A stretch of 61,959 bases of DNA from a virus. Lineage: Duplodnaviria > Caudoviricetes. The notes beneath the pieces are model-generated. The model was not told the origin of the DNA. It made no database searches and worked only from the letters and a program-made list of their open reading frames with translations. The translations under genes were made by a program, and so were the position numbers. Shown here piece after piece: positions 1-61,959 of this stretch. Within the stretch, counting starts at the first letter, position 1. Every line of letters begins with the position of its first letter. Where the stretch lies: positions 1 through 61,959 of IMG/VR virus record IMGVR_UViG_3300005573_000100; one strand, written 5' to 3'.

Positions 1-1079
1 ATCTGCTTCGCAGCCTGAGAACCTCGTCTATAGGCTTCAGTGCCAACACCCTTCCAAAAACCACCAATCAATCCAGGCTGTTCTGCCAGTACCTGTCCTA
101 CTTGTTTAGCAGTCGGTTTGACCTTTTGTTCATAAGCCTGCTGCACAGGCTTGATGGCGGCCCGACCGGCTTGACTAAAACCAGTAGCCAACGGGCTGAA
201 AACACTCCGCAGGTACCCATCATCTCCAACTTTTTCGATGCTGCTCCTTATCCCAGCAGCCCATTCTTGGAATGTCTGTGGAGCAGAAGCACTTTTGCCT
301 CTGTTCAGTAAATAGCCAGCTACCAAACCAGCGCCCAACCAAGGACCAAACTTACGAGCGAGAGGACCATATTTAGCCATTCCCTCCATTAATGCAGGCT
401 GGACCTTTGCTGCAAGGGGTGTAGCCATAGCCTTCTGTGCTCTTCGTCTTGCCAAAAGGGCTGCGAGAACTCCAAGTCCTCCAAGTGTGCCGGCGGCTCC
501 TAATCCAGCAGCGACAGGATGTCCTTTAACAGCAGACAAAGCAGATTCAGCTGATGGTTTAACCTTTTCTTGATAAATTTTCCCAAGATCAGCCTTAGCA
601 CTATAAGCTTTGGCTTTTAGCGCCTCTTTACCTCTTCCAAGCAGTTCACCAATTAGCTGCCCAACAGTAGCCGACGGAAGTCTGGGTTTAATATCTGATT
701 GCCCACGCATCATTTGCCTATACTCTTCCATCCTTGCTTTCAGTTCATCCTCCGCGATAGCTTTGTCCACAGCTTCTCTTCCTGCTTCGGTCTGAAATGT
801 GGCTTGAATACCAGGAACTATAACTGTTTTGGGGGCTGGGTATCCAGCTTCGGTGTACGTGTGAACAATCTCCTCTACAGGATCACGAGTACTATATTGT
901 GGAACTGTCGGTTTTTTGCGTCTAAGTGGGGGAGACGATGGTGTTTTTCCAGCATAGTATGCATCAGGGTTGAACTTTTTCTCCATAAGCCCGGCAAAAG
1001 CTTCTCCGGGATAACCGATTATATTCAGTGCTTTGTTGTAGGTTTCTCTCCAACCGGCCAGTTTTTTCAAAGTGTTCAT
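1..1079 (-). CDS. Partial CDS (runs off left edge); Gly/Ala-rich putative virion protein, paralog of 1206..2027
   Basis: Not in the ORF track because it has no stop in the window. ATG at 1079 follows AGGAGG. Segments translated by hand in one frame: MNTLKKLAGWRETYNKALN...SAVKGHPVAAGLGAAGTLG...RGKSASAPQTFQEWAAGIRSSIEKVG...FWKGVGTEAYRRGSQAAKQ. Confidence 0.85.
   Translation of the reverse strand, partial: MNTLKKLAGWRETYNKALNIIGYPGEAFAGLMEKKFNPDAYYAGKTPSSPPLRRKKPTVPQYSTRDPVEEIVHTYTEAGYPAPKTVIVPGIQATFQTEAGREAVDKAIAEDELKARMEEYRQMMRGQSDIKPRLPSATVGQLIGELLGRGKEALKAKAYSAKADLGKIYQEKVKPSAESALSAVKGHPVAAGLGAAGTLGGLGVLAALLARRRAQKAMATPLAAKVQPALMEGMAKYGPLARKFGPWLGAGLVAGYLLNRGKSASAPQTFQEWAAGIRSSIEKVGDDGYLRSVFSPLATGFSQAGRAAIKPVQQAYEQKVKPTAKQVGQVLAEQPGLIGGFWKGVGTEAYRRGSQAAKQ
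482..512. repeat. 31-bp exact direct repeat (copy 1; copy 2 at 1664..1694) shared by tandem paralogs
   Basis: caagtgtgccggcggctcctaatccagcagc occurs at 482 and 1664 and encodes AAGLGAAGTL in both genes. Confidence 0.9.
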
Positions 1080-1205
1080 AACAGTCCTCCTAAAAACTAA
1101 TAATAAAATAGACTAAATGATGAGTATAGCTATAACTAATCATAAGTCTATTTACTCTATTACTACAAATCATCAATTTTTTACTTAACATTTAAGTGTC
1201 TGTGT

Positions 1206-2027
1206 CTATTTGTTTCTAAGCATAGAGTAACCAGCTAACTCACCAGCTGTAGGAGTTCTAACACGATACAAAGCTCTACCAGAAGGGCCTGGTGGCCCAA
1301 GTGGGTTAACCCCAGGTTTAGCAACTGCTTGAGGTATAGCCCCAGGAAAGATAGAAGCAATCTGTGGTTTAACTGCTGGAAATGAACTAACTGGCAACGA
1401 GCTAAGAGGATTAATAGTATTGAACCCTAATTTTTCAAGACCACTCCTTAATTCGTCAATCAACTCTTCCACTGTTGGCAAAGCAGAAGCCTGTTTGTTT
1501 TGCCTACGCCCTAATAAGTAGCCAGCAAGTAAACCACCACCAAGCCAGGGAGCAAGTCTGCCCAAACCTCCGAATGCTTCTGGAGCTCTTTGTGCAAGTG
1601 CTTCGGCGATTGATCTCTCTGCCCTTCGTCTTGCTAAAAGTGCTGCAACAGTTCCGACTCCAGCAAGTGTGCCGGCGGCTCCTAATCCAGCAGCAACAGG
1701 GTGTCTCGATATAGCAGACAAAAGAGCCGACGCTGTCGGCGTTGATGTTGGTGTTTTTTGTTCTGCCCCCTGTTGTTTTGGCTGATTTGCCCATGAAGGA
1801 GTCCATGGAGCACCAGGGTGTCCTGTCATGGAAGCCAAGAGAGGTGATGGTGCTTCTTCCGTTGTATCAACCGTTGTATCAACAACCGGCTTTTTAACTT
1901 TCCTAAATGCCAAACGTGCTTTCCTGTTCAAATCCGCAAGTGCTCTATTTACAGCTGCTTGATATGTGGGATATGCCCAAGGGTCGATACCCTGTGCATT
2001 GTCTGCCAATTTTTGCAAAGTGTTCAT
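1206..2027 (-). CDS. Gly/Ala-rich putative virion (internal/ejection) protein with two hydrophobic segments
   Basis: AGGAGG RBS; HPVAAGLGAAGTLAGVGTVAALLARRR and PWLGGGLLAGYLLGRR segments; KLA/KQAS motifs. Confidence 0.6.
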   Translation of the reverse strand: MNTLQKLADNAQGIDPWAYPTYQAAVNRALADLNRKARLAFRKVKKPVVDTTVDTTEEAPSPLLASMTGHPGAPWTPSWANQPKQQGAEQKTPTSTPTASALLSAISRHPVAAGLGAAGTLAGVGTVAALLARRRAERSIAEALAQRAPEAFGGLGRLAPWLGGGLLAGYLLGRRQNKQASALPTVEELIDELRSGLEKLGFNTINPLSSLPVSSFPAVKPQIASIFPGAIPQAVAKPGVNPLGPPGPSGRALYRVRTPTAGELAGYSMLRNK

Positions 2028-2080
2028 ATCAATCCTCCTAAAAAATACTAATGCATGCTAAAAGGTTAGTATAGACAGAA

Positions 2081-2836
2081 CTAACTATACAAAACATTTC
2101 CTACATTACTCCAAAGTTCATTTAGTCGCTTTACTGCCGCTTTATATCTATTACTACCAGGTGGGATATACTCTTTACCATAACTAATTCCACATGATTT
2201 TAGTAACGAATACTCGCCAGTAACCATCCTTACAGCGGCCATAGCTTTCCACAGTTGTCTATCATGCTGGAGATACAACCTGTTACTCTCTCTAAGTAAT
2301 ACGTCAGGGGCTATATGACCAGCTATTCTAGGCGCATCTAAACGCTTGAAAATCAATCCTTTAGTGTATCTATCAGCTAGTTCTTTTTCATCAAGTTCGT
2401 GGGCTATTACTAATTCTTTTAGTTTCCTTAGTTGCTCTTTATTTAGCTTTACTCCACCAAGAGGTCTCTTAGGAAGAATAGCTTTAGCAGTACGCAAATA
2501 GTCTTCTAAATCCGTAAGTTCTTGTATCTGCCGTTTTCGTTTTTCTGATAGCGCACTAATTACTCTATACGATGGAATTGCATGTGACCAATAGGTCTCT
2601 AAGAGACCTTTTCTTCTTAAAAGTTCTATCAGGGCTTGCTCATTGAAATGTGGGGCATCTTTAGGTATTCCTCTAATTTTTCTGATGAGGCTATCTATAG
2701 TAGAACTTGGGAAACCCATAAGCACCTTTGAATACGCCGGACCGTATTTCTTTCTGGCTTTTGGAAATTTAGAAAGCTCAACAAGAGCTTTTGCCCTTTC
2801 AAAGTTAGGATCAACCCTATTCGACCTAGTACTCAA
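2081..2836 (-). CDS. Hypothetical protein with HExxE...H (possible zincin-like) motif
   Basis: TTG start after GAGGT; VIAHELDE...AGHIAPDVLLRESN. Confidence 0.55.
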   Translation of the reverse strand: MSTRSNRVDPNFERAKALVELSKFPKARKKYGPAYSKVLMGFPSSTIDSLIRKIRGIPKDAPHFNEQALIELLRRKGLLETYWSHAIPSYRVISALSEKRKRQIQELTDLEDYLRTAKAILPKRPLGGVKLNKEQLRKLKELVIAHELDEKELADRYTKGLIFKRLDAPRIAGHIAPDVLLRESNRLYLQHDRQLWKAMAAVRMVTGEYSLLKSCGISYGKEYIPPGSNRYKAAVKRLNELWSNVGNVLYS

Positions 2837-2873
2837 ACTTCATACCTCTAACTAAAAAAATACAATAAGTTAG

Positions 2874-5800
2874 TTATTTTGTCTTCTTGTCCATTATTTG
2901 AGAAACGTCAGCAAAGTCAGTGCCGTATACTAAATCTGGGATTGGATTAAACGACTGAAGTTTAGTTTTCCCCCCAGTTATAGCCGCTTCAATAACACTT
3001 GTTTTAATGCGCTCGAAATTCAGCTTTGTCATCCAGTCACTTCCAACCTCCAGAGGTAGAACATTAATTCCTTTCAACACCGGTTTATATTTAACCGGAG
3101 GCAATTCTACTTTAACCTGGTCAGGAAGATGAGGCAGCATTTTTCTGTCCACAATTGTGCCTTTCTTGAATCCTTTGTAATTTTCCAATAGTTTCCCACC
3201 GACAGCGTTTCCTTTAGAAACCTCTGCAAATCTACCAGATTTGTTGAACCAGTTAGCATGGTTCAGTGGCACAAGATCTCCTTCTAACCAATGCGGATGG
3301 CCGCCTCTATCGTCTACTTCTGCTACATTAGTCAAGGCCTTTACTATGAGTTCAACATTAGTTCTTCTAATAGGAGTTTGTGTCCGAAGTAAATTGTATA
3401 TCTCATCAACCAACTTATTTCTAGTTCCTTCAACCCCGACAAGCTCCATATGTTTTCTTGGATTAAATAGTCCTGTAGAAATTGGCTGACCCTTAGTAAC
3501 CTTGTCGCCTACAGAGACTGTTACTTTCCTGTCAGAAGGAACCCAATGAGTAACCTTATTTATTACTATCTCTGTCCCTAAAGGCTTTTTGTGTATGGCT
3601 TCAACTTTTCCAAAAGTCTGGGCTAATACTGATTCTCCTGATAAATTCTCTGGGAATGCCAAAAGTTGACGTAGTCTATTAAAAGGAGATATTTGCGCGC
3701 CAACAGCGCCTCCAGTATGCCACCCAGAAAGAGCAAGCTGTGAACTTGGTTCGCCTATGGCATGTGCAGCAGATACCCCGACGAACTCGCCTAGCCTATG
3801 TTCTTTTCCACTTGGGTTCAATCCCATACATTTCTTACAAACCCCATGAGGAGCCTGGCAATTCAAAGGGGATCTAACTTCTAATTCTTTGATCTTAGCC
3901 TTCTTCGCTTCGGACAAAAGTTCCGGAGTAATTATTGTATTCCTACGATATACTTTACCATTTATGGTCACATCGTTAGGCAAGTACCTTCCCAGAATTT
4001 GGTCGTCATCAACACTCATATAAGTGCCCTTTTTAACCCCACAGTCATCGGAGGTCACTCTAACGTCTAATACTGATGCCAGCATTTGTTTCGATAACCA
4101 ACCAGGGTCTCTAATTTCACGAGCTTTTCCAGAAACCAGACCGGATCTTGCCCCAAGCATTGATGTAAAATAATCGGTCACATCCATCCCAGCACCATAA
4201 CCAGATTTTATAGGAACAGTAATCAATTTCCCGTGTTGCTCTACTAGACCAGGCCCGACAGTCATTTGCAGAAGTTGCCCAGGGTTACCTCTTGCTCCAG
4301 ATTCAACCATTTTGTAAAGAAACGAATCTTTTGGAAGAGTTTCCAATGCTTTTTTCTCTATGGCCGCTTTCGCAGATAGTAAAATCTTAGTTTTCTTGTC
4401 CTGATCTTTAGTATTGGCTGCCATGCGCTCAGCTTTGTCCCAGACCCGTTTAGTATATTCCTGTAAGGATTTAGGCACTTTTACATCTTCTATACCCATG
4501 CTGACGCCATATCTAAATGCATAGTCATTACCAAGAACTCTTAGCTTTTCAACTACCGATGGATAGTCGTTAGGATGTTTATGCCCGATGTCTGAAAGTA
4601 GTTTGGCAAGATTTTTACCAGTTAAAACATCTACCTCATAGCCTTTGGGCAGTGCCTGTTGAATAAGTATTCTTCCGGCAGTAGTCCTTTTCCCTGCGAC
4701 AGTTACTTCCTCATTAAGGGAAACCTTTTTCTCATTTACAGCAGTCATCAAATCTTTTACCGAATCGAATTTCTTATCCGATTTTTTCTCCACACGTGAT
4801 AAAAGGTATAGCCCCATCAACCCTTCGTGTCTTGGGGCGTACAAAGCCTTTCCTGATGTAGTGGAAAACAGGTTGTTGGAAGGTAATAAATTTTGTAGCT
4901 CTTTTACAGCGTTTTCTGTTACGGGAGTAAACACAGAAAACGCATCTCCATCAAGGTCTCCACCGAAACCCTGTAAGGTCAATGGGTGGATGTGTATAGC
5001 TTCTCCAGAAACAAGTTTGGGGTAAAAAGCCATCACATTATAACGATGCAATACCGGGTCTCTCTTTAATAATACAGGTCGCTCTTTCATTTCTCTTTCT
5101 AAGGCTGTCCTTGCGGCCGGAACTTTGTTTTTTACCATCTCAGTAGCCTGTAGAGTTGTGTAACCGGCTCTGGTCAATCTCCTTATAACTAAAGGACCAA
5201 AAATTGTCCAAGCCATTTTCTCAGGAAGTCCCACTTCATCAAGGGGCATACTTTCTTTAGGAACGACAATGACAGCCCTTGCACTTAGATCCTGCCTCCG
5301 CTTCAAAAGTGATTGTTGGAAATATCCTAATTTAGGTTGTGGTCCTGCTATAATATCGAGAACAGACCTATATTGCTTAGACCCAACTGAAAGCCCATTC
5401 ATCTGTAACGCCTCAAGGGCAGAATAAACTGACGAATAAGCATCTGCTTGTTCTTTATCTGTTAGCTCCTTTGCTTGTTTAAGTTGTTGATTTAGAATAC
5501 CAATGTTTCTATACAGTCCATTCAGGTCATTAACAGAAATACTTCTATCCTTAGTCTCGGTTATAGGCCTAAAATAAGGAGGGATAACCAACACATGCTT
5601 AGTCATGTAAACATCTTCGGGGTTTCTTTTCAACTCAGCAAGATGACGAAGTATTCTAATTTTTCTGGCCAGTTTTGCCCGCTCATTACCTGATGTGTTC
5701 TTTATTCTTTCTTCTGATTCTGCCAGCTCCTTTTTCACATCAAGCGTGGATAGCAATTTCTTAAAGGCTTTATCAAGACGGTATTTTCCATCTGGTGATA

Positions 5801-8800
5801 ATTTGCCATCGTCAGTAACACCCAATTTACCCTGTATTAGCTCATCATATTGAGTCCTTGTCATACCGAACAGAATGGCAAAAGCATCCTTGTAAATAGG
5901 ATTAGGAAACGACGCATTAAGTGTAATATGAGAATATTTAGTCCCTGTAATACCACCTGTTTTAACAGGGTCAAACAAACCGCCAGGTTCTTCTCTTAAA
6001 TCTTTACCCCTAATTATTTTGGTTGGGTCTATTTCACCTGAACTAAGCTTGAGAATATCTTCGTCATACAGTGGGTATAGCTGCAGCACATTTCCTGTTT
6101 TCTTTACATCTACTCCGAGCGTGCGCAAATAGTCGACAAATTTTTTATAGGGGACCGGCACAGATGGAGGTGGAAGAGGAGCTCCAGATTGCAAAGCGAA
6201 CCAAAACTCAGGATTCGCCGAACTTTTATATGTCTGCATTTCATACAGATTCTTCAATGCCCCATGAGCAAGCATCGCATAAAGACCAAGATGACCTAAA
6301 GATTGGGCTCCTTCTCCACCTAAAGGAATGGAATCATAAGAATACTTTTCCCCTACCCCACCTCCACGAGCAGTAGCTTTCGTCAAAGCAGTATGTTTAA
6401 GCTTCAAAATATATTCTGGACCCACCAGAACAGGATGCTCTGTTTTGACCCCTGTCGTCGGGTCTATTAGATATTCTTTGTCAGAAATTCTATGCTCTTT
6501 CAGTTCTTTCTCTATTTCTTCAAGGTCGCCTTTCTTAAATTGAGCGACCATCTTAGGTTTTCCTGTTTTTTCTGCTATCTTTCCAGCAGCTGCCTCTAAT
6601 ACTTGACCAAAATTGAGTCTTGAAGGTATACCAAGCGGGTTCACAATTACATCTATGGTCTTTCCTGATTCTGTTTTCGGCATCTCCGCATCTGGGACTA
6701 TGTAAGTTATTATTCCCTTAGGAGCGGCTCTAGTACTCAGTTTGTCCCCGACCTGAGCAGGTTCTTCTGTTTCTATGTAGACATCTATATTTTTGCCTTT
6801 TACAACCCTTACAACTCTACCTCTAAATGGGTTAGTCCAAGTAACAGTTTTATTTTTCCAAGGTTGATACAATTTCTTTGAGAACCTTGCTAAGAGAAGC
6901 TCTTCAGGTTTTGGTTGTATGTCGTGTTGGAGTACCGCTATTAAAGGATCTCCTTCATCAACATACTCACCTTCCTTAATTACTCCATCAGAATCCAGCT
7001 TATTCAACTGATTAGTATTAAAAATCCCAGGATACAAAGCGAGTAGCTTATTTTTGGATACAGCTATTCCTTTTGAAGTATAAACATTCTCTCTATACAA
7101 ATGGCGTGATGTTAGCTTTTTAGCTGCACTTTCAGATACCACTATTCCGTCCTCAAAGTTTAATCCTTTGTATGGAACATAAGCAACTAAAAGATTCTTA
7201 CCTATCTTGAGTTTTCCTTGTTTATCTGTAAAATTTGTTTCACTAACAATATCTCCCTTTTTAACCTTGTCGCCTGGTTTGACTATTGGGGTAGAATGGG
7301 CGTAACCACCGTCTTCAAGAGGGAAATAATTAAGAAGAGGAACTTTCGCCACGTTCTTTCCAGATTTTATTACTATGTGGTCTTTGGTTACTTTGGACAC
7401 AACACCGTCAATAGGCGATTCAACCATCGGGAACGCGGCTCTTCCAACATCAGACCAACCGTGTCCTTTCGCCACTTCAACATCAACTAATGGATGATCA
7501 GCATCGACAAGAGGTAGGCTCTGTTCAATATGCTTAGTAGCAAGAAGAGCTCTATTACCAGAATCATGAGCTAAAAAAGGTATACCCAAAGAAGCTATGT
7601 CGAAAAGTGCCTCCGGCACATCAAACATATAATCTACCTTGCTGGCTGGTATATCTACTATTTCATGCTTATGGATTGCTTTTACTCTAGGAGAAACAAA
7701 ATTAATCTTGCCGTCTACGATTTTTACCTGATCTGGAAGAACCACAAAAGATTCAAAAGCTTTCTCAGGTGTTATATAAGTGTATTGCTTATTTTTAACA
7801 TCCCACACCTTGGAGACTAAAGAGTCTCCTTTCTTTTTGGCTCCAGCAGCCATATGAACAACCAGCCCAGCTTTTGAATTGTCTGGAGTCATTATCGGGT
7901 CCAAAAAACCAAAAGTAGATGGATCCAATTGCTGTTGTTTCTCTACAATCTGGTCGAGAGATGAGATACCACCTTCTCCCAGAACCGTAACCTTAGACCC
8001 AGACGAAGCAATATCTACAGGGTTTACTTGAGAAGGAAGCCCGACAACTTGGCTGGAGGTAAAAAAAGTAAGAATAGGATGAGAAAAATGTTCAGATATA
8101 ACAATCTTAGATATATCATTTAGCCTGTCGAGTCTTGCTAAAGTTCTGTTGTGCAAAACCTGTTTGGATTTTAGTATCCTTTCTTTCAAAAAATCAGCTG
8201 TATCTATTGGGGTTTTGAATGCGAGGGAGTTTTTATCATCCTCCTTAGCCATACCTTTAGAAACACCAATAACTTTTTTTGTGGCAAGTAATAACACATT
8301 CCCATCTACTTTAGAGAAAGATCGTCCAAGCGTCAATTTAGAAACGTTTGGATCAAGCACGGTCTCGTTGAATACTTTACTAATATCCTCAGGGTTTACC
8401 CCTAGCGCCCTAGCAAAACGAGCAACCGTTTTTTCTCTGTCTTTTATGTTTGCTTTATAAATATCTTCTCCGACTAATGATTTTAGTTCTTGCCCAGAAA
8501 CTCCGAGATGCTCTAGTATCGGGAATAGTGGAAGTTCTGAAGACCCATAGTTGAAACTAAATATCCTTGTAGTAGGGTCAAAAACAACAGCGGCACTTTT
8601 ACCTCTTAGGTTAACTAAATTAAGTTTGGCTTGAATAGTTCCATCCTCTTTACGCTCTGTGTAAACCCCAGGCTTCAACCTAAGCTGTATAGGAACAGTA
8701 TATTCAGTGCCACCCACAATATATGAATATCTATCTGTCAATGCAGGAAGATGCGCCAAAGTCATTTTCTTCCGATCCAACACCTTTCCTGTGGCTTTAT

Positions 8801-9017
8801 CTATAAGAGAAAAATCCCCCACCACCCTCTGAAATAGACTTCTATGGCTTAACTTAGCCTTAAGTTGGGCTGGGTAGTCTGACATATACTCATTAGGTTC
8901 AACATCAACACCGTTTAGTCGCAGAATATGCTTACTCCCTTCTATGGGGAATACTTGCATAAACGCATCTGCAACCGATTTGGCAATGTCTCGGCTATGC
9001 TCAATAGGGTCGATCAT
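2874..9017 (-). CDS. rpoBC: DNA-directed RNA polymerase, fused beta-beta' subunits (phage-encoded)
   Basis: Beta motifs: NRALLA, GKNLLVAYVPYKGLNFEDGIVVSE, GDKLSTRAAPKGII, NPLGIPSRLNFGQVLE, YILKLKH. Beta' motifs follow in the same frame: GGLFD, KRRQDLSARAVI, PVLLKRDPVLHR, GGDLDGD, SGARG, DDCG, RSPLNC..HGVCKKCMG, GEPSSQLALSGWHTGG. Confidence 0.97.
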   Translation of the reverse strand: MIDPIEHSRDIAKSVADAFMQVFPIEGSKHILRLNGVDVEPNEYMSDYPAQLKAKLSHRSLFQRVVGDFSLIDKATGKVLDRKKMTLAHLPALTDRYSYIVGGTEYTVPIQLRLKPGVYTERKEDGTIQAKLNLVNLRGKSAAVVFDPTTRIFSFNYGSSELPLFPILEHLGVSGQELKSLVGEDIYKANIKDREKTVARFARALGVNPEDISKVFNETVLDPNVSKLTLGRSFSKVDGNVLLLATKKVIGVSKGMAKEDDKNSLAFKTPIDTADFLKERILKSKQVLHNRTLARLDRLNDISKIVISEHFSHPILTFFTSSQVVGLPSQVNPVDIASSGSKVTVLGEGGISSLDQIVEKQQQLDPSTFGFLDPIMTPDNSKAGLVVHMAAGAKKKGDSLVSKVWDVKNKQYTYITPEKAFESFVVLPDQVKIVDGKINFVSPRVKAIHKHEIVDIPASKVDYMFDVPEALFDIASLGIPFLAHDSGNRALLATKHIEQSLPLVDADHPLVDVEVAKGHGWSDVGRAAFPMVESPIDGVVSKVTKDHIVIKSGKNVAKVPLLNYFPLEDGGYAHSTPIVKPGDKVKKGDIVSETNFTDKQGKLKIGKNLLVAYVPYKGLNFEDGIVVSESAAKKLTSRHLYRENVYTSKGIAVSKNKLLALYPGIFNTNQLNKLDSDGVIKEGEYVDEGDPLIAVLQHDIQPKPEELLLARFSKKLYQPWKNKTVTWTNPFRGRVVRVVKGKNIDVYIETEEPAQVGDKLSTRAAPKGIITYIVPDAEMPKTESGKTIDVIVNPLGIPSRLNFGQVLEAAAGKIAEKTGKPKMVAQFKKGDLEEIEKELKEHRISDKEYLIDPTTGVKTEHPVLVGPEYILKLKHTALTKATARGGGVGEKYSYDSIPLGGEGAQSLGHLGLYAMLAHGALKNLYEMQTYKSSANPEFWFALQSGAPLPPPSVPVPYKKFVDYLRTLGVDVKKTGNVLQLYPLYDEDILKLSSGEIDPTKIIRGKDLREEPGGLFDPVKTGGITGTKYSHITLNASFPNPIYKDAFAILFGMTRTQYDELIQGKLGVTDDGKLSPDGKYRLDKAFKKLLSTLDVKKELAESEERIKNTSGNERAKLARKIRILRHLAELKRNPEDVYMTKHVLVIPPYFRPITETKDRSISVNDLNGLYRNIGILNQQLKQAKELTDKEQADAYSSVYSALEALQMNGLSVGSKQYRSVLDIIAGPQPKLGYFQQSLLKRRQDLSARAVIVVPKESMPLDEVGLPEKMAWTIFGPLVIRRLTRAGYTTLQATEMVKNKVPAARTALEREMKERPVLLKRDPVLHRYNVMAFYPKLVSGEAIHIHPLTLQGFGGDLDGDAFSVFTPVTENAVKELQNLLPSNNLFSTTSGKALYAPRHEGLMGLYLLSRVEKKSDKKFDSVKDLMTAVNEKKVSLNEEVTVAGKRTTAGRILIQQALPKGYEVDVLTGKNLAKLLSDIGHKHPNDYPSVVEKLRVLGNDYAFRYGVSMGIEDVKVPKSLQEYTKRVWDKAERMAANTKDQDKKTKILLSAKAAIEKKALETLPKDSFLYKMVESGARGNPGQLLQMTVGPGLVEQHGKLITVPIKSGYGAGMDVTDYFTSMLGARSGLVSGKAREIRDPGWLSKQMLASVLDVRVTSDDCGVKKGTYMSVDDDQILGRYLPNDVTINGKVYRRNTIITPELLSEAKKAKIKELEVRSPLNCQAPHGVCKKCMGLNPSGKEHRLGEFVGVSAAHAIGEPSSQLALSGWHTGGAVGAQISPFNRLRQLLAFPENLSGESVLAQTFGKVEAIHKKPLGTEIVINKVTHWVPSDRKVTVSVGDKVTKGQPISTGLFNPRKHMELVGVEGTRNKLVDEIYNLLRTQTPIRRTNVELIVKALTNVAEVDDRGGHPHWLEGDLVPLNHANWFNKSGRFAEVSKGNAVGGKLLENYKGFKKGTIVDRKMLPHLPDQVKVELPPVKYKPVLKGINVLPLEVGSDWMTKLNFERIKTSVIEAAITGGKTKLQSFNPIPDLVYGTDFADVSQIMDKKTK

Positions 9018-9066
9018 CTCTATAAAATTTTACTCTAAATTACTAAAATACGCCACTAACGATATG

Positions 9067-9130
9067 ACTAAAAAAATAATTAGTCTCCCCGGCTCAGACT
9101 AAAGTATAATTAGTCCAAGACCGGGGAGAC
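9067..9130 (-). terminator. Nested hairpin / putative terminator of the replication operon
   Basis: gtctccccgg (9083-92) pairs with ccggggagac (9121-30); inner gactaa/ttagtc stem; followed on the minus strand by TTTTTTTAGT. Confidence 0.65.
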
Positions 9131-9151
9131 CTATCAAGGAGGTGGTAATTA

Positions 9152-10012
9152 TCAAGAATCAAATATATCGTGTTCCAAAGGAACACCCAGAGCAGTTAAC
9201 AGAAGTTTTTCAAGATCGTCGTCAGAACTATTCACAATATCCTCCTCTTTGTAGCCAAAAGATACCAGCTTTTTGATAAGTAAATTTCTGCGCTCTGTTG
9301 AATCTTCAGATGGGTTGTCAGTGTCAGGTTTCCTACCTGAGATAATAGTCTCCAGCCTCTCTAGGAGACGAATTATCTTATCATGATCATCCATGATCGT
9401 AACCATCATTTTTCTGACAATATTATCTATGTCCTGGATGGCACCTTCGACTGAAATTTTATCAGATGCGGATATAGCAAGTTTGCCGGCTGTGGCCAAA
9501 TACTTCAGCTGCGCTATTCTAGTTGCTATCGGCAATCCTCTGCTAATCCCCAGTTCTTTGCATATGGAGTCAAATAAATCAGTTGATTCTGGATGAGGTT
9601 TTGCAGCTTCCTTTTTATCTGGTTTCTTATCCTCTGTTACGGTAGGCTTTCCTACTGTTATAACAGACTCACCTGTAGGACTGAATGGGTCGGCTATAAC
9701 TTGTTTGTCCGGCGCGCTCTCAACACGTCGCTCCTTAACTTGTTTAGGAGCATGACTTGGTCCACCATCCTGTGATGATGATACAACTATGCTATCAGCC
9801 ACGGAATCTACAATTTCTTCTGGGCTACGACCTTGAGTGATTAACTCCATAATTTTCTCAAGGACGTCTATTTTAGCGGCTACAAAGAAACTCTTTCTAG
9901 CCGCCTTACCGTACTTAGCCCCGACAATGTCTTGTAGGGCTGGGCATCTCTGCTTTATCTGCTCTACCATTGCCCATTTTTGGGCGACTCCCGTGTTTTT
10001 TCTTTCTCCCAT
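9152..10012 (-). CDS. Hypothetical protein
   Basis: 286-aa ORF, AGGAG RBS, last gene of the minus-strand operon. Confidence 0.75.
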   Translation of the reverse strand: MGERKNTGVAQKWAMVEQIKQRCPALQDIVGAKYGKAARKSFFVAAKIDVLEKIMELITQGRSPEEIVDSVADSIVVSSSQDGGPSHAPKQVKERRVESAPDKQVIADPFSPTGESVITVGKPTVTEDKKPDKKEAAKPHPESTDLFDSICKELGISRGLPIATRIAQLKYLATAGKLAISASDKISVEGAIQDIDNIVRKMMVTIMDDHDKIIRLLERLETIISGRKPDTDNPSEDSTERRNLLIKKLVSFGYKEEDIVNSSDDDLEKLLLTALGVPLEHDIFDS

Positions 10013-10031
10013 ATTTATTCTCCTTTCTAAA

Positions 10032-10361
10032 TTAGTTTACAGGCTGTCTTCTTACCCACCACAAAATCTTTTTCAATACCACCTTACAATCTAAAGGATG
10101 ATCTTCCATTTCGAAATCGTCTGGTAATTCCTCCTTACGCAAGTAATCCTCCCATATAGCATAACATGGAAGCTGGTCATGACTAAACGGTGGATTCCCC
10201 TTAATGGGGCGAATACCCTTAGCTTTTGTATACTTAGAACAAGGACATTTCCTACACCCAAACGACTTACATAGATGGCATACATTAGGATCGCCATAAC
10301 TTTGTTGCTCTAAACATACCTGCAGAGCTTCAATATAATCTTTTTTCTCTTTGGCCTTCAT
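10032..10361 (-). CDS. Cys-rich hypothetical protein
   Basis: CHLCKSFGCRKCPC; ATGA overlap with upstream gene. Confidence 0.7.
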   Translation of the reverse strand: MKAKEKKDYIEALQVCLEQQSYGDPNVCHLCKSFGCRKCPCSKYTKAKGIRPIKGNPPFSHDQLPCYAIWEDYLRKEELPDDFEMEDHPLDCKVVLKKILWWVRRQPVN

Positions 10362-10765
10362 GCTTTCTCTCCCTCTTTTTTTCTGAAATTACCGTTTTCA
10401 TCATACAGTAAACGCCTAATCTCTTCTCGACGCTCCCTGATTTGGCGTTTTCTAAGTTTTATTTTTTCCTTTTCTTCAGGAGTGGCTCTTTTGCCTAGTT
10501 TTGAAAGTTTGTAGTCCAAATCCCTAGATTCATTGTCCAAACGATAATCTTCTCTAGCTAGCTTTTTCAGATGCTCAGGAAAGTCTTCAACATGCTCGTT
10601 CTCCAACATATTATTGAACGCCCTATAGCCCATAAAACACACTGATGTTGGATCAGCCTCGGCAATTTCCAAGGCTGTTATTGGCTCAAGCCCTTTTATT
10701 TTTCCAACTAATTCATTGTGGGCTTCCGCCATCTGTTTGAATTTTTCTTCTGGTTCCGGTTTCAT
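10358..10765 (-). CDS. Hypothetical coiled-coil protein
   Basis: Charged helical ORF in operon context. Confidence 0.7.
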   Translation of the reverse strand: MKPEPEEKFKQMAEAHNELVGKIKGLEPITALEIAEADPTSVCFMGYRAFNNMLENEHVEDFPEHLKKLAREDYRLDNESRDLDYKLSKLGKRATPEEKEKIKLRKRQIRERREEIRRLLYDENGNFRKKEGEKA

Positions 10766-11378
10766 CCTCTTTCTCCTTTCTTTGGTTATTGTTACCTGTA
10801 TCCACTTTTATCCAGTTATCATTTATCACACAGTTTAATACTCCATCCTTTATAGACCATGAACTAATTATTAAGTAATTCTTTAGTGTATCAAGAACCT
10901 CATGAAGGACTGGAATTGAAATACCATGTCTGTTACAAATAGTCGGCACATCAGTAATTCTATAGTAAATCTCAAGTAAAATCAACTTTGCGATATGTGA
11001 CAGGCATACAAAACGGGGTGAATCCCATACTGCAGAAGGAAGGACCAAATCGTGAGATACCCGAACAATAGGCTTTTTAAAATCAAAGGCTGGTTCTATC
11101 TTTATAGAGCCTAACTTAGCAATAATCTCGTTTGCCGACCCACACTGTAATTTATTACATAAAAATTTGAGAAATTTACTAGACATGGACCCAACTAAAG
11201 GGATTATTTTGTCTGGTTGGGTGTTGGCTATACGGACAACATTGGTTATCCAACAGTTTACAAGAACAGCGTCAGAGCAGTTCATACAATCTAATGTGCA
11301 ATTAGATGTAAGCAATAAAATACTCCTATTGGCATCAACATATGATTTCATAACCCTTCTAACATCATCCAAATTCAT
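10713..11378 (-). CDS. Hypothetical protein
   Basis: Start moved to MNLDD (11378), which gives an ATGA overlap with the RusA stop. Confidence 0.65.
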   Translation of the reverse strand: MNLDDVRRVMKSYVDANRSILLLTSNCTLDCMNCSDAVLVNCWITNVVRIANTQPDKIIPLVGSMSSKFLKFLCNKLQCGSANEIIAKLGSIKIEPAFDFKKPIVRVSHDLVLPSAVWDSPRFVCLSHIAKLILLEIYYRITDVPTICNRHGISIPVLHEVLDTLKNYLIISSWSIKDGVLNCVINDNWIKVDTGNNNQRKEKEDETGTRRKIQTDGGSPQ

Positions 11379-11842
11379 CCTAGTTTCTCCAATTGGGAAT
11401 ATATAATCCACATACCTGTCACATCCCAAGAATGTTGTTTATCTATAACCAACCTAAAATTAGCCATATCATCAATTCCTAAGATATTTTTAACAACATC
11501 TTCTACCAGCTTAATACAATTTGATATATCGTGTCTGCGGAATTTGCTTTTTGCCTTCTCTGTCTTTGTAAGCCACGGACCTACAAATACAAGATTTAGT
11601 AGGTATGTCATATTTTCTTCATTAGGGAATTCAGAAATCTCTTTGAAATAGTTTTGGGTCAGGTAGGAAGTTGCGTCAATAATAAATTTTCTGGCTTTTG
11701 GGGACAAAACTCTTCTTTTCTGGTCCCAAATGGTTATATACATCTCATTTGAAGTTGGAGGCCACATTGGAAGCCACATCTTAAGCGTTGAAACACTCTG
11801 ATTTTCCTTTGTTTTTTCAGTATTATCAAATTCTTCCCCCAT
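11375..11842 (-). CDS. rusA: RusA-family Holliday junction resolvase
   Basis: PPTSN...RRHDISNCIKLVEDVV..ILGIDD matches the RusA DxxNxxKxxxD...DD signature. Confidence 0.85.
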   Translation of the reverse strand: MGEEFDNTEKTKENQSVSTLKMWLPMWPPTSNEMYITIWDQKRRVLSPKARKFIIDATSYLTQNYFKEISEFPNEENMTYLLNLVFVGPWLTKTEKAKSKFRRHDISNCIKLVEDVVKNILGIDDMANFRLVIDKQHSWDVTGMWIIYSQLEKLG

Positions 11843-12314
11843 ATTTTTCTCCTTCCAAGTTTATTCCCCTCAAAGTTATCTCCCTGGATAGAGCTTTCAA
11901 ATAGCGAAGATAAATATCCTGTTTTGCTTCCAAAAGAGTGCAAGAGTTTTCAAGAAAAAGTAGGGTTTGATCTAGTTCTATGAACTCTGGGTCTGTCATC
12001 AAAGTATTATCAAACTCTGTTTTCGGCCCTTCGTACTTTCTCTCAAACGCCTTTTTAAAAAGTCTTATCTTGCGCTCTTGCTCATGCTTACGGGCTGTGA
12101 ATAAAGAAAGCTTAGAGTTTATATAGTTAGCCCACATAGTGAATTTGCTCATCAAAGAAGATAGCTCTCTAAGGTTTAACTCTCCAACATCTTTAGGAAA
12201 TACAGGTTCAGATTCATTTTCTGGAACCGGCTCTTCTACACGAAGACCCATAACACCAAATTCTTTGAAAATCTCTGCCTGAGCGTTGTAAAACGCCTTA
12301 ATATCCACAGTCAT
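11826..12314 (-). CDS. Helical protein, possibly UvsY-like recombination mediator
   Basis: Long coiled-coil with a DPEF turn, located among RecA, nuclease and resolvase genes; family call is inference. Confidence 0.4.
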   Translation of the reverse strand: MTVDIKAFYNAQAEIFKEFGVMGLRVEEPVPENESEPVFPKDVGELNLRELSSLMSKFTMWANYINSKLSLFTARKHEQERKIRLFKKAFERKYEGPKTEFDNTLMTDPEFIELDQTLLFLENSCTLLEAKQDIYLRYLKALSREITLRGINLEGEKYGGRI

Positions 12315-12320
12315 TGAAAA

Positions 12321-13193
12321 TCACTCTCCTTTCGGTCTTGGTGTTACGTACTCGTTTTTACTGCAGTACTTGTAATAAGAACAATACTTGTCGCAGTGGC
12401 CATAGAATGCCATTCTGTTTGGTGGGAAGCTACCTGATATTATACTCTTCCATACCTCATACGTAGTCTGAAGAAAAGATTCGAAATCTTCTACACCGAA
12501 CTTTACATCCTCTGACACGACCTTAGGATTTTTACCAAAAACCAGACAATCTACCCTAGCAGAAAATTTCCGTTTTTTCCTAAATGATTCAAGAAGAGGT
12601 CTTGGGATAGGACCTAATATGTTTTCTTTTATCTGTCTCATTACTGCGTAGCTATATCCTTGCATCTGTAGACTTCTTGAAAACTCTCCTTTACTCGGAC
12701 TTTTTTCTTTAGTCTTGTGATCTATTAGAATTAGTTCATTTGTTAATAGGTCTATTACTCCACTAAAATTTATCTTGTTCTGAGTAAATGGAAACGGCAT
12801 AAGGAATGGATACTCTACGCTCCAATCTGTAGGATACGGAAAAGTATATGGGGCTATTTTGTCAAAATACTCACCAAGAACAGCTGTTCCTAAATCGAGC
12901 ATTTCTCCATAGGAAGAATCCAACCAGTCGACAGAGTCTTTTTCAAAAGATAGCTCTTTTTCGTAGATCTCAAGAACTTGTGACAGACGCATGTCCTGGC
13001 GATGATACACCTTAAATCTATAGTTATGTTCAAGAGCCGCATGCACAGCTGTCCCGCGAAGCAAATAATATGTCTTTGGCGGATCAGGAATTTCAGGACA
13101 AAGATACTTATAATAATAGAATCTTCCGCATTTCAAATAGTCCTGGACCTGAGTTGTACTAAGCACTGGTATTTCCAAAAATACCACCCCCAA
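12321..13193 (-). CDS. PD-(D/E)XK exonuclease (RecB/Cas4-like)
   Basis: LS.TQ...Y..C, RGTAVH, VE.PF, SGVIDLL, IDHKT, Q..GY, C-terminal C..CSY...C. Confidence 0.88.
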   Translation of the reverse strand: MGVVFLEIPVLSTTQVQDYLKCGRFYYYKYLCPEIPDPPKTYYLLRGTAVHAALEHNYRFKVYHRQDMRLSQVLEIYEKELSFEKDSVDWLDSSYGEMLDLGTAVLGEYFDKIAPYTFPYPTDWSVEYPFLMPFPFTQNKINFSGVIDLLTNELILIDHKTKEKSPSKGEFSRSLQMQGYSYAVMRQIKENILGPIPRPLLESFRKKRKFSARVDCLVFGKNPKVVSEDVKFGVEDFESFLQTTYEVWKSIISGSFPPNRMAFYGHCDKYCSYYKYCSKNEYVTPRPKGE

Positions 13194-13661
13194 TCAGTAT
13201 TTAGATAGATACTCTAATACTAAACGCATAACTTCATTAATGTCGAACAGCTTACCTGGGCAAGATTTAGGAGCGAAATCTCTATGCCCATATATAGAGT
13301 TAATATCAAGTTTGAACACAATTAACAGATTGGCGACTAGCTCTGCAAGTTTTGCATACATCTTAAAAGTAGGTGAAACAATGTCGTAGTTTCCAACACA
13401 GCATATCCCAATACTGTTCTCATTCTGGCCAATAGTATGAGCACCAACAGACAGCAAAGGACGGCCGACAAGTATCTCTAGGTTATTATCGATAAGCTCA
13501 ATGCCGAAATGATAGCCAATATCCGACCATCCATTAGTGTTTATATGATAGTTCCTTATTGCCTGCCAACTAACAGTCTTACCATCTTCGGTCAAACTGT
13601 GGTGGATTATGATCTTATTTGTCGTTGCTCTTTTCTTAATTTTTGCTACTTCATTAGTCAT
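13194..13661 (-). CDS. N-acetylmuramoyl-L-alanine amidase (Amidase_2, T7 lysozyme-like)
   Basis: IIIHHS, GWSDIGYHF, GRP..VGAH..GQN.NSIGIC..GNY, YGHRDF.PKSCPG. Confidence 0.93.
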   Translation of the reverse strand: MTNEVAKIKKRATTNKIIIHHSLTEDGKTVSWQAIRNYHINTNGWSDIGYHFGIELIDNNLEILVGRPLLSVGAHTIGQNENSIGICCVGNYDIVSPTFKMYAKLAELVANLLIVFKLDINSIYGHRDFAPKSCPGKLFDINEVMRLVLEYLSKY

Positions 13662-13680
13662 GGTAAATTCTCCTTTTTAG

Positions 13681-14775
13681 TTATTTTACACTATCAACCT
13701 TTCTTTTATTACTCCAGAACTCAACAACCTTCTTATGTATCTCTTCACGTATATCTGGCTGTTCCATCAAATACTTGTCCAAAGATGCTTGACCATGAAA
13801 ACTCCTACCTGCATATTCATAGTATGCCCCAGATCTCGTAATGACATTGGCTTTGCACGCTTCCTGACGCACATCCTTGATGTAATCTATTTCTCCAGCC
13901 TTAAATGGAGGATTATCCTTGATATAAAAATCAAAATTCCCATCAGAATGCTCAAGACAATTAGAGATTTTACTTTTAGTTATGATGAATCTAACAGCTA
14001 TTCCAACAACCTCGTCTTCCTCGCTCCTTATCAGATCCTGTCGTATAAACTTTATTGACAGGTTCTTGAAATGCCTAAGACCTCTTCCACCTGGGGTGTA
14101 CTCAAGTTCATCTGGAGAATAGTCCCAACCAAGACCGAACTGAACTCTAACCTGATTTATGAGAATAACAGATGTTTGGTTAGGATCCGATCCTTTTCCC
14201 AAAGTGTTTATAACTTTACGAAGGAATGTATTCAATAAAGATACAGGAGCTATATAGCGTTTACCTATCTGACTTTTCGCTTCGGTTTCAGCTGTAAGTG
14301 CAGGAACAGAGTCAAGTATAACCAATGAAAATTTCCTGCTTGTAATCATCCGAAAAGCTACCTCTAATGCATCTTCAGCCTTGTTAGGATAAACCACATT
14401 TAGTCTATCATCGAGAGGGACGCCTAATTTCCTAGCCCAATCTTCAGATACAGGAGATTCCATGCACACATAACCGACACATGCATCTGATAGCTGTTTC
14501 ATGGCCGATGAAGCGCACTTTAGAGCTATGGAAGTCTTACCAACACTTTCAGGACCCCAAAATTCTATAATAGCTGCCTTAGGCAAACCTCCACCGAGAG
14601 TCACATCGAGAGCTAATATACCTGTATTAATTCTGGTGAGTTCTGGAGCATTTGCGATGTCATTACCAGACAAAACACAAATCTCTCTCTTCTCGACGTC
14701 CAGTTTTCCTAGCCAATCAAACTTTTTGTGTGTCTCTTCCAAGAGAACCTCCACACATAGGGCAGTAATAGTCAT
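13681..14775 (-). CDS. recA: RecA/UvsX recombinase
   Basis: TGILALDVTLGGGLP, GPESVGKTS (Walker A), VILDSVPAL, ILINQVR, TPGGRGL, SGAYY. Confidence 0.95.
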   Translation of the reverse strand: MTITALCVEVLLEETHKKFDWLGKLDVEKREICVLSGNDIANAPELTRINTGILALDVTLGGGLPKAAIIEFWGPESVGKTSIALKCASSAMKQLSDACVGYVCMESPVSEDWARKLGVPLDDRLNVVYPNKAEDALEVAFRMITSRKFSLVILDSVPALTAETEAKSQIGKRYIAPVSLLNTFLRKVINTLGKGSDPNQTSVILINQVRVQFGLGWDYSPDELEYTPGGRGLRHFKNLSIKFIRQDLIRSEEDEVVGIAVRFIITKSKISNCLEHSDGNFDFYIKDNPPFKAGEIDYIKDVRQEACKANVITRSGAYYEYAGRSFHGQASLDKYLMEQPDIREEIHKKVVEFWSNKRKVDSVK

Positions 14776-15028
14776 CGCCCCGTTTTATCAGGTGGTTGCC
14801 ACAACTGCTACATTTTTTTCCTTTTTCTTGGACAAATTGGTAGTGGCATCTTGGACAATCTTTGACGATCAACAATTCTCGATTAGAATTAAGCTTTGTT
14901 ATCCAATCTAGCATTTTCCCACCTATATCTCTTTCCATAAGTTTAGAACCTGCGTCTATCAATTTGATTAGCACAGGAACTAAGCCATAAGGTATCCTCA
15001 AAAGTACTTCAGTATCTTTCTTTATCAT
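14717..15028 (-). CDS. Zinc-ribbon protein
   Basis: CPRC, CSSC and CPMC pairs. Confidence 0.65.
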   Translation of the reverse strand: MIKKDTEVLLRIPYGLVPVLIKLIDAGSKLMERDIGGKMLDWITKLNSNRELLIVKDCPRCHYQFVQEKGKKCSSCGNHLIKRGDDYYCPMCGGSLGRDTQKV

Positions 15029-15030
15029 AA

Positions 15031-15357
15031 CTATTCCCCTTGTTCAGAACTAGAAACAGATTGCTCCTTAACATCTGGCTGTTTCTCGCGGGATGGTAAA
15101 GAGCAGAAATACCACAGCATCTTGAATCTTTTAATTAAATCTTTGAACAAAAGTTTAATAACAGAAATTCTCACGCTTCCAGGTTCTGTTTCCAATTTCT
15201 TCAGAATAGCTACATTTTCCTTATGAATCTGCAGCATAAAACTGGCGCAACAATTCACTGCAGATGATCTCCATGAATGAACACGCCCACAGAATGGGCA
15301 ACTCTTCTCACCTCTAACCATCCAGTTCGATTCCCCGCATCTACCATTTGCACTCAT
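15031..15357 (-). CDS. Hypothetical protein with CPFC motif
   Basis: AGGAG RBS; CPFCGRVH...CC. Confidence 0.65.
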   Translation of the reverse strand: MSANGRCGESNWMVRGEKSCPFCGRVHSWRSSAVNCCASFMLQIHKENVAILKKLETEPGSVRISVIKLLFKDLIKRFKMLWYFCSLPSREKQPDVKEQSVSSSEQGE

Positions 15358-15382
15358 TGTTTACTCTCCTTTCTTTATTTTA

Positions 15383-17203
15383 TTATTTTCTATCACTCCA
15401 TCTATAAATCTTCTGAATGTCAACATTCAAAGGAACCGTCAGGTTAATACCTACCTGTTCCAAACTATTAGTCATAATATGTTTTATTCTATCTAAAACT
15501 TTGTCTGTAACCTTATCGCACGGTGCTTCGAACAGCAACTCATCATGAATCTGTAGAAGCATTCTTACTCCATACTCGCTAAGCTCCTGGTCGGACTCCA
15601 GAGAGATCATACTCATACGAAGTACATCAGCTACACCGGCCTGTGGACCTGTATTCACAGCCTGTCGTTCACCTTCCGCCTTAGTGTTAAACGAACTTGA
15701 AAATAGCTCCATAATATCCCTATGACGACCTAGTAATGTATAGAATTTACCGCCATTCTGTTTGACTATATAGGGGATATTTTCAATATACTTATGCAAC
15801 AAGGGAAATACCTTAAAGTATCTGTCCAAAAGATTTTCTGCTTCTGCCGAAGTTGTGGGTATACCCCCTTCGGTTAGTTCCACAGCTAACCTCTTAGCAC
15901 TCATCCCATAATTAGTGGCAAGAACCAACCTCTTTATCCTTTCACGCATCGCTTTAGTTATCTTATCTGGTGGAACACCAAACACTTCGGATCCTATAGC
16001 AGTGTACACATCTTTTTGCATAACTGATTTTATTAGTGCCGGGTCGCCTGATATATGGGCTATTAGTCTTACCTCAGCCTGACTAAGATCAGCGTCGATA
16101 AGACATTTATCTTTGTCGGCAATAAATGCGGAACGAATCTTATATTGGTCCTTCTGTTTTGGAAAGTTTTGTGTATTGGGGTTAGACGCTGAAAGCCTTC
16201 CCGTCCTAGCGTTAGTCTGATTAAATGTTGGATACAACCTACCGCCTGTCAGATTTACTTTTTCTATTAAACCCGTCACATAAGTACTAAGTAATTTAGA
16301 CAATTTCCGGTGTTCCAAAATGCGGTCTACGAGTTTGTACCCTTTACTTGCTAGGTCTTTTAGTACATCTTCATTAGTAGATAAGAACTTACCTCCAGGG
16401 GTTTTAGCTGAAGATACAATGCCAAGATCATTAAACAAAAATTTAGCCAACTGTTGGTGCGACCGTAAATTTATAGGTCTTCCAGCCGCAGCGTTTATCT
16501 CCTCTTCAATCTGACTTATCTTTTCGTTTAGAGTTTTTCCAAGCTCTACTAAATACTGGACATCTACTTTAATACCCCTACGCTCCATATTAAAAAGAAC
16601 AAGAGTAAATTTAGATTCTATTTCGCAGTAATAGTCCCAAAGCGTTTTACCTTCCTTAAGTATCCATGGAAAACTTTTTAGTTTATCTCTGAGAATTGGA
16701 AAAACGGTCGCTGTCAAAAATGCATCTCTTGATGCGTACTCAAAGCTTAGTTCAAGATCAGACAAAAATGGATTTTTAGGACTAAATATTTTTGCATAAG
16801 ACTTCTTTCCTTCTCCAAGATACTGTTCAGCAACAGCATCCAAACTGAACTTATCGTTGACACAAATCAACCAAGCCATTACCATCGTATCCCAAATAGG
16901 TCCTTTCAGAAAATACCCATGATTAGCCAAAACATGTAAATCATACTTGGCATTATGAAACACCTTGGGAATTTGGGGATCTTCGAGAAGACCCTTAACT
17001 ACAGGCAGCATCTCAGGTGAAACTACTTGTCTTCTCTCACCGTCGCTGATTGTAACCAGAACAATCTTGTCGAGTAGAGGGGTGTAATCCATTTTTATGG
17101 AATCGCCTGTAGTCTCGGTATCTATAGCCAAAAACTCTTTTGGAGTTAATAGCTCAGATTTATCCCTCAGTATTTCCACTTTTGGGAACAACATACCACA
17201 CAC
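15383..17203 (-). CDS. polA: Family A DNA polymerase (3'-5' exonuclease + polymerase, no 5' nuclease)
   Basis: IDTETTG, FHNAKYD, DTM, YASRDA; TGRLSASNPNTQN, ADLSQAEVR, K...LATNYG, AVN..PQ, QIHDEL. Confidence 0.96.
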   Translation of the reverse strand: MCGMLFPKVEILRDKSELLTPKEFLAIDTETTGDSIKMDYTPLLDKIVLVTISDGERRQVVSPEMLPVVKGLLEDPQIPKVFHNAKYDLHVLANHGYFLKGPIWDTMVMAWLICVNDKFSLDAVAEQYLGEGKKSYAKIFSPKNPFLSDLELSFEYASRDAFLTATVFPILRDKLKSFPWILKEGKTLWDYYCEIESKFTLVLFNMERRGIKVDVQYLVELGKTLNEKISQIEEEINAAAGRPINLRSHQQLAKFLFNDLGIVSSAKTPGGKFLSTNEDVLKDLASKGYKLVDRILEHRKLSKLLSTYVTGLIEKVNLTGGRLYPTFNQTNARTGRLSASNPNTQNFPKQKDQYKIRSAFIADKDKCLIDADLSQAEVRLIAHISGDPALIKSVMQKDVYTAIGSEVFGVPPDKITKAMRERIKRLVLATNYGMSAKRLAVELTEGGIPTTSAEAENLLDRYFKVFPLLHKYIENIPYIVKQNGGKFYTLLGRHRDIMELFSSSFNTKAEGERQAVNTGPQAGVADVLRMSMISLESDQELSEYGVRMLLQIHDELLFEAPCDKVTDKVLDRIKHIMTNSLEQVGINLTVPLNVDIQKIYRWSDRK

Positions 17204-17209
17204 CCTTGG

Positions 17210-18313
17210 TTAGTATGGAATATCCTCTTCAGACTCTGGAAAGTTTATCGGCAAATCCCCATCTGGCACATTGCTTTTATTATGGACCCCTGGATAAGAA
17301 GGCATAGTCCTCTGTGGTGGTTGTGGAGGTGTAGATGGCACACCACCAACTGGTTGCCCGAAGCTGGCGTAGGACGGACCATAATCAGCTGGAGACGCAA
17401 ACGGATTGGGAATTCCAAGTATACTGGCTTGTTTATCAAGAGAAGGTGGTTTGCACATATTAGCCAAGTCGCTTGGTTTGTTCAATTCATCTAAAAACTC
17501 CTTTGGTATTGGCATTACGCTGTTCTCAACCTTGTTAACAACAAGCGTCCAGTAAGATGCCCCAGATTTTCCCAACTGTTTAATCTTTTGGACTTTCAGG
17601 TCAACATCATGTATCCCCGCTCTCATTGGATTCTTACATCTTGAAGAACACTCTATAGTCTCTACAGGAACAACTTTTTTCCTACAAGACGGGCATATAG
17701 CTGATGTGGCAACAATCCTAGCCAGATCAATAGGTTTAACAAGTGGGAGTTTATCGGGTGGGAAAATATCAGCCTTACACTCAGGACACATCAAAGCTTT
17801 CACCCGTATAGCACCAACGCCACATGTCCGGCAGAATAAATTCATTTCAAGATGATGTTGAAAGATTGCTTGCAAGTAAAACGGAGGTAGCTGCCAGACT
17901 TTTCTACCTGCCCACACCGGTCTATTGCCTTGATTACATAATGAACATGCTGTTCCGTATCTTGGGTCCGCTGTGCAGTAATATATCTGTTCTCCTTGGA
18001 TACCCATATCCAGCACATGCATTTTTCTCAAATCAAGTATTTCATACAAAGCTACTTTTCTTGTATTGACCCGCTTATCCCCACGGTTTACAAGATAGCA
18101 ACCTATACATTTTCCTTCTGGGTCTGACTTCGCAGAGCACGGAAAAGACCTGAATTTACCGTTGATAAACGCTGTGTGCTGTAAGAAACGATACGGAGGA
18201 AAAGGCAATATCCTCACGACTGCTTCTTGGTTACTATCCAACCTAAAAAAATTGCCGAACCCTGACGATTCCCCTTCCAACATGTCCTTCACACCGCTAG
18301 TAAATGTGTCCAT
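17210..18313 (-). CDS. Putative ssDNA-binding protein (gp32-like) with several Zn-finger pairs
   Basis: FFRL...VVRILP...QH N-terminus; several CxxC pairs; acidic tail EEDIPY; lies between primase and PolA. Confidence 0.6.
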   Translation of the reverse strand: MDTFTSGVKDMLEGESSGFGNFFRLDSNQEAVVRILPFPPYRFLQHTAFINGKFRSFPCSAKSDPEGKCIGCYLVNRGDKRVNTRKVALYEILDLRKMHVLDMGIQGEQIYYCTADPRYGTACSLCNQGNRPVWAGRKVWQLPPFYLQAIFQHHLEMNLFCRTCGVGAIRVKALMCPECKADIFPPDKLPLVKPIDLARIVATSAICPSCRKKVVPVETIECSSRCKNPMRAGIHDVDLKVQKIKQLGKSGASYWTLVVNKVENSVMPIPKEFLDELNKPSDLANMCKPPSLDKQASILGIPNPFASPADYGPSYASFGQPVGGVPSTPPQPPQRTMPSYPGVHNKSNVPDGDLPINFPESEEDIPY

Positions 18314-18338
18314 CTTTCTTTCTCCTTTCTCTTTTTAT

Positions 18339-19271
18339 TTAATTATTTAACACAGGATCCAAAATATCCTTAAGTTCAGCCTTACTAAAATCATCTGGCT
18401 GTTCTTTAGTCATATTAGGAGTTACCACATCATCAACTATACCATAATTCTGCAAAAATGTGACAATTTTTTTAGAACCATTCCTTCCAGCTGGATTATT
18501 ATCAAGAAAAAGCACAAATCTATTAGTAAGCGACGACAGAAGATTGGCTTGCTCTTTAGTCATACTGCTACCCATTAGAGCACATGTGTCTTCCCAACCA
18601 TGTTGTAATAACCACAAACATGCTTTGAAACCTTCCACAATAATTATTTTGGGTTGAATACTGGAATTGTAATACTTTGAGTAAATGTTGTTGAAATTAT
18701 ACAGGTGATGACCCTTATAAAAATTGTAATTTGGGTAGCTCTCTTTTAATATGGAAGTATAAGCCATATATCTAGGTTCGACATCTGAGAAAACTGTCCT
18801 TCCAACAATTCCAACTAATTCTCCTTTATAAGAGCGTATAGGAAAAACAACCCGCATGTTTATTCTGTCAAATCCAACTTGATGTTTTATTAAAAGCATC
18901 GGATCAAATCCTTTGTCGAGCAGTAGTTTTGGAACTATCCTATACGACGCTAGAATACTTTCTGGTAGAACAAGAAGCTCGTCTTTCTTGATATTTTCAG
19001 ATGGCGGCAAAATTCTATCCGGGATATGCGTCTCCACCCAATTTAGTTCCTGCAAAAGGTCTTCCCAGAAACCATGAGCTCCACACCTAAAACATATCCA
19101 TTTTCCAGTCTTAAGAAATATATATAAATGTTTATGCTTTTTATCACCGTGAAAAGGGCATTTGATTACTATGGATTTAGGATGGTGGAAGTCAGTGCCA
19201 GAATAACCAAAGTCGTTGACATATGCTCTAACTGTGGCATCCACGAATGTAAATGGTTGAGGAAAAAACAT
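18339..19271 (-). CDS. dnaG: DNA primase (CHC2 zinc finger + TOPRIM)
   Basis: CPFH...CFRC; RVVFPI..GELVGIVGR; IIVEGF; LFLDNNPAG. Confidence 0.92.
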   Translation of the reverse strand: MFFPQPFTFVDATVRAYVNDFGYSGTDFHHPKSIVIKCPFHGDKKHKHLYIFLKTGKWICFRCGAHGFWEDLLQELNWVETHIPDRILPPSENIKKDELLVLPESILASYRIVPKLLLDKGFDPMLLIKHQVGFDRINMRVVFPIRSYKGELVGIVGRTVFSDVEPRYMAYTSILKESYPNYNFYKGHHLYNFNNIYSKYYNSSIQPKIIIVEGFKACLWLLQHGWEDTCALMGSSMTKEQANLLSSLTNRFVLFLDNNPAGRNGSKKIVTFLQNYGIVDDVVTPNMTKEQPDDFSKAELKDILDPVLNN

Positions 19272-20608
19272 TAGAACTCCGTCTTCTCATCCTTAAAGCT
19301 TTCCGCTATACCAGCTACAGATTCTCCGTTGTCACGAAGAGCTTCTGATTCTGTCTGAGCTATGAATTCTTTAGGGTCAAAAGCAACCGGTTTAGGACTT
19401 TCAGAAAAATCAGTTGCTATATTAGACCGTACTAAAAAACTTTCAACATCTGTTTCCCTGGCAGCAACTACTAATGCCAATATCTGGTTGCTTGTCTTCG
19501 AATGATAAAGACGAAGAAGAATGTCTGCGTCCTGGGCTAAAGATAAGCCATATCCAACATCTTTGAAATGCCTTCCAGCTTCTCCATATCTGTTTGCTTG
19601 AGATGTTATGAACACCGGGACATTTAGTTGCATAGCTAGGTCTTTTAGATTTTGGGTAACATTTATGAACGCTCTATGGTCTTTCACTCTATCCTTAGAT
19701 AATTCGTCATCTAACCTATGAATACCATCTATAAAAATAGCTTTAGGAATCAAAGATTTAGCTGTCTCTCTAATAGATGAAACATTCACCTCTCCAGATT
19801 CTGTCCTAGCGTCGCTGATACACAATAAGTCTTTGTGGTCTATAAGCCACTTCGAAGCGTCCTTTACTCGTTGCATCTCAGCTTCGCTCAACGACGCGTA
19901 GTTAAATGAAGAGTAATTAACTTTTGCCAAGATGACTAAAAGTCTTCTGAACAGTATCTCAGGATGCATTTCCCTAGAGATAAGTAAAACTTTATTACCT
20001 GCCTTCAGCACCTCAGCACAACACACAAGTAACAACCATGTTTTACACATTTTTGGAAGGGCATAAAAAGCGATCAATTCTCCAGGCTTTGCTCCCCTAG
20101 TAACTTTAGTAAGTGTGTGCCAAGGATAAGGAAGTCCTATAAGGGTGCCTTCCTGTACCTGCTTATATTCAATCTCAAAATTAGAAATAGCTGAATCTAT
20201 ATTCAAATATTTATTTGCATTTGAATCGAACCGCTTGCGTAATCTGTATATGGTGTCTTCAATCCTAGCACAGGCTTCCCATGGGTTGCTATAAAACTTC
20301 TCTTTAAGGCTCTGAAAACAGTAGTTTATATGTGTATGCACTGACCCAGAAATAACTTGCTTTACTACCGCCTCTAATGGATCAGCTGTATTTGTAAACT
20401 GAAAATCTGGGAACTTTTCAAGCACAGCCTCGTCAGAAGGCAGACTATTATACTTAGAGTAAAAAAGTTCTATGAATTGGTATACACCTCTTGCTATAGG
20501 ATCAGAAAAATCGTCTGATGATATTCCAGATGATTTTACATAGGTAAATCCTTGTTCACGGTCTCTCTTAACAAGCTGAGAAAGTAATATCCTTTCCCAA
20601 TTAGCCAT
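19271..20608 (-). CDS. dnaB: DnaB-like replicative helicase
   Basis: GLPYPW..L..VTRGAKPGELI, ALPKMCKT, ISREM, IFIDG, LKDLA.QLNVPV..TSQANR, LAQDAD. Confidence 0.88.
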   Translation of the reverse strand: MANWERILLSQLVKRDREQGFTYVKSSGISSDDFSDPIARGVYQFIELFYSKYNSLPSDEAVLEKFPDFQFTNTADPLEAVVKQVISGSVHTHINYCFQSLKEKFYSNPWEACARIEDTIYRLRKRFDSNANKYLNIDSAISNFEIEYKQVQEGTLIGLPYPWHTLTKVTRGAKPGELIAFYALPKMCKTWLLLVCCAEVLKAGNKVLLISREMHPEILFRRLLVILAKVNYSSFNYASLSEAEMQRVKDASKWLIDHKDLLCISDARTESGEVNVSSIRETAKSLIPKAIFIDGIHRLDDELSKDRVKDHRAFINVTQNLKDLAMQLNVPVFITSQANRYGEAGRHFKDVGYGLSLAQDADILLRLYHSKTSNQILALVVAARETDVESFLVRSNIATDFSESPKPVAFDPKEFIAQTESEALRDNGESVAGIAESFKDEKTEF

Positions 20609-20626
20609 ACCACATCATCCCAAAGG

Positions 20627-20842
20627 TTATTCAGCACTAAACTTAGATTTAACAAATTCCTCTGTTTCTTTAAGCAACGCTTTAATAAACTCAAAGAACT
20701 TCTCTGTTGCCTCTGACTCTGTCGGGGTGAACAAAAATGTCTCAGTTACAAAATCATTTATCGTAATCTTGTAGCTAAGCGCTTCAGGAGCCTTCCAATG
20801 AATCTCTGTTATTTTAACATCAAGTTTTAAATTCTCAGTCAT
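20627..20842 (-). CDS. Hypothetical protein
   Basis: GGAG RBS; overlaps upstream stop. Confidence 0.7.
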   Translation of the reverse strand: MTENLKLDVKITEIHWKAPEALSYKITINDFVTETFLFTPTESEATEKFFEFIKALLKETEEFVKSKFSAE

Positions 20843-21257
20843 CGTTTACTCCAACATTGAATAATTCACTAACTGGAGTGATTTCAGATGGTCTGGGCTG
20901 AGTTTGAACCGGTATCCTCTGAGCAGCATTATAAGCTTTGCGCCAAATCTTGTTCTGATTCAAAGCCTCAGCGTTAACAATCTTAAATATGTCCTGAAGA
21001 GCATCTTGAACCAATTTCCTGGTCTCTTCGCTAATCGGCTTTCCAAGCGGGAACTTTACAGATACACCAATCTTTACCCAATCACCATTTGGCATTTGAT
21101 GGGTTATCTGCGTGCTCCCGCCAACCCAACAAGGTATTCCTTCCACAACCGTACTCATCTTCTTTTCTTGTCTGTCATAATCTGTAACTTGGTTTCCTCT
21201 CCCTGTCACAAAACCAGCCTCAATTGTAATGTCCTCTCTGTTAATATCTCCCGGCAT
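20835..21257 (-). CDS. Hypothetical protein
   Basis: AGGAGG RBS. Confidence 0.75.
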   Translation of the reverse strand: MPGDINREDITIEAGFVTGRGNQVTDYDRQEKKMSTVVEGIPCWVGGSTQITHQMPNGDWVKIGVSVKFPLGKPISEETRKLVQDALQDIFKIVNAEALNQNKIWRKAYNAAQRIPVQTQPRPSEITPVSELFNVGVNDD

Positions 21258-21283
21258 CTTAATCCTCCTTCTTTGTATTTTTA

Positions 21284-21937
21284 TTATCTAGCCTGTTCTA
21301 CTATACCAGAAGAAATACTGCACGTGTTAGAATATTTCAAATACTTTAGTTCGTGGACAATAAAAAAACCTAAACGAAGGTCTTTGTAAAAATCCTTCGA
21401 CGCCTGTCCTGGTCCTGATCTAACTATGTGGGCTGGATGCCATGTAGGAAGAACTGGCCATGATCTATTCAACCACTTTCCATCAAATACTCTTCCTCTA
21501 ACTTTAGCCATTTTGGCTCTTCTTCCAAAAGCATGCATAGGAACCTCGCCAAGAGCGATTACTAGTTTAGGGTTAATCATATTTAATTCAGCATCTAAAA
21601 AAGAAGCGCAACTATCTATCTCATCCTGAGAAGGGTCCCTAACCTGACCACGACTTTTGTCCTTCCATGGAGCGCACCTTATAAGATTAGTCAAGTAATA
21701 TGTAATTTTTGAATAATCGTAATCTGCTTTAATCTCAGCTAATGCGCTTTCAAGGACTCTTCCAGAATCCCCAACAAACGCCGTTCCCTGTTTATTCTCC
21801 ATAGGTCCTGGCCCTATACCGACGATGACAATATCAGCTGTAGTATCACCTCTCCCTGGGACTTTTAAATCCGCCGTTTTATGTAGAGAACATCTTGTGC
21901 AGACAGAAATCTCTCTCAGAATTTCCTGTTCGTTCAT
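21284..21937 (-). CDS. udg: Uracil-DNA glycosylase (Fe-S, family 4/5-like)
   Basis: CTRCSL, VPGRG, VGIGPG..E..QG.AFVG.SG, TNLIRC.P, RDP..DEI..C, TWHPA. Confidence 0.92.
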   Translation of the reverse strand: MNEQEILREISVCTRCSLHKTADLKVPGRGDTTADIVIVGIGPGPMENKQGTAFVGDSGRVLESALAEIKADYDYSKITYYLTNLIRCAPWKDKSRGQVRDPSQDEIDSCASFLDAELNMINPKLVIALGEVPMHAFGRRAKMAKVRGRVFDGKWLNRSWPVLPTWHPAHIVRSGPGQASKDFYKDLRLGFFIVHELKYLKYSNTCSISSGIVEQAR

Positions 21938-21959
21938 CGTATCTTCTCCCCTTTTTCAG

Positions 21960-21988
21960 ATTCTAAACAAAAGCCTGTCAAAAGTCAA
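21960..21988 (-). promoter_or_regulatory. Sigma70-type promoter for the replication operon
   Basis: TTGACT-17-TAGAAT upstream of udg. Confidence 0.7.
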
Positions 21989-23307
21989 ATAGAATGATCC
22001 AAAACATCATAACCCATTTTTCGCAGATGAACTAACATCTTAGTTGCCAAACTTCTCATAAGTGGGATATTCAAATCTTGAATAACATATATCTCAGGAG
22101 ACTTTTCGTTTCCGGCAAGCCTCAAAATACGCCCAGCGCTTTGCTGGATACCCCCTGGGTCTGACATTGGATACAATACTACTAGAGTATCAAGATCCGG
22201 CTGGTTTAAACCTCTTTTAGCTAATGAGCGTATCCCAAAAATTACTTGCGAATTAGCAAGAAAATCCCGACGCTCATTAGGGTCTATCTCAGCCACGCAA
22301 ATACCAGACCCTGGGAAGTGCTCGTGTAGTTCGCGGAGTTCTTCTTTTCGCTCACCAAGAACTAATATTTTTCTTCCCCGTGCAACAAGCTCGTTTATTA
22401 GTCTAATAACTAATTCTCTTCTTTTAGGACATTTGGACAGGTGAGTATATACCTTTCCATACATTCTAATATTAGTTGGTTCACAATCCATAAACTCCGG
22501 ATAGTAATTAAAGTTACTAACAATAAACACTTTCGGTGACAACTTATATCCTTCGTGAGAGTAAATTACCCTTCCTAAATGGTATTTATAGACTAAATCC
22601 ATACCATCTCTTCTTGTAGTAGCCGAGAGACCAAAGCGTTGACCGAAAAATAGATCAGCTGTGCGAATGAAATAGGGGGTCCCAATCACATCTACTTCAT
22701 CCCATATAATTACTCCATAATATGCCCTCATGTCTTCAGGAATTTCATCTCTGTATTTGGCTAAAGTATGAAGCATAGCTATTGTAATAGGAGATTTGCG
22801 AAATTCGCTCTGTTCACCTTGAATAATTGTAGGAGTAATTCCTAAATGCTTCTCAGCTTCCATCGCCCACTGCTTCAATAGGTCTGTGGTATGTACGATA
22901 ACTAAAGCTGGTAGTTTTTTAGTAGCAATCATTTTTAGAGAAAGCACTGTTTTTCCATACCCACAAGGAATTTTAAGTATACCGCCTGGGCTATTTACCA
23001 ACGACTCAAACGCTTTTTCCTGAACTTCCGCATATTCAGGAAGAAACTTGATATTATCAGTAAAATCAACTGATTCAAACTTTGGAATATAGTTCAAATA
23101 GTCTGGAAAATTTGACAGAGGTAAAAAATTACGGGGAACAAGCACATGAGTATCCAACAAATAATAAAGTTTTACAGGTTGGATATTCTTTCCATAGTAA
23201 AAAAAAGTGAGGGAGGTCTGAATAGCAGACATCCGCACTTTTTCGGTCGGGATATAGAGACCTTCTCTAATCGCGACTTTTCCAAAAGGAGGCTTAAGGA
23301 GAAACAT
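21985..23307 (-). CDS. Superfamily 2 helicase (UvsW/XPB-like)
   Basis: PCGYGKT, DEVD, GLSAT..R.DG, RGLNQPDLD, QSAGRILR; ATG at 23307. Confidence 0.88.
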   Translation of the reverse strand: MFLLKPPFGKVAIREGLYIPTEKVRMSAIQTSLTFFYYGKNIQPVKLYYLLDTHVLVPRNFLPLSNFPDYLNYIPKFESVDFTDNIKFLPEYAEVQEKAFESLVNSPGGILKIPCGYGKTVLSLKMIATKKLPALVIVHTTDLLKQWAMEAEKHLGITPTIIQGEQSEFRKSPITIAMLHTLAKYRDEIPEDMRAYYGVIIWDEVDVIGTPYFIRTADLFFGQRFGLSATTRRDGMDLVYKYHLGRVIYSHEGYKLSPKVFIVSNFNYYPEFMDCEPTNIRMYGKVYTHLSKCPKRRELVIRLINELVARGRKILVLGERKEELRELHEHFPGSGICVAEIDPNERRDFLANSQVIFGIRSLAKRGLNQPDLDTLVVLYPMSDPGGIQQSAGRILRLAGNEKSPEIYVIQDLNIPLMRSLATKMLVHLRKMGYDVLDHSI

Positions 23308-23314
23308 CAATGAT

Positions 23315-23343
23315 ATTATAGTCGATTCAGTTCAAAAAATCAA
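23315..23343 (-). promoter_or_regulatory. Sigma70-type promoter, leaderless
   Basis: TTGATT-17-TATAAT, 7 nt before the ATG at 23307, no SD. Confidence 0.75.
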
Positions 23344-23348
23344 GGAAA

Positions 23349-23609
23349 CTAATTGCTGTCAAAGAAGTTTTTTATTTCTTCATAGTCTTCGTCGCTTGGT
23401 CCAGCATAATATTCTGAATCGACCGGTTCAGAATCACGCCTTGCCAAATACTGCTGAGTTAAAGCAAGACCAATAGGAACGATCTTCCTGGACAAGGCTA
23501 AGCCTGCCCCTTGGCTAGCTAAGGCTGCCTTAAGGGCAGACGCCGCAGCACCGATTCCGAACCCGACAAGTGCTGCTACCACTAAACCTTCAAAATCTTC
23601 TCTAGTCAT
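23349..23609 (-). CDS. Small protein with hydrophobic N-terminal segment
   Basis: AAGGAG RBS before MTREDF; GLVVAALVGFGIGAAASAL. Confidence 0.7.
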   Translation of the reverse strand: MTREDFEGLVVAALVGFGIGAAASALKAALASQGAGLALSRKIVPIGLALTQQYLARRDSEPVDSEYYAGPSDEDYEEIKNFFDSN

Positions 23610-23704
23610 TTTTAATCTCCTTTCAATCAAAGCAAAACACGCCCCGTCCTAATTCCGCAAATGACCATGGATCACATTATTTAGGCTAGTTTGATAAACA
23701 CCCC

Positions 23705-23722
23705 CTTTCACTAATTGTTATC
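23705..23722 (-). promoter_or_regulatory. Class A motif (GATAA-N7-TGAAAG)
   Basis: One of five aligned copies upstream of accessory units. Confidence 0.55.
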
Positions 23723-23784
23723 ACATAAAAAATAAGCTTTTTTCAGCTAAAAAAAAGTTCTTCTTTTTTCAACTCAGGTTGGGT

Positions 23785-23824
23785 GGGGGGGAATGAACAT
23801 GAACAAGAGGAGGCATTCCCCCCC
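23785..23824 (-). terminator. 11-bp GC-rich hairpin after the small ORF
   Basis: GGGGGGGAATG/CATTCCCCCCC with an 18-nt loop; a TTTTTTTTAGC tract lies about 30 nt further downstream on the minus strand. Confidence 0.5.
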
Positions 23825-23841
23825 AACCCAAGTTTAAACCC

Positions 23842-24018
23842 CTACTTTTCAGCAGGGGATTTTTTGGGCCTACCACGAAGGTAGGACCATGTTACACAAG
23901 CCACGATGACCAAGGCTTGTGCAATCGGTATTAATGCCCCATGTTCCAGGGACACCACACCGTATACACACCCACCGATCATGGTGGACGCAATTACTGC
24001 CAACGGCAAGTATCTCAT
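23842..24018 (-). CDS. 58-aa two-TM membrane protein (below the ORF-track cutoff)
   Basis: AGGAGGT RBS; MRYLPLAVIASTMIGGCVYGVVSLEHGALIPIAQALVIVACVTWSYLRGRPKKSPAEK*. Confidence 0.7.
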   Translation of the reverse strand: MRYLPLAVIASTMIGGCVYGVVSLEHGALIPIAQALVIVACVTWSYLRGRPKKSPAEK

Positions 24019-24106
24019 TTGATACCTCCTTTCCCTTTTTTGGGTTTATTTAGCCCCCTGGTCTGCTCAATGACCCTCATTGAGTTTCCCCAGAGGATAT
24101 TTTCCT

Positions 24107-24124
24107 CTTTCATATGAATTTATA
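24107..24124 (-). promoter_or_regulatory. Class A motif (TATAA-N7-TGAAAG)
   Basis: tttttcggTATAAattcataTGAAAG on the minus strand. Confidence 0.6.
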
Positions 24125-24197
24125 CCGAAAAACAATGCTATATTTTCACAGTATTTGGCCTTGTTTTTTGTCAAAAAATATGTAAAAATAGGATTAA

Positions 24198-25148
24198 ATG
24201 AAAATAGTCTTTGTAGGCTCTGCAGAATCCGGGTCTGGGTACTATAGGACGTTCCTTCCATTTAAGGAGCTAGGAAAAAAGCATGATACAGTACTTGTAT
24301 CCTCAATAAGGAACCTGGATGAAGTAAAAGAAAAGCACTCCCCAGACATAATGATATTATATTTCCCATCGGATGAAGTAACTTTCCAATTTGTGAAGAA
24401 CAATAAGAAGATTTGTGTGTATTCTTTAGATGATAACTTTCTGGCTATACCAAGTAGCAGAGGAAGAACCTACGAAAGATGGAAAAATAAAGGAAAAAAA
24501 GCCCTAGAAATAATAAAGGAGTGCCGAGCGGTAATAGTAACAACTAAATACTTAGCTGGAGTAATAAGAGAATACAACAAAAACACAAAGATAGTTCCAA
24601 ACTTAGTACCAAAAGAGTATTTCGACTATCCTATGGAAGAACCAGATGTTCCTACTATAGGATACGCAGGTGGGATAAATCATATAGAGGATGTAAAACT
24701 ACTGACTGGGCCAATAAGAAGGCTTCTTAGTGACGAAAAATACAAAAATGTCAACTACGAATTTGTATGCTGTCCTCCTCCGTTCAAACATGAAGCTATA
24801 AAACATACACATGGAACGGTAGCCGCTAAATGGTTCCAACTTTTTGCAACAAAGAAATGGACTGTCGGAGTAATACCAATAATCACAAACGAATTTAATA
24901 GATGTATATCAAACCTTAAATTACTTGAATACGGTTCTCGTAAGCTGCCTGTAATAGCCACGAATTTTGGCCCTTACGAGGATTCTCCAGCAGTATTAGT
25001 CACTAATAGTGCGTCAGACTGGGAGTCGGCAATAAAGAAATTGCTCAACGATAAAGGTCTTAGAAACGACATTGGAGAGGCTTGCAGAAAATATGCCGAA
25101 AACTATATACTTGATTGTAAAGTGTGGGAGGAAGCACTGAATGAATAA
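24198..25148 (+). CDS. Glycosyltransferase, GT-B fold (GT4-like)
   Basis: GSGYYR..LP, YSLDDN, VIVTT.YL, IGYAG...H..D, FNRCISNLKLLEY...LPVIAT..GPY. Confidence 0.88.
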   Translation: MKIVFVGSAESGSGYYRTFLPFKELGKKHDTVLVSSIRNLDEVKEKHSPDIMILYFPSDEVTFQFVKNNKKICVYSLDDNFLAIPSSRGRTYERWKNKGKKALEIIKECRAVIVTTKYLAGVIREYNKNTKIVPNLVPKEYFDYPMEEPDVPTIGYAGGINHIEDVKLLTGPIRRLLSDEKYKNVNYEFVCCPPPFKHEAIKHTHGTVAAKWFQLFATKKWTVGVIPIITNEFNRCISNLKLLEYGSRKLPVIATNFGPYEDSPAVLVTNSASDWESAIKKLLNDKGLRNDIGEACRKYAENYILDCKVWEEALNE

Positions 25149-25755
25149 ATCTAAATTGGCAATGTTTGAATGGGAATTGGCGCAAATGAGGGACCACGTT
25201 AGAGCTTTTGCCGAAAAAGCTATAACCGAAGTCATACCCGATCATTTTTGGGCTATACCACCTAGTAGTTCAGGAAAACATCATCCAACCTGCACACATA
25301 GACTTGGAGGTCTAATAGTGCATACAAAACGTGTTGGGTATGTTGTGCACCAGCTATGCGAGGCTGCACAGAAGTCGCAAGAAGATAAAGAATCTCTATA
25401 TTGTGCTGCCATACTGCATGACATTGGAAAAAAGGATAAATATGAAAAAGGGACAAACGATTATGAGAGACATCCACTAATCGCTGTAGAATTAATAAAA
25501 GAAAAAAGTTCTATCCTGACATCTGCTTATGGAGACGGTGGAAAGGATTTTTTAAATGACGTTTGCAGACTAATAACCTATCACATGGGACCGTGGACCC
25601 CTGAAGAATGTAGAAAACCTTTAGATAAATATGATAGTCTTGAACTTATCCTATACTATGCTGACTACCTAGCATCGAGAAAAATGCTTGGGACACCTAT
25701 AGATGGTATTATAATCCCCGAAGAATTTAGCAAACTTAAAAAACCTGAAGAATGA
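25141..25755 (+). CDS. HD-domain phosphohydrolase
   Basis: PSSSGKHHP...GGLIVHT, AILHDIGK, HP, HMGPW, ADYLAS. Confidence 0.88.
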   Translation: MNKSKLAMFEWELAQMRDHVRAFAEKAITEVIPDHFWAIPPSSSGKHHPTCTHRLGGLIVHTKRVGYVVHQLCEAAQKSQEDKESLYCAAILHDIGKKDKYEKGTNDYERHPLIAVELIKEKSSILTSAYGDGGKDFLNDVCRLITYHMGPWTPEECRKPLDKYDSLELILYYADYLASRKMLGTPIDGIIIPEEFSKLKKPEE

Positions 25756-25769
25756 AGGGAGGATAAATC

Positions 25770-26537
25770 TTGGCACAAAAATTTCAAACCGTAAGTGCAG
25801 AAGCACGCCAATTGGCAGCGTTGGGTCGTTCTGAAGATCGCCTTATTGTATTCCCCTTACCTACAAGATACGCGGTAGTAAACGTAGGTACAGGTAAAGA
25901 GGGAAGAATAATCATAAGAACAGATAGAGGCGACCTGGATTACGATGCAGACTATTTCCTTAAGCACCAGCAAGACATATTTCCGTTCTGCGCAGATGTC
26001 CTAAGGTTCTTCAATTTAACATCTGGAGGAATATGTATAGCAAGTTATTTTTTGCTAGATTTGAAAGAGCCTCTTCATGGTGCCCCATTTTTTTCAGCAC
26101 TGGTACAGGCACTTTCTGACTACACGGACAAAAAAGTCACGGTTAGACAAGTTGCTGAAACTTTATATAAAGAAAAAGGAAGTTTCTTAGCTTCTTTGGC
26201 CGAAATATCTGCTGGAGAAAGAGGATACATGCTGACAAACACTGGAGAAAAAATCAGCGAGTTTATCCCAGGGTTCCTCACCAAATGGATGGTTATCCCT
26301 AACCTATATAAGTTTTGCATACTCCCCGCTAATGTAGATGAATTGTTTGTCAAAGTAAGAATTGGAGATTGGGATGAAATGAAGAATATACTTGACAAAG
26401 CTAAAAGCAGTCTTCCTGAGGAAGCCAAAAATTTCTTCGGAAAGTCTATACCTATAGGGTCCTATTTGATGACAGATGAAGCTAAATTCTGGCAATACTT
26501 CATAAAGAAAAAACCAAGTTCAGAAGATAAACCATGA
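25770..26537 (+). CDS. Hypothetical protein directly upstream of the terminase
   Basis: GGAGG RBS, TTG start, ATGA overlap with TerL. Confidence 0.7.
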   Translation: MAQKFQTVSAEARQLAALGRSEDRLIVFPLPTRYAVVNVGTGKEGRIIIRTDRGDLDYDADYFLKHQQDIFPFCADVLRFFNLTSGGICIASYFLLDLKEPLHGAPFFSALVQALSDYTDKKVTVRQVAETLYKEKGSFLASLAEISAGERGYMLTNTGEKISEFIPGFLTKWMVIPNLYKFCILPANVDELFVKVRIGDWDEMKNILDKAKSSLPEEAKNFFGKSIPIGSYLMTDEAKFWQYFIKKKPSSEDKP

Positions 26538-28126
26538 GCGAACCAGCAGCTGAAAAACAAGGAATAAAACCTAGCGAGTTCGTAAGCAAACTAATTAGAG
26601 TGGATGGCAACCCATGGGAGGGTAAGTGTGGGTTCGACAATTGGCACTATCTTCGTGATGCTTACGATAACCCAGCCAGAAAGATAATATTCAAATGTTC
26701 TCGTCAGATCGGTAAAAGCACCACCTTGGGAAACATATTACTAACGCACGCGATACTTGAGCACCCAATAAAAGAGCTTTATGTATCAAGCTCGGATGAC
26801 AAAGCCAAGGCTTTTGGAAAAGACCGATTAAGGTCTGTAATAGAATATTCTCCAGGACTATCCAGCCTTTTCAAAAACCCCATTCCTATTAGAGATATTG
26901 AAACCAGAACAGGTTCTATAATCAGGGTCAGAACAGCTTATACTAGAGGCGATCAGCTAAGAACCTATACTGGAAAAGTTCTGTGTATCGACGAAGCTCA
27001 GGAGATACCAGAAGATGCTTTCTTCATAATTGAAGCGTGCACGCTGATGTTCCCTGGGGAGTACAAAATATTTATAGCTGGGACACCTCTGACCCAGTCC
27101 AACTATCTTAGTCAGCTATACTCTAAATTCTCTACCGCCTGTGAATGGGTAATGCGGTGCGATGCTTGTGGGCACCACAATTTTCCAACAATAGATATGA
27201 TAGGAGAAAACGGACCAATCTGCACTAAATGTAAAGGACCAATCGACGTAAGAAAAGGAGAATGGGTAAGAGCCAAAGAAGCTGAATTTGAGGGGTACCA
27301 TTTTAATCAGCTATTGAACCCAAAGTATGCATTAAATCAGCAGGCATGGCAAGAAATCATTGCAAAGATGAAAAGATGGCCTACTGCTAAGTTCTATAAT
27401 GAAATACTCGGCGAAGCATACGACTTCGGAACAGGTATACTCACTCTTGATACACTAAAATCGGTATGTGGGTCTTATCAGAAATTGACAGACCCCTCAA
27501 AAGCCCCAAAACACACATTAAATATAGCAGGTATAGACTGGGGACCTGGACTAAAGTCCTACACAGTATTAGTAATAATTTGTTGGAATGGAGCAAGATT
27601 TGATACCTTATTTGCAAAGCGATATACAGGTATAGAATCTCATCCAGAACTTGCTCTAAATGACCTTGTAAAATGGATCAAAGCATTCAATTGCAAAATA
27701 GTAGGTGCTGACTGGGGGTTTGGGTTCAAATGGAATCAAGACCTAATGAAACAGGTTGGAGAAGACAAAGTCCTGCCTATAGCCTATGTAGGTCAATCAT
27801 CTGAAAAATTCAAATGGGACGCCGAAGGTTATAGACTAGTTACAAATAGGACGATGGCTGTATCTGATACCTACCACCTAATAAAAAACAAGAAAATCAG
27901 CTTTTACTCTGCTGACCAGTTCATACCTGAGTTCGGAGATGACCTTACTACCGTGTATATAGAGGAAACTCAACTGCGCACAGGCGAAACCAAATTCAGA
28001 TATGCCAGAAGCATAGACAAACCGGATGATTTTTTACATGCCCTTACATTCGCCTTAATAGCCGCTCAAAGAGTTGTTTCCATACCTGAATTCTGGCTTC
28101 CTGGCAACCCATACTATGCCTTATAA
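26534..28126 (+). CDS. terL: Terminase large subunit (GpA-like, with Zn finger)
   Basis: KCSRQIGKST, CIDEAQ, AGTP, CDAC..CTKC, FYNEILGEAY, AGIDWG, GADWG, DDFLHA. Confidence 0.92.
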   Translation: MSEPAAEKQGIKPSEFVSKLIRVDGNPWEGKCGFDNWHYLRDAYDNPARKIIFKCSRQIGKSTTLGNILLTHAILEHPIKELYVSSSDDKAKAFGKDRLRSVIEYSPGLSSLFKNPIPIRDIETRTGSIIRVRTAYTRGDQLRTYTGKVLCIDEAQEIPEDAFFIIEACTLMFPGEYKIFIAGTPLTQSNYLSQLYSKFSTACEWVMRCDACGHHNFPTIDMIGENGPICTKCKGPIDVRKGEWVRAKEAEFEGYHFNQLLNPKYALNQQAWQEIIAKMKRWPTAKFYNEILGEAYDFGTGILTLDTLKSVCGSYQKLTDPSKAPKHTLNIAGIDWGPGLKSYTVLVIICWNGARFDTLFAKRYTGIESHPELALNDLVKWIKAFNCKIVGADWGFGFKWNQDLMKQVGEDKVLPIAYVGQSSEKFKWDAEGYRLVTNRTMAVSDTYHLIKNKKISFYSADQFIPEFGDDLTTVYIEETQLRTGETKFRYARSIDKPDDFLHALTFALIAAQRVVSIPEFWLPGNPYYAL

Positions 28127-28231
28127 ATCAATTATATCCCTCTGAAAAAACAGCCTTAAAAATGATATAAATATGAGAAAGCATGCTACATATCAAGCAT
28201 GCTTAAAAAAACTAGAAGGAGGACATGAAAA

Positions 28232-28594
28232 ATGGAAAAAGGTGTTGTTGAAAACATTAGAAAAGTATTTGAGAAACAAAACATTGATCTTCTTAGTAAA
28301 AAAGCCTATGAATTTATCACACTACATATGGGCTTTATAGCCCACTATGACAGAAATGGATTCTGTTGGAACTATCAAGACCTTAATCGTTTCGCACAGA
28401 CACTTCTGTCATCAGAGTACTCCGACGATGAGAACTACAATTTGCAGATGGCAGACCAGCATCCTGAAAACGCAGAAACAATACGCGGGATATGTGCAAT
28501 AGCCAAGAATTATTTGTATCCTTTGTTTTCTTCCAGACAAAATGAGAAAGGAATCGAGAAAAATGCCGACATACAGAGTAACTTACAGAGATGA
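28232..28594 (+). CDS. Hypothetical protein
   Basis: AGGAGG RBS; first gene of a + strand accessory unit. Confidence 0.7.
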   Translation: MEKGVVENIRKVFEKQNIDLLSKKAYEFITLHMGFIAHYDRNGFCWNYQDLNRFAQTLLSSEYSDDENYNLQMADQHPENAETIRGICAIAKNYLYPLFSSRQNEKGIEKNADIQSNLQR

Positions 28595-28787
28595 ATTTGA
28601 AACCTTAGTTGAAGCTGAAAGTGCAGAGAGTGCTCTTGAGAAATTCAGAGCCGGAAAAGTTAAAGAAATCAAAGTTGTTGGCAACCTATGGAGAGATTTC
28701 TTTGAAATAGAAAATGTTGATACAGAAGAAATTGTAAAAGAAAGTGGATGGGACATTACTGAAAAAAAGGAGGAAAGTAAACAATGA
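28563..28787 (+). CDS. Hypothetical protein
   Basis: MPTYRVTY...VEAESAESA; ATGA overlap with the next gene. Confidence 0.65.
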   Translation: MPTYRVTYRDEFETLVEAESAESALEKFRAGKVKEIKVVGNLWRDFFEIENVDTEEIVKESGWDITEKKEESKQ

Positions 28788-29458
28788 CTAAGTTTGTTTC
28801 ATTGGTGCTTACAAAAGAACAGGAACCAAGAATTTATTTCGATAACCCAACCTCACATATAGATACCGCCATAAAAAGGAAACTACCACCAGGAAGCTAT
28901 GTGGAAGCCACGTGGACAGGCCCAGGAAAAAATAGCATAAAAATAAAATGTGATGACGGTAGAGACGAGTTATATAGATCCTGCATATTAGAAAATTTTG
29001 AAAGCTGGGATGCACTGGTCAGCAAAGTTCTGCCTCCAGGAGCTACCATCCAAGGAGACTTAGATTTATCTGGAAGTAAAATAAAGAAGCTTCCAAACGA
29101 CCTGAAGGTTACCGGCACTTTGCTCCTGCAAGGGACCGCTATAAAAGAGCTTCCAACTGGCCTGGAGGTAGGTTATGAACTAAATTTGTGTGGGACCAAG
29201 ATAACACGCCTGCCCAAGGATTTGAAAGTAAAAGGACATTTGGATCTATCGAGAAGCAAAATTAAGGAAATACCCAAAGGACTAAAAATTGGTGGCAGTT
29301 TATTCTTACAACAGTCTGCCATCAAAAAACTTCCTGAAGGTTTGGAAGTCGGTCTAAGCTTGGACTTACGCAATACAAAAATAACAAAGTTGCCAAAAAA
29401 TTTGAAGGTCTATGGTGGTATTTATCTAGCAAAAAAACAGAAAAAAGGGAGTCAGTAA
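28784..29458 (+). CDS. Leucine-rich repeat protein (20-aa repeats)
   Basis: About 6.5 tandem LPxxLxVxGxLxLxxTxIxx units; AGGAGG RBS. Confidence 0.85.
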   Translation: MTKFVSLVLTKEQEPRIYFDNPTSHIDTAIKRKLPPGSYVEATWTGPGKNSIKIKCDDGRDELYRSCILENFESWDALVSKVLPPGATIQGDLDLSGSKIKKLPNDLKVTGTLLLQGTAIKELPTGLEVGYELNLCGTKITRLPKDLKVKGHLDLSRSKIKEIPKGLKIGGSLFLQQSAIKKLPEGLEVGLSLDLRNTKITKLPKNLKVYGGIYLAKKQKKGSQ

Positions 29459-29460
29459 GA

Positions 29461-29715
29461 ATGGCCAGAAAAAGAAAAGAAAAAATCACGGAATTAGAAT
29501 GTATTCTTGATACTTGCCCAAAAAGTAAAGAAAAAGATTGGGTAGACTACAGGGACTGTATAAAATGCGCGTATTTTAGGGGACAAGAAACACCTGGAAT
29601 AAATAGATGCGCTCACCCAAAAGCCAAAAGAGAAAAAAAGGATGTACGGGAAGCGCGCAGAAGTGTGTTTAAGAAACTTCCCTACATAAACCTGGTTGGT
29701 CCTAAACGATATTGA
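29461..29715 (+). CDS. Small Cys-containing protein
   Basis: CP...CIKC...C; GGGAG RBS. Confidence 0.6.
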   Translation: MARKRKEKITELECILDTCPKSKEKDWVDYRDCIKCAYFRGQETPGINRCAHPKAKREKKDVREARRSVFKKLPYINLVGPKRY

Positions 29716-30002
29716 AATCAAAGGAGGTAATAGTGGCTAAGATAAGATGTCCTGAATGTGACAAACTTATAGAAATCAACGACTTAGATTTAACTGTAGC
29801 AAAAGTTAATGTTAAAAAAGGAAAACTTAATGCGTTAGAGCCATTCGAAGAATACTATCAAGTTACTGATGTAATATGCCCAGAATGCGGAAGTAATCTT
29901 ATAGATGAAGAATATATTGGTTTCCACGGGGATATTTCTTTTAAAGACGCCATGACCAACACTTTACTTGGGATCTTTGGGGATAAACACAAAAAGCCAT
30001 AA
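29712..30002 (+). CDS. Zinc-ribbon protein
   Basis: CPEC...CPEC; the real start may be the GTG after AGGAGG. Confidence 0.7.
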   Translation: MKSKEVIVAKIRCPECDKLIEINDLDLTVAKVNVKKGKLNALEPFEEYYQVTDVICPECGSNLIDEEYIGFHGDISFKDAMTNTLLGIFGDKHKKP

Positions 30003-30104
30003 ATTTTTTATAAAAAGATATATTTTGGGGTAACAAAGTTGTCTAAAATCAAACCTTTCTTCCCTAAAATGTAATAAAAATATAAATCTTGAAAGGAGGA
30101 ATCG

Positions 30105-30395
30105 ATGCAATCTGAAGAGGAGTGGAAGAAATATAGATGCAAAGAGTGCTCAAAAGTATCAAAAGAAAACGAATTCGAAATACACTATTCAACCATAATA
30201 ACTTATATAGGCAAAATAGACCACATCGAAGAAGCAGAAGAAGTAGATGCTTTTTATCGAGTGCACAGCATAGTGTGCCCGCATTGTGGCACTATCCTAT
30301 GGGAAAATAACATGGAAAGCGACGGAGATATTGAGGATTTACGAATGATTTCGAATATCTTTGAAGAACAGCCAGGATATTGGGAACCTGCTTGA
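30105..30395 (+). CDS. Zinc-ribbon protein
   Basis: CKEC...CPHC; similar architecture to 29712. Confidence 0.7.
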   Translation: MQSEEEWKKYRCKECSKVSKENEFEIHYSTIITYIGKIDHIEEAEEVDAFYRVHSIVCPHCGTILWENNMESDGDIEDLRMISNIFEEQPGYWEPA

Positions 30396-30405
30396 TGCTT
30401 AACTA

Positions 30406-30437
30406 GGAGGGAGAGTTAATTCCTCCCTCTTTTTTAG
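30406..30437 (+). terminator. Intrinsic terminator
   Basis: gagggag/ctccctc stem followed by TTTTTTAG. Confidence 0.7.
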
Positions 30438-32086
30438 CCTTGTCCTCTTGGTGGATAGACTGGCGGTTCAGATGTAGGAATTTGGCCTTGCTCTAATTGT
30501 TCTTTTTCTCGTTCGCTCATAGGATTTACAGGAGCTTGTTGCTGCTGTGCTTGTGCATTCTGCATCATGGCAAACTGCTGCCCCCTTGAAACTTCCTGTG
30601 TTATCTCAGTCTGCAGTTCCATCTCTTTCTTCTTTATTTTCGCCAACAGCACAAGTTCTTTCTCTTTCTTACGGATCTCCTCTTCAAGGTCAAACCCATT
30701 CTCCGCCATAAGAGTTGTAGCCGAAATCAAGCCTTGTCCATACAAGTTACCAGCCATGTTTTTCCTCTGAACATCCTCAGCCATTCTAAACTGGCTTAAC
30801 TTGACTTCTATCGGGGTCAACCCAGGATAGGCCTTTGCAACCTGTTTAATAACCCAATCTATTAGCTTCTGGTCATATTTCCTAAGAGTTAAAAGGGTAT
30901 TTTCAAGTATCCTTAAAGAAACATTAGATCCACTCCAAGACAAACCTCCATAAGCCAACTCAAGTGGTGCCCCAGTTGTAGCTATTAATTGTTTCGTCCA
31001 CTCCTGAATCTCTGGAGTAATATCATACATTTTTCCTTTTCCACCAATCTCACCAGAGCCTATGGGGATAGGTGAAATCATCACCCGCAGAGGATCTAAT
31101 CTATATCTCTGAAGATTTAATTTTATAGTATCAGACCATTTAGCTAAGTTCATTTCCCCAAGTCCTGGTATACCACCTTGCATATTGGGAAAAACGTAAC
31201 GGTACACATTAAAGTGGTCTTTCATAATATTTTCCTGAGATTGTAATGCCACTTCCATGTGATGCATTTTTCTAAGTGCAAAATATAAGATTGGGATCCC
31301 CCACCCAGGAAATAGTGATGATAATATAGGTGAGCGCATGTGGAAAACTTTGTCAGAATCAAGACGCATACTTTTTCCTTTGACAAGCGCTCTAATATAA
31401 TCTATCGGAAACCCCATCCAATACTCAAAGTCATCGGGTGTCTTTGGATTTAACAACCTCTGATTTCTTGATGCAGTAACAACATATACGGATGTATCAG
31501 CTATATTGTTATATTGAATGTCTATGGTTTTTAGGTCCCACATGATAAGATTAACACGCCCAGGCAGGACAAGCTCTTCTATTATTTTAGCCCCATAGCT
31601 ACTAGAACACCTAGAACAGGTCATGCGCACGTCGTGGTCGTCCTTTCCTCTTCCGATTACAACCTCAAAATTTGGCTTTGGTGTAGCGATCAATGTTACC
31701 TTCTCTCTGCAGTGTGGGCAAATAACAACTTTCCTGGTTTCAAAGTTAGGTGTAAGTATCGTATTCCCATATAGGATATAATTCAAATTGTAGTCACCCA
31801 AAACCTCTGGAAAATCAAGCTGATCTAATAATATCTTCTTCCACTCTTTTACTCGTGCTGTAAGTTCAGTATCTGGTGGGAATACTAAATCTGTTATTGG
31901 ATATTCAGCTAGTTTTTTAAAAACACCCATAATAACATCCAAAGAAGAAAGGCTTTTTTCAATACGTACGAATACATCTTTTATATTTGTTGGCGGAACA
32001 TATTCTCGTTCCAAAGGAGTTTTCTTTGTATCAGTAGTAGGTAGTAATGATCTGATAATTTCAAGTAGTGTCTGAGAATCAGCCAT
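30434..32086 (-). CDS. Portal protein (with Zn-ribbon insertion)
   Basis: KLAEYPIT, YILYGN, KVFHMR...GWGIPIL, GAPLELAYGG..WS, GLISATTL...GFD.EEE, Q-rich tail; CPHC..CSRC insertion. Confidence 0.7.
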   Translation of the reverse strand: MADSQTLLEIIRSLLPTTDTKKTPLEREYVPPTNIKDVFVRIEKSLSSLDVIMGVFKKLAEYPITDLVFPPDTELTARVKEWKKILLDQLDFPEVLGDYNLNYILYGNTILTPNFETRKVVICPHCREKVTLIATPKPNFEVVIGRGKDDHDVRMTCSRCSSSYGAKIIEELVLPGRVNLIMWDLKTIDIQYNNIADTSVYVVTASRNQRLLNPKTPDDFEYWMGFPIDYIRALVKGKSMRLDSDKVFHMRSPILSSLFPGWGIPILYFALRKMHHMEVALQSQENIMKDHFNVYRYVFPNMQGGIPGLGEMNLAKWSDTIKLNLQRYRLDPLRVMISPIPIGSGEIGGKGKMYDITPEIQEWTKQLIATTGAPLELAYGGLSWSGSNVSLRILENTLLTLRKYDQKLIDWVIKQVAKAYPGLTPIEVKLSQFRMAEDVQRKNMAGNLYGQGLISATTLMAENGFDLEEEIRKKEKELVLLAKIKKKEMELQTEITQEVSRGQQFAMMQNAQAQQQQAPVNPMSEREKEQLEQGQIPTSEPPVYPPRGQG

Positions 32087-32657
32087 TGATTAACTCCTTA
32101 TCCTTATCAATTTTGCGTTTCTTTATGTCCAAATAAAGTTCTATAGAAGCAATCTTCTCCTTTTGAGCAGGTGGCATTATCCCTTTATCTTTCCATATAT
32201 TTTGAAGAGCCTTACCATAATCGGAAACAAGCTCGTCTAAGTAGGGCTGAACAAAATCTAATGATGGTGGAGCGAAGATGAGACCAAAATCAAACAACGA
32301 CGCTGCAATATATCGTTTAACCTCGTCCGAGAGACCTTCCTTCCCCATCAGGTAGACAGAATATGAGATTTCTCCTGGACTTGCTTCCTCGATGCGGTCA
32401 AAAGAAGGAACACGGTCATTCAACCCAATGGTTACTTTCTCGAACACAAAAAAATCATCTTTAGGAAAATCAGTGGTTTTTAGAGTAACATATGCCTCAA
32501 GCTTATTAAGACCGGCCTGATCAAGTTTTATGCCTTGTTCTTCTAATAGCTTCGCACGGTCGTCAGGCGCGAGTGCTTGCCAATCTTTACCAAGTTTCCT
32601 TTCACACAACTCTGCAAGCACTGGTGGCTCCAACCTAGAATAAGGAATTTCAACCAT
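32079..32657 (-). CDS. Hypothetical head-region protein
   Basis: Overlaps the portal start; KIAS motif. Confidence 0.65.
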   Translation of the reverse strand: MVEIPYSRLEPPVLAELCERKLGKDWQALAPDDRAKLLEEQGIKLDQAGLNKLEAYVTLKTTDFPKDDFFVFEKVTIGLNDRVPSFDRIEEASPGEISYSVYLMGKEGLSDEVKRYIAASLFDFGLIFAPPSLDFVQPYLDELVSDYGKALQNIWKDKGIMPPAQKEKIASIELYLDIKKRKIDKDKELING

Positions 32658-33243
32658 TTATAAGCTTTCTTACAAGATATTGTGCCGGCTCAGAAAGTTT
32701 TCCGACTTCATTGACATTAAGCATGCTCTTGTATGGGTCTTTAAATAGTTTAGTATTAGCAAGCTTAGACAAAACCTTAGAAGCTTTATCCATCTCTATT
32801 GGCTCGCCAGCTATCTTAATAGCATACACATCTTTGATGTAGGTAAAAATAGATTGCCATGGGTCCGGTATCAATGATCCCCAATATCTGTCTCCACCAG
32901 TCTCTACATCAAACTTTTCTAGCTCAGCGGCCAGCTTTCTTAAATCTTTTTTATTAAATTCAACAAGAGACGCTAGTTTCTCTTGGTCTTTTGGAGACAG
33001 AAAGTTCTTTCGCATCATAACCAATTCTTTCCATTCCGGTCTGATGTCGGTCGGGACAGCCCTTTCAATCTCAGGCGGAACAGAAATACCTGATGCAGAT
33101 GCCTGCTTGACAAGATTCTCTGCAAAAGTTACTCTGTCCGTCGGACTAAAACGGTCTTCGAATTTCTTAAAATAATCAATAGCTTGCTCAATCTGTTCCT
33201 TTGTATCTAATGGATACTTTTGTTTGTCTGGAAGTGCATACAT
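32650..33243 (-). CDS. Putative virion protein with YALP..KYPL motif (resembles the motif in 37934)
   Basis: YALPDKQKYPLDTKEQIEQAIDYF; KQAS and KLAS; AGGAGG RBS. Confidence 0.6.
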   Translation of the reverse strand: MYALPDKQKYPLDTKEQIEQAIDYFKKFEDRFSPTDRVTFAENLVKQASASGISVPPEIERAVPTDIRPEWKELVMMRKNFLSPKDQEKLASLVEFNKKDLRKLAAELEKFDVETGGDRYWGSLIPDPWQSIFTYIKDVYAIKIAGEPIEMDKASKVLSKLANTKLFKDPYKSMLNVNEVGKLSEPAQYLVRKLING

Positions 33244-33305
33244 CTTCCGATTCCTCCTATTTAAATTAGTTTCGCACTAAACACTAAAAAAGTCAACTTG
33301 AATTA

Positions 33306-34028
33306 CTACTTTCTACCTAGCTCAACGAATGCGAATCCAGACAGCTGGCCTGGGTCAAACTGAAAATCTGTTGAGTATTCCCCCCTTACTCCAGCAGAAA
33401 TCCTGAATTTTGAACTCCCAAAACGGACCGGAACATACTCCAACTCAACTCTTAACCCTGTAGGGGTAGCCCCACCTCTTAAAACCATTTCATTTGCAAA
33501 ACTTACTGGAGGTTCCGGGGTAGTTTGTATGTATTTTTTGCACTTGTCTAGGTCTTTTGTGCAGTTCTGTAGCGATGACGTGCATTCTTCAAGACTTTTA
33601 GTCCTTGAATTAAGGTCTCCAGATATAGTTTCTGTTACTTTAGGAGGAACCTTCTCTGGATAATAGCAGTCATCTATATCTACAACGATTTTTCCGTCAG
33701 CTAATTCAAGATGGAGAGGTAATTTGCAATATTTTGAGCAGTCTGAGCAATTAAAGGATTGTGGTTTCCCAGGTTTAGGCACTACATGACTAGTAGCCTT
33801 AGCCTTTTTAAGGTCATCTGCAAGTCTTTTGTTCTCTTCAGCGTATTTTTCAACATCTTGCTTATACTTCTCATTATCTCGCTTATACTGTTCATTGCTC
33901 TTTTTCAATTCTTCAGCCACTATCTTGGCTTTTTCTGCTTTTTTAGCGGTGTCATACCACCAAATAGCATTAGCTATGAGTAAAAGAACCCCGGCAATTA
34001 TAAAAGTTATCTTTAATTTCGTGGACAA
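33306..34028 (-). CDS. N-terminally anchored coiled-coil protein (spanin-like?)
   Basis: TM segment ITFIIAGVLLLIANAIWWY, long coiled-coil, Cys residues, beta-rich C-terminus. Confidence 0.5.
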   Translation of the reverse strand: MSTKLKITFIIAGVLLLIANAIWWYDTAKKAEKAKIVAEELKKSNEQYKRDNEKYKQDVEKYAEENKRLADDLKKAKATSHVVPKPGKPQSFNCSDCSKYCKLPLHLELADGKIVVDIDDCYYPEKVPPKVTETISGDLNSRTKSLEECTSSLQNCTKDLDKCKKYIQTTPEPPVSFANEMVLRGGATPTGLRVELEYVPVRFGSSKFRISAGVRGEYSTDFQFDPGQLSGFAFVELGRK

Positions 34029-34038
34029 TTACTCAACC

Positions 34039-34302
34039 TCAATTATTCGGTTGTTCAAAAGTATCTTTAAGAGCCTTAAGAATGCCCGGTAATTGGTCAA
34101 GAAGCACTATACCTAGATATGCCTTATTAGCAATCAGATTAGAACGCAGTTTTTCGACTAATTCTTGGTTGTCTGGGTTATTCAACTGTTCATAAATATA
34201 GTCAACAGCATCCTTTGCAATCCCTGACACAACCTCAATAACCTTGAAGACACTAAAAAAGTTTGAGACACCTTCTGCTAGTTTCTTTTCCAGATCCGAC
34301 AT
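34039..34302 (-). CDS. Hypothetical protein
   Basis: AGGAGGT RBS; own promoter TTGATT-16-TAGAAT at 34325..34352. Confidence 0.7.
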   Translation of the reverse strand: MSDLEKKLAEGVSNFFSVFKVIEVVSGIAKDAVDYIYEQLNNPDNQELVEKLRSNLIANKAYLGIVLLDQLPGILKALKDTFEQPNN

Positions 34303-34366
34303 GATACAATACCTCCTTATTTTGATTCTAAGGTAAAATTCAAGAAAATCAAGTGTCTATTTTTGT

Positions 34367-34384
34367 TATAAATAGTAATGAAAG
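34367..34384 (+). promoter_or_regulatory. Class A motif (TATAA-N7-TGAAAG)
   Basis: tttttgtTATAAatagtaaTGAAAGgagg. Confidence 0.6.
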
Positions 34385-34395
34385 GAGGTTAAAAG

Positions 34396-34464
34396 ATGGG
34401 TTTCACATTTGGGATGTGGAAATGGATAGAAGAAATTTTAGAAACCTCAAGAAAAAGTAAGTAA
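34396..34464 (+). CDS. 22-aa peptide in its own transcription unit
   Basis: AAGGAGGT RBS; MGFTFGMWKWIEEILETSRKSK*; promoter motif upstream and terminator downstream. Confidence 0.5.
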   Translation: MGFTFGMWKWIEEILETSRKSK

Positions 34465-34504
34465 AAGAAGTAAAAATACTTCCTTTCGTAAAAAATAAAA
34501 AACA

Positions 34505-34531
34505 GGGAAAGTTTCTTTCCCCTTTTTTTAG
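34505..34531 (+). terminator. Intrinsic terminator
   Basis: gggaaag-ttt-ctttccc followed by TTTTTTTAG. Confidence 0.7.
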
Positions 34532-34549
34532 CCTGCAGCAGCGTTAAAA

Positions 34550-34807
34550 TTATCTTCTTGAATCTAACTTCTGCTCAATCCTGTCAAGTTGCTTCTGCAT
34601 AGCTGACTGCTTGGCATTTATCGCTTCAAGTTGTGCAGTTAGTTCATTTCTACTGATAAACTTGTCGTATGCTTCTGCACGATTGACATACTGCTCCTGT
34701 AGACCTACAAGTTTTCCATAAGCAACTGCCACAGCGATTATTACGAAAACAACATTAATTATTAGTGATACAGTCCAACGTACCCAATCACCATTCCGCT
34801 CGGTCAT
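34550..34807 (-). CDS. Small TM + coiled-coil protein (holin-like?)
   Basis: WTVSLIINVVFVIIAVAVAYG followed by heptads ending LDRIEQKLD. Confidence 0.5.
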   Translation of the reverse strand: MTERNGDWVRWTVSLIINVVFVIIAVAVAYGKLVGLQEQYVNRAEAYDKFISRNELTAQLEAINAKQSAMQKQLDRIEQKLDSRR

Positions 34808-34817
34808 TTTTTACCCT

Positions 34818-35549
34818 CTATACACCGAAGCCGAGAACATTGCCAGCAACCTTCCTAACAGTATCCATTATACTTATTGTCTCTGTAGGGACTAACTTCA
34901 TGGCTAAAGGCTGCAGAGTTACATTTTCTTGAATTACTATATTATTAGCATCAACCGCCATACTTGTGCCGGTTACAAAAGCTCTTTCGAAATACACAAC
35001 TGAACTGGTTTGTTCTGAAGTATTTCTCAGAACTAGCATTATACCAATTGGTTGTGCAAAAAGATCTGAGGCCAATTCAGCAAAAAACTGGTCAGTACCT
35101 GGACTTAGGAATACATCATTGCAGAAAAGATCATAATCCTTAAATCTGTCGTACAGAGGCTCTATATCAACAGTGCTTCCATAATTTTTAGGGTTGCGAT
35201 AATATGCGTACATCAAACGAAGAAGGCTGGCTCCATCATACCACACTTTCCCAAGTTGGATTTGCATAACTCTACGCCCCGTTATGTTGTATGTGGCTTT
35301 AGACCCTAATTCGTTTATGATGAATTGCTGAAGGTTAGCTCCAAAACCAAATGTCTGGACAACTCCAAGAGGCATCACAACTGCACTAGCCTTTTGAGGT
35401 CCTGTAGAAGCCGAACTATCTGGTAACGCCAAAGATGGTGGTCCGGCACAGATAATCGAGCTCATCCCACTTAAATATACTCCATCCCTACACAAAGGAT
35501 CCAGTTTATTGAATGTCTGACAAATCCAATTATCAAAATTTAAGGACAT
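34818..35549 (-). CDS. Tail tube protein
   Basis: Directly follows the sheath; LGVVQTF.....QQ..INELGS...Y.ITG, YFERAFV..SM.VDA...VIQENV.L. Confidence 0.7.
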   Translation of the reverse strand: MSLNFDNWICQTFNKLDPLCRDGVYLSGMSSIICAGPPSLALPDSSASTGPQKASAVVMPLGVVQTFGFGANLQQFIINELGSKATYNITGRRVMQIQLGKVWYDGASLLRLMYAYYRNPKNYGSTVDIEPLYDRFKDYDLFCNDVFLSPGTDQFFAELASDLFAQPIGIMLVLRNTSEQTSSVVYFERAFVTGTSMAVDANNIVIQENVTLQPLAMKLVPTETISIMDTVRKVAGNVLGFGV

Positions 35550-35562
35550 TCTCTGTCACCTC

Positions 35563-37260
35563 CTAAATGATTAAAGTAACGTCAATCCCAACCACAGGCT
35601 TTATAGTCTGTATGTTAATCTTCACAACCGCTCTGCTTGGATCTGTTGGGGATTGACCTATCTCAAGAACATTGGCTTTGCCAATAATTCCAGAGGTCAT
35701 TGCGTCCTCGCAAATTATATGCACAAGAGGAGCTAACTGCGTACTAATAAAAGTAGGTGTCAGTTCCCTTTCCCTCAATAATGGAGTGCAAGCTCTAAGG
35801 ATCTTGGCAGATATGTAATCAACTTGGCTTGTGCAGTTCTCCTCCAATTTATCGATAGTGCTAGTGTCTGTGGAAATGGCTCTTCCAAGAATTACCGTAT
35901 CGCCAGCATTGAGCTCTACACATACACCACCATCAAGAACATATCTAAGTGCTGTCTCAGAGAACTCATCGTTAGACCCGACAGCCCCTGAAAATATAGG
36001 ATTAGGCTTTCCTTGTAAAGTCTTTTCTGGGCGCATAGAGCATCTCTGTGCTGCCCTAATTGCTGCATCATAGTAGCCATTTACCTCTGTTTCAACACCA
36101 TCGATAGTCATAAGGAATTTGTTAGGATAAAATAGATGAACAGCTAAGTTACTATACCCCTTTCCTATTTCTCCTACAGCCTCCAAAACATCCGTTCGAT
36201 TAGTAAAATCAGCCCCGGGGTTTTTCAATGACCAAACAGCGTCAACCCAGTTTTGATCAAGAGGGTCGGTCAGAGTAATTGTAAAACCGGAAACAGAATC
36301 AACTGCATAGTCCTTGGCAGTGCCACCAGAGCTTAATCGAACCGTAGTAGAGTCGTTGACTTTGGTCTTTATGCTTTCAAGATTTACATCTACTGTCAAT
36401 GTGCTCTCATCTTTAGTTCCGTTGGCTCTTGCACCTGAAGCCAAGGTTTCATCCGGGTATTTTGTTGGTCTATCCAAACAGGCGAATAGCTTTCTCCATT
36501 TTCCGACATCAGGTTGCCGCATGTTATCAACATGGGATACAAAATATCCGATATAGCTTGGGTTAAAAGTAAGGGGGGTAACTGTATAAATGTTGCGTTC
36601 ATTCTCAAGAATCTCAGCAGCCGCCGCGTAAGATTCTTCGTCCCCATCTATACTGGTGATAACCCCATTGTTCACTGTTAAAACTATGTTCCTCGTCCCA
36701 ATGGCGTACACTGGTATATTGGCTGCAGACTGCATCAGGTAGGCGGCAAATGCTAAAGGATTACGCAAATCAATTGGACCCAACAGATTCTCAATGTCAG
36801 ATATAGATTCAACCCAAACTCCTGTACCGTGTTCTCCTGTAATAGTCAGAGACGGACATACAGAAGTTCTCGTGGCCAAATACTGGATATACACATCGAC
36901 CTTGGCTCCCACATCGAGATCGCCAGCACCTCCTTTAATTGTAACCGAATCAGAAGATGGTGTAAATTCAGTATCGTCCAATTCGTAGTATGTTTTATCT
37001 CCGAATAGGAAAAAAACTCGTACAGACTCCGTCAGAACCTCAGCATCTGAATGTATGCTGGGGTATGAAACAACTGTATCATCGGCTGTCCCTACGTACT
37101 CACCAGCATAGGCATCCGTATTGAAACCTCCAGTCCTGTTCAAAAAATCAACAATGTAAACACAAGGACCTACAATGGCTGGAACCCTAAGAGGCCTATA
37201 GCTCGGTGGGGTTACACTTTCGTACTGTTGAGTTACCGTTACTTTCGGAAAGTCTAACAT
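35563..37260 (-). CDS. Contractile tail sheath protein
   Basis: PKVTVTQ...VPAIVG N-terminus; NPLAFAA; C-terminal GGV...AISTD, DP.RAVVKINI..KPV.GIDVTLII. Confidence 0.8.
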   Translation of the reverse strand: MLDFPKVTVTQQYESVTPPSYRPLRVPAIVGPCVYIVDFLNRTGGFNTDAYAGEYVGTADDTVVSYPSIHSDAEVLTESVRVFFLFGDKTYYELDDTEFTPSSDSVTIKGGAGDLDVGAKVDVYIQYLATRTSVCPSLTITGEHGTGVWVESISDIENLLGPIDLRNPLAFAAYLMQSAANIPVYAIGTRNIVLTVNNGVITSIDGDEESYAAAAEILENERNIYTVTPLTFNPSYIGYFVSHVDNMRQPDVGKWRKLFACLDRPTKYPDETLASGARANGTKDESTLTVDVNLESIKTKVNDSTTVRLSSGGTAKDYAVDSVSGFTITLTDPLDQNWVDAVWSLKNPGADFTNRTDVLEAVGEIGKGYSNLAVHLFYPNKFLMTIDGVETEVNGYYDAAIRAAQRCSMRPEKTLQGKPNPIFSGAVGSNDEFSETALRYVLDGGVCVELNAGDTVILGRAISTDTSTIDKLEENCTSQVDYISAKILRACTPLLRERELTPTFISTQLAPLVHIICEDAMTSGIIGKANVLEIGQSPTDPSRAVVKINIQTIKPVVGIDVTLII

Positions 37261-37937
37261 TATTCTTCCTCCACTTTAATATCGTTAAAATCATGAGGAG
37301 GAATATTATAACCAGTAATAGGTTCTCCTTCCTCCTCTCGTGCAAGAGTATCCTTAAGATTCGGATTTCTTGCTAACCATTGATCAACTATAGCCAATTG
37401 AAAAGTTGTAACACATGCATAGTAAGGGGGAACACCCTCTTGACTACCAGACTGGACTGGACTCAAAGATTCATTAAAAATCGCATGACAATGTGCAAGT
37501 AAAAATTCCTTCCATATACGAATAGCGCTTCTAATTGTGCATGCCAGCAGTTCAGCTTCAAGATAGCTGCGAGACCTGACTTCTATCCAGATAGGAATGA
37601 TCTCGATGTTGGAAAACAGATTCGCTCCCTTAGCCGGAACAGCTACCATGTTTCCAGCTGCTGGATAACTAGCCACCGTATCTCTCCCAACGATAACTTG
37701 AGGAGACCTAGCCAGTTCTGGTTTGGCATCAACAAAGCAATCGTGAATCTGGATCTGAGTAACATTTGGATCCGGGTGATACAAATAATCCCCATCAGTC
37801 CGGTTGCCAAAGAACCAGCGTAAAAAAGAAAGGACTAACTTACGCGCAAAAATAGCAGGAGGACTGACATCATTCCTTAGCTCAGGAAGTTTAGCCAGTT
37901 TGGCAAAGTCACGGCCTTTTGGCAGGACTTCCGTCAT
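37260..37937 (-). CDS. Putative tail terminator / head-tail completion protein
   Basis: Immediately upstream of the sheath; P.VIVGR, IEVRSRS.LEAE.LA. Confidence 0.5.
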   Translation of the reverse strand: MTEVLPKGRDFAKLAKLPELRNDVSPPAIFARKLVLSFLRWFFGNRTDGDYLYHPDPNVTQIQIHDCFVDAKPELARSPQVIVGRDTVASYPAAGNMVAVPAKGANLFSNIEIIPIWIEVRSRSYLEAELLACTIRSAIRIWKEFLLAHCHAIFNESLSPVQSGSQEGVPPYYACVTTFQLAIVDQWLARNPNLKDTLAREEEGEPITGYNIPPHDFNDIKVEEE

Positions 37938-38614
37938 TCAGTCTCCTTTTTAGTTCCCTTCCCTCTAGCTGCGCGCATTGCAGCCATTCGTCTTAATAGC
38001 TCTTCTCTTGCTGCTGCGGCTCTCTCAGCTTTCTCCCTAGACATCCTGCTCAATAGTTCATGGTTAAGTCTACCAGCAGGATTCGTCACCTCTGAAGATC
38101 CAGGCTGAACATTTCTATTTTTAGCTGCACGCATTGCGGCCATCCTTTTCAACATTTCTTGTCTCGCTTTCTCAGCCGGGGTCATTTCCTCTTCGTTTTC
38201 TTCCTCATCTTCTCCAGAATCTGCTTTTTTAGCCATAATCCTTGAGTAAAGCCCAGGATATTTATTCTTTATGGCTCTTAATACTTTAGCTTTTTCTTCA
38301 GGAGTTCCAAAAGCATTAACCCTTGCCCAGGCATTCCTCGCATGAGCCTCATCAGGCATTGGATAACTGCCTGGCCCAGGAGCCTTTTCAGGGATAGCAA
38401 AATCGCTCTTGGGAATTTCTTTACGCTCTTGATAAGACAATCTGGCGGCTATCTTAGAGAGTAATTCAGGGTAGTGCTCCTGAATACGTTTAGCTAAAGC
38501 CTCGATCATAGCATCTCTAGCTTCAGCTGCTTTGGTTAATCCACTGAAAAATCCTAGTTCTTTTAGCCTGGCTACCATGGCCTGAGCGGCTATTGCTTGG
38601 GTAAATTCGTCCAT
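37934..38614 (-). CDS. Putative virion protein with DUF6582-like domain and repeated C-terminal helix
   Basis: RKEIPKSDFAIP...YPMPDEAHARNAWARV..FGTPEEK; AR(Q/E)E(M/L)L(K/R)RMAAMRAA occurs twice; KAA/KIAA motifs. Confidence 0.6.
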   Translation of the reverse strand: MDEFTQAIAAQAMVARLKELGFFSGLTKAAEARDAMIEALAKRIQEHYPELLSKIAARLSYQERKEIPKSDFAIPEKAPGPGSYPMPDEAHARNAWARVNAFGTPEEKAKVLRAIKNKYPGLYSRIMAKKADSGEDEEENEEEMTPAEKARQEMLKRMAAMRAAKNRNVQPGSSEVTNPAGRLNHELLSRMSREKAERAAAAREELLRRMAAMRAARGKGTKKETE

Positions 38615-38710
38615 TAGTGTTCCTCCTATGCAATAAGATTACTCCAAAATAGTCCTATTGAAAACATCAGACTAATTATTGTAATTACTAATTTTTTAGA
38701 CTAATTAGCA

Positions 38711-40201
38711 CTAATCAGGTAAAAAACACAGCTTTCTTTTCCTTCCGATTCTGCGAAGTCTTCTTAGTGCACGGGTTTCTATTTGTCTAATACGCTCCCG
38801 AGTAACACTAAAGTTCTGACCTAGCTCTTTAAGGGTATGCTCTTCGTCATCCAAACCAAATCGCATACGCAAAATCTGCTGCTCCCTAGGGGTTAAAAAA
38901 GAAAATAATTTGTCAATCTGCTTTCTCAAATCGTCTTCAAGAACTTTACTCATCGGACTAGGAATATTGACATCAGGGATTAAGCCACCAACCGTATTTT
39001 CCCCATCTCCTATGGGAGTGTCGAGACTAATTGGGTCTTTTGTTACATCTAACATCTTTGCTATTTTAGTCGGTGATTCGTCCAAATGATTGGCCAACTC
39101 TGTGACAGTAGGCTCTCTATTCAAAAAAGATGTTAATTCGGAAGAAGCGGATGCGATTTTTGTTAGCATCTCTGTCACATGCACAGGTAGTCTAATAGTC
39201 CTCGATTGATCGGCTATAGCCCTTGTGATAGCCTGTTTAATCCACCATGTGGCATAAGTAGAAAATCTATATCCTTTCCAGCACTCAAACTTATCAACCG
39301 CCCTCATAAGCCCTATATTTCCTTCCTGAATCAAATCAAGGAACGAAATGGCTTTTCCGGCATAGTGTTTGGCTACACTTACTACGAGCCTAAGATTAGA
39401 TTTTGTCAAATCCTCTGTGAGCTTTTGCTCTTTTGCCCAAGCACTTTTTATTTTTTCTACAATCTCAGACGAAGCATCAAGACTTAGACCAAGTTCTTCC
39501 TCTATTCTTCTGATTTCCTTATGACAATTTACAATGGTTCTCTTGGCCTTGCCAAACACACCGTCAGATTGATTAAACCCAAGTCTGACGATGTCTGCAG
39601 CTGTCGCATCAAACATGTTCTCAATCTGTCTAATTCTATCGGTAAGTTTTTTACCTTGTTCTATAAGGTTTTCAATCTGTCTTAAAATGTCTTGTTTCTG
39701 TTGAAAGGTCAGGCCAAGTTCTTGGATAAGCTTAAACTCTTGCTCATTTAGTTCTTTCCATCTGTCGTTGTCTACGCTTAAACCATCAAGTTCGTTTTCC
39801 AATCTAATTAGTTGGTCTATAATAGAAAAAATCTCACTTCTATTCTGACTAGAGTCAAGTTCAAGACAAGATTCTTCTTCCATACAATCTTGATCGGTTT
39901 CTCTAAGACTTTGACCCCAGCTAATTAGTTCCGAAAATGCTTTCCTATGTAAAAAAAGGAGACGGGTAATGGTCTCCTTTATCTCCCCTATTTGTTCAGC
40001 CAAGTCAAATTCACTTACCCTATCCAATAGCGGATGAGAACCTATGTCCTTTAGATACCGTTTTACAAGGTCAACTGAGTTGTCAACTTGATAGACCGCC
40101 TCTTCCTCAATAGGTTCAGTTTCTTGGCTGGCTAAATCAATTTCGTGGAATCCAAAGGCTTGGTCATCAAAACCATCTCCACCGTCTCCTAAGCCACTCA
40201 T
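38711..40201 (-). CDS. RpoD-like sigma70 factor (regions 1.2, NCR, 2, 3, 4)
   Basis: YLKDIG.HPLL..E..LA; [11 protein letters not shown]; [17 protein letters not shown]; [29 protein letters not shown]; [25 protein letters not shown]. Confidence 0.96.
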
Positions 40202-40242
40202 CTTCGTTTCCTCCCTCTTTTTTTATTTTTTAATAGGATAAC

Positions 40243-40521
40243 TTAAGTTAAAACAATTTCAACTTCTTTAGTTTCAATAGGGACGTCTTTTGTTTCACCT
40301 GTTTTAGGATCATGATATTCTGCTTCTGCGTCACCCAACGTGCAATCATGTGTGCATTTACTTGTCAGTTCGGAATCAGGGACCAAGAAACGATAGCCAC
40401 AATCATCTTCCTGCCATACTTCTGATTCACCACAAAAAGGACATGTAACGACAAAAAACTTGACTTTGACTTTCATCCTCTTCTCCTTTCGGCGTTGGAA
40501 AATTTTCTCAAAATTATCCAC
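40243..40521 (-). CDS. Small Cys-containing protein
   Basis: CPFC...CTH; start uncertain (may be MKVKVK after AGGAG). Confidence 0.6.
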   Translation of the reverse strand: MDNFEKIFQRRKEKRMKVKVKFFVVTCPFCGESEVWQEDDCGYRFLVPDSELTSKCTHDCTLGDAEAEYHDPKTGETKDVPIETKEVEIVLT

Positions 40522-40576
40522 TCATAAAGAAGATAATTACGAAATTTAAAATGTCAAGTCAACCGACTATCAAACC

Positions 40577-40617
40577 AGGGGCTGGATGGGACTAACGAAC
40601 TTTCCCAACCAGCCCCT
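40577..40617 (-). terminator. Hairpin after gene 40630
   Basis: aggggctgg/ccagcccct stem with an inner tggga/tccca stem. Confidence 0.5.
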
Positions 40618-40629
40618 TGAACAGATAGT

Positions 40630-41325
40630 TCAAATCATTTCAAAAACGCTTTTCAGCGCCGCATCCAAAGGAGCGGCTATTTTTAGTTTCTTCAACATCT
40701 CCGCCTTCTTATCAGCAAGGAATTCTCCAAATTCCAACACGCTATCAAAGTAGAAATCCCAAGCTTTGTAACATTCTCGCACAATTACAATGTTCCCATA
40801 GGTTACTATGACATTGCTGGGGTCTTGATGACTTGGGATGATGTGTATGAAAAAATCATCAAGGTTTGTTTCATCCCCTATCTTTTTTGTTAGAAAATAG
40901 AAAGGCCAATAAAGCATAGAAGCCACATACTCGTTCAAATCCTCGCTATCTACCCATTTAATAGGAACCGCGGTTTCCCGACGGATTAAATAGTGGGCTG
41001 CAGCATAGCCTTTCGTATTATAAAGATCTATAAATTCCTTAGCTTCATCAGCTAGTTTTATTAGCTCCTTATGACCAATACTGCACGCGACCTTACCTTT
41101 CTTCCAAGATTCTCTCCTCAGTGTCCATAGACTTACCCCATATTTGTACATAAAATTTGAACCTTTTGTACATGTTGGGATATGGGTAGGAACAGACCCA
41201 AATGCTTTCTTTAGAGCCTTCCGTTGTCCCGGATCAATTCTTCTTGGAACAGGAGTAAAACAATCTGTTCCGCAGAACTTGCACACCGGGCGTTGTCTAT
41301 TATAGGTAACGTGGATACGCGACAT
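40630..41325 (-). CDS. Hypothetical protein
   Basis: AGGAGG RBS before MSRIHV; CKFC. Confidence 0.7.
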   Translation of the reverse strand: MSRIHVTYNRQRPVCKFCGTDCFTPVPRRIDPGQRKALKKAFGSVPTHIPTCTKGSNFMYKYGVSLWTLRRESWKKGKVACSIGHKELIKLADEAKEFIDLYNTKGYAAAHYLIRRETAVPIKWVDSEDLNEYVASMLYWPFYFLTKKIGDETNLDDFFIHIIPSHQDPSNVIVTYGNIVIVRECYKAWDFYFDSVLEFGEFLADKKAEMLKKLKIAAPLDAALKSVFEMI

Positions 41326-41336
41326 GTTATTCCTCC

Positions 41337-41798
41337 TTAAGCCGCCTCTATCTTGAAATACGGAGTGCACGCTTTTGGTTCAGTTCTGTCTACAATCTCT
41401 TTGGCTACAGCAGCACCGACATACTGAACAAACAGAGATTTCCAATCTATCTCCTTCCGCTTAGGAACAACTAACCTGGCGGTAAGAGACCCCCTCTCAA
41501 TTTTAGCTCCATTCAAAAGAAGTTTTAAAATTCTCTTCTTCTGTTTGGATATAAGTGTGTCGAGGTTTTCCCTCTCAGCCTCAAGAGCTCTTATAAAACG
41601 AAGAGACTCCTGAGAAATGAATCTGGTCTTCTCTGGTAATTCTACATTTGACAAAGTCGACCCACCAGCTTCATAAGCATCTACAACCTGCTTCTGTAGT
41701 TTTGATAGTTTGGCTTCCAATTCAAGAATGTTGTTATAAGTTTGATGTATTTCACTGATAACACTTGAATCAATAGCTACATTAGACTTGTTTTGCAT
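41337..41798 (-). CDS. Hypothetical coiled-coil protein
   Basis: AGGAGGT RBS. Confidence 0.7.
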   Translation of the reverse strand: MQNKSNVAIDSSVISEIHQTYNNILELEAKLSKLQKQVVDAYEAGGSTLSNVELPEKTRFISQESLRFIRALEAERENLDTLISKQKKRILKLLLNGAKIERGSLTARLVVPKRKEIDWKSLFVQYVGAAVAKEIVDRTEPKACTPYFKIEAA

Positions 41799-41832
41799 AA
41801 CTCGATAACCTCCTTTTTTTGGTTTGGTATTT

Positions 41833-42225
41833 TCAGAGTATTAACTCTGGTTCTTCTTTTTCTTCTTTATTTTGGCTGTAACGAATTACTACCGGTTCTT
41901 TTTTCTTTGACTTATAGATTTCTTTAACCTTATTCAGATCAATTACTAATGGATGAGAACTAATTTCCTTGAGGACTTCCTTTATCTGCTCAGGAGACTT
42001 CGGAAGTTCTGGGAAGATATAATTGAAAATCTTCGGAATATTATCCTGCAGTTTAGTCGGGTTGTTTATACCAGAGACTAATGCAATTATTTTGTCTACC
42101 TCAAATAGATACTCAACCCTTTTTGCTATAGCCGCCAACTCAAGTTCTGTTGAGTTAATTGGTTGGCTTAATTTATCATACCAGACTAAGAGGTAGAACC
42201 GGTTGGCGGGGATGCGAAAAAATTT
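41833..42225 (-). CDS. GT-like extension of the tail assembly chaperone (-1 frame)
   Basis: In the -1 frame relative to 42186..42773, with no convincing own RBS; overlaps the slippery A AAT TTT TTC. Confidence 0.6.
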   Translation of the reverse strand, partial: KFFRIPANRFYLLVWYDKLSQPINSTELELAAIAKRVEYLFEVDKIIALVSGINNPTKLQDNIPKIFNYIFPELPKSPEQIKEVLKEISSHPLVIDLNKVKEIYKSKKKEPVVIRYSQNKEEKEEPELIL

Positions 42226-42773
42226 ATGAACGAATCCTTTAGTTGTTTTACAATTTCTTCTGACATCCACGCCGCAAGCATTGACAAAAGTACCACTATT
42301 TCATTAGGTAAGCTCTTTATCAATTTTAGCTTGGCTTCGAGATACTCTTTCCATTTTGCGGTGTCGTTGATTGAAACCTCTGGCACATTCAGGAACTCAA
42401 CTCCTTTTAGTTTTATAGACCTTACTGACGCCGCAAGGTTGTAATCAACTAATATAGATGCTGTATCACAGGGTACCCCGCCTCTTGAGTGATAGACCTC
42501 AAAAGGAATATCACTAATTATGGAGCTTTCCTTTCTCTCTAATGATTTAAGTTCCACTGTTAGATCTTCACCAATACTAAATCGATAAGTAACATACCCC
42601 TGTCGGATGAAATCCACAAAATTTATCTTTGGAAAACCCTCAATAAATTTAGAGTGGATCGCAGAGGTTGCAAAAGGATTTGGAAATAAATCAGCTACTT
42701 CCAACTGTGTTTGTGATTTTTGCTCTTCCTGTTGTTTAGTCTCGGTATTTTCAGTTTCTTTCTTTTCTTCCAT
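42186..42773 (-). CDS. Tail assembly chaperone (G-like)
   Basis: Ends ...INFFASPPTGSTS just after a slippery heptamer; promoter TTGCTT-17-TATTAT at 42797..42825. Confidence 0.6.
   Translation of the reverse strand: MEEKKETENTETKQQEEQKSQTQLEVADLFPNPFATSAIHSKFIEGFPKINFVDFIRQGYVTYRFSIGEDLTVELKSLERKESSIISDIPFEVYHSRGGVPCDTASILVDYNLAASVRSIKLKGVEFLNVPEVSINDTAKWKEYLEAKLKLIKSLPNEIVVLLSMLAAWMSEEIVKQLKDSFINFFASPPTGSTS
42216..42225 (-). other. -1 programmed ribosomal frameshift site
   Basis: ATA AAT TTT TTC gives correctly phased A AAT TTT and T TTT TTC heptamers. Confidence 0.7.
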
Positions 42774-42897
42774 TTAAAATTCTCCTTTCTTCACTAATAA
42801 TAGCGCATAAATGCACAAAAAGCAAAAATAAAATTTCTTACATCTTGACGGGCACTATTTTTTATTGTAGAACTTTAATTCGTTAGGAGAAATCAAA

Positions 42898-43131
42898 ATG
42901 TCCACAGAATACTTATTATTTACATCATCTAATTGTCCGGCATGCGTAGAAGCAAAAAACATACTCAAGCGCAATGGAGTAAAGTTCAAAGAATGCGACG
43001 TTGAAAACGGGGGAGCCGACATAGCAAGGCGATACTCAATCTATTCCGTCCCCTCTCTTTTGGTGCTCAAAAACGGATCACCTGACGAGCTTATTGTCGG
43101 AGTTCAATCAAGACTTAAAGAACTCAGTTAG
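42898..43131 (+). CDS. Glutaredoxin/thioredoxin-like protein
   Basis: FTSSNCPAC..AK..L, SVP; promoter TTGACG-17-TAGAAC at 42845..42873. Confidence 0.85.
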   Translation: MSTEYLLFTSSNCPACVEAKNILKRNGVKFKECDVENGGADIARRYSIYSVPSLLVLKNGSPDELIVGVQSRLKELS

Positions 43132-43556
43132 ACTTTTTTTCGGCTCTGTTTATCAGGGGATTTATCAAGAACTCGCCTTCTGTCGGCCCTCTGTTTGCTG
43201 AGTGTAGAAGAACGCTCTTTGGAAAGAGCTTTGGATAGTTCTGTAGTATGCTTATTCCTGGCTCTTTCCCAACCACTCATTATGGATTTAAGTTCGTTCT
43301 CCAATAGAAATTTTATGTCTTCAGATAGTTCACCAGAAATAGAGACAGCGCAGCTTCTACAAATAGCCTTAGATACAGCAACTCTGTTAATCTTTAATCC
43401 TGCCACAGAAAGATTACTCAAAAAAATCTCAACCTCAAAATCTCCTTTCACCAATAAACTTCTACCTCCACAGTTTGTGCAGATACTTGACACTAAAACC
43501 TCCTTTCTTTCTTTTGATTTTTGGCCAACAGTGTCAAAATAGACACGGTTGAGCAT
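43128..43556 (-). CDS. Zinc-ribbon protein with basic tail
   Basis: CTNC...CRSC; leaderless start. Confidence 0.6.
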   Translation of the reverse strand: MLNRVYFDTVGQKSKERKEVLVSSICTNCGGRSLLVKGDFEVEIFLSNLSVAGLKINRVAVSKAICRSCAVSISGELSEDIKFLLENELKSIMSGWERARNKHTTELSKALSKERSSTLSKQRADRRRVLDKSPDKQSRKKV

Positions 43557-43624
43557 TCAACACTTTTATACCAAGATTTAGTGAATTCTTTCATGTTTCA
43601 AATATTTGACCTTTTGACAATTTT

Positions 43625-44155
43625 ATGATATTTTCTATGATAATGAAACCGCCACTTAAAACAAACTATGTTGATGACTTTCAAACACCACCAGAAGCTT
43701 TAGAGCCTCTCTATCCATTTCTTAAGCCTGGCTCTACAATCTGGGAGTGCGCCTGTGGCAAAGGGTACCTGGTCAAAGCGCTTCAGGAAAGAGGATACAA
43801 AGTCATAGGAACCGACATACTTACTGGGGTTGACTTTCTGAAAACCGATATGCCAGAAGCCGACTACATTGTTACAAATCCGCCATATAGCCTAAAACAG
43901 CAGTTTCTTGAAAGATGCTATGAACTAAAAAAGCCTTTTGCGCTATTACTTCCACTAACCACGTTTGAGACAGCTAAAAGACAAAGATTGTTCAAACAAT
44001 ACGGACTGGAAGTAATTTTCTTTGATAAAAGAATAAACTTTGAAACTCCTAATAAAATAGGAAAAAGCTCAAGCTGGTTCGCAACAGCTTGGTTCACTAA
44101 TTGGATGAACATAGGTAGAGCTTTTACTTTTGTAAGTCTAAAGTCTAATGAGTGA
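43625..44155 (+). CDS. DNA N6-adenine methyltransferase
   Basis: DDFQTP, IWECACGKG (SAM binding), DFL, IVTNPPYS, RINF. Confidence 0.88.
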   Translation: MIFSMIMKPPLKTNYVDDFQTPPEALEPLYPFLKPGSTIWECACGKGYLVKALQERGYKVIGTDILTGVDFLKTDMPEADYIVTNPPYSLKQQFLERCYELKKPFALLLPLTTFETAKRQRLFKQYGLEVIFFDKRINFETPNKIGKSSSWFATAWFTNWMNIGRAFTFVSLKSNE

Positions 44156-44163
44156 GGTAATAA

Positions 44164-44562
44164 ATGTATTTACTAAATCTTGCGCTTATACCACCAGTAA
44201 TAGAACCTAGGAAGCCTGGGCATTTCTCTGGGAGCATACTAATAATTGCAAGTGAGATGGATAAACAGCTATGTCAACAACAGGAACTATCTCTAACCTC
44301 TGGATATTTTGATATGAACAACTCTTGGGTGTTCAATAACCTGCCATTTGAATACATAGCCGACAAGTTCATTAAAATGTTCAAAGATGACCCTATAAAT
44401 ACTATGGCAGAAATAGAGGTACACATCTACAAAAAAGATAAGACTCTACTAATGATAAAACGACTAAGTCGAAAAGAAATGCTCGAGTTCGTTGACAAGC
44501 CTGTTAGTCTATTTAGACCTGTAGTAGAAGACCTCAAATGCTATGGCCTATGGAAAGACTAA
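44164..44562 (+). CDS. Hypothetical protein
   Basis: GAGGT RBS. Confidence 0.65.
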   Translation: MYLLNLALIPPVIEPRKPGHFSGSILIIASEMDKQLCQQQELSLTSGYFDMNNSWVFNNLPFEYIADKFIKMFKDDPINTMAEIEVHIYKKDKTLLMIKRLSRKEMLEFVDKPVSLFRPVVEDLKCYGLWKD

Positions 44563-44606
44563 AAAATTAGTTCAATAGCATTAAATAGTGCAGTAAAATA
44601 AAAAGT

Positions 44607-47129
44607 ATGTATGATTCTAACTATGTAAGCCAGCTAATTAGTGCACAACAGGTAGCTATGGCCAACAATATAAACCTTAGCAGGGCACTAGCTACCGGTG
44701 AGCAAGCTAATGTTCAACAGCCGCAGTTCATTACTCCATTATCTGGTGGCTGGAGTATGGTCTCTGCTCCTGGGGCCTGGCCTACACCGGTAATTACTAA
44801 TCCAATATCTTATGCTGCAAGACAAGCTGTTGGAGGAGTAGTATCTCAAATACCAGGGGTTGGTCCTATGGCAGCTATGGCGATACAACAAACTCCATAC
44901 ATATCTAATCCAGCGATAGAAGAAGCCAGAGAAGAGATAATAAGGAATGCCAGAGAATTTGCTGGTATGGGGCTAATGAAAACAGGAGTTTCGGCTGCTA
45001 CAACGGTCTGGGATTGGGGGGTAGCGATGCCTGCTGCCTCCATCTTCACCAAAGGTCTTGTAGGTACTGGTGTAATGGCTGCTCTTGCAGAAGGATCTTT
45101 TGGAACCGCAGCTCTCGCCAGCTTAGTGTGGGGAGGTGCATATGCTGCTCTTGCAGCCCCAGCTATGTTCGTTGGAAGCGCTGCCAAAAGAGCCTACAGA
45201 GAAGAACAAGAAATGACCTTAATGCAAGAATTCATCACCGGTCAAGAACTGAGACGCGGTGGGACTATACCAGCAAGAGGTGTAATACAACAAGCATTTG
45301 AAAAAATGACACAAATCCATCGTACAACCGGTATACCTATGCAAGACATTGAAAGTGTGGTTGCAGAAGCATATAGAGGTGGTGCATTAAGAAATATACA
45401 GAACATAGACGATTTCAACAGAGAAATGACCGCACTGGTTCAAGATGTAGACAAAATAGCTAGAGTTTTAATGACAACTAGAGAGGAAGCAACTAGAATG
45501 ATTAATTCTTTGATGGCTGGAGGTCTAAAAAGACAAGGTGCAGCATCCACCCTGCTTGCAACTGGAGCCACAGCAAAAGCTTTTGGAGTTGGTCCAGAAG
45601 AGCTAGAAGGAATAAAATACCTACTAGGGCAGGCTCTCCCATCAGGAGGTGCTCCAGGAAGAGAATTCGCCACCCAAACATTTACTCCACTGATGGCTGG
45701 TATGACAGATCAGGCTAAGTTGACTTTTGCCACACTGTTGGCTCAAGCAAGTGTACTTACTCCTCAATTGGGAATACTAAACGATAAGCAAATGGAACTG
45801 CTTAGAAACGGTCAACTGCGGATGCAGGATATTCTAGCAAGAACGCCAAAAACATACGAAGAGATGGTCAAATCATCTCAACGAGCTACGGATCCGAGAA
45901 ATGAGCTTGGTTTAGTTTACAGTCTTGCCAGAGCTTATGGGAGAAATGGGGATTTGTGGTCTGGGTTTTATAACTTAACTCAGCTAATATTGGGTAGAAC
46001 CCCTACGCTAGAAGAAGTAAACACAACAATAGCTCCTTTGGCTGCACTTGGAACGACCCCAGGCGGTATAGAAGAGTTATACAAAGCTATACGAAGTCAG
46101 CAAATAATACAACTAGCTAAGCCAGGAAAGACTATGAGCGAGTACTATGGAGAAATGTGGCGAAACTACAAGCAAGATCCATATAGCACTGTAGGTTTCT
46201 GGACCAGGCAGTACGATAAACTCACCAGATGGTTTAGCGGAGAAGGTGAATGGTTCAACTATTATTTTCAAAATATTCTTCCATGGCGCCGAGAAAAACA
46301 GATTGAGCTTTTTCCAGGAACCGAAAAGAGTCCAGCTTTTCTACTGGCAAATCCTATATCACCTAGCATTGCCCAAAATTTTTTAAACCACCTGGAACAA
46401 AAACTGCATAATATGGGAATTCAGCATTTGACTAGATCAGTAATTACAGACGCCGACAAGGGAGGAGCTATTGCTCTTAAACTCCTTGGTGAGTATGCTC
46501 AAAAACTTTCCGACCCGAACGTTAAGTTAGATAAAAGTAAGGAAAGAAAACAACTGTTGGCTAAGTTAAACGAAATAGACAATCGAGTAGATTGGCCAGA
46601 CGAACTTTCGAAGATAGAAAAAAACCCAAGCAAGTTCACAGAACTTAACACCTTATGGAATTTATATCTTGAGACCCAAGCTGGGCTACAAAAGAGCACT
46701 GTCGTCCAAACTGCAGTACAATCTCGAATAGTTAAAGCGACTGAAGGGCTAAAAGAAGAACAGAAAACCAAATATCAGACCGCATTACTCCAAGCTGCTG
46801 AAAGCCCTTCGTGGGCGAATCTCAAGGAGCTAGCCACGGTTCCCGAAGATATAATCAAAAAAGTCTTTGGTAAAGAATATTATAAGGGTATGAGTCCAGA
46901 AGAATTTAATGCCCTCGTTGTGAAATCCGCAGGAGTAAAACTAAAAGGAGCAGCCTATCCAAGCAAATTAGGAGAGGGCGCAACACAGGTCTATTCAAAT
47001 GAGGCGCAAATAGATGCACAGAACTTAACAATCAACGCACAGAAGATCGAACTGGTCTTGGGCAAAGATAGTAATATTCTAAACCTCATCAACCGAATCC
47101 GATATGGGGAGGGAGAAAATAAAAAATGA
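44607..47129 (+). CDS. Tape-measure-like protein
   Basis: 840 aa, Ala/Gly/Met-rich helical sequence with a hydrophobic stretch, upstream of baseplate-like genes. Confidence 0.55.
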   Translation: MYDSNYVSQLISAQQVAMANNINLSRALATGEQANVQQPQFITPLSGGWSMVSAPGAWPTPVITNPISYAARQAVGGVVSQIPGVGPMAAMAIQQTPYISNPAIEEAREEIIRNAREFAGMGLMKTGVSAATTVWDWGVAMPAASIFTKGLVGTGVMAALAEGSFGTAALASLVWGGAYAALAAPAMFVGSAAKRAYREEQEMTLMQEFITGQELRRGGTIPARGVIQQAFEKMTQIHRTTGIPMQDIESVVAEAYRGGALRNIQNIDDFNREMTALVQDVDKIARVLMTTREEATRMINSLMAGGLKRQGAASTLLATGATAKAFGVGPEELEGIKYLLGQALPSGGAPGREFATQTFTPLMAGMTDQAKLTFATLLAQASVLTPQLGILNDKQMELLRNGQLRMQDILARTPKTYEEMVKSSQRATDPRNELGLVYSLARAYGRNGDLWSGFYNLTQLILGRTPTLEEVNTTIAPLAALGTTPGGIEELYKAIRSQQIIQLAKPGKTMSEYYGEMWRNYKQDPYSTVGFWTRQYDKLTRWFSGEGEWFNYYFQNILPWRREKQIELFPGTEKSPAFLLANPISPSIAQNFLNHLEQKLHNMGIQHLTRSVITDADKGGAIALKLLGEYAQKLSDPNVKLDKSKERKQLLAKLNEIDNRVDWPDELSKIEKNPSKFTELNTLWNLYLETQAGLQKSTVVQTAVQSRIVKATEGLKEEQKTKYQTALLQAAESPSWANLKELATVPEDIIKKVFGKEYYKGMSPEEFNALVVKSAGVKLKGAAYPSKLGEGATQVYSNEAQIDAQNLTINAQKIELVLGKDSNILNLINRIRYGEGENKK

Positions 47130-47302
47130 AAGAAAAGTATAAAGTCACATTAGCAAATCAAGAAGTTACTTTTGAAGTTGGGCATCTTACTATATATGAT
47201 CTAATAGTATTCCGAGCAATAGAACAACTTACGATCCATCTATACGGAGTTCCCGAGCCAGAAAGAACAAAATGGAATGTTCAATATTTTATCAGGAGGT
47301 AA
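47126..47302 (+). CDS. 58-aa hypothetical protein (below the ORF-track cutoff)
   Basis: ATGA overlap with the upstream stop; MKEKYKVTLANQEVTFEVG...QYFIRR*; fills the gap. Confidence 0.55.
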   Translation: MKEKYKVTLANQEVTFEVGHLTIYDLIVFRAIEQLTIHLYGVPEPERTKWNVQYFIRR

Positions 47303-47304
47303 AA

Positions 47305-49179
47305 ATGCCGAACATCACAGCTGACAAAGTTATAGCAGCATTGAATTTTGTCTATGATTGTATAGGGCCAAGTGGTACTGCCAAAACTATTCAATTCTAT
47401 GAAAAAAACAAAGACAAAATTCCCCAAGAACAAATAAAAGCCGGATGTGACTACCCAAATGCCAAAATTGTTTGTGAAAGAATGTTCAAATTTATCATAA
47501 CCGAACCATTTCTAAAATGCTACCTTTTTAGCCCATACCCTATAATAGTATATACAAGGTATAACTTTGTCGGACCGGTAAATAAAAGTTCGGCTACAGT
47601 GATTTTCGCACCGGTGAAAAACAGAACTTACTATGTCTGGTTATGGTCCGATACTAACCCACAAGGGGACATAAAATGGGAATCAGAGATGTTTAAAGCA
47701 GCCATGACACTAGGAGAGTTTAAAGGATATAATTTTAAACAACCATCGAAAATATTCCAAACCTTATGGGACGCTGCAGCAGGGGGTAACCCAAAAACCG
47801 ATTTCTTTCCATCAGATATAGAGGATCGGATGGATGCTTTGTCGTCATACGGATACTCTTTTGTGGACGGTGTTTACAAATTAAATATAAGTTTTACAAA
47901 ACGGGATCTAGGTCACTTCATACTAAAAAGCAAAACTCTGGAGACTATAGAAGGGCAAATATCAGGTCTCACAAGAATACCTATCTGTAATGCAACAAAA
48001 GATGATAAAAAAATAAATCTTGGATGGGACACGTTTCAATTTTTCGAGTGGGAAGACATATGTTTACCTGGGGTATCTTTAGGTGGAAAAAAAGGAGTAA
48101 AAGGAGCCAAAGAAGTCTTAGAACTAGCTGAGCTATCCATTGTCTCCCCCTGCGCTGGGGCTATGGTCTATGTATGGCCAGATCCTTGGGTATGGAAACA
48201 CACACTACGTGCAGAAGCATTTAATCCACCAATGTGGTATAGACCTACAGTTGGTTATCAACGTAAACAAAATACCCCAGCATATATTCAGATATACCAA
48301 CTTAATTCTGTAACATTGGAAGAAGCTATAAAACTAGAGAATCTTCGTCAACAGTACAGGTCAGAAAGGAAAAACGAAAAGCCAACTGAGTGGTCAACAT
48401 ATGTTAAAGGAGCACGCCCTACATTAGTAAAAGATGCGCTATTTCAAATCAATCAGACATTGAGCAAACAAACTTATTTCTACACAGACTTTATGATGAC
48501 AGAAATTGTCTATGGACAAGAAGAGGTAATGCAGTATGTTCCAACTAAACAAGGAAGGATATTATTCTTCGGTAAAGGTCCTATGACCTTACAGGTAACG
48601 GGGTTACTAATGAACACGGAAGATTTTCCGTGGAAAGATGAATTCCTGAAGAACTATAGACAGAATCTTGGTGGTAGTGACCTTGCAAAGGCTGGAAGAG
48701 TGGCTGCGTTCGTTTATGACAACTGGGCCCATCTTGGATATATCACAGCAATACAGATGCATGAAAGTGCCGATCGTGAAGATGCTGTTCTGTTCTCTTT
48801 CGTATTCATGGCAATTTTAGTCATAGAGCTTCCAAACAAAGTATATCCAGGCAAAGGACAAAAAGAACTTGAAGAAAGAAGAAAAGCTAGACTACAAATG
48901 GAAGATATTACCGGAAAAGAGCAGCACACTCCGTCAATACAAATAGAATATGCTCCTTTAATTGACCTACTTCTAAAGAAAATATTCCCTGGTCTTGGCC
49001 AAGACGCGATTCACAAGATAGGTGACCTAATCAGACTCACAGGCAAAGGCGCTCCTTTTCCATTCATAGGCATGACCGCAGTAAGTGACCTTATGCCAAG
49101 AGGAAGTGCTCTTGAGAAATCTTTGGCACCTTTTGATTTTGATGTACTAAGTAGTATAGGATATGGTATGCTAAGATAG
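47305..49179 (+). CDS. Baseplate/tail protein with tube-initiator-like C-terminal domain
   Basis: AGGAGG RBS before MPNIT; DFMMTEI..QEE.MQ...FFG..P.TLQVTG.L...GYI...M..S......FSF.F. Confidence 0.5.
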   Translation: MPNITADKVIAALNFVYDCIGPSGTAKTIQFYEKNKDKIPQEQIKAGCDYPNAKIVCERMFKFIITEPFLKCYLFSPYPIIVYTRYNFVGPVNKSSATVIFAPVKNRTYYVWLWSDTNPQGDIKWESEMFKAAMTLGEFKGYNFKQPSKIFQTLWDAAAGGNPKTDFFPSDIEDRMDALSSYGYSFVDGVYKLNISFTKRDLGHFILKSKTLETIEGQISGLTRIPICNATKDDKKINLGWDTFQFFEWEDICLPGVSLGGKKGVKGAKEVLELAELSIVSPCAGAMVYVWPDPWVWKHTLRAEAFNPPMWYRPTVGYQRKQNTPAYIQIYQLNSVTLEEAIKLENLRQQYRSERKNEKPTEWSTYVKGARPTLVKDALFQINQTLSKQTYFYTDFMMTEIVYGQEEVMQYVPTKQGRILFFGKGPMTLQVTGLLMNTEDFPWKDEFLKNYRQNLGGSDLAKAGRVAAFVYDNWAHLGYITAIQMHESADREDAVLFSFVFMAILVIELPNKVYPGKGQKELEERRKARLQMEDITGKEQHTPSIQIEYAPLIDLLLKKIFPGLGQDAIHKIGDLIRLTGKGAPFPFIGMTAVSDLMPRGSALEKSLAPFDFDVLSSIGYGMLR

Positions 49180-49191
49180 GAGGAAAAAACA

Positions 49192-49551
49192 TTGGAAGAC
49201 CCGGAAAGACTAACTCAGGCTATTCTCAAACTTATAGAAGACAATGATACCAGAGCATTAATAAAGTTCTTAGAGCTAGACATTGCCGAAAGTATCAAAA
49301 CCTCTGTTTCAAACATCGTCTCCTGCAAGGATAGTGATAAAGATAAAAAACATCTTGCTGAACTAATAAGAAACGAAGTTATATCCCATCCTGAAAGGTA
49401 CGAAAAAAAGACAGAAGAAATACTATCACTTCTTGATAAAGGAAGTATAATTGATCATCTCGTAATAATAAAAGAGCCATCATGGGGTGTTGCTTTGGCG
49501 ACCATTTTGATGCTAATAATGATAATTTTTATCCAGTGGTGTACAAGATGA
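49192..49551 (+). CDS. Hypothetical protein with C-terminal TM segment
   Basis: AGGAGG RBS; WGVALATILMLIMIIFIQW. Confidence 0.65.
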   Translation: MEDPERLTQAILKLIEDNDTRALIKFLELDIAESIKTSVSNIVSCKDSDKDKKHLAELIRNEVISHPERYEKKTEEILSLLDKGSIIDHLVIIKEPSWGVALATILMLIMIIFIQWCTR

Positions 49552-51515
49552 CAAACTATACAAGAGGTGAATATTTTGAACATACTGTATACCTTGAAGG
49601 TCTGCGGATAGCAGATAATGGGTGCACCATAGCTTATGGACTAAATCAGCCTGCAAGTGCGCTAATAAACGTAGATCCTCTTCCAGAATTCGAGCGCATA
49701 CCTGCAAGGTCGCTCGTAGTAATAACAGTTCCTGATTTTTTATCTCCAACATTAGAAAGACCAATATTCATGGGAGAAGTAGTTGAAAGCAGCTATTCTC
49801 ACACCCGTGCTGAAAGAACGATAACCATACATTGTATGGATTTAAGTCATTACTTTGATTTTTTAGAACTTTACTCGCTAATAATTGAAAACCCACTATC
49901 GTTTGCAGACAAATATGTAGACTTATCAGGAAGAGCCACCTATATTTGGAGCGGAGGGGCGTCACCAACGAGTCTGTCTGGGCATCTAGCTGCGATATTC
50001 AAAAATAGATCTTTGTTTTTGGGAATACACGATCTTCTTGAGGAACTAATAAATGGGTCGCATACATTTTTTAGGTGTATGAGCTACCTGCGTAGACTAC
50101 CAGATCTGGTAGCAGCGAATCAAGATGATACCCCAGAAAAGGCCTATGGTAAAGACTATGTGCAACATCTACTTGACCTAGATTCAGACCTTAAATCCGG
50201 CAAAGTCGTTAGCTACCGCCAAATCATAAACACGCTTTTTGGGTTTCTTGGCTATATGTGGATAGTAAACCCATCTCCAGCATTTATAGATATTAAACAC
50301 ACAAAAGGAGGAAAAGAAGAAAAAAGCTGGAGAGGTTTGACTAATATAATGTTTTTCCCAGCAGGAGCGTTCACCAGTCCACCCACGTGCAACATCATTT
50401 GGCCTGACTATATTCTAAGCTTAACACACAGAGAGACTAGACTACCTCTAACCAGATATACACTTGTGATGCCTAAAACTTTGACAAGAAGAGATACTGT
50501 TTTTCCAAGAGTAAACGTACCTAATGTGTTAGCACTATTAGAGGACAAAAGTAAGGCAAGTAAAGACATCCTTAAATGGTTGCATGAACTGATTCTGCCG
50601 AGTGAAGTGTTTTGCGGACCTATGTATAAGCTCGATGGTCTTAATATATCTTCTAGGCCTATTGCCAAAGTCTTGGGTGAAAACGAAACACAGTTCGCTA
50701 GATTCCAGGCGGTTCGTAACTATTTATTGAATAGGTTTGCAGGGCAAATGACCGTTACATTAAGGGGGATATACCCTTACATTGTTCCAGGACTTCCAGC
50801 TGTCGTAGTGGATGATCTAGGAAACGGTAAAAGAAAGATAGTTTTCGGAACAGTGGCACAACTAACCTACACTATGGGAAAGGGAAGCGTTCTAACTGAA
50901 GTAGTATTAGTCAATACCTATACTCCAGATGAAGACCCGGCTGCAGGAGCACCTACAAGCTATACCAGACAAACAACTAAAAGGCTTGACATGAGTAATC
51001 TAAACGCCCCAAGCGAAAAGGAAGAGTTCAGAGAGCCTCTAACAGAAGACAGTATGTTTGGGCTATCCTTTTCTCCGGATAAAGTAACAAAAGTCTATCA
51101 AAAACTGCTTGGGTGCAAATCGCTAAATGACTTTCTCAATTTGAGCGAAAATACTACAACTACTGAAACAAACAAAAATGCTTCCAAAGAAAAAGGCAAA
51201 AAGACAACCACAAAAACAGAAGAAAAAACTGCCGAAGAAACAAAAGAAATGCCACTTGTAGCAGCTAAAAGAGCTTTGGAAAAGTTAGACATAACAGAAG
51301 GAGTTAAATTGGCTTCATCATGGCGCCCCGGTATAACTTGGGAAGAATTAAAAGATTTTATGAGGTTAGGAGACAAAGTAGACCCATGGATAGAGATAGA
51401 GAAGAAAATAAACAGGCCAGTTCCTCAGTATCTGAAGACAGCAGTAAACTACCGCAGGGATTGGGCCAAACTTCTGACTATTCTGTCGAATCAGATGCAG
51501 GCGTTCAAAGGATAA
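49548..51515 (+). CDS. Baseplate hub-like (gp27/VgrG-type) protein
   Basis: VYLEG....C.I......ASA.I, IFMGEV....Y....ERTI.I.C.D; late T...G.YPYIVPG.P.VV.D, G.V..L.Y. Confidence 0.55.
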   Translation: MTNYTRGEYFEHTVYLEGLRIADNGCTIAYGLNQPASALINVDPLPEFERIPARSLVVITVPDFLSPTLERPIFMGEVVESSYSHTRAERTITIHCMDLSHYFDFLELYSLIIENPLSFADKYVDLSGRATYIWSGGASPTSLSGHLAAIFKNRSLFLGIHDLLEELINGSHTFFRCMSYLRRLPDLVAANQDDTPEKAYGKDYVQHLLDLDSDLKSGKVVSYRQIINTLFGFLGYMWIVNPSPAFIDIKHTKGGKEEKSWRGLTNIMFFPAGAFTSPPTCNIIWPDYILSLTHRETRLPLTRYTLVMPKTLTRRDTVFPRVNVPNVLALLEDKSKASKDILKWLHELILPSEVFCGPMYKLDGLNISSRPIAKVLGENETQFARFQAVRNYLLNRFAGQMTVTLRGIYPYIVPGLPAVVVDDLGNGKRKIVFGTVAQLTYTMGKGSVLTEVVLVNTYTPDEDPAAGAPTSYTRQTTKRLDMSNLNAPSEKEEFREPLTEDSMFGLSFSPDKVTKVYQKLLGCKSLNDFLNLSENTTTTETNKNASKEKGKKTTTKTEEKTAEETKEMPLVAAKRALEKLDITEGVKLASSWRPGITWEELKDFMRLGDKVDPWIEIEKKINRPVPQYLKTAVNYRRDWAKLLTILSNQMQAFKG

Positions 51516-52309
51516 TAGACCTACCCAAAAACACCAAAATTACTCTAAGCACAACGACACATGGAAATGGAGAAAGGCTAGACTTCCTTAAACGCAATAT
51601 AGAGTCATTAGACAATCAAATCTATCAAAACTGGGTCCAATACATAGTAATAGACCACTCTCCTCCTGAAGTGGTAGCTAAAATAGTAGAGTTGGTCAAA
51701 AAAAGCAAGTATCCGCATAGAAGAAGGGTAATAGCTCTGTCTGGGTGGAGACCTACAGGAATGTGGGGTAAATACTCTCACACCGTAGCAATACTCAAAT
51801 GTAAAACAGAGCTATTCGCATTCTATTGCGACGATAACTTTTATGCCCCTAATCACCTAGCGGATCTAATAGCCAAACAAGCAGAACAAGATTATGACAT
51901 AACATTCTCCTTTGGAGTTTCTACTAGAAATAAAAACTACTTTGTCTTGCGCAGATTCTGTTTGGGAGGCATAGACCTTGGTCAACCAATATTTCATATA
52001 AAATGTTTTGACAATATAATGTGCCTTCCAAGTAACTCTGTAAATAATTATGACTGGGACTGGCACATGATTAACAGGATAGCTGTATCAGGAGCATCCA
52101 TAGGATGGGTAGGAAAAACTACATTCTTTTTTGGTAAAAATATCAAAGAGACCGCTTGGCAAAAAGTAGTGGAAGTCTGGAAAGACTATTCACCAACACA
52201 AAGCCAAATAACCGAATTGGAACGAGATTTGGAAAAATACCCAAGAACCGGACTCATACGTCCAAGAAAGGAGGATAAGAATGAAAACGAAGATGAATCC
52301 GAAGGGTAA
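51320..52309 (+). CDS. Glycosyltransferase family 2 (start uncertain)
   Basis: L.R.IESL.NQ.YQNW..YIVID.S, FAFYCDDN.Y.PNHL..L, YDW. Confidence 0.75.
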   Translation: MAPRYNLGRIKRFYEVRRQSRPMDRDREENKQASSSVSEDSSKLPQGLGQTSDYSVESDAGVQRIIDLPKNTKITLSTTTHGNGERLDFLKRNIESLDNQIYQNWVQYIVIDHSPPEVVAKIVELVKKSKYPHRRRVIALSGWRPTGMWGKYSHTVAILKCKTELFAFYCDDNFYAPNHLADLIAKQAEQDYDITFSFGVSTRNKNYFVLRRFCLGGIDLGQPIFHIKCFDNIMCLPSNSVNNYDWDWHMINRIAVSGASIGWVGKTTFFFGKNIKETAWQKVVEVWKDYSPTQSQITELERDLEKYPRTGLIRPRKEDKNENEDESEG

Positions 52310-52508
52310 AAAAGTAAAATGTTTGGTTGTTGTAAGAGGCGACAAAATTGTAGAAGACAACCACGGTAGTTATTTAGTCTACAGAAGTGATGGATGGGAA
52401 TATGTAGAACCCGAACTAATCGAAGGAGAAAAGGTATACGAAGCCACAATAACAATAGAAGAAGAATTTGACCCAACAAAAGGATGTGAAAAATTTTACG
52501 AGGGTTAA
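52281..52508 (+). CDS. Hypothetical protein
   Basis: AGGAGG RBS. Confidence 0.65.
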   Translation: MKTKMNPKGKKVKCLVVVRGDKIVEDNHGSYLVYRSDGWEYVEPELIEGEKVYEATITIEEEFDPTKGCEKFYEG

Positions 52509-53089
52509 ACTGTTGGTTCTGTCGAAGTTTCTCCTACTAACGACGTCAAAAGCTTCTCTATTAGAGTAACCAATGAAATAAGATCATTAGATGGAAGAGA
52601 AGCATCAAACTTTATTTGAGCACTATAAACAAACACACCACCATCAGCAGCATTCCAAACATATTTAGTGGAGCAAGAGGCACGATGACTACCGCGTGCC
52701 TCTTTCATCCACTCTGTAAACAAATGCATATCCGATTTTGTTAGATCATTTATGACCAAATTAAGAACTAATTCTTGTGTGGCTTCAGATCCTTCTCTAA
52801 GTAGCTCAACCATCCGCAACTTTGTAAAAGCTGCTCTTGCATCAGCACTAAAAACAGCTACATTTTTAGGTCTCCATACAAGACGATATGCCTTTTTCAT
52901 ACCTGGAGTATCAGCCTCAGAAATACTGAAGAAATACCCACTGTCATCACTAAATAGTAATTTACTTTCAGTAACAGCCTCTCCTAGTTTAGAGACCCAT
53001 TCGTCATTTGGTAAATAGCTTTTTAATTGAAAACAATACTTTGGAATAATTGTCAATTTGATTCCTGCTCTTACTTTTGGCTTTTCCAT
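52505..53089 (-). CDS. Hypothetical protein
   Basis: GGGAG RBS; promoter TTGATT-17-TATCAT at 53113..53141. Confidence 0.7.
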   Translation of the reverse strand: MEKPKVRAGIKLTIIPKYCFQLKSYLPNDEWVSKLGEAVTESKLLFSDDSGYFFSISEADTPGMKKAYRLVWRPKNVAVFSADARAAFTKLRMVELLREGSEATQELVLNLVINDLTKSDMHLFTEWMKEARGSHRASCSTKYVWNAADGGVFVYSAQIKFDASLPSNDLISLVTLIEKLLTSLVGETSTEPTV

Positions 53090-53143
53090 TTATAACTCCC
53101 TTCTAAACGGAAATGATAGCACGAATTTTCGCAAAAATCAATA

Positions 53144-53647
53144 TCAAATGTGTTTGTCTACATATGAAGCTACTTTTGAATTTTTCCTCAGCTTTCTAAT
53201 AAGTGCGTTGACATCCTTCCTTTTGACTTTCACATATGGTTTTATTACCTCGCATATCCAGAGTATTCCAACATTGGATATTATTCTGAAGTTATATAAA
53301 AGTTGTTTGCCTGACCTGGGTAGCAAATATATTTTACCGAGTGGTATCTTTTTCTTTAGCCATTTTATTAACGGATAACATGTATTGGCTATAGCCAAAC
53401 GATCTCCTGAAAAAGACCCTTCTCCGTCTATGATTCCAGCTATGTAAGAAGCATCCCACTCAGTTAGTTTAGGAAGTTTTGGGAAAACCTCTCTTGAAGC
53501 AATCCTAAGTTCGCTGCGCATACGTTTAATAGCATCTGCAGACCTGTTAAGTTCTTTGGATAATTTGTCTAAATCTATGGAGCGTTTTCTTCTAACAAAT
53601 GAGATGCGTTTTATCTCTTGTTTCGTCCAGCGTCTACCAGTCATCAA
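53144..53647 (-). CDS. Free-standing LAGLIDADG homing endonuclease with N-terminal HTH
   Basis: ASYIAGIIDGEGSF; IANT...LI.WL; IKPYVKVKR; N-terminal RRWTKQE...LNRS.DAI. Confidence 0.85.
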   Translation of the reverse strand: MMTGRRWTKQEIKRISFVRRKRSIDLDKLSKELNRSADAIKRMRSELRIASREVFPKLPKLTEWDASYIAGIIDGEGSFSGDRLAIANTCYPLIKWLKKKIPLGKIYLLPRSGKQLLYNFRIISNVGILWICEVIKPYVKVKRKDVNALIRKLRKNSKVASYVDKHI

Positions 53648-53964
53648 CCACCACTAAATCTTCTATACAGCAAATATGCAGGTATTCCAAGTGCAAGTAG
53701 CTTACCTTTAAGAGCATTTTCTTTCATTAGTAATCGAGACATCTCTTTGTTGTATCCAGGCGGTCTTAGAGACCTGGCAAGAAGACCAAACGAGCCGAGC
53801 ATAAAAGCAGGACCAACAACAAGAGGGGCTATCTCAAGTGCTGCATCAAGATTCTTCTTATTAGCCAAACCCTTAAGTCTATTTAGTGCAGGAAAAGGCT
53901 TAACATTAGATTCCACCTGTTTAATTTCTCCTGCCTGAGGAATATGTTGGTCATGCTCGTCCAT
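53644..53964 (-). CDS. Small hydrophobic hypothetical protein
   Basis: Two hydrophobic segments; leaderless TATACT-7-ATG. Confidence 0.6.
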   Translation of the reverse strand: MDEHDQHIPQAGEIKQVESNVKPFPALNRLKGLANKKNLDAALEIAPLVVGPAFMLGSFGLLARSLRPPGYNKEMSRLLMKENALKGKLLALGIPAYLLYRRFSGG

Positions 53965-54046
53965 ATTGATTAGTATATATTATTACTAATAAATCGTATA
54001 GAGCAAATACTAATTCTGTACAACTAAAAAATAGGCATTTTTTTGT

Positions 54047-54064
54047 TATAACAATTACTGATAG
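54047..54064 (+). promoter_or_regulatory. Class A motif driving the Ubl operon
   Basis: ttttttgtTATAAcaattacTGATAGg. Confidence 0.6.
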
Positions 54065-54099
54065 GCAATTTCCCCAAAACCAGAAAGGAGAAGAGTAAT

Positions 54100-54321
54100 A
54101 TGGATGCGATTACAGGTTTTTTCATTGCGCTTGTCTTAGCGGCAAGCTACTTTGTAGGATGGATAATGACTTTTAACTTCTTGCATCAGAAAGACGAAAG
54201 TTCCCCAATAGCAGAAAAAATAGTTGTTGCTATGTTCTGGCCGATAATCTTCTCGATCAGAGCAGCCGCAATAATCGGTAAGTGGTGGAGGGACCACCAC
54301 AAAGAACTAACCAATACCTAA
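54100..54321 (+). CDS. Small two-TM membrane protein
   Basis: AGGAG RBS; two hydrophobic helices, FWP motif. Confidence 0.7.
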   Translation: MDAITGFFIALVLAASYFVGWIMTFNFLHQKDESSPIAEKIVVAMFWPIIFSIRAAAIIGKWWRDHHKELTNT

Positions 54322-54339
54322 AAAAAGGAGGTAAAAAGT

Positions 54340-54543
54340 ATGAAAGTAAACATAATCCAGATGGGTCATGCACTAAAGGCTGTGGAGATTAACGAAAACT
54401 CCACGGTTAGGGAAATCCTTGAGAAAGCAGATTTAGACGCCGAACACCACATTGTTACCCTGAATGGAAGGGAAGCATCATTAGATGACACAGTGCATGA
54501 AGGAGACATCATAGGGTTGGCTCCTATCGCAGAAGTAGGATAA
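54340..54543 (+). CDS. Ubiquitin-like beta-grasp protein (ThiS/MoaD-like)
   Basis: 67 aa; STVREIL, VTLNG..ASLD..VHEGDII.LAP, C-terminal Gly (AEVG); AGGAGGT RBS. Confidence 0.88.
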   Translation: MKVNIIQMGHALKAVEINENSTVREILEKADLDAEHHIVTLNGREASLDDTVHEGDIIGLAPIAEVG

Positions 54544-54583
54544 GTCTGTTTTATTCTGTTTTGGGGGACAAATTGCCAAAGAA

Positions 54584-54629
54584 GGGCAGGGGAGATATTG
54601 GGTTCACAAACTCATTATCTCCTTTGCCC
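54584..54629 (+). other. Long RNA hairpin between Ubl and downstream genes
   Basis: GGGCAGGGGAGATA/TATCTCCTTTGCCC plus an inner stem, with G-U pairs on the + strand; no U-tract. Confidence 0.6.
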
Positions 54630-54652
54630 AAATAAAAAAAGGAGGAATAAAA

Positions 54653-54853
54653 ATGCCAAAATTACAATGTAAAAATTGCGGCAATAAAGATAAATTTCTT
54701 GCAAAATGTGTTTACTCAGGTATTGTGGATGGGAAAGGAAAAAAATTAGTCGACTTTTCAATGGATGATCCACCAGAGTACCAATGTGCGAAGTGCGGTT
54801 CGAGCAAAATCAAAATAACTTTCGATAAGGAGGGAACATGGATATATTTGTGA
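54653..54853 (+). CDS. Zinc-ribbon protein
   Basis: CKNCGN...CAKCGS; AGGAGG RBS. Confidence 0.7.
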   Translation: MPKLQCKNCGNKDKFLAKCVYSGIVDGKGKKLVDFSMDDPPEYQCAKCGSSKIKITFDKEGTWIYL

Positions 54854-56154
54854 CAAATTATTTAAGAGAAAGACTGGATGCAGCTGGTCATACAGATGTT
54901 AAAATAGTATTAGCTGATCAGCTACCAGAAGACTTCAGTCAAAAGCAGCTTGTAGTTCTTCAGCCTAAAGACGACTGGGTAGAAAAAACAGTTCATGTGA
55001 ATGATTGGTCCTTTATAACTCGCGAGGGACCTCTTCGCATCCTCGAAAAATGGGTTTCACTTGATGGTGTTCTGATTGCCACAGGTTTAGGCAATACTGT
55101 TATCACAAACATAGACCTGGATAAAGCAATTGTCAACGATACAGAGCATATGTATATCAGAGCAGGGATCTCCGACCACATTATAAGCATGTTCGAAGAC
55201 GCTTGGCATCCCTTGGATTATTTTGCCAATTTAGGAAAATCACTTAACAAACTCAAAGGAGAATTCAAATCAACTTTGAATCACCTAAACGCGGTAATCA
55301 CCGATCACAGGACGAAAATTGCAGAGGAAACGAAAAAACTAAAAAAATACAAAGATATTGCTGAAAAATTAGATCCTGAAAAAGAGATTGAAGCAGAAAA
55401 AAAGCTGTTTCTTGAAATGCTTGAGATATTTTCATTGACAGGAGCATATGAAGATGCCGACGGACTAACGCTTGAGCTAAAAACACCACGTATAGAACTT
55501 GATGACTATGACCTTGGAGAGCTATCAGTACAGATTAAATTCCCTTCTGGGGAGGTAGTAATAGATGCACTAAAAGAGGGAAACTGCGATTATTGCCACC
55601 CCCATGTATCTTCTAGTGGAACCCCTTGTTTTGGGGGATATGAGGAGGTTTTTCATGAAGTTGCTTCGCAAGGGAGGGTAGGGACAGCGCTATCTTTGAT
55701 TTGGATGTTTTTGAAAACCTACAATCCAGAAAGCGCTTATGAACATCCAGAGGTTATAGAACATGGTTACTATAGAGAAAGCGATGATTATGATGAACCG
55801 GATTTTGATGAATGTGCAGAAAGGGCATTAGGAGGACAGTGCTATATATGCAGGTATCGAAGTGACTGCGACTACTCAGAAGATAAAATTCAAGAATGTA
55901 AGGATGTCCTTCCGCAGGTTTGCCATGGCTGTTCATATAATTTTTCTTGCACTTTACGCGTGGATATAGACCGTTGGAGAACCTGCGCAAAGTCAGCCAA
56001 GGGGGGTAAATGTGTTGATTGTGTCGAGGATGAATGTCCTTACGCAGACCCCTGTATAGATAGATGCAAGGACAATGCATCCGAAGAATTCTGCAAAAAT
56101 TGTGCATTCAAACCGTGTCCAATCTACAAGGATGCAATCGAACAAGGAGGATAA
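54838..56154 (+). CDS. E2/UBC-fold conjugating enzyme with coiled-coil and four Cys4 repeats
   Basis: HPHVSSSGTPCFG has the same His-to-Cys spacing as eukaryotic HPNI..NG.IC; FLKTYNP.SAY; four C-x7/8-C-x2-C-x4/5-C repeats. Confidence 0.75.
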   Translation: MDIFVTNYLRERLDAAGHTDVKIVLADQLPEDFSQKQLVVLQPKDDWVEKTVHVNDWSFITREGPLRILEKWVSLDGVLIATGLGNTVITNIDLDKAIVNDTEHMYIRAGISDHIISMFEDAWHPLDYFANLGKSLNKLKGEFKSTLNHLNAVITDHRTKIAEETKKLKKYKDIAEKLDPEKEIEAEKKLFLEMLEIFSLTGAYEDADGLTLELKTPRIELDDYDLGELSVQIKFPSGEVVIDALKEGNCDYCHPHVSSSGTPCFGGYEEVFHEVASQGRVGTALSLIWMFLKTYNPESAYEHPEVIEHGYYRESDDYDEPDFDECAERALGGQCYICRYRSDCDYSEDKIQECKDVLPQVCHGCSYNFSCTLRVDIDRWRTCAKSAKGGKCVDCVEDECPYADPCIDRCKDNASEEFCKNCAFKPCPIYKDAIEQGG

Positions 56155-56156
56155 AA

Positions 56157-57329
56157 ATGCCTGGTTTTAACGAGTACCTTAGAGATATATTAGTTTCCGT
56201 AATCACTGCTCCTATTGAATTAGTGTTAGCAGGAGCAAACATAACTGAAGAAGAAATCATGCCTGACACTGTATATTGCCCTTCTTGGAGGGGTGAAAAA
56301 ACTACCGTCACAATAGATGACGGTAAAAGAAAGGCCGTAGTAATTGCATGTCTAAATAAGTCATGGCATGGTGATCTTGTATACTGGAGGAATTGTATTC
56401 CGATAGCATCTATAAAAGACAACAGCGTTATTTTCCTCATCGACTTGGAAGAACTTTTCCATAGCCTACCAACGGAACAACTTGGTTTGTTCAACGAACT
56501 TGTCATAAGTGTTTTGAACAAATACAACGAAATAAGAAATGCACCCAAAAAAGCAGATGTGAATACAGTGCTTGAATGGATTGACAAGTATATTAGCTAT
56601 TACCCATCTAAACTCCGAAGTGACATTGGAGCTCTGGAAAGACAAATACAACGCGATGTACAAGAACTATCAGAAGAATACAGGAATTACCTACTCGTCG
56701 ATGGGGTATGTAAATCTTTATTCCAGCCCCAACCAATACAGGCATGGCGTGAAGACCAACTTGACGCCTTGCGAGAATCTGGTTTTGAAATAATACAACT
56801 AACACCAGGTAACAAGGGTATCAAAGAACTAGTAGCAGTATCCCCATCGATATGCATCGAAGAAGACTACACAAAGTATGTTTTGGGAAGGTACCTTGTA
56901 GATTTTGAACAGCATAGGGATAATGAACTAATAATAATGCCACTTACCAAAACTCCCGAAAGGAGGTATTTTCATCCCCACATCACACCTGAGGGCGTTC
57001 TTACAGATATTGTGAGGGCATGTATAGCTGTAGAATATCTTCGTGCATATAATGTAGGAACTGCCTTGTTGAAAATTAGATACATTCTCGAAACTTACAA
57101 TCCTGATCAGGCACTCATGTCGATCCAAAAGATATGTGGGGAAACATCATGTGAAGATAATCCAACGAAGGAAAAATGTATGATATGTGAAAAAGTTGGA
57201 ATATGCAAAGCATCTATTGAACTTGTAAAAGCATGCACAACTGCCATAGATAAGGGTGAATGCCAAAACTGCAATATTTACGAAAAATGTAAAATTGGAA
57301 GGAGGAATAATGACGAAAGACAAGAATGA
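56157..57329 (+). CDS. E2-fold paralog lacking the active-site Cys, with two Cys4 repeats
   Basis: AGGAGG RBS before MPGFN; HPHITPEGVLT; VGTAL......LETYNP shared with 54838. Confidence 0.65.
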   Translation: MPGFNEYLRDILVSVITAPIELVLAGANITEEEIMPDTVYCPSWRGEKTTVTIDDGKRKAVVIACLNKSWHGDLVYWRNCIPIASIKDNSVIFLIDLEELFHSLPTEQLGLFNELVISVLNKYNEIRNAPKKADVNTVLEWIDKYISYYPSKLRSDIGALERQIQRDVQELSEEYRNYLLVDGVCKSLFQPQPIQAWREDQLDALRESGFEIIQLTPGNKGIKELVAVSPSICIEEDYTKYVLGRYLVDFEQHRDNELIIMPLTKTPERRYFHPHITPEGVLTDIVRACIAVEYLRAYNVGTALLKIRYILETYNPDQALMSIQKICGETSCEDNPTKEKCMICEKVGICKASIELVKACTTAIDKGECQNCNIYEKCKIGRRNNDERQE

Positions 57330-57942
57330 AAAAGGCTATCTAACTACACCAGTAATATACTTGACACCAGAGGTTAGAGTCAGATTGACAACTTGGTTGG
57401 ATCTAGCGGATGGCGAATTTCTTGCATTTGGAGCAGCCGACTATTTTCCACCGGATGGAATAGTCGTAAATGACATATTCCTGCCTAAACAAACAGCCAC
57501 GTCATGCAATGCACTTTCAGACGGAAAGTGGATGATTGAATTTATGAATTTTTTGCAAAATCAAACAAACCCGGAGAAAATTAGATTCTTCTATCATTCC
57601 CATGGGTATTTGAATGCGTTCTTCTCCAACGTAGACGAAGACATGATGAGACGTCTATCTTCGGATACCTTCTTCGCTCATATGGTGGAGAACAAGAAAC
57701 GAGAATATGTGGCAAGGATAAATCTTTATGATCCGTTTCGTGTTGATGTAGAAGCGTGTGTGGATGTTCTTTACTCATGCCCAAAAGAAATAATAGAACA
57801 GGCTGAGAAAGAATTTACAGACAAGGTAGTTCAGCAAGAATTATATGGCGGTTTAGATGTTTGGAAAGATTTAGGTCCTTGGAGGAATTTCGATGAACCT
57901 ATATCAGAGACAGTACAAACTGTTCAACCCAGAAGAAAATGA
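57310..57942 (+). CDS. JAB/MPN+ metalloprotease (deubiquitinase-like)
   Basis: GEF...DIFLPKQ...YHSHGYLNAFFSNVD = E..HxH-x7-S-x2-D; GGAGG RBS. Confidence 0.9.
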   Translation: MTKDKNEKGYLTTPVIYLTPEVRVRLTTWLDLADGEFLAFGAADYFPPDGIVVNDIFLPKQTATSCNALSDGKWMIEFMNFLQNQTNPEKIRFFYHSHGYLNAFFSNVDEDMMRRLSSDTFFAHMVENKKREYVARINLYDPFRVDVEACVDVLYSCPKEIIEQAEKEFTDKVVQQELYGGLDVWKDLGPWRNFDEPISETVQTVQPRRK

Positions 57943-58606
57943 GCGTATAAGAATAGATGTAATAGGCGCTGGGTCTATGGGGTCATTTGCATCTTTGGCA
58001 ATAGCGAAGATGGGACTAAAAAAGATTACTGTGTATGATTTTGATAAGGTTGAGCAGGTAAACATACCAAATCAGTTTTATAGGCTGAGTGATGTTGGGG
58101 CCGCTAAAGTAGACGCCCTAAAAGACATAATTAGTCAATACACAGGTACCAACATAGTCGCTGAGTGTGGAAAGTTTCAGGAAAGGTACAAGCCAAAAGC
58201 AACAGATATAACCATAGTAACAGTAGATTCCTTGGATCAAAGGAAAGAAATATGGGGGCTAATCAAACACCACACTAGATGGGTAATAGATGCTAGAGCC
58301 GCAGGAGAATTCATAGTCATCTATGCCCTGCAACCAGAACTCGACAGTTTTAGATATGAATCCACATTGCGCCCTTCGTCAGAGGCCTATAGAGCCCCTT
58401 GTGGAGCTCAATCCATAATATACACTGTGATAGGAACAGCCAGTGTAATAGCCCTATACACAAAGCGTATTTTGTTTGGTTTGCATGTTCCGTTTGAAAC
58501 AATGTTGGACTTCGCACTATTAAATGGATGTAAAGATGGAAGGTTTGCTTTTCTGCCGACAGATAATGAAAAAACTGAACAGAAAGGAGATAACCATGAG
58601 GAATGA
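57893..58606 (+). CDS. E1/ThiF-family adenylyltransferase
   Basis: YQRQ, VIGAGSMGS, ITVYDFDKVE..N..NQ, VG..KVDAL, TVDS...R, IDAR; candidate Cys in APCG. Confidence 0.92.
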   Translation: MNLYQRQYKLFNPEENERIRIDVIGAGSMGSFASLAIAKMGLKKITVYDFDKVEQVNIPNQFYRLSDVGAAKVDALKDIISQYTGTNIVAECGKFQERYKPKATDITIVTVDSLDQRKEIWGLIKHHTRWVIDARAAGEFIVIYALQPELDSFRYESTLRPSSEAYRAPCGAQSIIYTVIGTASVIALYTKRILFGLHVPFETMLDFALLNGCKDGRFAFLPTDNEKTEQKGDNHEE

Positions 58607-58757
58607 AGAAAGAGAACGGCTTGGATTATGTTTGAGATGTGAAAAACCACTCAAACCAGAAGAATGGAAATACTGTGAGGAATGTGCACTATATGTTGCT
58701 CAACGGAACGCTGAAGGGTGGAAAAAAAGCGCATACACCGACCGCTTGGATTATTGA
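58596..58757 (+). CDS. Small zinc-finger protein
   Basis: AAGGAG RBS; GLCLRCEKP.....KYCEEC. Confidence 0.65.
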   Translation: MRNEERERLGLCLRCEKPLKPEEWKYCEECALYVAQRNAEGWKKSAYTDRLDY

Positions 58758-58992
58758 CGGCGACGATGTTGTTGGAGTTAGAAAACTAAAAGACGGAGAC
58801 TATATCGCGGTTGGTGATTACCCCTTTCAGCCTAAATATCCACCAGACATCAAAGTCTATGCCACCGAAAAGGAAGCTTGGGAGGCATACCATAAAATTG
58901 TAAATTCGTGTGACCATGACTATCAGATGATTTCTCATGATGAAGCCAAATGCAGAAAATGCGGGAATATAATTTGCGTTCCTGATATGTAA
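58693..58992 (+). CDS. Hypothetical protein with C-terminal CxH..CxxC
   Basis: CDHDY.....KCRKCG; start uncertain. Confidence 0.55.
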   Translation: MLLNGTLKGGKKAHTPTAWIIDGDDVVGVRKLKDGDYIAVGDYPFQPKYPPDIKVYATEKEAWEAYHKIVNSCDHDYQMISHDEAKCRKCGNIICVPDM

Positions 58993-59013
58993 TGAACCAG
59001 AAAGGAGGAAAAA

Positions 59014-59244
59014 ATGAGCACACGTGTTTTATGGGTTCTTGCAGGCATTGCTATGATTACTTGGATAATTCCTGGTATTGGATTCGTAGTATCAATAATA
59101 GGAATTGTTGGGGCATTGAAAAATATTTTCACAAACAAGAAAAATGACGCAGTCAGTATAATTACTCTGGCGATATTCACAAGCTCACTGCTTTTGTCGT
59201 CAGTTTATACACTTGGAAGGGTACTTAACTTTATATTCCAATAG
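59014..59244 (+). CDS. Small multi-TM membrane protein
   Basis: AGGAGG RBS; hydrophobic throughout. Confidence 0.7.
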   Translation: MSTRVLWVLAGIAMITWIIPGIGFVVSIIGIVGALKNIFTNKKNDAVSIITLAIFTSSLLLSSVYTLGRVLNFIFQ

Positions 59245-59254
59245 AACTAAAAAT

Positions 59255-59290
59255 GGGGGAGAAGCAAACTAAGTCTTCTCCCCTTTTTTT
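59255..59290 (+). terminator. Intrinsic terminator closing the Ubl operon
   Basis: ggggagaag/cttctcccc stem followed by TTTTTTT. Confidence 0.75.
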
Positions 59291-59292
59291 AC

Positions 59293-61077
59293 CTAAAACA
59301 CAAGTCTAGCTAATCTTTGTAAAAGACCTGGTTGTTGATTACCGGTCTGTGGACTAAAAAGACCGAATACCGGTCCAGGGGAAGAATGGGCTTGTTCTTT
59401 TTTTCTTAGCCTTGGAAGTAAACTTTCTGGTTTAACATCCTTTTCGGGAATTACCATCTTGCGGAAATTCCATCCTGGTCTCCACTGCCACCAATGCTTG
59501 GGCTCCTTCTGCAACTTAATTGTAGCAGCTGCTGGAGCTTCTTGGATCGGTTTTCCAATATCCTCCCTACTCCGCAGCATCTCTCTAAGTTCTTGATTTA
59601 ATTTATTTTTATTTATAGCTACCGTGTATTTCCATTCCTCTAAGGTTTTGGGAACTGGTCTATTCAGCAAACGGCTCCAAAATGAAGGTTTCATAACAGT
59701 GTAGTAACGTCTTACAATGACCTTTCTTTGCTCAGGAGGAAGATAAGATAGACCTTTTAATCTTACACCTCTCGCTTCCATCTGTAGAATTCTTTCTGGG
59801 TTATAATGAGGGTCAGCTATGGCCACAAATGTCGTATTGGGGAAACTTAATCCTTCTGCTCCTGCAGGAGACAGAATCAAAACCTTTATTTTTCCTTTGT
59901 TATATGCATCTGCAGCTTCCTGTCTCTGTAGTTCTGCAGGAACGTCCTCTCTGCCTTTTCCCATGAAGACCCCAAACTTGATTTTTCTATCTTTCAACCC
60001 CTGAGCTATTACGTCTACGCCACCAACCACATTATTGGTGAATATAAGAACTTCTCCTTTAGGATTGGCCCTAAGATGTTGCTCTACGTCGTCGAGTATT
60101 TTTTTGATTTTTGGAGTTTGCTCAGCTGCCTCCGATAGGCTTACTTTCGGATCCACAACATGAATGCTATTGCTAATCTGCTGAGCCCTAATCAATTTAG
60201 TTACTATAGCCTCCGCTTCCTTCATCGTTACAGGGATTCCTCGTTCTATTTTTAGCCTTGTTATTGGATCTATCGTCCCCATAACATATTTGTATCCTTG
60301 CTCTTGTAACGGACTCATTTTCACAGGGACCCATTCAACTACTTTACCGGGCATATCCAATTTTTGGGTCAACGGATCAAGATAATAGATATTATCTTTG
60401 AAGACCTTACGGAGTGTATCAATATCTTTTAAAACCCATACTTTCGCAACGCTGCCATCTGGAAAGACCTTCTTTACTTTTTGTAAAAATCTTTGTTTGA
60501 ACTCCTGCGGCGAGCTTACTGGGAACTTTTTACCTGTAACCGCCATCATAACCGGCACAAGTTCGGCTGGAGTATTGGAAGACGCTGTTCCTGTTAAGCC
60601 AATGAAATACTTTACTTTAGGAGAGGCGTACATTAGTGCCCTAGCAGTCAGGCTATCGAAGTTTTTGGCTCTGTGTATTTCATCCGAGATTATACCATCT
60701 ATAGGTTTACCATCTGGTGTCTGTAGGTATTTGTCTGGGTTTTCACGAAATAGCTCATAAGATATTATATTGTAATTTACATTTCCCTTTCTCTTAACTG
60801 TTTTTACATGTTTGTCTCTCCCATACCAGATAGTTACAGAGTCGTTAGTCCATTTCTTTACTTCCTCCTCAAAATTACTCCGTAGAGCAGCCGGGACTAT
60901 CACAAGGAAGTTCAAAGGTCTCTGCTCCTTCTGTGCCAGAGCTTCTGTGGACGCAATAGTTCCAAGAGTCTTACCAGAACCAACAGAAGCCAATATAAAC
61001 AGTCTTCCATTGTTCCTAAGAGCCGAACTAACCATCTCCTGCTGATGAGGCTGAAGTTCTGTCCCTTTCTTTAACAT
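59293..61077 (-). CDS. SNF2-family helicase/ATPase
   Basis: LQPHQ, VGSGKT, VIVPA.L..NF..E..KW, IISYE, DEIHRAKN, LTGT...N...EL, AGAEGL, YNP...Q..AR..R. Confidence 0.92.
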   Translation of the reverse strand: MLKKGTELQPHQQEMVSSALRNNGRLFILASVGSGKTLGTIASTEALAQKEQRPLNFLVIVPAALRSNFEEEVKKWTNDSVTIWYGRDKHVKTVKRKGNVNYNIISYELFRENPDKYLQTPDGKPIDGIISDEIHRAKNFDSLTARALMYASPKVKYFIGLTGTASSNTPAELVPVMMAVTGKKFPVSSPQEFKQRFLQKVKKVFPDGSVAKVWVLKDIDTLRKVFKDNIYYLDPLTQKLDMPGKVVEWVPVKMSPLQEQGYKYVMGTIDPITRLKIERGIPVTMKEAEAIVTKLIRAQQISNSIHVVDPKVSLSEAAEQTPKIKKILDDVEQHLRANPKGEVLIFTNNVVGGVDVIAQGLKDRKIKFGVFMGKGREDVPAELQRQEAADAYNKGKIKVLILSPAGAEGLSFPNTTFVAIADPHYNPERILQMEARGVRLKGLSYLPPEQRKVIVRRYYTVMKPSFWSRLLNRPVPKTLEEWKYTVAINKNKLNQELREMLRSREDIGKPIQEAPAAATIKLQKEPKHWWQWRPGWNFRKMVIPEKDVKPESLLPRLRKKEQAHSSPGPVFGLFSPQTGNQQPGLLQRLARLVF

Positions 61078-61183
61078 CTCCTTTTATTTTAGCGTGTAGA
61101 CTAATAGTTGACTATGAACTAATTGCAGTAAAAAAGATTAGTGATTACTGCAGCGGTCAACAATAGAATCTATCTTGAATTAG

Positions 61184-61462
61184 TCAAAGGCTCCTTAGTC
61201 CTTTTATTATGACCTTTCCGAGTGATGGGTATTTTCTAACCGTATCTTCTTGTTCTAAAATAGTCAGGACCTGAATTAACACATCCTTTGCTTCTTCTTT
61301 TATGACTCGATTTTTCCTATATGCCCTTATCTGCTCTTTAACAGTTTCTGGTCCATAATTCTCGTACGCGTATGCAAGGTCTTTTAGGATAAGCTGATCA
61401 ACTTTGGCTATAGCGTCTGTCAATCCTTGAATTCCTTTTATTTTGTTTATGATTTTTTTCAT
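61184..61462 (-). CDS. Hypothetical protein
   Basis: 92-aa ORF filling the gap. Confidence 0.6.
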   Translation of the reverse strand: MKKIINKIKGIQGLTDAIAKVDQLILKDLAYAYENYGPETVKEQIRAYRKNRVIKEEAKDVLIQVLTILEQEDTVRKYPSLGKVIIKGLRSL

Positions 61463-61470
61463 TGTTTAAC

Positions 61471-61505
61471 CTAAAAAAGGAAAGGGATAAAGTTAATCCC
61501 TTTCC
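61471..61505 (-). terminator. Intrinsic terminator
   Basis: ggaaagggat/atccctttcc stem followed by TTTTTTAG on the minus strand. Confidence 0.7.
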
Positions 61506-61514
61506 ATCATATTT

Positions 61515-61772
61515 TCAATCTACTACACCGAATAATTCCATGAGGAACACAAAACATGTTAGCAAAATAACAACCCCGCACAGCGCAAACACAACTGCCG
61601 CAGCAATTGTAAACTTGTTGGCCTTGCTAACCGACATTTTCCAGTTTGTCTCCATAAGTGTTCTTTTCGCGCTCGCTAATACCGAGTAAAAGACGTAAAG
61701 CTCAAGCGCAAAAACTACCGGTTGCAAAAAAACAGAAACAGGGATCAGCAACATTCTGTATTTCCGTATCAT
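61515..61772 (-). CDS. Two-TM membrane protein
   Basis: AGGAGGT RBS; two hydrophobic helices. Confidence 0.7.
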   Translation of the reverse strand: MIRKYRMLLIPVSVFLQPVVFALELYVFYSVLASAKRTLMETNWKMSVSKANKFTIAAAVVFALCGVVILLTCFVFLMELFGVVD

Positions 61773-61806
61773 TTTTTACCTCCTTTCTTAGGTTTAATTT
61801 ATCTTC

Positions 61807-61824
61807 CTATCACTTATATCTATA
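61807..61824 (-). promoter_or_regulatory. Class A motif (TATAG-N7-TGATAG)
   Basis: ttttgtggTATAGatataagTGATAGg on the minus strand. Confidence 0.55.
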
Positions 61825-61959
61825 CCACAAAACCACCAGATTATTCCACAAAGTTGCCTATTAGTAGTAACCAATTGATTTCTATTAAAAAATCTATTCG
61901 TTTTGGCTAATTCCAAAATAGACGAATGTTTGCTATAATCAAGACCAAATGGGATATAT

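Follow-up and report, generated by a model that had tools for sequence, protein, structure and literature searches.

A fused beta-beta' protein, probably a whole bacterial-type RNA polymerase core, in a large family of phages

The window, by which we mean the whole stretch of 61,959 nucleotides of phage DNA that was analysed, contains an open reading frame of 2047 residues. Its product is probably the complete catalytic core of a bacterial-type RNA polymerase that belongs to the phage, made as one polypeptide (Table 1). Within a large family of phages, beta and beta' are usually joined in one chain in this way. A sequence-only reading of the window had recognised beta and beta' motifs in this one frame, and the ORF list, the translation and the Pfam domain order agree with it: the frame opens with ATG, has no internal stop codon, and carries the beta domains in its N-terminal part and the beta' domains in its C-terminal part. 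Rpb2_3 was matched at residues 330-393, Rpb2_6 at residues 537-887 (E = 1.7e-61), and Rpb1_1 to Rpb1_5 at residues 1082-1805. Five of the seven models (Rpb2_6, Rpb2_3, Rpb1_2, Rpb1_4, and Rpb1_5) scored above the Pfam cut-off, and Rpb1_1 (37.4 vs. 39.7 bits) and Rpb1_3 (28.0 vs. 28.9 bits) were slightly below it. The best PDB matches by sequence (phmmer) were bacterial beta' subunits, the top one being 8i23_D (E = 3.9e-99), whose chain residues 196-1094 were matched by polymerase residues 1083-1918.

Alignment to E. coli beta and beta' showed that all conserved regions were present in the phage polymerase except the zinc ribbon. The lobes, the fork and the flap lie in the beta module, as does the catalytic barrel with its NFEDG and GDK..R...K motifs. 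No linker was found between the two modules; in the junction alignment the ...LG(V/I)(D/N)V(K/E)K of the beta C-terminus is followed directly by the beta' N-terminus. The AlphaFold2 model of the junction and clamp segment (pLDDT 85, pTM 0.77) had bacterial beta' N-terminal regions as its top Foldseek matches (TMq 0.63-0.68). The model of the beta N-terminal part, residues 4-430 (pLDDT 88, pTM 0.83), resembled the beta N-terminal regions of Thermus, E. coli and plastids, with Z values of 20-25 and 352-415 aligned residues among the best 50 matches. The core modules are all present, and the modelled segments are confidently predicted to fold like bacterial beta and beta'.

Table 1. Features of the window that bear on the fused polymerase, with the evidence for each
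Feature	Position	Strand	Evidence
Probable fused beta-beta' RNA polymerase core, P0001, 2047 aa	2874..9017	(-)	ORF and translation, Pfam, PDB phmmer, dN/dS
Beta module, residues 1 to ~965	6123..9017	(-)	Alignment to E. coli beta; AlphaFold2 model
Beta' module, residues ~966 to 2047, plus stop codon	2874..6122	(-)	Alignment to E. coli beta'; Pfam Rpb1_1 to Rpb1_5
Junction and clamp segment, residues 900-1300	5118..6320	(-)	Junction alignment; AlphaFold2 model
GGLFDPVKTGGITGTKYSHITL, residues 1012-1033, short segment replacing the beta' N-terminal zinc ribbon	5919..5984	(-)	Alignment, Cys counts
GGDLDGD, residues 1352-1358, catalytic Mg-binding Asp triad (bacterial NADFDGD)	4944..4964	(-)	Conservation
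Second zinc site, C1659, C1720, C1727, C1730	3828..4043	(-)	Alignment, conservation
Terminator-like hairpin GTCTCCCCGG ... CCGGGGAGAC, then T-run; lies between the polymerase gene and its upstream neighbour	9070..9130	(-)	Read from sequence
TAAAAT (9027-9032) and 9 nt up to the ATG; candidate -10 element of a leaderless or very short-leader mRNA	9018..9032	(-)	Sequence
RpoD-like sigma-70 family factor, 496 aa, regions 1.2, 2, 3, 4; candidate initiation factor	38711..40201	(-)	Pfam, phrog_351

The family polymerase was found in at least 344 IMG/VR stretches. A junction profile detected 1679 cluster representatives at E ≤ 1e-30, of which the top 150 were all at E ≤ 6e-132, and 307 of the 7999 candidates scored were family proteins at E ≤ 1e-10. 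Identity to the window polymerase was 32-40% among 35 intein-free, full-length family proteins. The 83 loci that were classified included 44 fused genes, 17 fused genes with an insert, seven two-piece genes, two with the N-terminal piece only and one three-piece gene; the remaining 12 were cut by a contig end, hence 71 were assessable, and the frame was single in 61 of these.

Homologous proteins, which match across 98% of the length with about 29-31% identity and also have the order beta then beta', were found in Salmonella phage Arash (gp206 and gp216) and in the Vibrio phages D69, D181, and D148. The genomes of these phages are about 180-187 kb and share TerL, portal, helicase, sigma and structural genes with the window phage, the source of which is a hot spring. 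The window polymerase is one uninterrupted chain, whereas the chain is cut within beta' in Arash (1525 aa and 606 aa, 4.7 kb apart) and in D69 (1527 aa and 609 aa, 0.6 kb apart); no intron was detected in the gap between the D69 pieces. In the available text of the Arash report, the two pieces are annotated simply as beta and beta' (PMC10585845).

The polymerase gene had been described as lying among putative virion genes, a placement that the gene order does not bear out. Upstream on the coding strand are genes for a primase, a DnaB-like helicase, PolA, a RecA/UvsX-like recombinase and a PD-(D/E)XK exonuclease, and the portal and TerL genes of the window are 17.5-21.5 kb away. The three ORFs downstream of the polymerase gene had no matches. 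In the Arash and Vibrio phages, in contrast, the polymerase gene follows the portal gene, and 52 of the 83 family loci have a portal homologue on the same strand, upstream of the polymerase gene. The terminator-like hairpin that precedes the window gene was missed by a consensus terminator scan because its loop exceeds 8 nt. No Shine-Dalgarno motif was found before the polymerase ATG, and AGGAG(G) was present at most other genes of the window; a leaderless start of the polymerase mRNA fits the sequence. The gene would be expressed with the replication genes, with its own start just downstream of the hairpin and possibly as a leaderless mRNA.

Packaging of the polymerase in the virion for early transcription is suggested by one line of evidence, the particle proteomics of Arash, whose polymerase is about 31% identical to that of the window phage, and we advance it tentatively, at somewhat below even chances. 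In mass spectrometry of Arash particles, gp206 and gp216 ranked among the best-detected proteins, with the most spectra of any protein for gp206 (3516) and 1210 for gp216, and the sigma factor gp10 also was detected (PMC10585845). These values, and the portal homologue that so often precedes the gene in the family, argue against a polymerase that is produced in the infected cell, at first by means of the host polymerase, then takes over middle or late transcription and is never packaged. This second scenario comes close to an even chance in our estimate. It is consistent with the window gene closing a replication module and with the distance to TerL and portal, and the Arash particle proteome is itself broad: 116 of 272 proteins were scored as "structural" or particle-associated, ribonucleotide reductases and ligases among them, and therefore carry-over is possible, an alternative that the Arash authors themselves propose in the same text (PMC10585845).

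The sequence-only reading had recognised no alpha or omega gene in the window, and none (alpha, PF01000 and PF01193; omega, PF01192) was found there by six-frame search, with positive controls in 14 of 14 genomes; the window makes up only about 34% of its genome, and thus their absence from it says little by itself. The search covered the window and the records of 19 relatives, and the result was the same for the latter. Neither gene was found in any of five records, which include the complete genomes of Arash (180,819 bp) and D69 (186,708 bp), against the same 14 positive controls, and neither was above the cut-off in any of 15 large related contigs, 12 of which are at least 90% complete. Independence of the polymerase from alpha is plausible, given these absent genes. 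We lean towards a core in which the covalent fusion and tighter beta/beta' contacts would do the assembly work otherwise done by the alpha dimer and omega, and which would function without them.

It is doubtful, though a serious alternative, that the fusion merely tethers the subunits and that the host alpha dimer, perhaps with omega, is borrowed for assembly and for the response to activators, which would make the enzyme a phage/host hybrid. The phage genomes encode neither alpha nor omega, so any alpha must be that of the host, and the canonical beta and beta' folds of the models suggest that alpha-binding surfaces may persist. Natural beta-beta' fusions are found in Helicobacter and also in Wolbachia, and bacteria with such fusions keep alpha. 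The Helicobacter fusion has the same order, beta C-terminus to beta' N-terminus, and is an ordinary cellular enzyme; it branches inside the Campylobacterota, retains the zinc ribbon and carries an additional linker, none of which applies to the window family, and the open frame of the Helicobacter anseris fusion (2901 aa) is about 850 residues longer than the window polymerase. Two points speak against borrowing. Multisubunit polymerases of other phages function with neither alpha nor omega, according to two reviews (PMC7598289, PMC13282480). The hosts are diverse (Salmonella, Vibrio, and hot-spring bacteria) and the phage sequences differ by 60-70%, so that a fit to each alpha would presumably be demanding.

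The segment GGLFDPVKTGGITGTKYSHITL aligns opposite the four-cysteine ribbon stretch of E. coli beta' in the alignment of the family with E. coli and, standing at the ribbon position, indicates that the ribbon was deleted. Deletion of the beta' N-terminal zinc-binding domain had been proposed for the window protein and is family-wide: the ribbon block contained at least four cysteines in 31 of 31 bacterial beta' subunits and not a single cysteine in any of the 35 family proteins. Among the blocks longer than 11 alignment columns that are conserved in all the bacteria, only the ribbon was missing from the family. Polymerase length ranged from 2010 to 2151 aa across the family vs. 2274 to 2928 aa for the beta plus beta' pairs of the 31 bacteria, the latter being slight overestimates because they run from stop to stop; E. 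coli beta and beta' have 1342 and 1407 aa, respectively. The frame is, as had been stated, shorter than the two cellular subunits combined. Its description as streamlined holds modestly, in that the ribbon is gone, but all core domains were retained.

The catalytic elements are conserved. D1354, D1356, G1357, and D1358 were invariant in 35 of 35 family sequences, and the beta active-site motifs NFEDG and GDK..R...K also were conserved in the family. The bridge helix and the trigger loop were retained in the window protein, and the trigger-loop histidine was present in it and in almost every family variant listed. Each cysteine of the second zinc site was kept in at least 90% of the 35 family sequences, and these cysteines align with the DDCG, SC and CxxC motifs of E. 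coli. Some near-universal positions were altered in the window protein, where NADFDGD is replaced by GGDLDGD and RHGNKG by RAAPKG; its GDK..R...K element, GDKLSTRAAPKG, keeps K, R, and K and has lost the H-G-N of the usual RHGNKG. Such odd substitutions beside catalytic residues might be expected of a protein that no longer polymerises RNA and has another role, for example a structural one or that of a decoy binding host sigma or DNA. We regard such a role as improbable: the Asp triad and the basic K..R...K themselves were retained, substitutions of the same kind occur elsewhere in the family (e.g., G for N in six of 35), and purifying selection extends over the full length of the protein.

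At E. coli positions 513, 516, 526, 529, and 531, which we take to be rifampicin-pocket residues, the window protein has Q513 replaced by G, D516 by S, H526 by S, R529 by K, and S531 by T, and threonine was found at position 531 in 35 of 35 family proteins. Because these pocket residues are replaced, the enzyme is predicted to be insensitive to rifampicin, and phage transcription would then not depend on the host polymerase.

The polymerase gene is under strong purifying selection. An independent contig (L004), which has the same single frame at 98% identity, differed from the window gene by 242 synonymous and 36 non-synonymous changes (dN/dS 0.039), and the selection was evident along the full length. 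Phylogeny against bacterial polymerases, a check that the sequence-only reading had itself named, placed the family in a clade of its own outside the 31 sampled bacteria rather than inside a cellular one. A single branch with an SH-aLRT of 100% and about 1.2 changes per site separated the 35 family proteins from these bacteria, which represent at least 12 phyla in a tree without archaea, eukaryotes, Bacillota and Cyanobacteriota. The separate clade and the low dN/dS show that this is a phage enzyme and not a decaying cellular copy. Among the best 80 loci from a genome collection, 79 were ordinary rpoB-rpoC pairs and the sole phage-type match was a contig of 3.7 kb from a metagenome-assembled genome. 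The clearly bacterial-type sequence would be accounted for by a cellular rpoBC copy, recently captured or in decay, or by two genes having been merged through an assembly or frameshift artefact, but such an origin is very improbable, as it is contradicted by the clade, the selection, the genome-collection loci, and the same single frame in L004 and in most assessable loci, which also shows that the fusion did not arise in assembly.

Features shared with the multisubunit-RNAP-encoding Caudovirales (mReC) are the origin from IMG/VR phage contigs, beta and beta' subunits that cellular models can recognise, and the placement of these subunits in a deep clade separate from bacteria (Weinheimer and Aylward, 2020; PMC7481178). 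The mReC TerL family is PF03237, which the window matches at 26690-27025 (22.2 bits, above the cut-off) and which was matched at E ≤ 0.01 in four of five records. A Gp23-type capsid (PF07068) is reported for mReC, whereas none was found in six complete or near-complete relatives (Arash, D69, G003, G009, G004, and G008; T4 control, 1.6e-122), the window being a 34% fragment. The words "fused" and "fusion" are used for crAssphage only in the available text of the mReC report (PMC7481178).

The virion and non-virion polymerases of the jumbo phages phiKZ and AR9 also are phage-encoded kin of bacterial beta and beta' without alpha or omega, and one jumbo-phage set is packaged; in reviews they are described as very divergent enzymes of four to five polypeptides with no sigma (PMC7598289, PMC13282480). 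The window polymerase represents the opposite extreme, being a single chain whose bacterial motifs are readily recognised and whose genome also encodes an RpoD-like sigma. The polymerases of crAss-like phages and YonO have both catalytic barrels on one polypeptide, as in the window, but the available mReC text reports no detectable similarity of these to cellular beta and beta' models (PMC7481178), unlike the window protein with its strong matches to Rpb2_6 and bacterial beta' given above.

The sigma gene of the window matched PF04542 in six frames (80.6 bits), and its product matched RpoD in the PDB (phmmer, 7.9e-84). Initiation would be sigma-dependent, because the docking sites (beta' clamp helices and beta flap tip) remain alignable; the partner is rather likely to be the phage RpoD-like sigma, or possibly a sigma of the host. 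The window sigma was far closer to bacterial RpoD than the window polymerase was to bacterial polymerase, and it may be a recent capture serving the host enzyme. Sigma region 2 was above the Pfam cut-off in only five of 15 large relatives, which means that possession of a phage sigma cannot be shown to be constant in the family.

A large phage family with a single-chain polymerase has so far been barely studied. It is possible, although we judge it unlikely on present evidence, that the family has a self-sufficient holoenzyme of two polypeptides, the beta-beta' chain and sigma, that assembles and initiates without alpha, omega or zinc ribbon and is carried in the virion and injected. In that case the host polymerase would be dispensable to the phage throughout, and the reviewed dichotomy, in which a phage that brings a polymerase brings no sigma and vice versa, would be broken. 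Such an enzyme would be a minimal, orthogonal, sigma-dependent transcription system, and its hot-spring version might be heat-stable.

The polymerase gene (2874-9017, minus strand) is a single frame of 2047 codons with an ATG start and no internal stops, in which Pfam beta domains are followed by beta' domains, as the sequence-only reading had proposed. Bacterial beta' chains were the top sequence matches among solved structures (8i23_D at 3.9e-99). The top PHROGs matches, phrog_24349 and phrog_25354, are both annotated 'unknown function', and megablast of window positions 1-25000 matched no phage record. The window is 34% of a genome by the CheckV estimate, so its 61,959 bp imply a source genome of about 180 kb. 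The searches found four DNA runs and no RNA runs containing window DNA; two hot-spring metagenome runs, X1 and X2, contain it and may be its source.

The fused form is the usual architecture of a large, almost uncharacterised phage polymerase family and not a one-off. A word-indexed protein search gave 307 proteins at E<=1e-10 among 7999 candidates scored; the proteins listed include many full-length fused chains, on contigs of up to 215 kb, and forms of about 1450-1500 aa. At least 344 IMG/VR stretches encode a relative, and 35 intein-free full-length members are 32-39% identical to the window protein. Gene form was surveyed at 83 IMG/VR loci, where the polymerase was one frame of less than 2250 aa (44 loci), one frame of 2250 aa or more with inserts (17), two pieces (seven), an N-terminal piece alone (two), three pieces joined by in-frame TGA (one) or truncated by the contig end (12). 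When 1.84 billion cluster representatives were searched with a profile built on the junction segment, 1679 matched at E<=1e-30; the best 150 all had E<=6e-132, and about 135 of these span the whole profile in one stretch. Among the best 80 loci in a species-level genome collection, 79 were ordinary rpoB-rpoC pairs and the sole phage-type match came from a metagenome-assembled genome, on a contig of 3.7 kb. The window gene and that of L004, an independent contig 98% identical to the window, differ at 242 synonymous and 36 non-synonymous positions (dN/dS 0.039). These results mark the polymerase gene as functional and as part of a phage family.

Inteins or homing endonucleases (PF14528, PF14890, PF05204, PF03161) were found inside many polymerase genes of the family (P0002, P0006, P0010-P0012 and others). 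Inserts extend the polymerase to 2250-3600 aa at 17 of the 83 loci; the window copy contains neither kind of element. At another locus (L073:10166-16036) the polymerase frame is broken solely by in-frame TGA codons (10166, 10472, 11036, 12848, 15941) and terminated by TAA; TGA is probably translated as an amino acid in this phage.

The reading of the gene as a phage enzyme rather than a decaying cellular copy was put to a phylogenetic test. A maximum likelihood tree (IQ-TREE, LG+G4, quick mode; 66 rows, 1925 columns; MAFFT fast progressive alignment) was computed from 35 family proteins and 31 bacteria of at least 12 phyla, a sample without Bacillota, Cyanobacteriota, Deinococcota and archaea, and without a mixture model. 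One branch of about 1.2 changes per site, with 100% SH-aLRT, divides the 35 family proteins from the 31 bacteria, and the family does not nest in any sampled cellular clade. The program flagged one long branch (P0061). The natural Helicobacter beta-beta' fusion, in contrast, was placed inside Campylobacterota, and it carries an extra linker at the junction that the phage family lacks.

The anatomy of the chain was read from an alignment of the 35 intein-free full-length relatives with E. coli beta and beta' added. The C-terminal end of beta (...LGVDVKK) directly abuts the N-terminal strand of beta', with no linker between them. The place of the E. coli beta' zinc ribbon (...CEKCGVEV...MGHIEL) is occupied by GGLFDPVKTGGITGTKYSHITL (residues 1012-1033). 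This block contains at least four cysteines in all 31 sampled bacterial beta' chains and none in any of the 35 family proteins, which confirms the predicted deletion of the ribbon. In a scan for blocks found in 70% or more of the bacteria but no more than 20% of family members, the ribbon (26 columns) was the only lost element exceeding 11 columns. The catalytic and structural motifs are retained. DxDGD is invariant in all 35 proteins; the window has GGDLDGD, with G replacing N in six of the 35. NFEDG is present, as is GDK..R...K, where the window has RAAPKG and most members RHGNKG. Also found were all four cysteines of the second zinc site, the trigger-loop histidine and, in the bridge helix, GAR.G, and the sigma docking sites (beta flap tip and beta' clamp helices) can be aligned with those of E. 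coli. At E. coli beta Q513, D516, H526, R529 and S531, positions that line the rifampicin pocket, the window protein has G, S, S, K and T. A variable insert of about 45 aa (residues 1930-1975) occurs in 11 of the 35 relatives. The family proteins are 2010-2151 aa long, compared with 2274-2928 aa for the 31 bacterial beta plus beta' pairs. The description of the enzyme as streamlined therefore holds for its length, trimmed loops and lost ribbon and does not extend to its domains, all of which are kept.

Features of the polymerase chain (residues) and of the surrounding window (nucleotides)
Feature	Position	Strand	Remarks
Rpb2_3	residues 330-393		Pfam; beta
Rpb2_6	residues 537-887		Pfam, E 1.7e-61; beta
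Rpb1_1 to Rpb1_5	residues 1082-1805		Pfam; beta', C-terminal to beta domains
beta module	residues 1 to ~965		alignment
beta' module	residues ~966 to 2047		alignment
Three ORFs	3-1079, 1206-2027, 2081-2836	-	359+, 273, 251 aa; 3' of polymerase gene
PD-(D/E)XK exonuclease	12321-13193	-	5' of polymerase gene
RecA/UvsX-like recombinase	13681-14775	-	5' of polymerase gene
PolA	15383-17203	-	5' of polymerase gene
Primase	18339-19271	-	5' of polymerase gene
DnaB-like helicase	19271-20608	-	5' of polymerase gene
Helicase	21985-23310	-	5' of polymerase gene
TerL	26534-28126		farther away in window
Portal homologue	30434-32086		farther away in window
Homologues of Arash structural proteins gp236, gp237	34818-37260		farther away in window
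Sigma	38711-40201	-	496 aa; regions 1.2, 2, 3, 4

Two AlphaFold2 models, built from alignments of 43-44 family sequences, were both confident. The model of the junction and clamp (residues 900-1300; pLDDT 85, pTM 0.77) resembles the N-terminal third of bacterial beta' (TMq 0.63-0.68). The model of residues 4-430 (pLDDT 88, pTM 0.83) aligned at Z 20-25 with plastid, Thermus, mycobacterial and E. coli beta, over 352-415 residues among the 50 matches listed, its positions 1-427 corresponding to Thermus beta 22-501.

The cultured phages Arash (Salmonella) and D69, D181 and D148 (Vibrio) encode proteins 29-31% identical to the window protein over 98% of its length. In these phages the chain is cut within beta', in roughly the same position near window residue 1410-1440, whereas the window chain is uncut. 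The DNA between the pieces differs: D69 has 0.6 kb that holds two small ORFs (L001:12543-13180), and Arash has 4.7 kb with other genes (L002:12534-17303); in D181 and D148 a homing endonuclease lies between the two pieces. Rfam detected no intron in the D69 gap. The available portions of the Arash paper name the two pieces beta and beta' (PMC10585845). Weinheimer and Aylward (2020) reported a group of IMG/VR Caudovirales, mReC, whose beta and beta' branch deeply, and in the available text 'fused' or 'fusion' is applied solely to crAssphage (PMC7481178). PF07068, the mReC capsid marker, was detected in none of six complete or near-complete relatives, with a positive T4 control. We found no description of a fused, ribbon-less family when searching the literature for phage beta-beta' fusions.

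Alpha (PF01000, PF01193) and omega (PF01192) were sought in all six frames, and neither was found in the window, two related contigs, complete Arash or complete D69, while the positive controls succeeded in 14 of 14 genomes; the first reading had likewise recognised no such gene in the window. A further 15 large related contigs, of which 12 are 90% complete or more, gave no alpha match above the cut-off and no omega match, and the one sub-threshold alpha match was interrupted by stop codons. A hidden alpha-like subunit among the flanking ORFs was considered and dropped, these ORFs not being conserved in the family. The first downstream ORF lies 37 nt from the polymerase gene. The three downstream ORFs and the upstream ORF (9152-10012) had no Pfam or PHROG match and no usable Atlas match, and their homologues were found solely in L004. 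Rfam gave no match in the window, and no tRNAs were found there. To our knowledge, an alpha-type assembly platform is used by all cellular multisubunit polymerases. From gene content, we lean towards a polymerase that would be independent of alpha.

The window sigma matches bacterial RpoD at 7.9e-84. Sigma region 2 exceeded the cut-off in three of five records (Arash, D69 and the window) and in just five of the 15 large relatives; its score was 80.6 bits in the window, whereas no other genome of the family exceeded 46 bits. The window sigma is far less diverged from bacteria than is the polymerase. This strikingly bacterial character suggests that the sigma may have been captured later, perhaps recently, from a host rather than having co-evolved for long with the polymerase. 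The sigma is nonetheless probably the polymerase's partner. The mechanism we favour is an active core made as one chain, which initiates with a sigma and requires neither alpha nor omega from the phage. In the available portions of three sources, jumbo-phage polymerases are split and lack sigma, alpha and omega (PMC7598289, PMC7824862, PMC13282480), and reviews of large phages describe, in the parts available, either an own polymerase without sigma or an own sigma without polymerase (PMC7824862, PMC13282480). The window and Arash, unlike these two strategies, encode both.

The placement of the polymerase among virion genes did not hold for the window because of the gene order, in which replication genes precede the polymerase and the TerL, portal and structural homologues are distant. 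In the family, a portal homologue lies 5' of the polymerase frame on the same strand at 52 of 83 loci (312-9610 nt away), an order also seen in Arash and D69. According to the available text on Arash, mass spectrometry of particles detected the polymerase piece gp206 most, together with the second piece gp216 and the sigma gp10; 116 particle-associated proteins were listed, with carry-over allowed for by the authors (PMC10585845). By analogy, the window polymerase might be packaged in the virion, a tentative proposal that we hold to be somewhat doubtful.

A GC-rich hairpin and T-run (9070-9130) separate the upstream gene from the polymerase ATG, which is preceded at 9 nt by TAAAAT and lacks a Shine-Dalgarno sequence; AGGAG(G) precedes most ATG-started genes of the window. 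The start region is compatible with a transcript whose leader is very short or absent. A sigma-70 consensus scan of window positions 1-20000 gave 37 sites (47.7 expected), none of them 5' of the polymerase gene. Among relatives, 27 of 44 have an SD-like word of some sort, and the -10-like boxes that recur near the ATG were judged indistinguishable from chance. The Shine-Dalgarno sequence is also absent at four genes that stand first in apparent transcription units (21985-23310, 53644-53964 and 59293-61077 on the minus strand; 44607-47129 on the plus strand), each with a TATAAT-like hexamer 7-8 nt 5' of the ATG, for example TTGATT-17-TATAAT-7-ATG, which lies just within the frame called from a TTG at 23310. 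This phage may commonly begin its transcription units with leaderless genes. A k-mer search found the octamer GACTAATT in nine copies (3.0 expected; reached in 0 of 100 shuffles), with seven intergenic occurrences counted over both strands and, by position, five of nine sites between ORFs. Two copies (9078-9085, 9108-9115) flank the hairpin 5' of the polymerase gene, two (38670-38677, 38699-38706) lie just 3' of the sigma gene and five are elsewhere; no consistent promoter motif emerges from these contexts.

A natural one-chain, easily aligned bacterial-type core from genomes lacking alpha and omega genes would offer a direct test of two long-standing questions: the roles of these subunits, and the part played by the beta' zinc ribbon in initiation, termination and antitermination. 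Such experiments are feasible because metagenomes contain many members of the family and some, Arash and Vibrio D69, are in culture. A single-gene core with its sigma would also serve as a convenient orthogonal transcription module.

Follow-up and report, generated by a model that had tools for sequence, protein, structure and literature searches.

A candidate catalytic/pseudo-E2 pair encoded by adjacent paralogs in a phage Ubl-conjugation operon

In the Ubc13-Mms2 heterodimer, the UEV and UBC proteins contact each other directly. In the portions of the literature available to us, the role given so far to bacterial Ubl-conjugation systems, including Bil, Bub and CBASS Cap2, is host defence. 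The available part of the report on the Bub pathway describes Cys-less bacterial E2s, formerly called inactive, that act through Ser oxyesters, and states that both the Bub E2 and E1 use oxyester intermediates, with S333 and H335 named in BubB (10.1101/2024.11.21.623953). The E2-like proteins of the 6c and 6d operons are described, in the accessible text of the source, as being without the classical His (PMC1779556). Here, we describe a complete Ubl-E2-JAB-E1 set that is carried by a phage, unlike the host-defence role given for Bil, Bub and CBASS Cap2 in those sources.

The window, by which we mean the whole 61,959-nucleotide stretch of DNA that we analyzed, is an IMG/VR record of a large tailed phage (IMGVR_UViG_3300005573_000100), and all features below are on its plus strand. 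It contains a Ubl-conjugation operon with two adjacent E2-type genes, in the order Ubl, zinc ribbon, E2a, E2b, JAB and ThiF-type E1. Based on Pfam, NCBIfam and our reading of the sequence, the Ubl gene (54340-54543) encodes a 67-aa beta-grasp modifier of the ThiS/SAMP2-like type, with PIAEVG at its C-terminus immediately before the stop codon. The match to Pfam SAMP2 had an E-value of 1.1e-5 and 26.2 bits, slightly below the 27-bit cut-off; Pfam ThiS matched with E 3.7e-4, and the NCBIfam match was ThiS-like. Among relatives of the Ubl, GG lies close to the C-terminus in 38 of 42 ORFs, with 1-5 further residues in 37 of those 38. The zinc-ribbon gene (54653-54853) encodes a 66-aa CxxC...CxxC protein with weak Zn_ribbon matches only, and shares 16 nt with the start of E2a; the homologs found for it were confined to the window and the related contig L100. 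Downstream of the E2 genes, a 210-aa JAB/JAMM metalloprotease (57310-57942), which shares 20 nt with the end of E2b, was assigned from its motif HSHGYLNAFFSNVD (HxHx7Sx2D) and from a match to Prok-JAB that was under the cut-off (E 0.0032). The last gene (57893-58606) encodes a 237-aa E1 with a single ThiF/MoeB-type adenylation domain (GAGSMGS), which matched Pfam ThiF over residues 4-197 (E 1.9e-16) as well as ThiF and PRTRC_ThiF in NCBIfam. Its Cys170, in APCG, occupies a column in which Cys is kept in 66 of 69 aligned homologs. The Ubl, JAB and E1 genes adjoin or overlap within the operon, and in a scan of 53500-59400 promoter and terminator sites were no more numerous than in shuffles.

As a preliminary description of this DNA had claimed, E2a and E2b are paralogs with a shared architecture, and the motifs that it quoted are present. 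E2a (438 aa; 54838-56154) is a catalytic-type member of an HPH E2-like family (see below), and E2b (390 aa; 56157-57329) is its Cys-less paralog. The E2b reading frame opens at 56064, and we place the likely start at the ATG at 56157, because a Shine-Dalgarno sequence, AAGGAGG, lies at 56144-56150 within the final E2a codons and the E2a stop codon, TAA, lies at 56152-56154. The E2a stop and the E2b start are separated by 2 nt and, judging from this arrangement with the E2b Shine-Dalgarno sequence inside the E2a 3' end, the two genes are translationally coupled. In BLASTP, a 252-aa alignment of E2a with E2b showed 22% identity (E 1e-5). A leave-out profile of 67 relatives, from which E2a, E2b and P0002 had been omitted, gave scores of 171 bits for E2a and 85 bits for E2b, the latter with E 4.6e-19 at Z = 1.8e9.

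In AlphaFold2 models, both proteins have an N-terminal beta-rich domain, a helix of about 55 residues, an alpha/beta UBC-fold core and a Cys-rich tail. DSSP placed the long helix at residues 125-177 of E2a and 135-189 of E2b and the next helix at residues 180-197 and 194-208, respectively. The long helix and UBC helix alpha1 together, which form the predicted coiled-coil interface in the complex model, span residues 125-197 of E2a (55210-55428) and 135-208 of E2b (56559-56780). The net charge of the long helix has the opposite sign in the two paralogs (+5 versus -2). The UBC-like core covers residues 178-310 of E2a (55369-55767; VIA-align, with a pLDDT of 93-98 over most of the core) and residues 197-331 of E2b (56745-57149; Foldseek and VIA-align), and a VGTAL...TYNP motif is common to both. 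The E2a motif HPHVSSSGTPC (55597-55629) has HPH at residues 254-256 (55597-55605) and Cys264 at +10 (55627-55629). In the degenerate E2b segment HPHITPEGVLTDIVRAC (56973-57023), HPH at residues 273-275 (56973-56981) is followed by Thr283 at +10 (57003-57005), and the nearest Cys, Cys289, comes 6 residues later at +16 (57021-57023). The tails consist of C-x7-8-C-x2-C-x4-5-C units, four in E2a (residues 326-427; 55813-56118) and two in E2b, where they read C-x8-C-x2-C-x5-C (residues 332-378; 57150-57290). We also observed that a CxxC immediately precedes HPH in E2a and that a helix begins right after Cys264 in the E2a model. The folds of the N-domain and the tail had no match in the all-PDB VIA search, which returned only E2 cores and lone long helices, or in the viral library; BFVD returned four rows at E ≤ 1e-3, each without a functional name.

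We conclude that E2a and E2b belong to an undescribed, unannotated family of E2-like proteins with a UBC fold. At E ≤ 1e-3 and 50% clustering we counted 405 representatives, distributed among phages, Myxococcota, CPR bacteria and Planctomycetota. In a profile alignment, the family motif HPHVxxxGxPCxGN fell without gaps on HPN...Cys86 of UBE2L3, and because of this alignment we read HPH and the Cys at +10 in E2a as the active site, in agreement with the earlier claim that the E2a His and Cys are spaced as in eukaryotic E2s. The links by sequence between the family and E2s are marginal: the best PDB match of the family profile was UBE2L3 at E 0.0057, and UQ_con (PF00179) matched 3 of 70 family members at E ≤ 0.01 (best E 4.7e-4), whereas neither E2a nor E2b matched it at E ≤ 0.1 or reached its gathering threshold. 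Searched directly, E2a and E2b gave nothing useful in Pfam, PADLOC, PHROGs, NCBIfam or the PDB by sequence; neither could be assigned to a family in Pfam, NCBIfam, PADLOC or PHROG, and no PADLOC model matched E2a, E2b (E ≤ 0.1) or JAB. Their Atlas clusters were labelled 'hypothetical protein' only, mostly from Uroviricota.

Comparisons of fold used predicted models and gave middling Z-scores (6-7). The top Foldseek match was an E2 for E2a (E 0.026, prob 0.92) and UbcH10 for E2b (E 1.3e-3, prob 1.00). Using VIA-align, the E2a core superposed on UBE2S (6s96_A) over 120 residues with Z 7.3 and an rmsd of 4.6 Å, and the E2b core gave Z 6.2 and an rmsd of 3.9 Å over 109 residues; for each core, all 50 of the 50 rows listed were E2s. 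When the E2a core was searched against all 48,161 representatives, an E2 was again the top match (Z 6.4). Chains of hMms2-hUbc13 (1j7d) and the TSG101 UEV were among the fold matches, and no BilB chain was among the profile or fold matches listed. In their models, both E2a and E2b have the UBC core topology, with an N-terminal helix, an antiparallel sheet and C-terminal helices, which bears out the E2-like cores proposed for them. E2a has an HPN-type motif in which the Cys follows the His by about 10 residues; E2b keeps His-Pro-His without the Cys. A large E2 family without a Pfam, NCBIfam, PADLOC or PHROG model has kept the eukaryote-type His-Pro-x...Cys signature. The literature available to us yielded no paper on the HPH E2 family and none on an E2-UEV pair from prokaryotes or phages, although members might be listed in the operon tables that supplement the Bil and Bub studies.

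The neighborhoods of family members resemble the phage operon. Of 26 viral loci, 20 had an E1 or JAB gene near the family member and 17 had a JAB homolog beside it; of 72 genome loci, the corresponding numbers were 63 and 46. A single family gene was present at 22/26 viral and 69/72 genome loci. The degenerate DNA pattern that we used to find relatives requires the Cys codon and by design returns Cys-bearing copies only. The adjacent E2a-E2b pair is kept in L100. Where two ORFs occur, both copies have the core-motif Cys at L003, L015, L019 and L059, and therefore duplication alone does not imply an inactive partner; the two ORFs at L035 and at L064 resemble the parts of a split gene. Another phage, L103, offers an independent parallel, with two adjacent proteins that each consist of an N-terminal Cys-less E2-like domain and a C-terminal Cys-bearing one. 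Taken with the E2a/E2b pair, these fused L103 proteins suggest a repeated origin of asymmetric E2 dimers outside eukaryotes. Further searches added little: with word-based homolog searches, E2a gained only its 86% identical ortholog and E2b gained no relative, a related-locus search seeded with A1 returned no viral relative, and a 70-row profile run over 8000 candidates returned 3 proteins, too few to survey Cys-less members.

Our preferred reading, for which we judge the chances to be evenly balanced, is that these coupled paralogs form a catalytic/pseudo-E2 pair in which E2a is active and E2b is its non-catalytic partner. A prediction of the E2a-E2b complex scored 0.77 compared with 0.00 for the best of 3 controls, in a test that used one 70-row alignment for both chains, that close cousins of the true partner also pass, and that does not separate hetero- from homodimers. 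Among solved complexes 58 of 80 reach the score mark used, and among mismatched pairs 2 of 110 do so. Three runs agreed in at least 70% of contacts, with a partner pLDDT of at least 72. The predicted interface joins residues 136-195 of E2a to residues 131-189 of E2b in an antiparallel coiled coil, and the E2a core also packs on the E2b helix in the model. When we roughly counted the residue pairs formed in the antiparallel register, the counts did not discriminate between A-B, A-A and B-B pairing.

The same results could be explained if E2a and E2b formed no specific heterodimer and each homodimerised through its own coiled coil, with E2b, on its own and without catalysis, binding the Ubl or E1 or serving as a regulator or a decoy. 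Homodimers are plausible because most relatives have one family gene, and an ancestral homo-oligomer is probable because single-gene loci predominate. In addition, the available figure legend names the Type II Bil E2 as homodimer-forming, the complex test would accept either kind of dimer, and the two proteins differ in length (438 versus 390 aa) and in tail units (four versus two). However, the tight translational coupling predicted for the two genes, the preservation of the adjacent pair in L100 and the confident prediction of the heterodimer all argue against it, as does, weakly, the opposite charge of the long helices, and we consider separate homodimers rather unlikely. The preliminary description had proposed an obligate heterodimer; a heterodimer is indeed predicted, and the word "obligate" is not supported, given the plausibility of homodimers among mostly single-gene relatives. 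The positioning of an acceptor Ubl or substrate that it also proposed, like any building of chains, is conjecture.

The non-catalytic role proposed for E2b depends on the loss of its Cys. HPH is present in 149 of 151 stored proteins, and E2b is the sole protein of those 149 without a Cys 8-11 residues after the family HPH; relatives were reached by two routes, the top 150 of 405 by score and the DNA pattern with its Cys codon, and each route favours members that have the Cys. E2b has lost the adjoining G-N as well. In the 92% identical ortholog P0152 the segment reads HPHITPEGVPIDNVRTC, with Ile at the Thr283 position. E2b and P0152 differ at 4 of 8 residues at +8 to +15, compared with 32 of 390 overall, an excess that is a rough estimate and is not significant once scanning is allowed for. 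We found dN/dS values of 0.243 for E2b and 0.284 for E2a and ortholog identities of 92% and 86%, respectively; E2b is under purifying selection.

Maintenance of E2b could also mean that it is catalytic through a non-canonical nucleophile, either the shifted Cys289, on the helix that follows the former active-site loop, or a hydroxyl that forms an oxyester as in Bub, so that the operon would have two E2s with different chemistry or targets. Cys289 is common to both E2b orthologs, HPH and the structural motifs are retained under purifying selection, and the accessible part of the Bub report gives a precedent in the oxyester intermediates of its E2 and E1 (BubB S333/H335). Yet the Cys289 column is variable in the family, with Glu270 in E2a and 'x' in the consensus, and lies inside a predicted helix (285-296). 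The loss of G-N, the absence of this arrangement from all others of the 149 HPH-bearing proteins and the replacement of Thr283 by Ile in the ortholog also speak against a catalytic E2b, which we regard as improbable. An oxyester through Thr283 appears unlikely because the 92% identical ortholog has Ile there, and we rejected Thr283 as a nucleophile. The active/inactive pair of the preliminary description stands insofar as E2a keeps a near-invariant Cys that E2b alone of the 149 lacks, with Cys289 as a possible nucleophile on the other side.

Two further explanations are very improbable. The view of E2b as a functionless, decaying duplicate is already disfavoured, since the lost Cys and G-N and the lower family-profile score (85 versus 171 bits) are set against an intact 390-aa frame, a dN/dS of 0.243, an ortholog identity above that of E2a, the retention of HPH, VGTAL/YNP and two complete tail units, and a Shine-Dalgarno sequence of its own; we rejected E2b as a dead gene on its dN/dS. 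That the family is not E2 at all, with HPH and Cys binding metal in an alpha/beta domain of unrelated origin and with some other meaning to its association with Ubl, E1 and JAB, would fit the lack of an assigned family, Z-scores of just 6-7 and the CxxC immediately before HPH in E2a, but it is hard to reconcile with the gapless motif match to UBE2L3, with E2s in all fold rows listed over the core, and with an E1, a JAB and a Gly-ended Ubl adjoining family members at a large majority of loci.

Under the preferred reading of a catalytic/pseudo-E2 pair, the following mechanism can be proposed. E1 would adenylate the C-terminal Gly of the 67-aa Ubl, as expected from the families of both proteins, and E2a would take the Ubl as a thioester on Cys264, as suggested by the alignment with Cys86 of UBE2L3. 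E2b, with its Cys and the following G-N lost, would most likely be a non-catalytic subunit that pairs with E2a through the predicted antiparallel coiled coil, resulting in an E2 dimer with one active site. The N-domain and tail of E2b may serve as a scaffold or bind the target or acceptor, and the JAB enzyme may reverse or edit the conjugates. More tentatively, the E2/pseudo-E2 coiled-coil heterodimer could possibly be the conjugating core of the phage's own Ubl system, a UEV-like solution independent of eukaryotes in which the Cys-less subunit chooses the target or acceptor. If true, a dimer with one active site could enable the phage to tag proteins of the host or the virion, or to build Ubl chains.

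Comparison with known systems places E2a and E2b close to canonical eukaryotic E2s (UBE2L3, UBE2S, Ubc13 and UbcH5) in UBC core topology and, for E2a, in a His-Pro-x motif with Cys at +10. They differ in that the phage family has His instead of the Asn of HPN, a helix starts right after the Cys in the E2a model, both proteins are below the Pfam UQ_con threshold, and both have three extra modules (N-domain, long helix and Cys repeats). Ubc13-Mms2/Uev1a is similar in having a Cys-bearing UBC-fold protein beside a Cys-less UBC-fold paralog, and E2b, by predicted fold and sequence, is a UBC-fold protein without the catalytic Cys, as UEVs are defined. The likeness to Ubc13-Mms2 drawn in the preliminary description therefore applies to the active/inactive concept and not to the interface, because the predicted E2a-E2b contact is an antiparallel coiled coil of about 55 residues N-terminal to the core, together with the E2a core on the E2b helix. 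E2b also retains HPH, both phage proteins bear extra N-domains and Cys-repeat tails, and the modifier here is a 67-aa ThiS/SAMP-like Ubl.

Among prokaryotic systems, the 6c/6d E2-like proteins, as described in the accessible text (PMC1779556), differ from the phage E2 family, which keeps the classical His in HPH. Bub (BubB; formerly 6E/DUF6527 operons) is similar in that a prokaryotic Ubl operon with JAB and E1 encodes an E2-fold protein lacking the Cys. In contrast, the available part of the Bub report describes E2s that form oxyesters and share a conserved Ser/His pair, whereas Thr283 of E2b is Ile in the ortholog; a Cys-bearing paralog, E2a, adjoins the Cys-less E2b, and none of the 8 operon proteins scanned matched DUF6527. 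BilABCD (Type I/II) shares the operon order Ubl-E2-JAB-E1, as given for Bil in the material available to us, and, like the phage operon, has no E3 gene and a Ubl that ends in Gly. The E1 differs, with 237 aa and one ThiF domain (residues 4-197) here compared with the IAD-AAD-CYS arrangement given for BilD in that material. We conclude that the phage operon is a new variant of the Bil-like bacterial and phage Ubl systems, which differs from BilABCD in being phage-borne and in having two E2 paralogs.

The window (61,959 bases, with a completeness estimate of 34% in its IMG/VR record) encodes a DNA polymerase, a DnaB-like helicase, a large terminase, a sigma factor, and a UvsX-like recombinase, and we therefore assign it to a large tailed phage. 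On its plus strand, a tight operon (54100-58606) begins with a small membrane protein, followed by a ThiS/SAMP2-like Ubl of 67 aa ending in ...AEVG (54340-54543), a zinc ribbon of 66 aa (54653-54853), the Cys-bearing E2a (438 aa, 54838-56154), the Cys-less E2b (390 aa, 56157-57329), a JAB/JAMM protease with the motif HxHx7Sx2D (57310-57942), and a single-domain ThiF-type E1 of 237 aa (57893-58606). Overlaps between neighbors are 16-50 nt. The E2a stop codon lies 2 nt from the E2b ATG and AAGGAGG falls within the final E2a codons, ahead of E2b; thus, the two genes are translationally coupled. Three small zinc-ribbon-like Cys-motif ORFs (54653-54853, 58524-58757 and 58639-58992, two of which overlap each other) flank the operon and have weak Zn-ribbon or FYVE matches only. 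Among the loci searched, homologs of the first occur in the window and in L100, a related metagenome contig, alone. Directly upstream of the operon, an ORF on the opposite strand (53144-53647, minus) contains YIAGIIDGEGSF, which we take to resemble a LAGLIDADG homing-endonuclease motif.

No Pfam, PADLOC, PHROG or NCBIfam model matched E2a or E2b, no PADLOC model matched the JAB, and a direct sequence search of the PDB found no match to either E2. Word-based homolog searches with both returned only an 86% ortholog of E2a. We searched 1.84 billion representatives with a profile combining E2a, E2b and the E2a ortholog and retrieved 405 proteins at E ≤ 1e-3, of which 25 reached E ≤ 1e-10. An alignment of 70 members has the signature GYxHPHVxxxGxPCxGN ... 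FLxSYN plus Cys repeats, with G227, H254, P255 and H256 (E2a numbering) invariant and C264 present in at least 90%. When E2a, E2b and the E2a ortholog P0002 were removed before building, the profile still gave 171 bits for E2a and 85 bits for E2b (the latter with E 4.6e-19, library size 1.8e9). Three modest lines of evidence agree on what this family is. Against the PDB, the family profile matched UBE2L3 best (E 0.0057), in a gapless alignment of HPH with HPN and of the Cys with Cys86; Pfam UQ_con was matched by 3 of the 70 members (best E 4.7e-4); and the models resemble E2 enzymes in fold. Foldseek returned E2 enzymes for E2a (E 0.026, prob 0.92) and E2b (E 1.3e-3, prob 1.00), as did VIA-align for E2a residues 178-310 (Z 7.3, rmsd 4.6 Å, 120 aligned) and E2b residues 197-329 (Z 6.2, rmsd 3.9 Å, 109 aligned), where all 50 matches listed for each were E2 entries. 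In a Foldseek-independent fold search, E2s came top at Z 6.4, level with matches of the long helix to single helices.

Genomic context adds weight to this assignment. A motif-based DNA scan yielded 26 viral and 72 genome-contig loci, each with a family member, which adjoins an E1 or JAB homolog in 20 of the viral and 63 of the genome loci; all four genes (Ubl, E2, JAB and E1) were found in 7 and 21, respectively, many loci being short. By labelled lineage, the 72 genome loci comprise 37 from Myxococcota/Myxococcales MAGs, 3 from other "Deltaproteobacteria", 7 from CPR lineages, 5 from Planctomycetota, 10 from Gammaproteobacteria MAGs and 10 others. We conclude that the E2 assignment of E2a and E2b is well supported, and that the HPH proteins are a so far undescribed E2 family. 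In several Myxococcales MAGs (within L028-L099), a Ubl-E2-JAB-E1 cassette occurs on three to five separate contigs (for example, L028/L043/L094/L095 and L039/L058/L078/L097). Its nearly uniform ORFs (~361-363 aa) carry the motif SYPHPHVSSDGVPCWGNLGPG, pointing to a mobile element or a prophage family present in multiple copies.

E2a and E2b are paralogs, with 22% identity across 252 aa (E 1e-5) and VGTAL...TYNP in common. AlphaFold2 models from 70-row alignments (mean pLDDT 79.7 for E2a and 74.8 for E2b) have the same layout: a beta-rich N-domain, one long helix (residues 125-177 in E2a, 135-189 in E2b), then an alpha/beta core, and finally a Cys-rich tail that is helical in part. E2a has HPH at 254-256 and Cys264 at +10; E2b has HPH at 273-275, Thr283 at +10 and Cys289 at +16. 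The preliminary description had read adjacent paralogs of like architecture, a Cys at +10 in the first copy, and a Thr there in the second with its nearest Cys six residues on, all of which held. The tails repeat a four-Cys unit, C-x7-8-C-x2-C-x4-5-C, four times in E2a (55813-56118) and twice in E2b (57150-57290), and at least one unit, with looser spacing allowed, occurs in 86 of 152 stored family proteins. Its spacing recalls the [4Fe-4S] loop of endonuclease III, C-x6-C-x2-C-x5-C, and this analogy makes Fe-S or Zn candidate ligands of the tails; the sole related match in the family profile search was a ferredoxin at E 0.28. Directly before HPH, E2a and its ortholog have a CxxC (CDYC and CKYC; 55585-55605) at the place where most relatives have G-Y-x. 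Together with His254/His256 and Cys264, this CxxC could contribute to a metal-binding or redox site in the active center.

The Cys-less state of E2b is rare among the relatives sampled. HPH is present in 149 of 151 stored proteins, the other two being a C-terminal fragment and a protein with HPN and Cys at +10. Of these 149, E2b alone lacks a Cys 8-11 residues past the family HPH, in a sample that, like the DNA scan, is biased against Cys-less members because the best 150 of 405 were taken by score and the DNA pattern demands the Cys codon. Nine further cases flagged by script do have the Cys, in HPHPH or double-Cys variants. The G-N after the Cys position is also gone in E2b. L100 has the same adjacent pair; in its E2b ortholog, P0152, the corresponding segment is HPHITPEGVPIDNVRTC, with Ile in place of Thr283. 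E2b and P0152 are 92% identical, compared with 86% for the E2a orthologs, and NG86 dN/dS values are 0.243 (E2b) and 0.284 (E2a); therefore, E2b is a maintained gene. We consider the catalytic/Cys-less asymmetry of the pair well supported. The two E2b orthologs differ at 4 of 8 residues at +8 to +15, versus 32 of 390 overall. This excess is compatible with a loop that once formed the active site and is now less constrained, although by our rough estimate it is not significant once scanning is allowed for.

Whether E2b uses another nucleophile matters, since Bub E2s, at first described as inactive (PMC1779556), act via Ser oxyesters (10.1101/2024.11.21.623953). The shifted Cys289 is kept in both E2b orthologs; however, its column varies across the family (Glu270 in E2a) and it lies inside a predicted helix, which makes it an unlikely nucleophile. 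An oxyester on Thr283 is argued against by its non-conservation. Past the E2b ortholog, L100 departs from the window (L100 7200-8287). Compared with the window, its JAB frame has a 129-nt gap and is shortened to 70 aa, and a 108-aa ORF at the contig end, matching P0004, fuses a segment of the E2a ortholog (98% to L100 5558-5702) to the 3' end of the E2b ortholog (100% to 7062-7188). The Cys-repeat tails may have recombined here, or the junction may be an artefact of assembly.

We then considered whether E2a and E2b pair. We predicted a complex of E2a 1-312 and E2b 1-330, with a 70-row alignment each and three controls. The pair scored 0.77, versus 0.00 for the best control; among benchmark cases, 58 of 80 solved complexes attained this mark, as did 2 of 110 mismatched pairs. 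Such a score does not tell a specific heterodimer from a homodimer, which single-copy relatives may form: the two alignments share their sequences, and proteins closely related to a true partner are known to pass as well. The three runs agreed in at least 70% of contacts, with partner pLDDT of at least 72. In the predicted interface, E2a 136-195 runs antiparallel to E2b 131-189 (for example, 188-142, 184-146 and 192-135), and E2a core residues 200-212, 235-236 and 278-281 also contact the E2b helix. The long helices carry net charges of +5 and -2, and a residue-pair count along the antiparallel register did not discriminate. We conclude that the predicted heterodimer is supported in silico only.

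Loci with two family ORFs number 4 among the 26 viral and 3 among the 72 genome loci, with split genes likely in two of these three; both copies keep the core Cys in L003, L015, L019 and L059. The phage record G001 (locus L103) encodes two proteins side by side, 401 aa (826-2028) and 418 aa (1985-3238) long, each with a Cys-less, E2-like N-terminal domain (AHPSVDESGNP and GHPYIYPEGRP; domain E 1.3e-6 and 2.4e-9) and a canonical, Cys-bearing C-terminal domain. G001 has at least three family genes and the virus record G003 has three. Therefore, the combination of an inactive with an active domain has arisen at least twice, by fusion in L103 and as a neighboring gene in E2b.

Among relatives' Ubl ORFs, 38 of 42 have GG near the C-terminal end, and 37 of the 38 would have to be trimmed of the 1-5 residues that follow. 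The window Ubl has one terminal Gly, already exposed, and therefore its JAB, judged from sequence, may serve deconjugation rather than maturation. The E1 is without a separate Cys domain, and Cys170 in its APCG is kept in 66 of 69 aligned homologs. Candidate routes for Ubl transfer to the E2 are an E1~Ubl thioester on Cys170 or direct attack of E2 on the adenylate.

A literature search at title and abstract level found no paper that describes the HPH E2-like family, nor one that describes an E2-UEV pair from prokaryotes or phages. The heterodimer reminiscent of Ubc13-Mms2 proposed earlier gains from the predicted complex, but the likeness is limited to the active/Cys-less pairing; the two systems differ in predicted interface, in additional domains and in modifier, and an Mms2-like function of E2b is conjecture. 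Gene order equals that of Bil operons, whereas the minimal ThiF domain of the window E1 differs from their IAD-AAD-CYS architecture. In contrast to the 6c/6d E2-like proteins, which are said (PMC1779556) to lack the classical His, the window E2 retains it. Taken together, we conclude that the operon is a bacterial/phage-type Ubl conjugation system with an undescribed E2 family.
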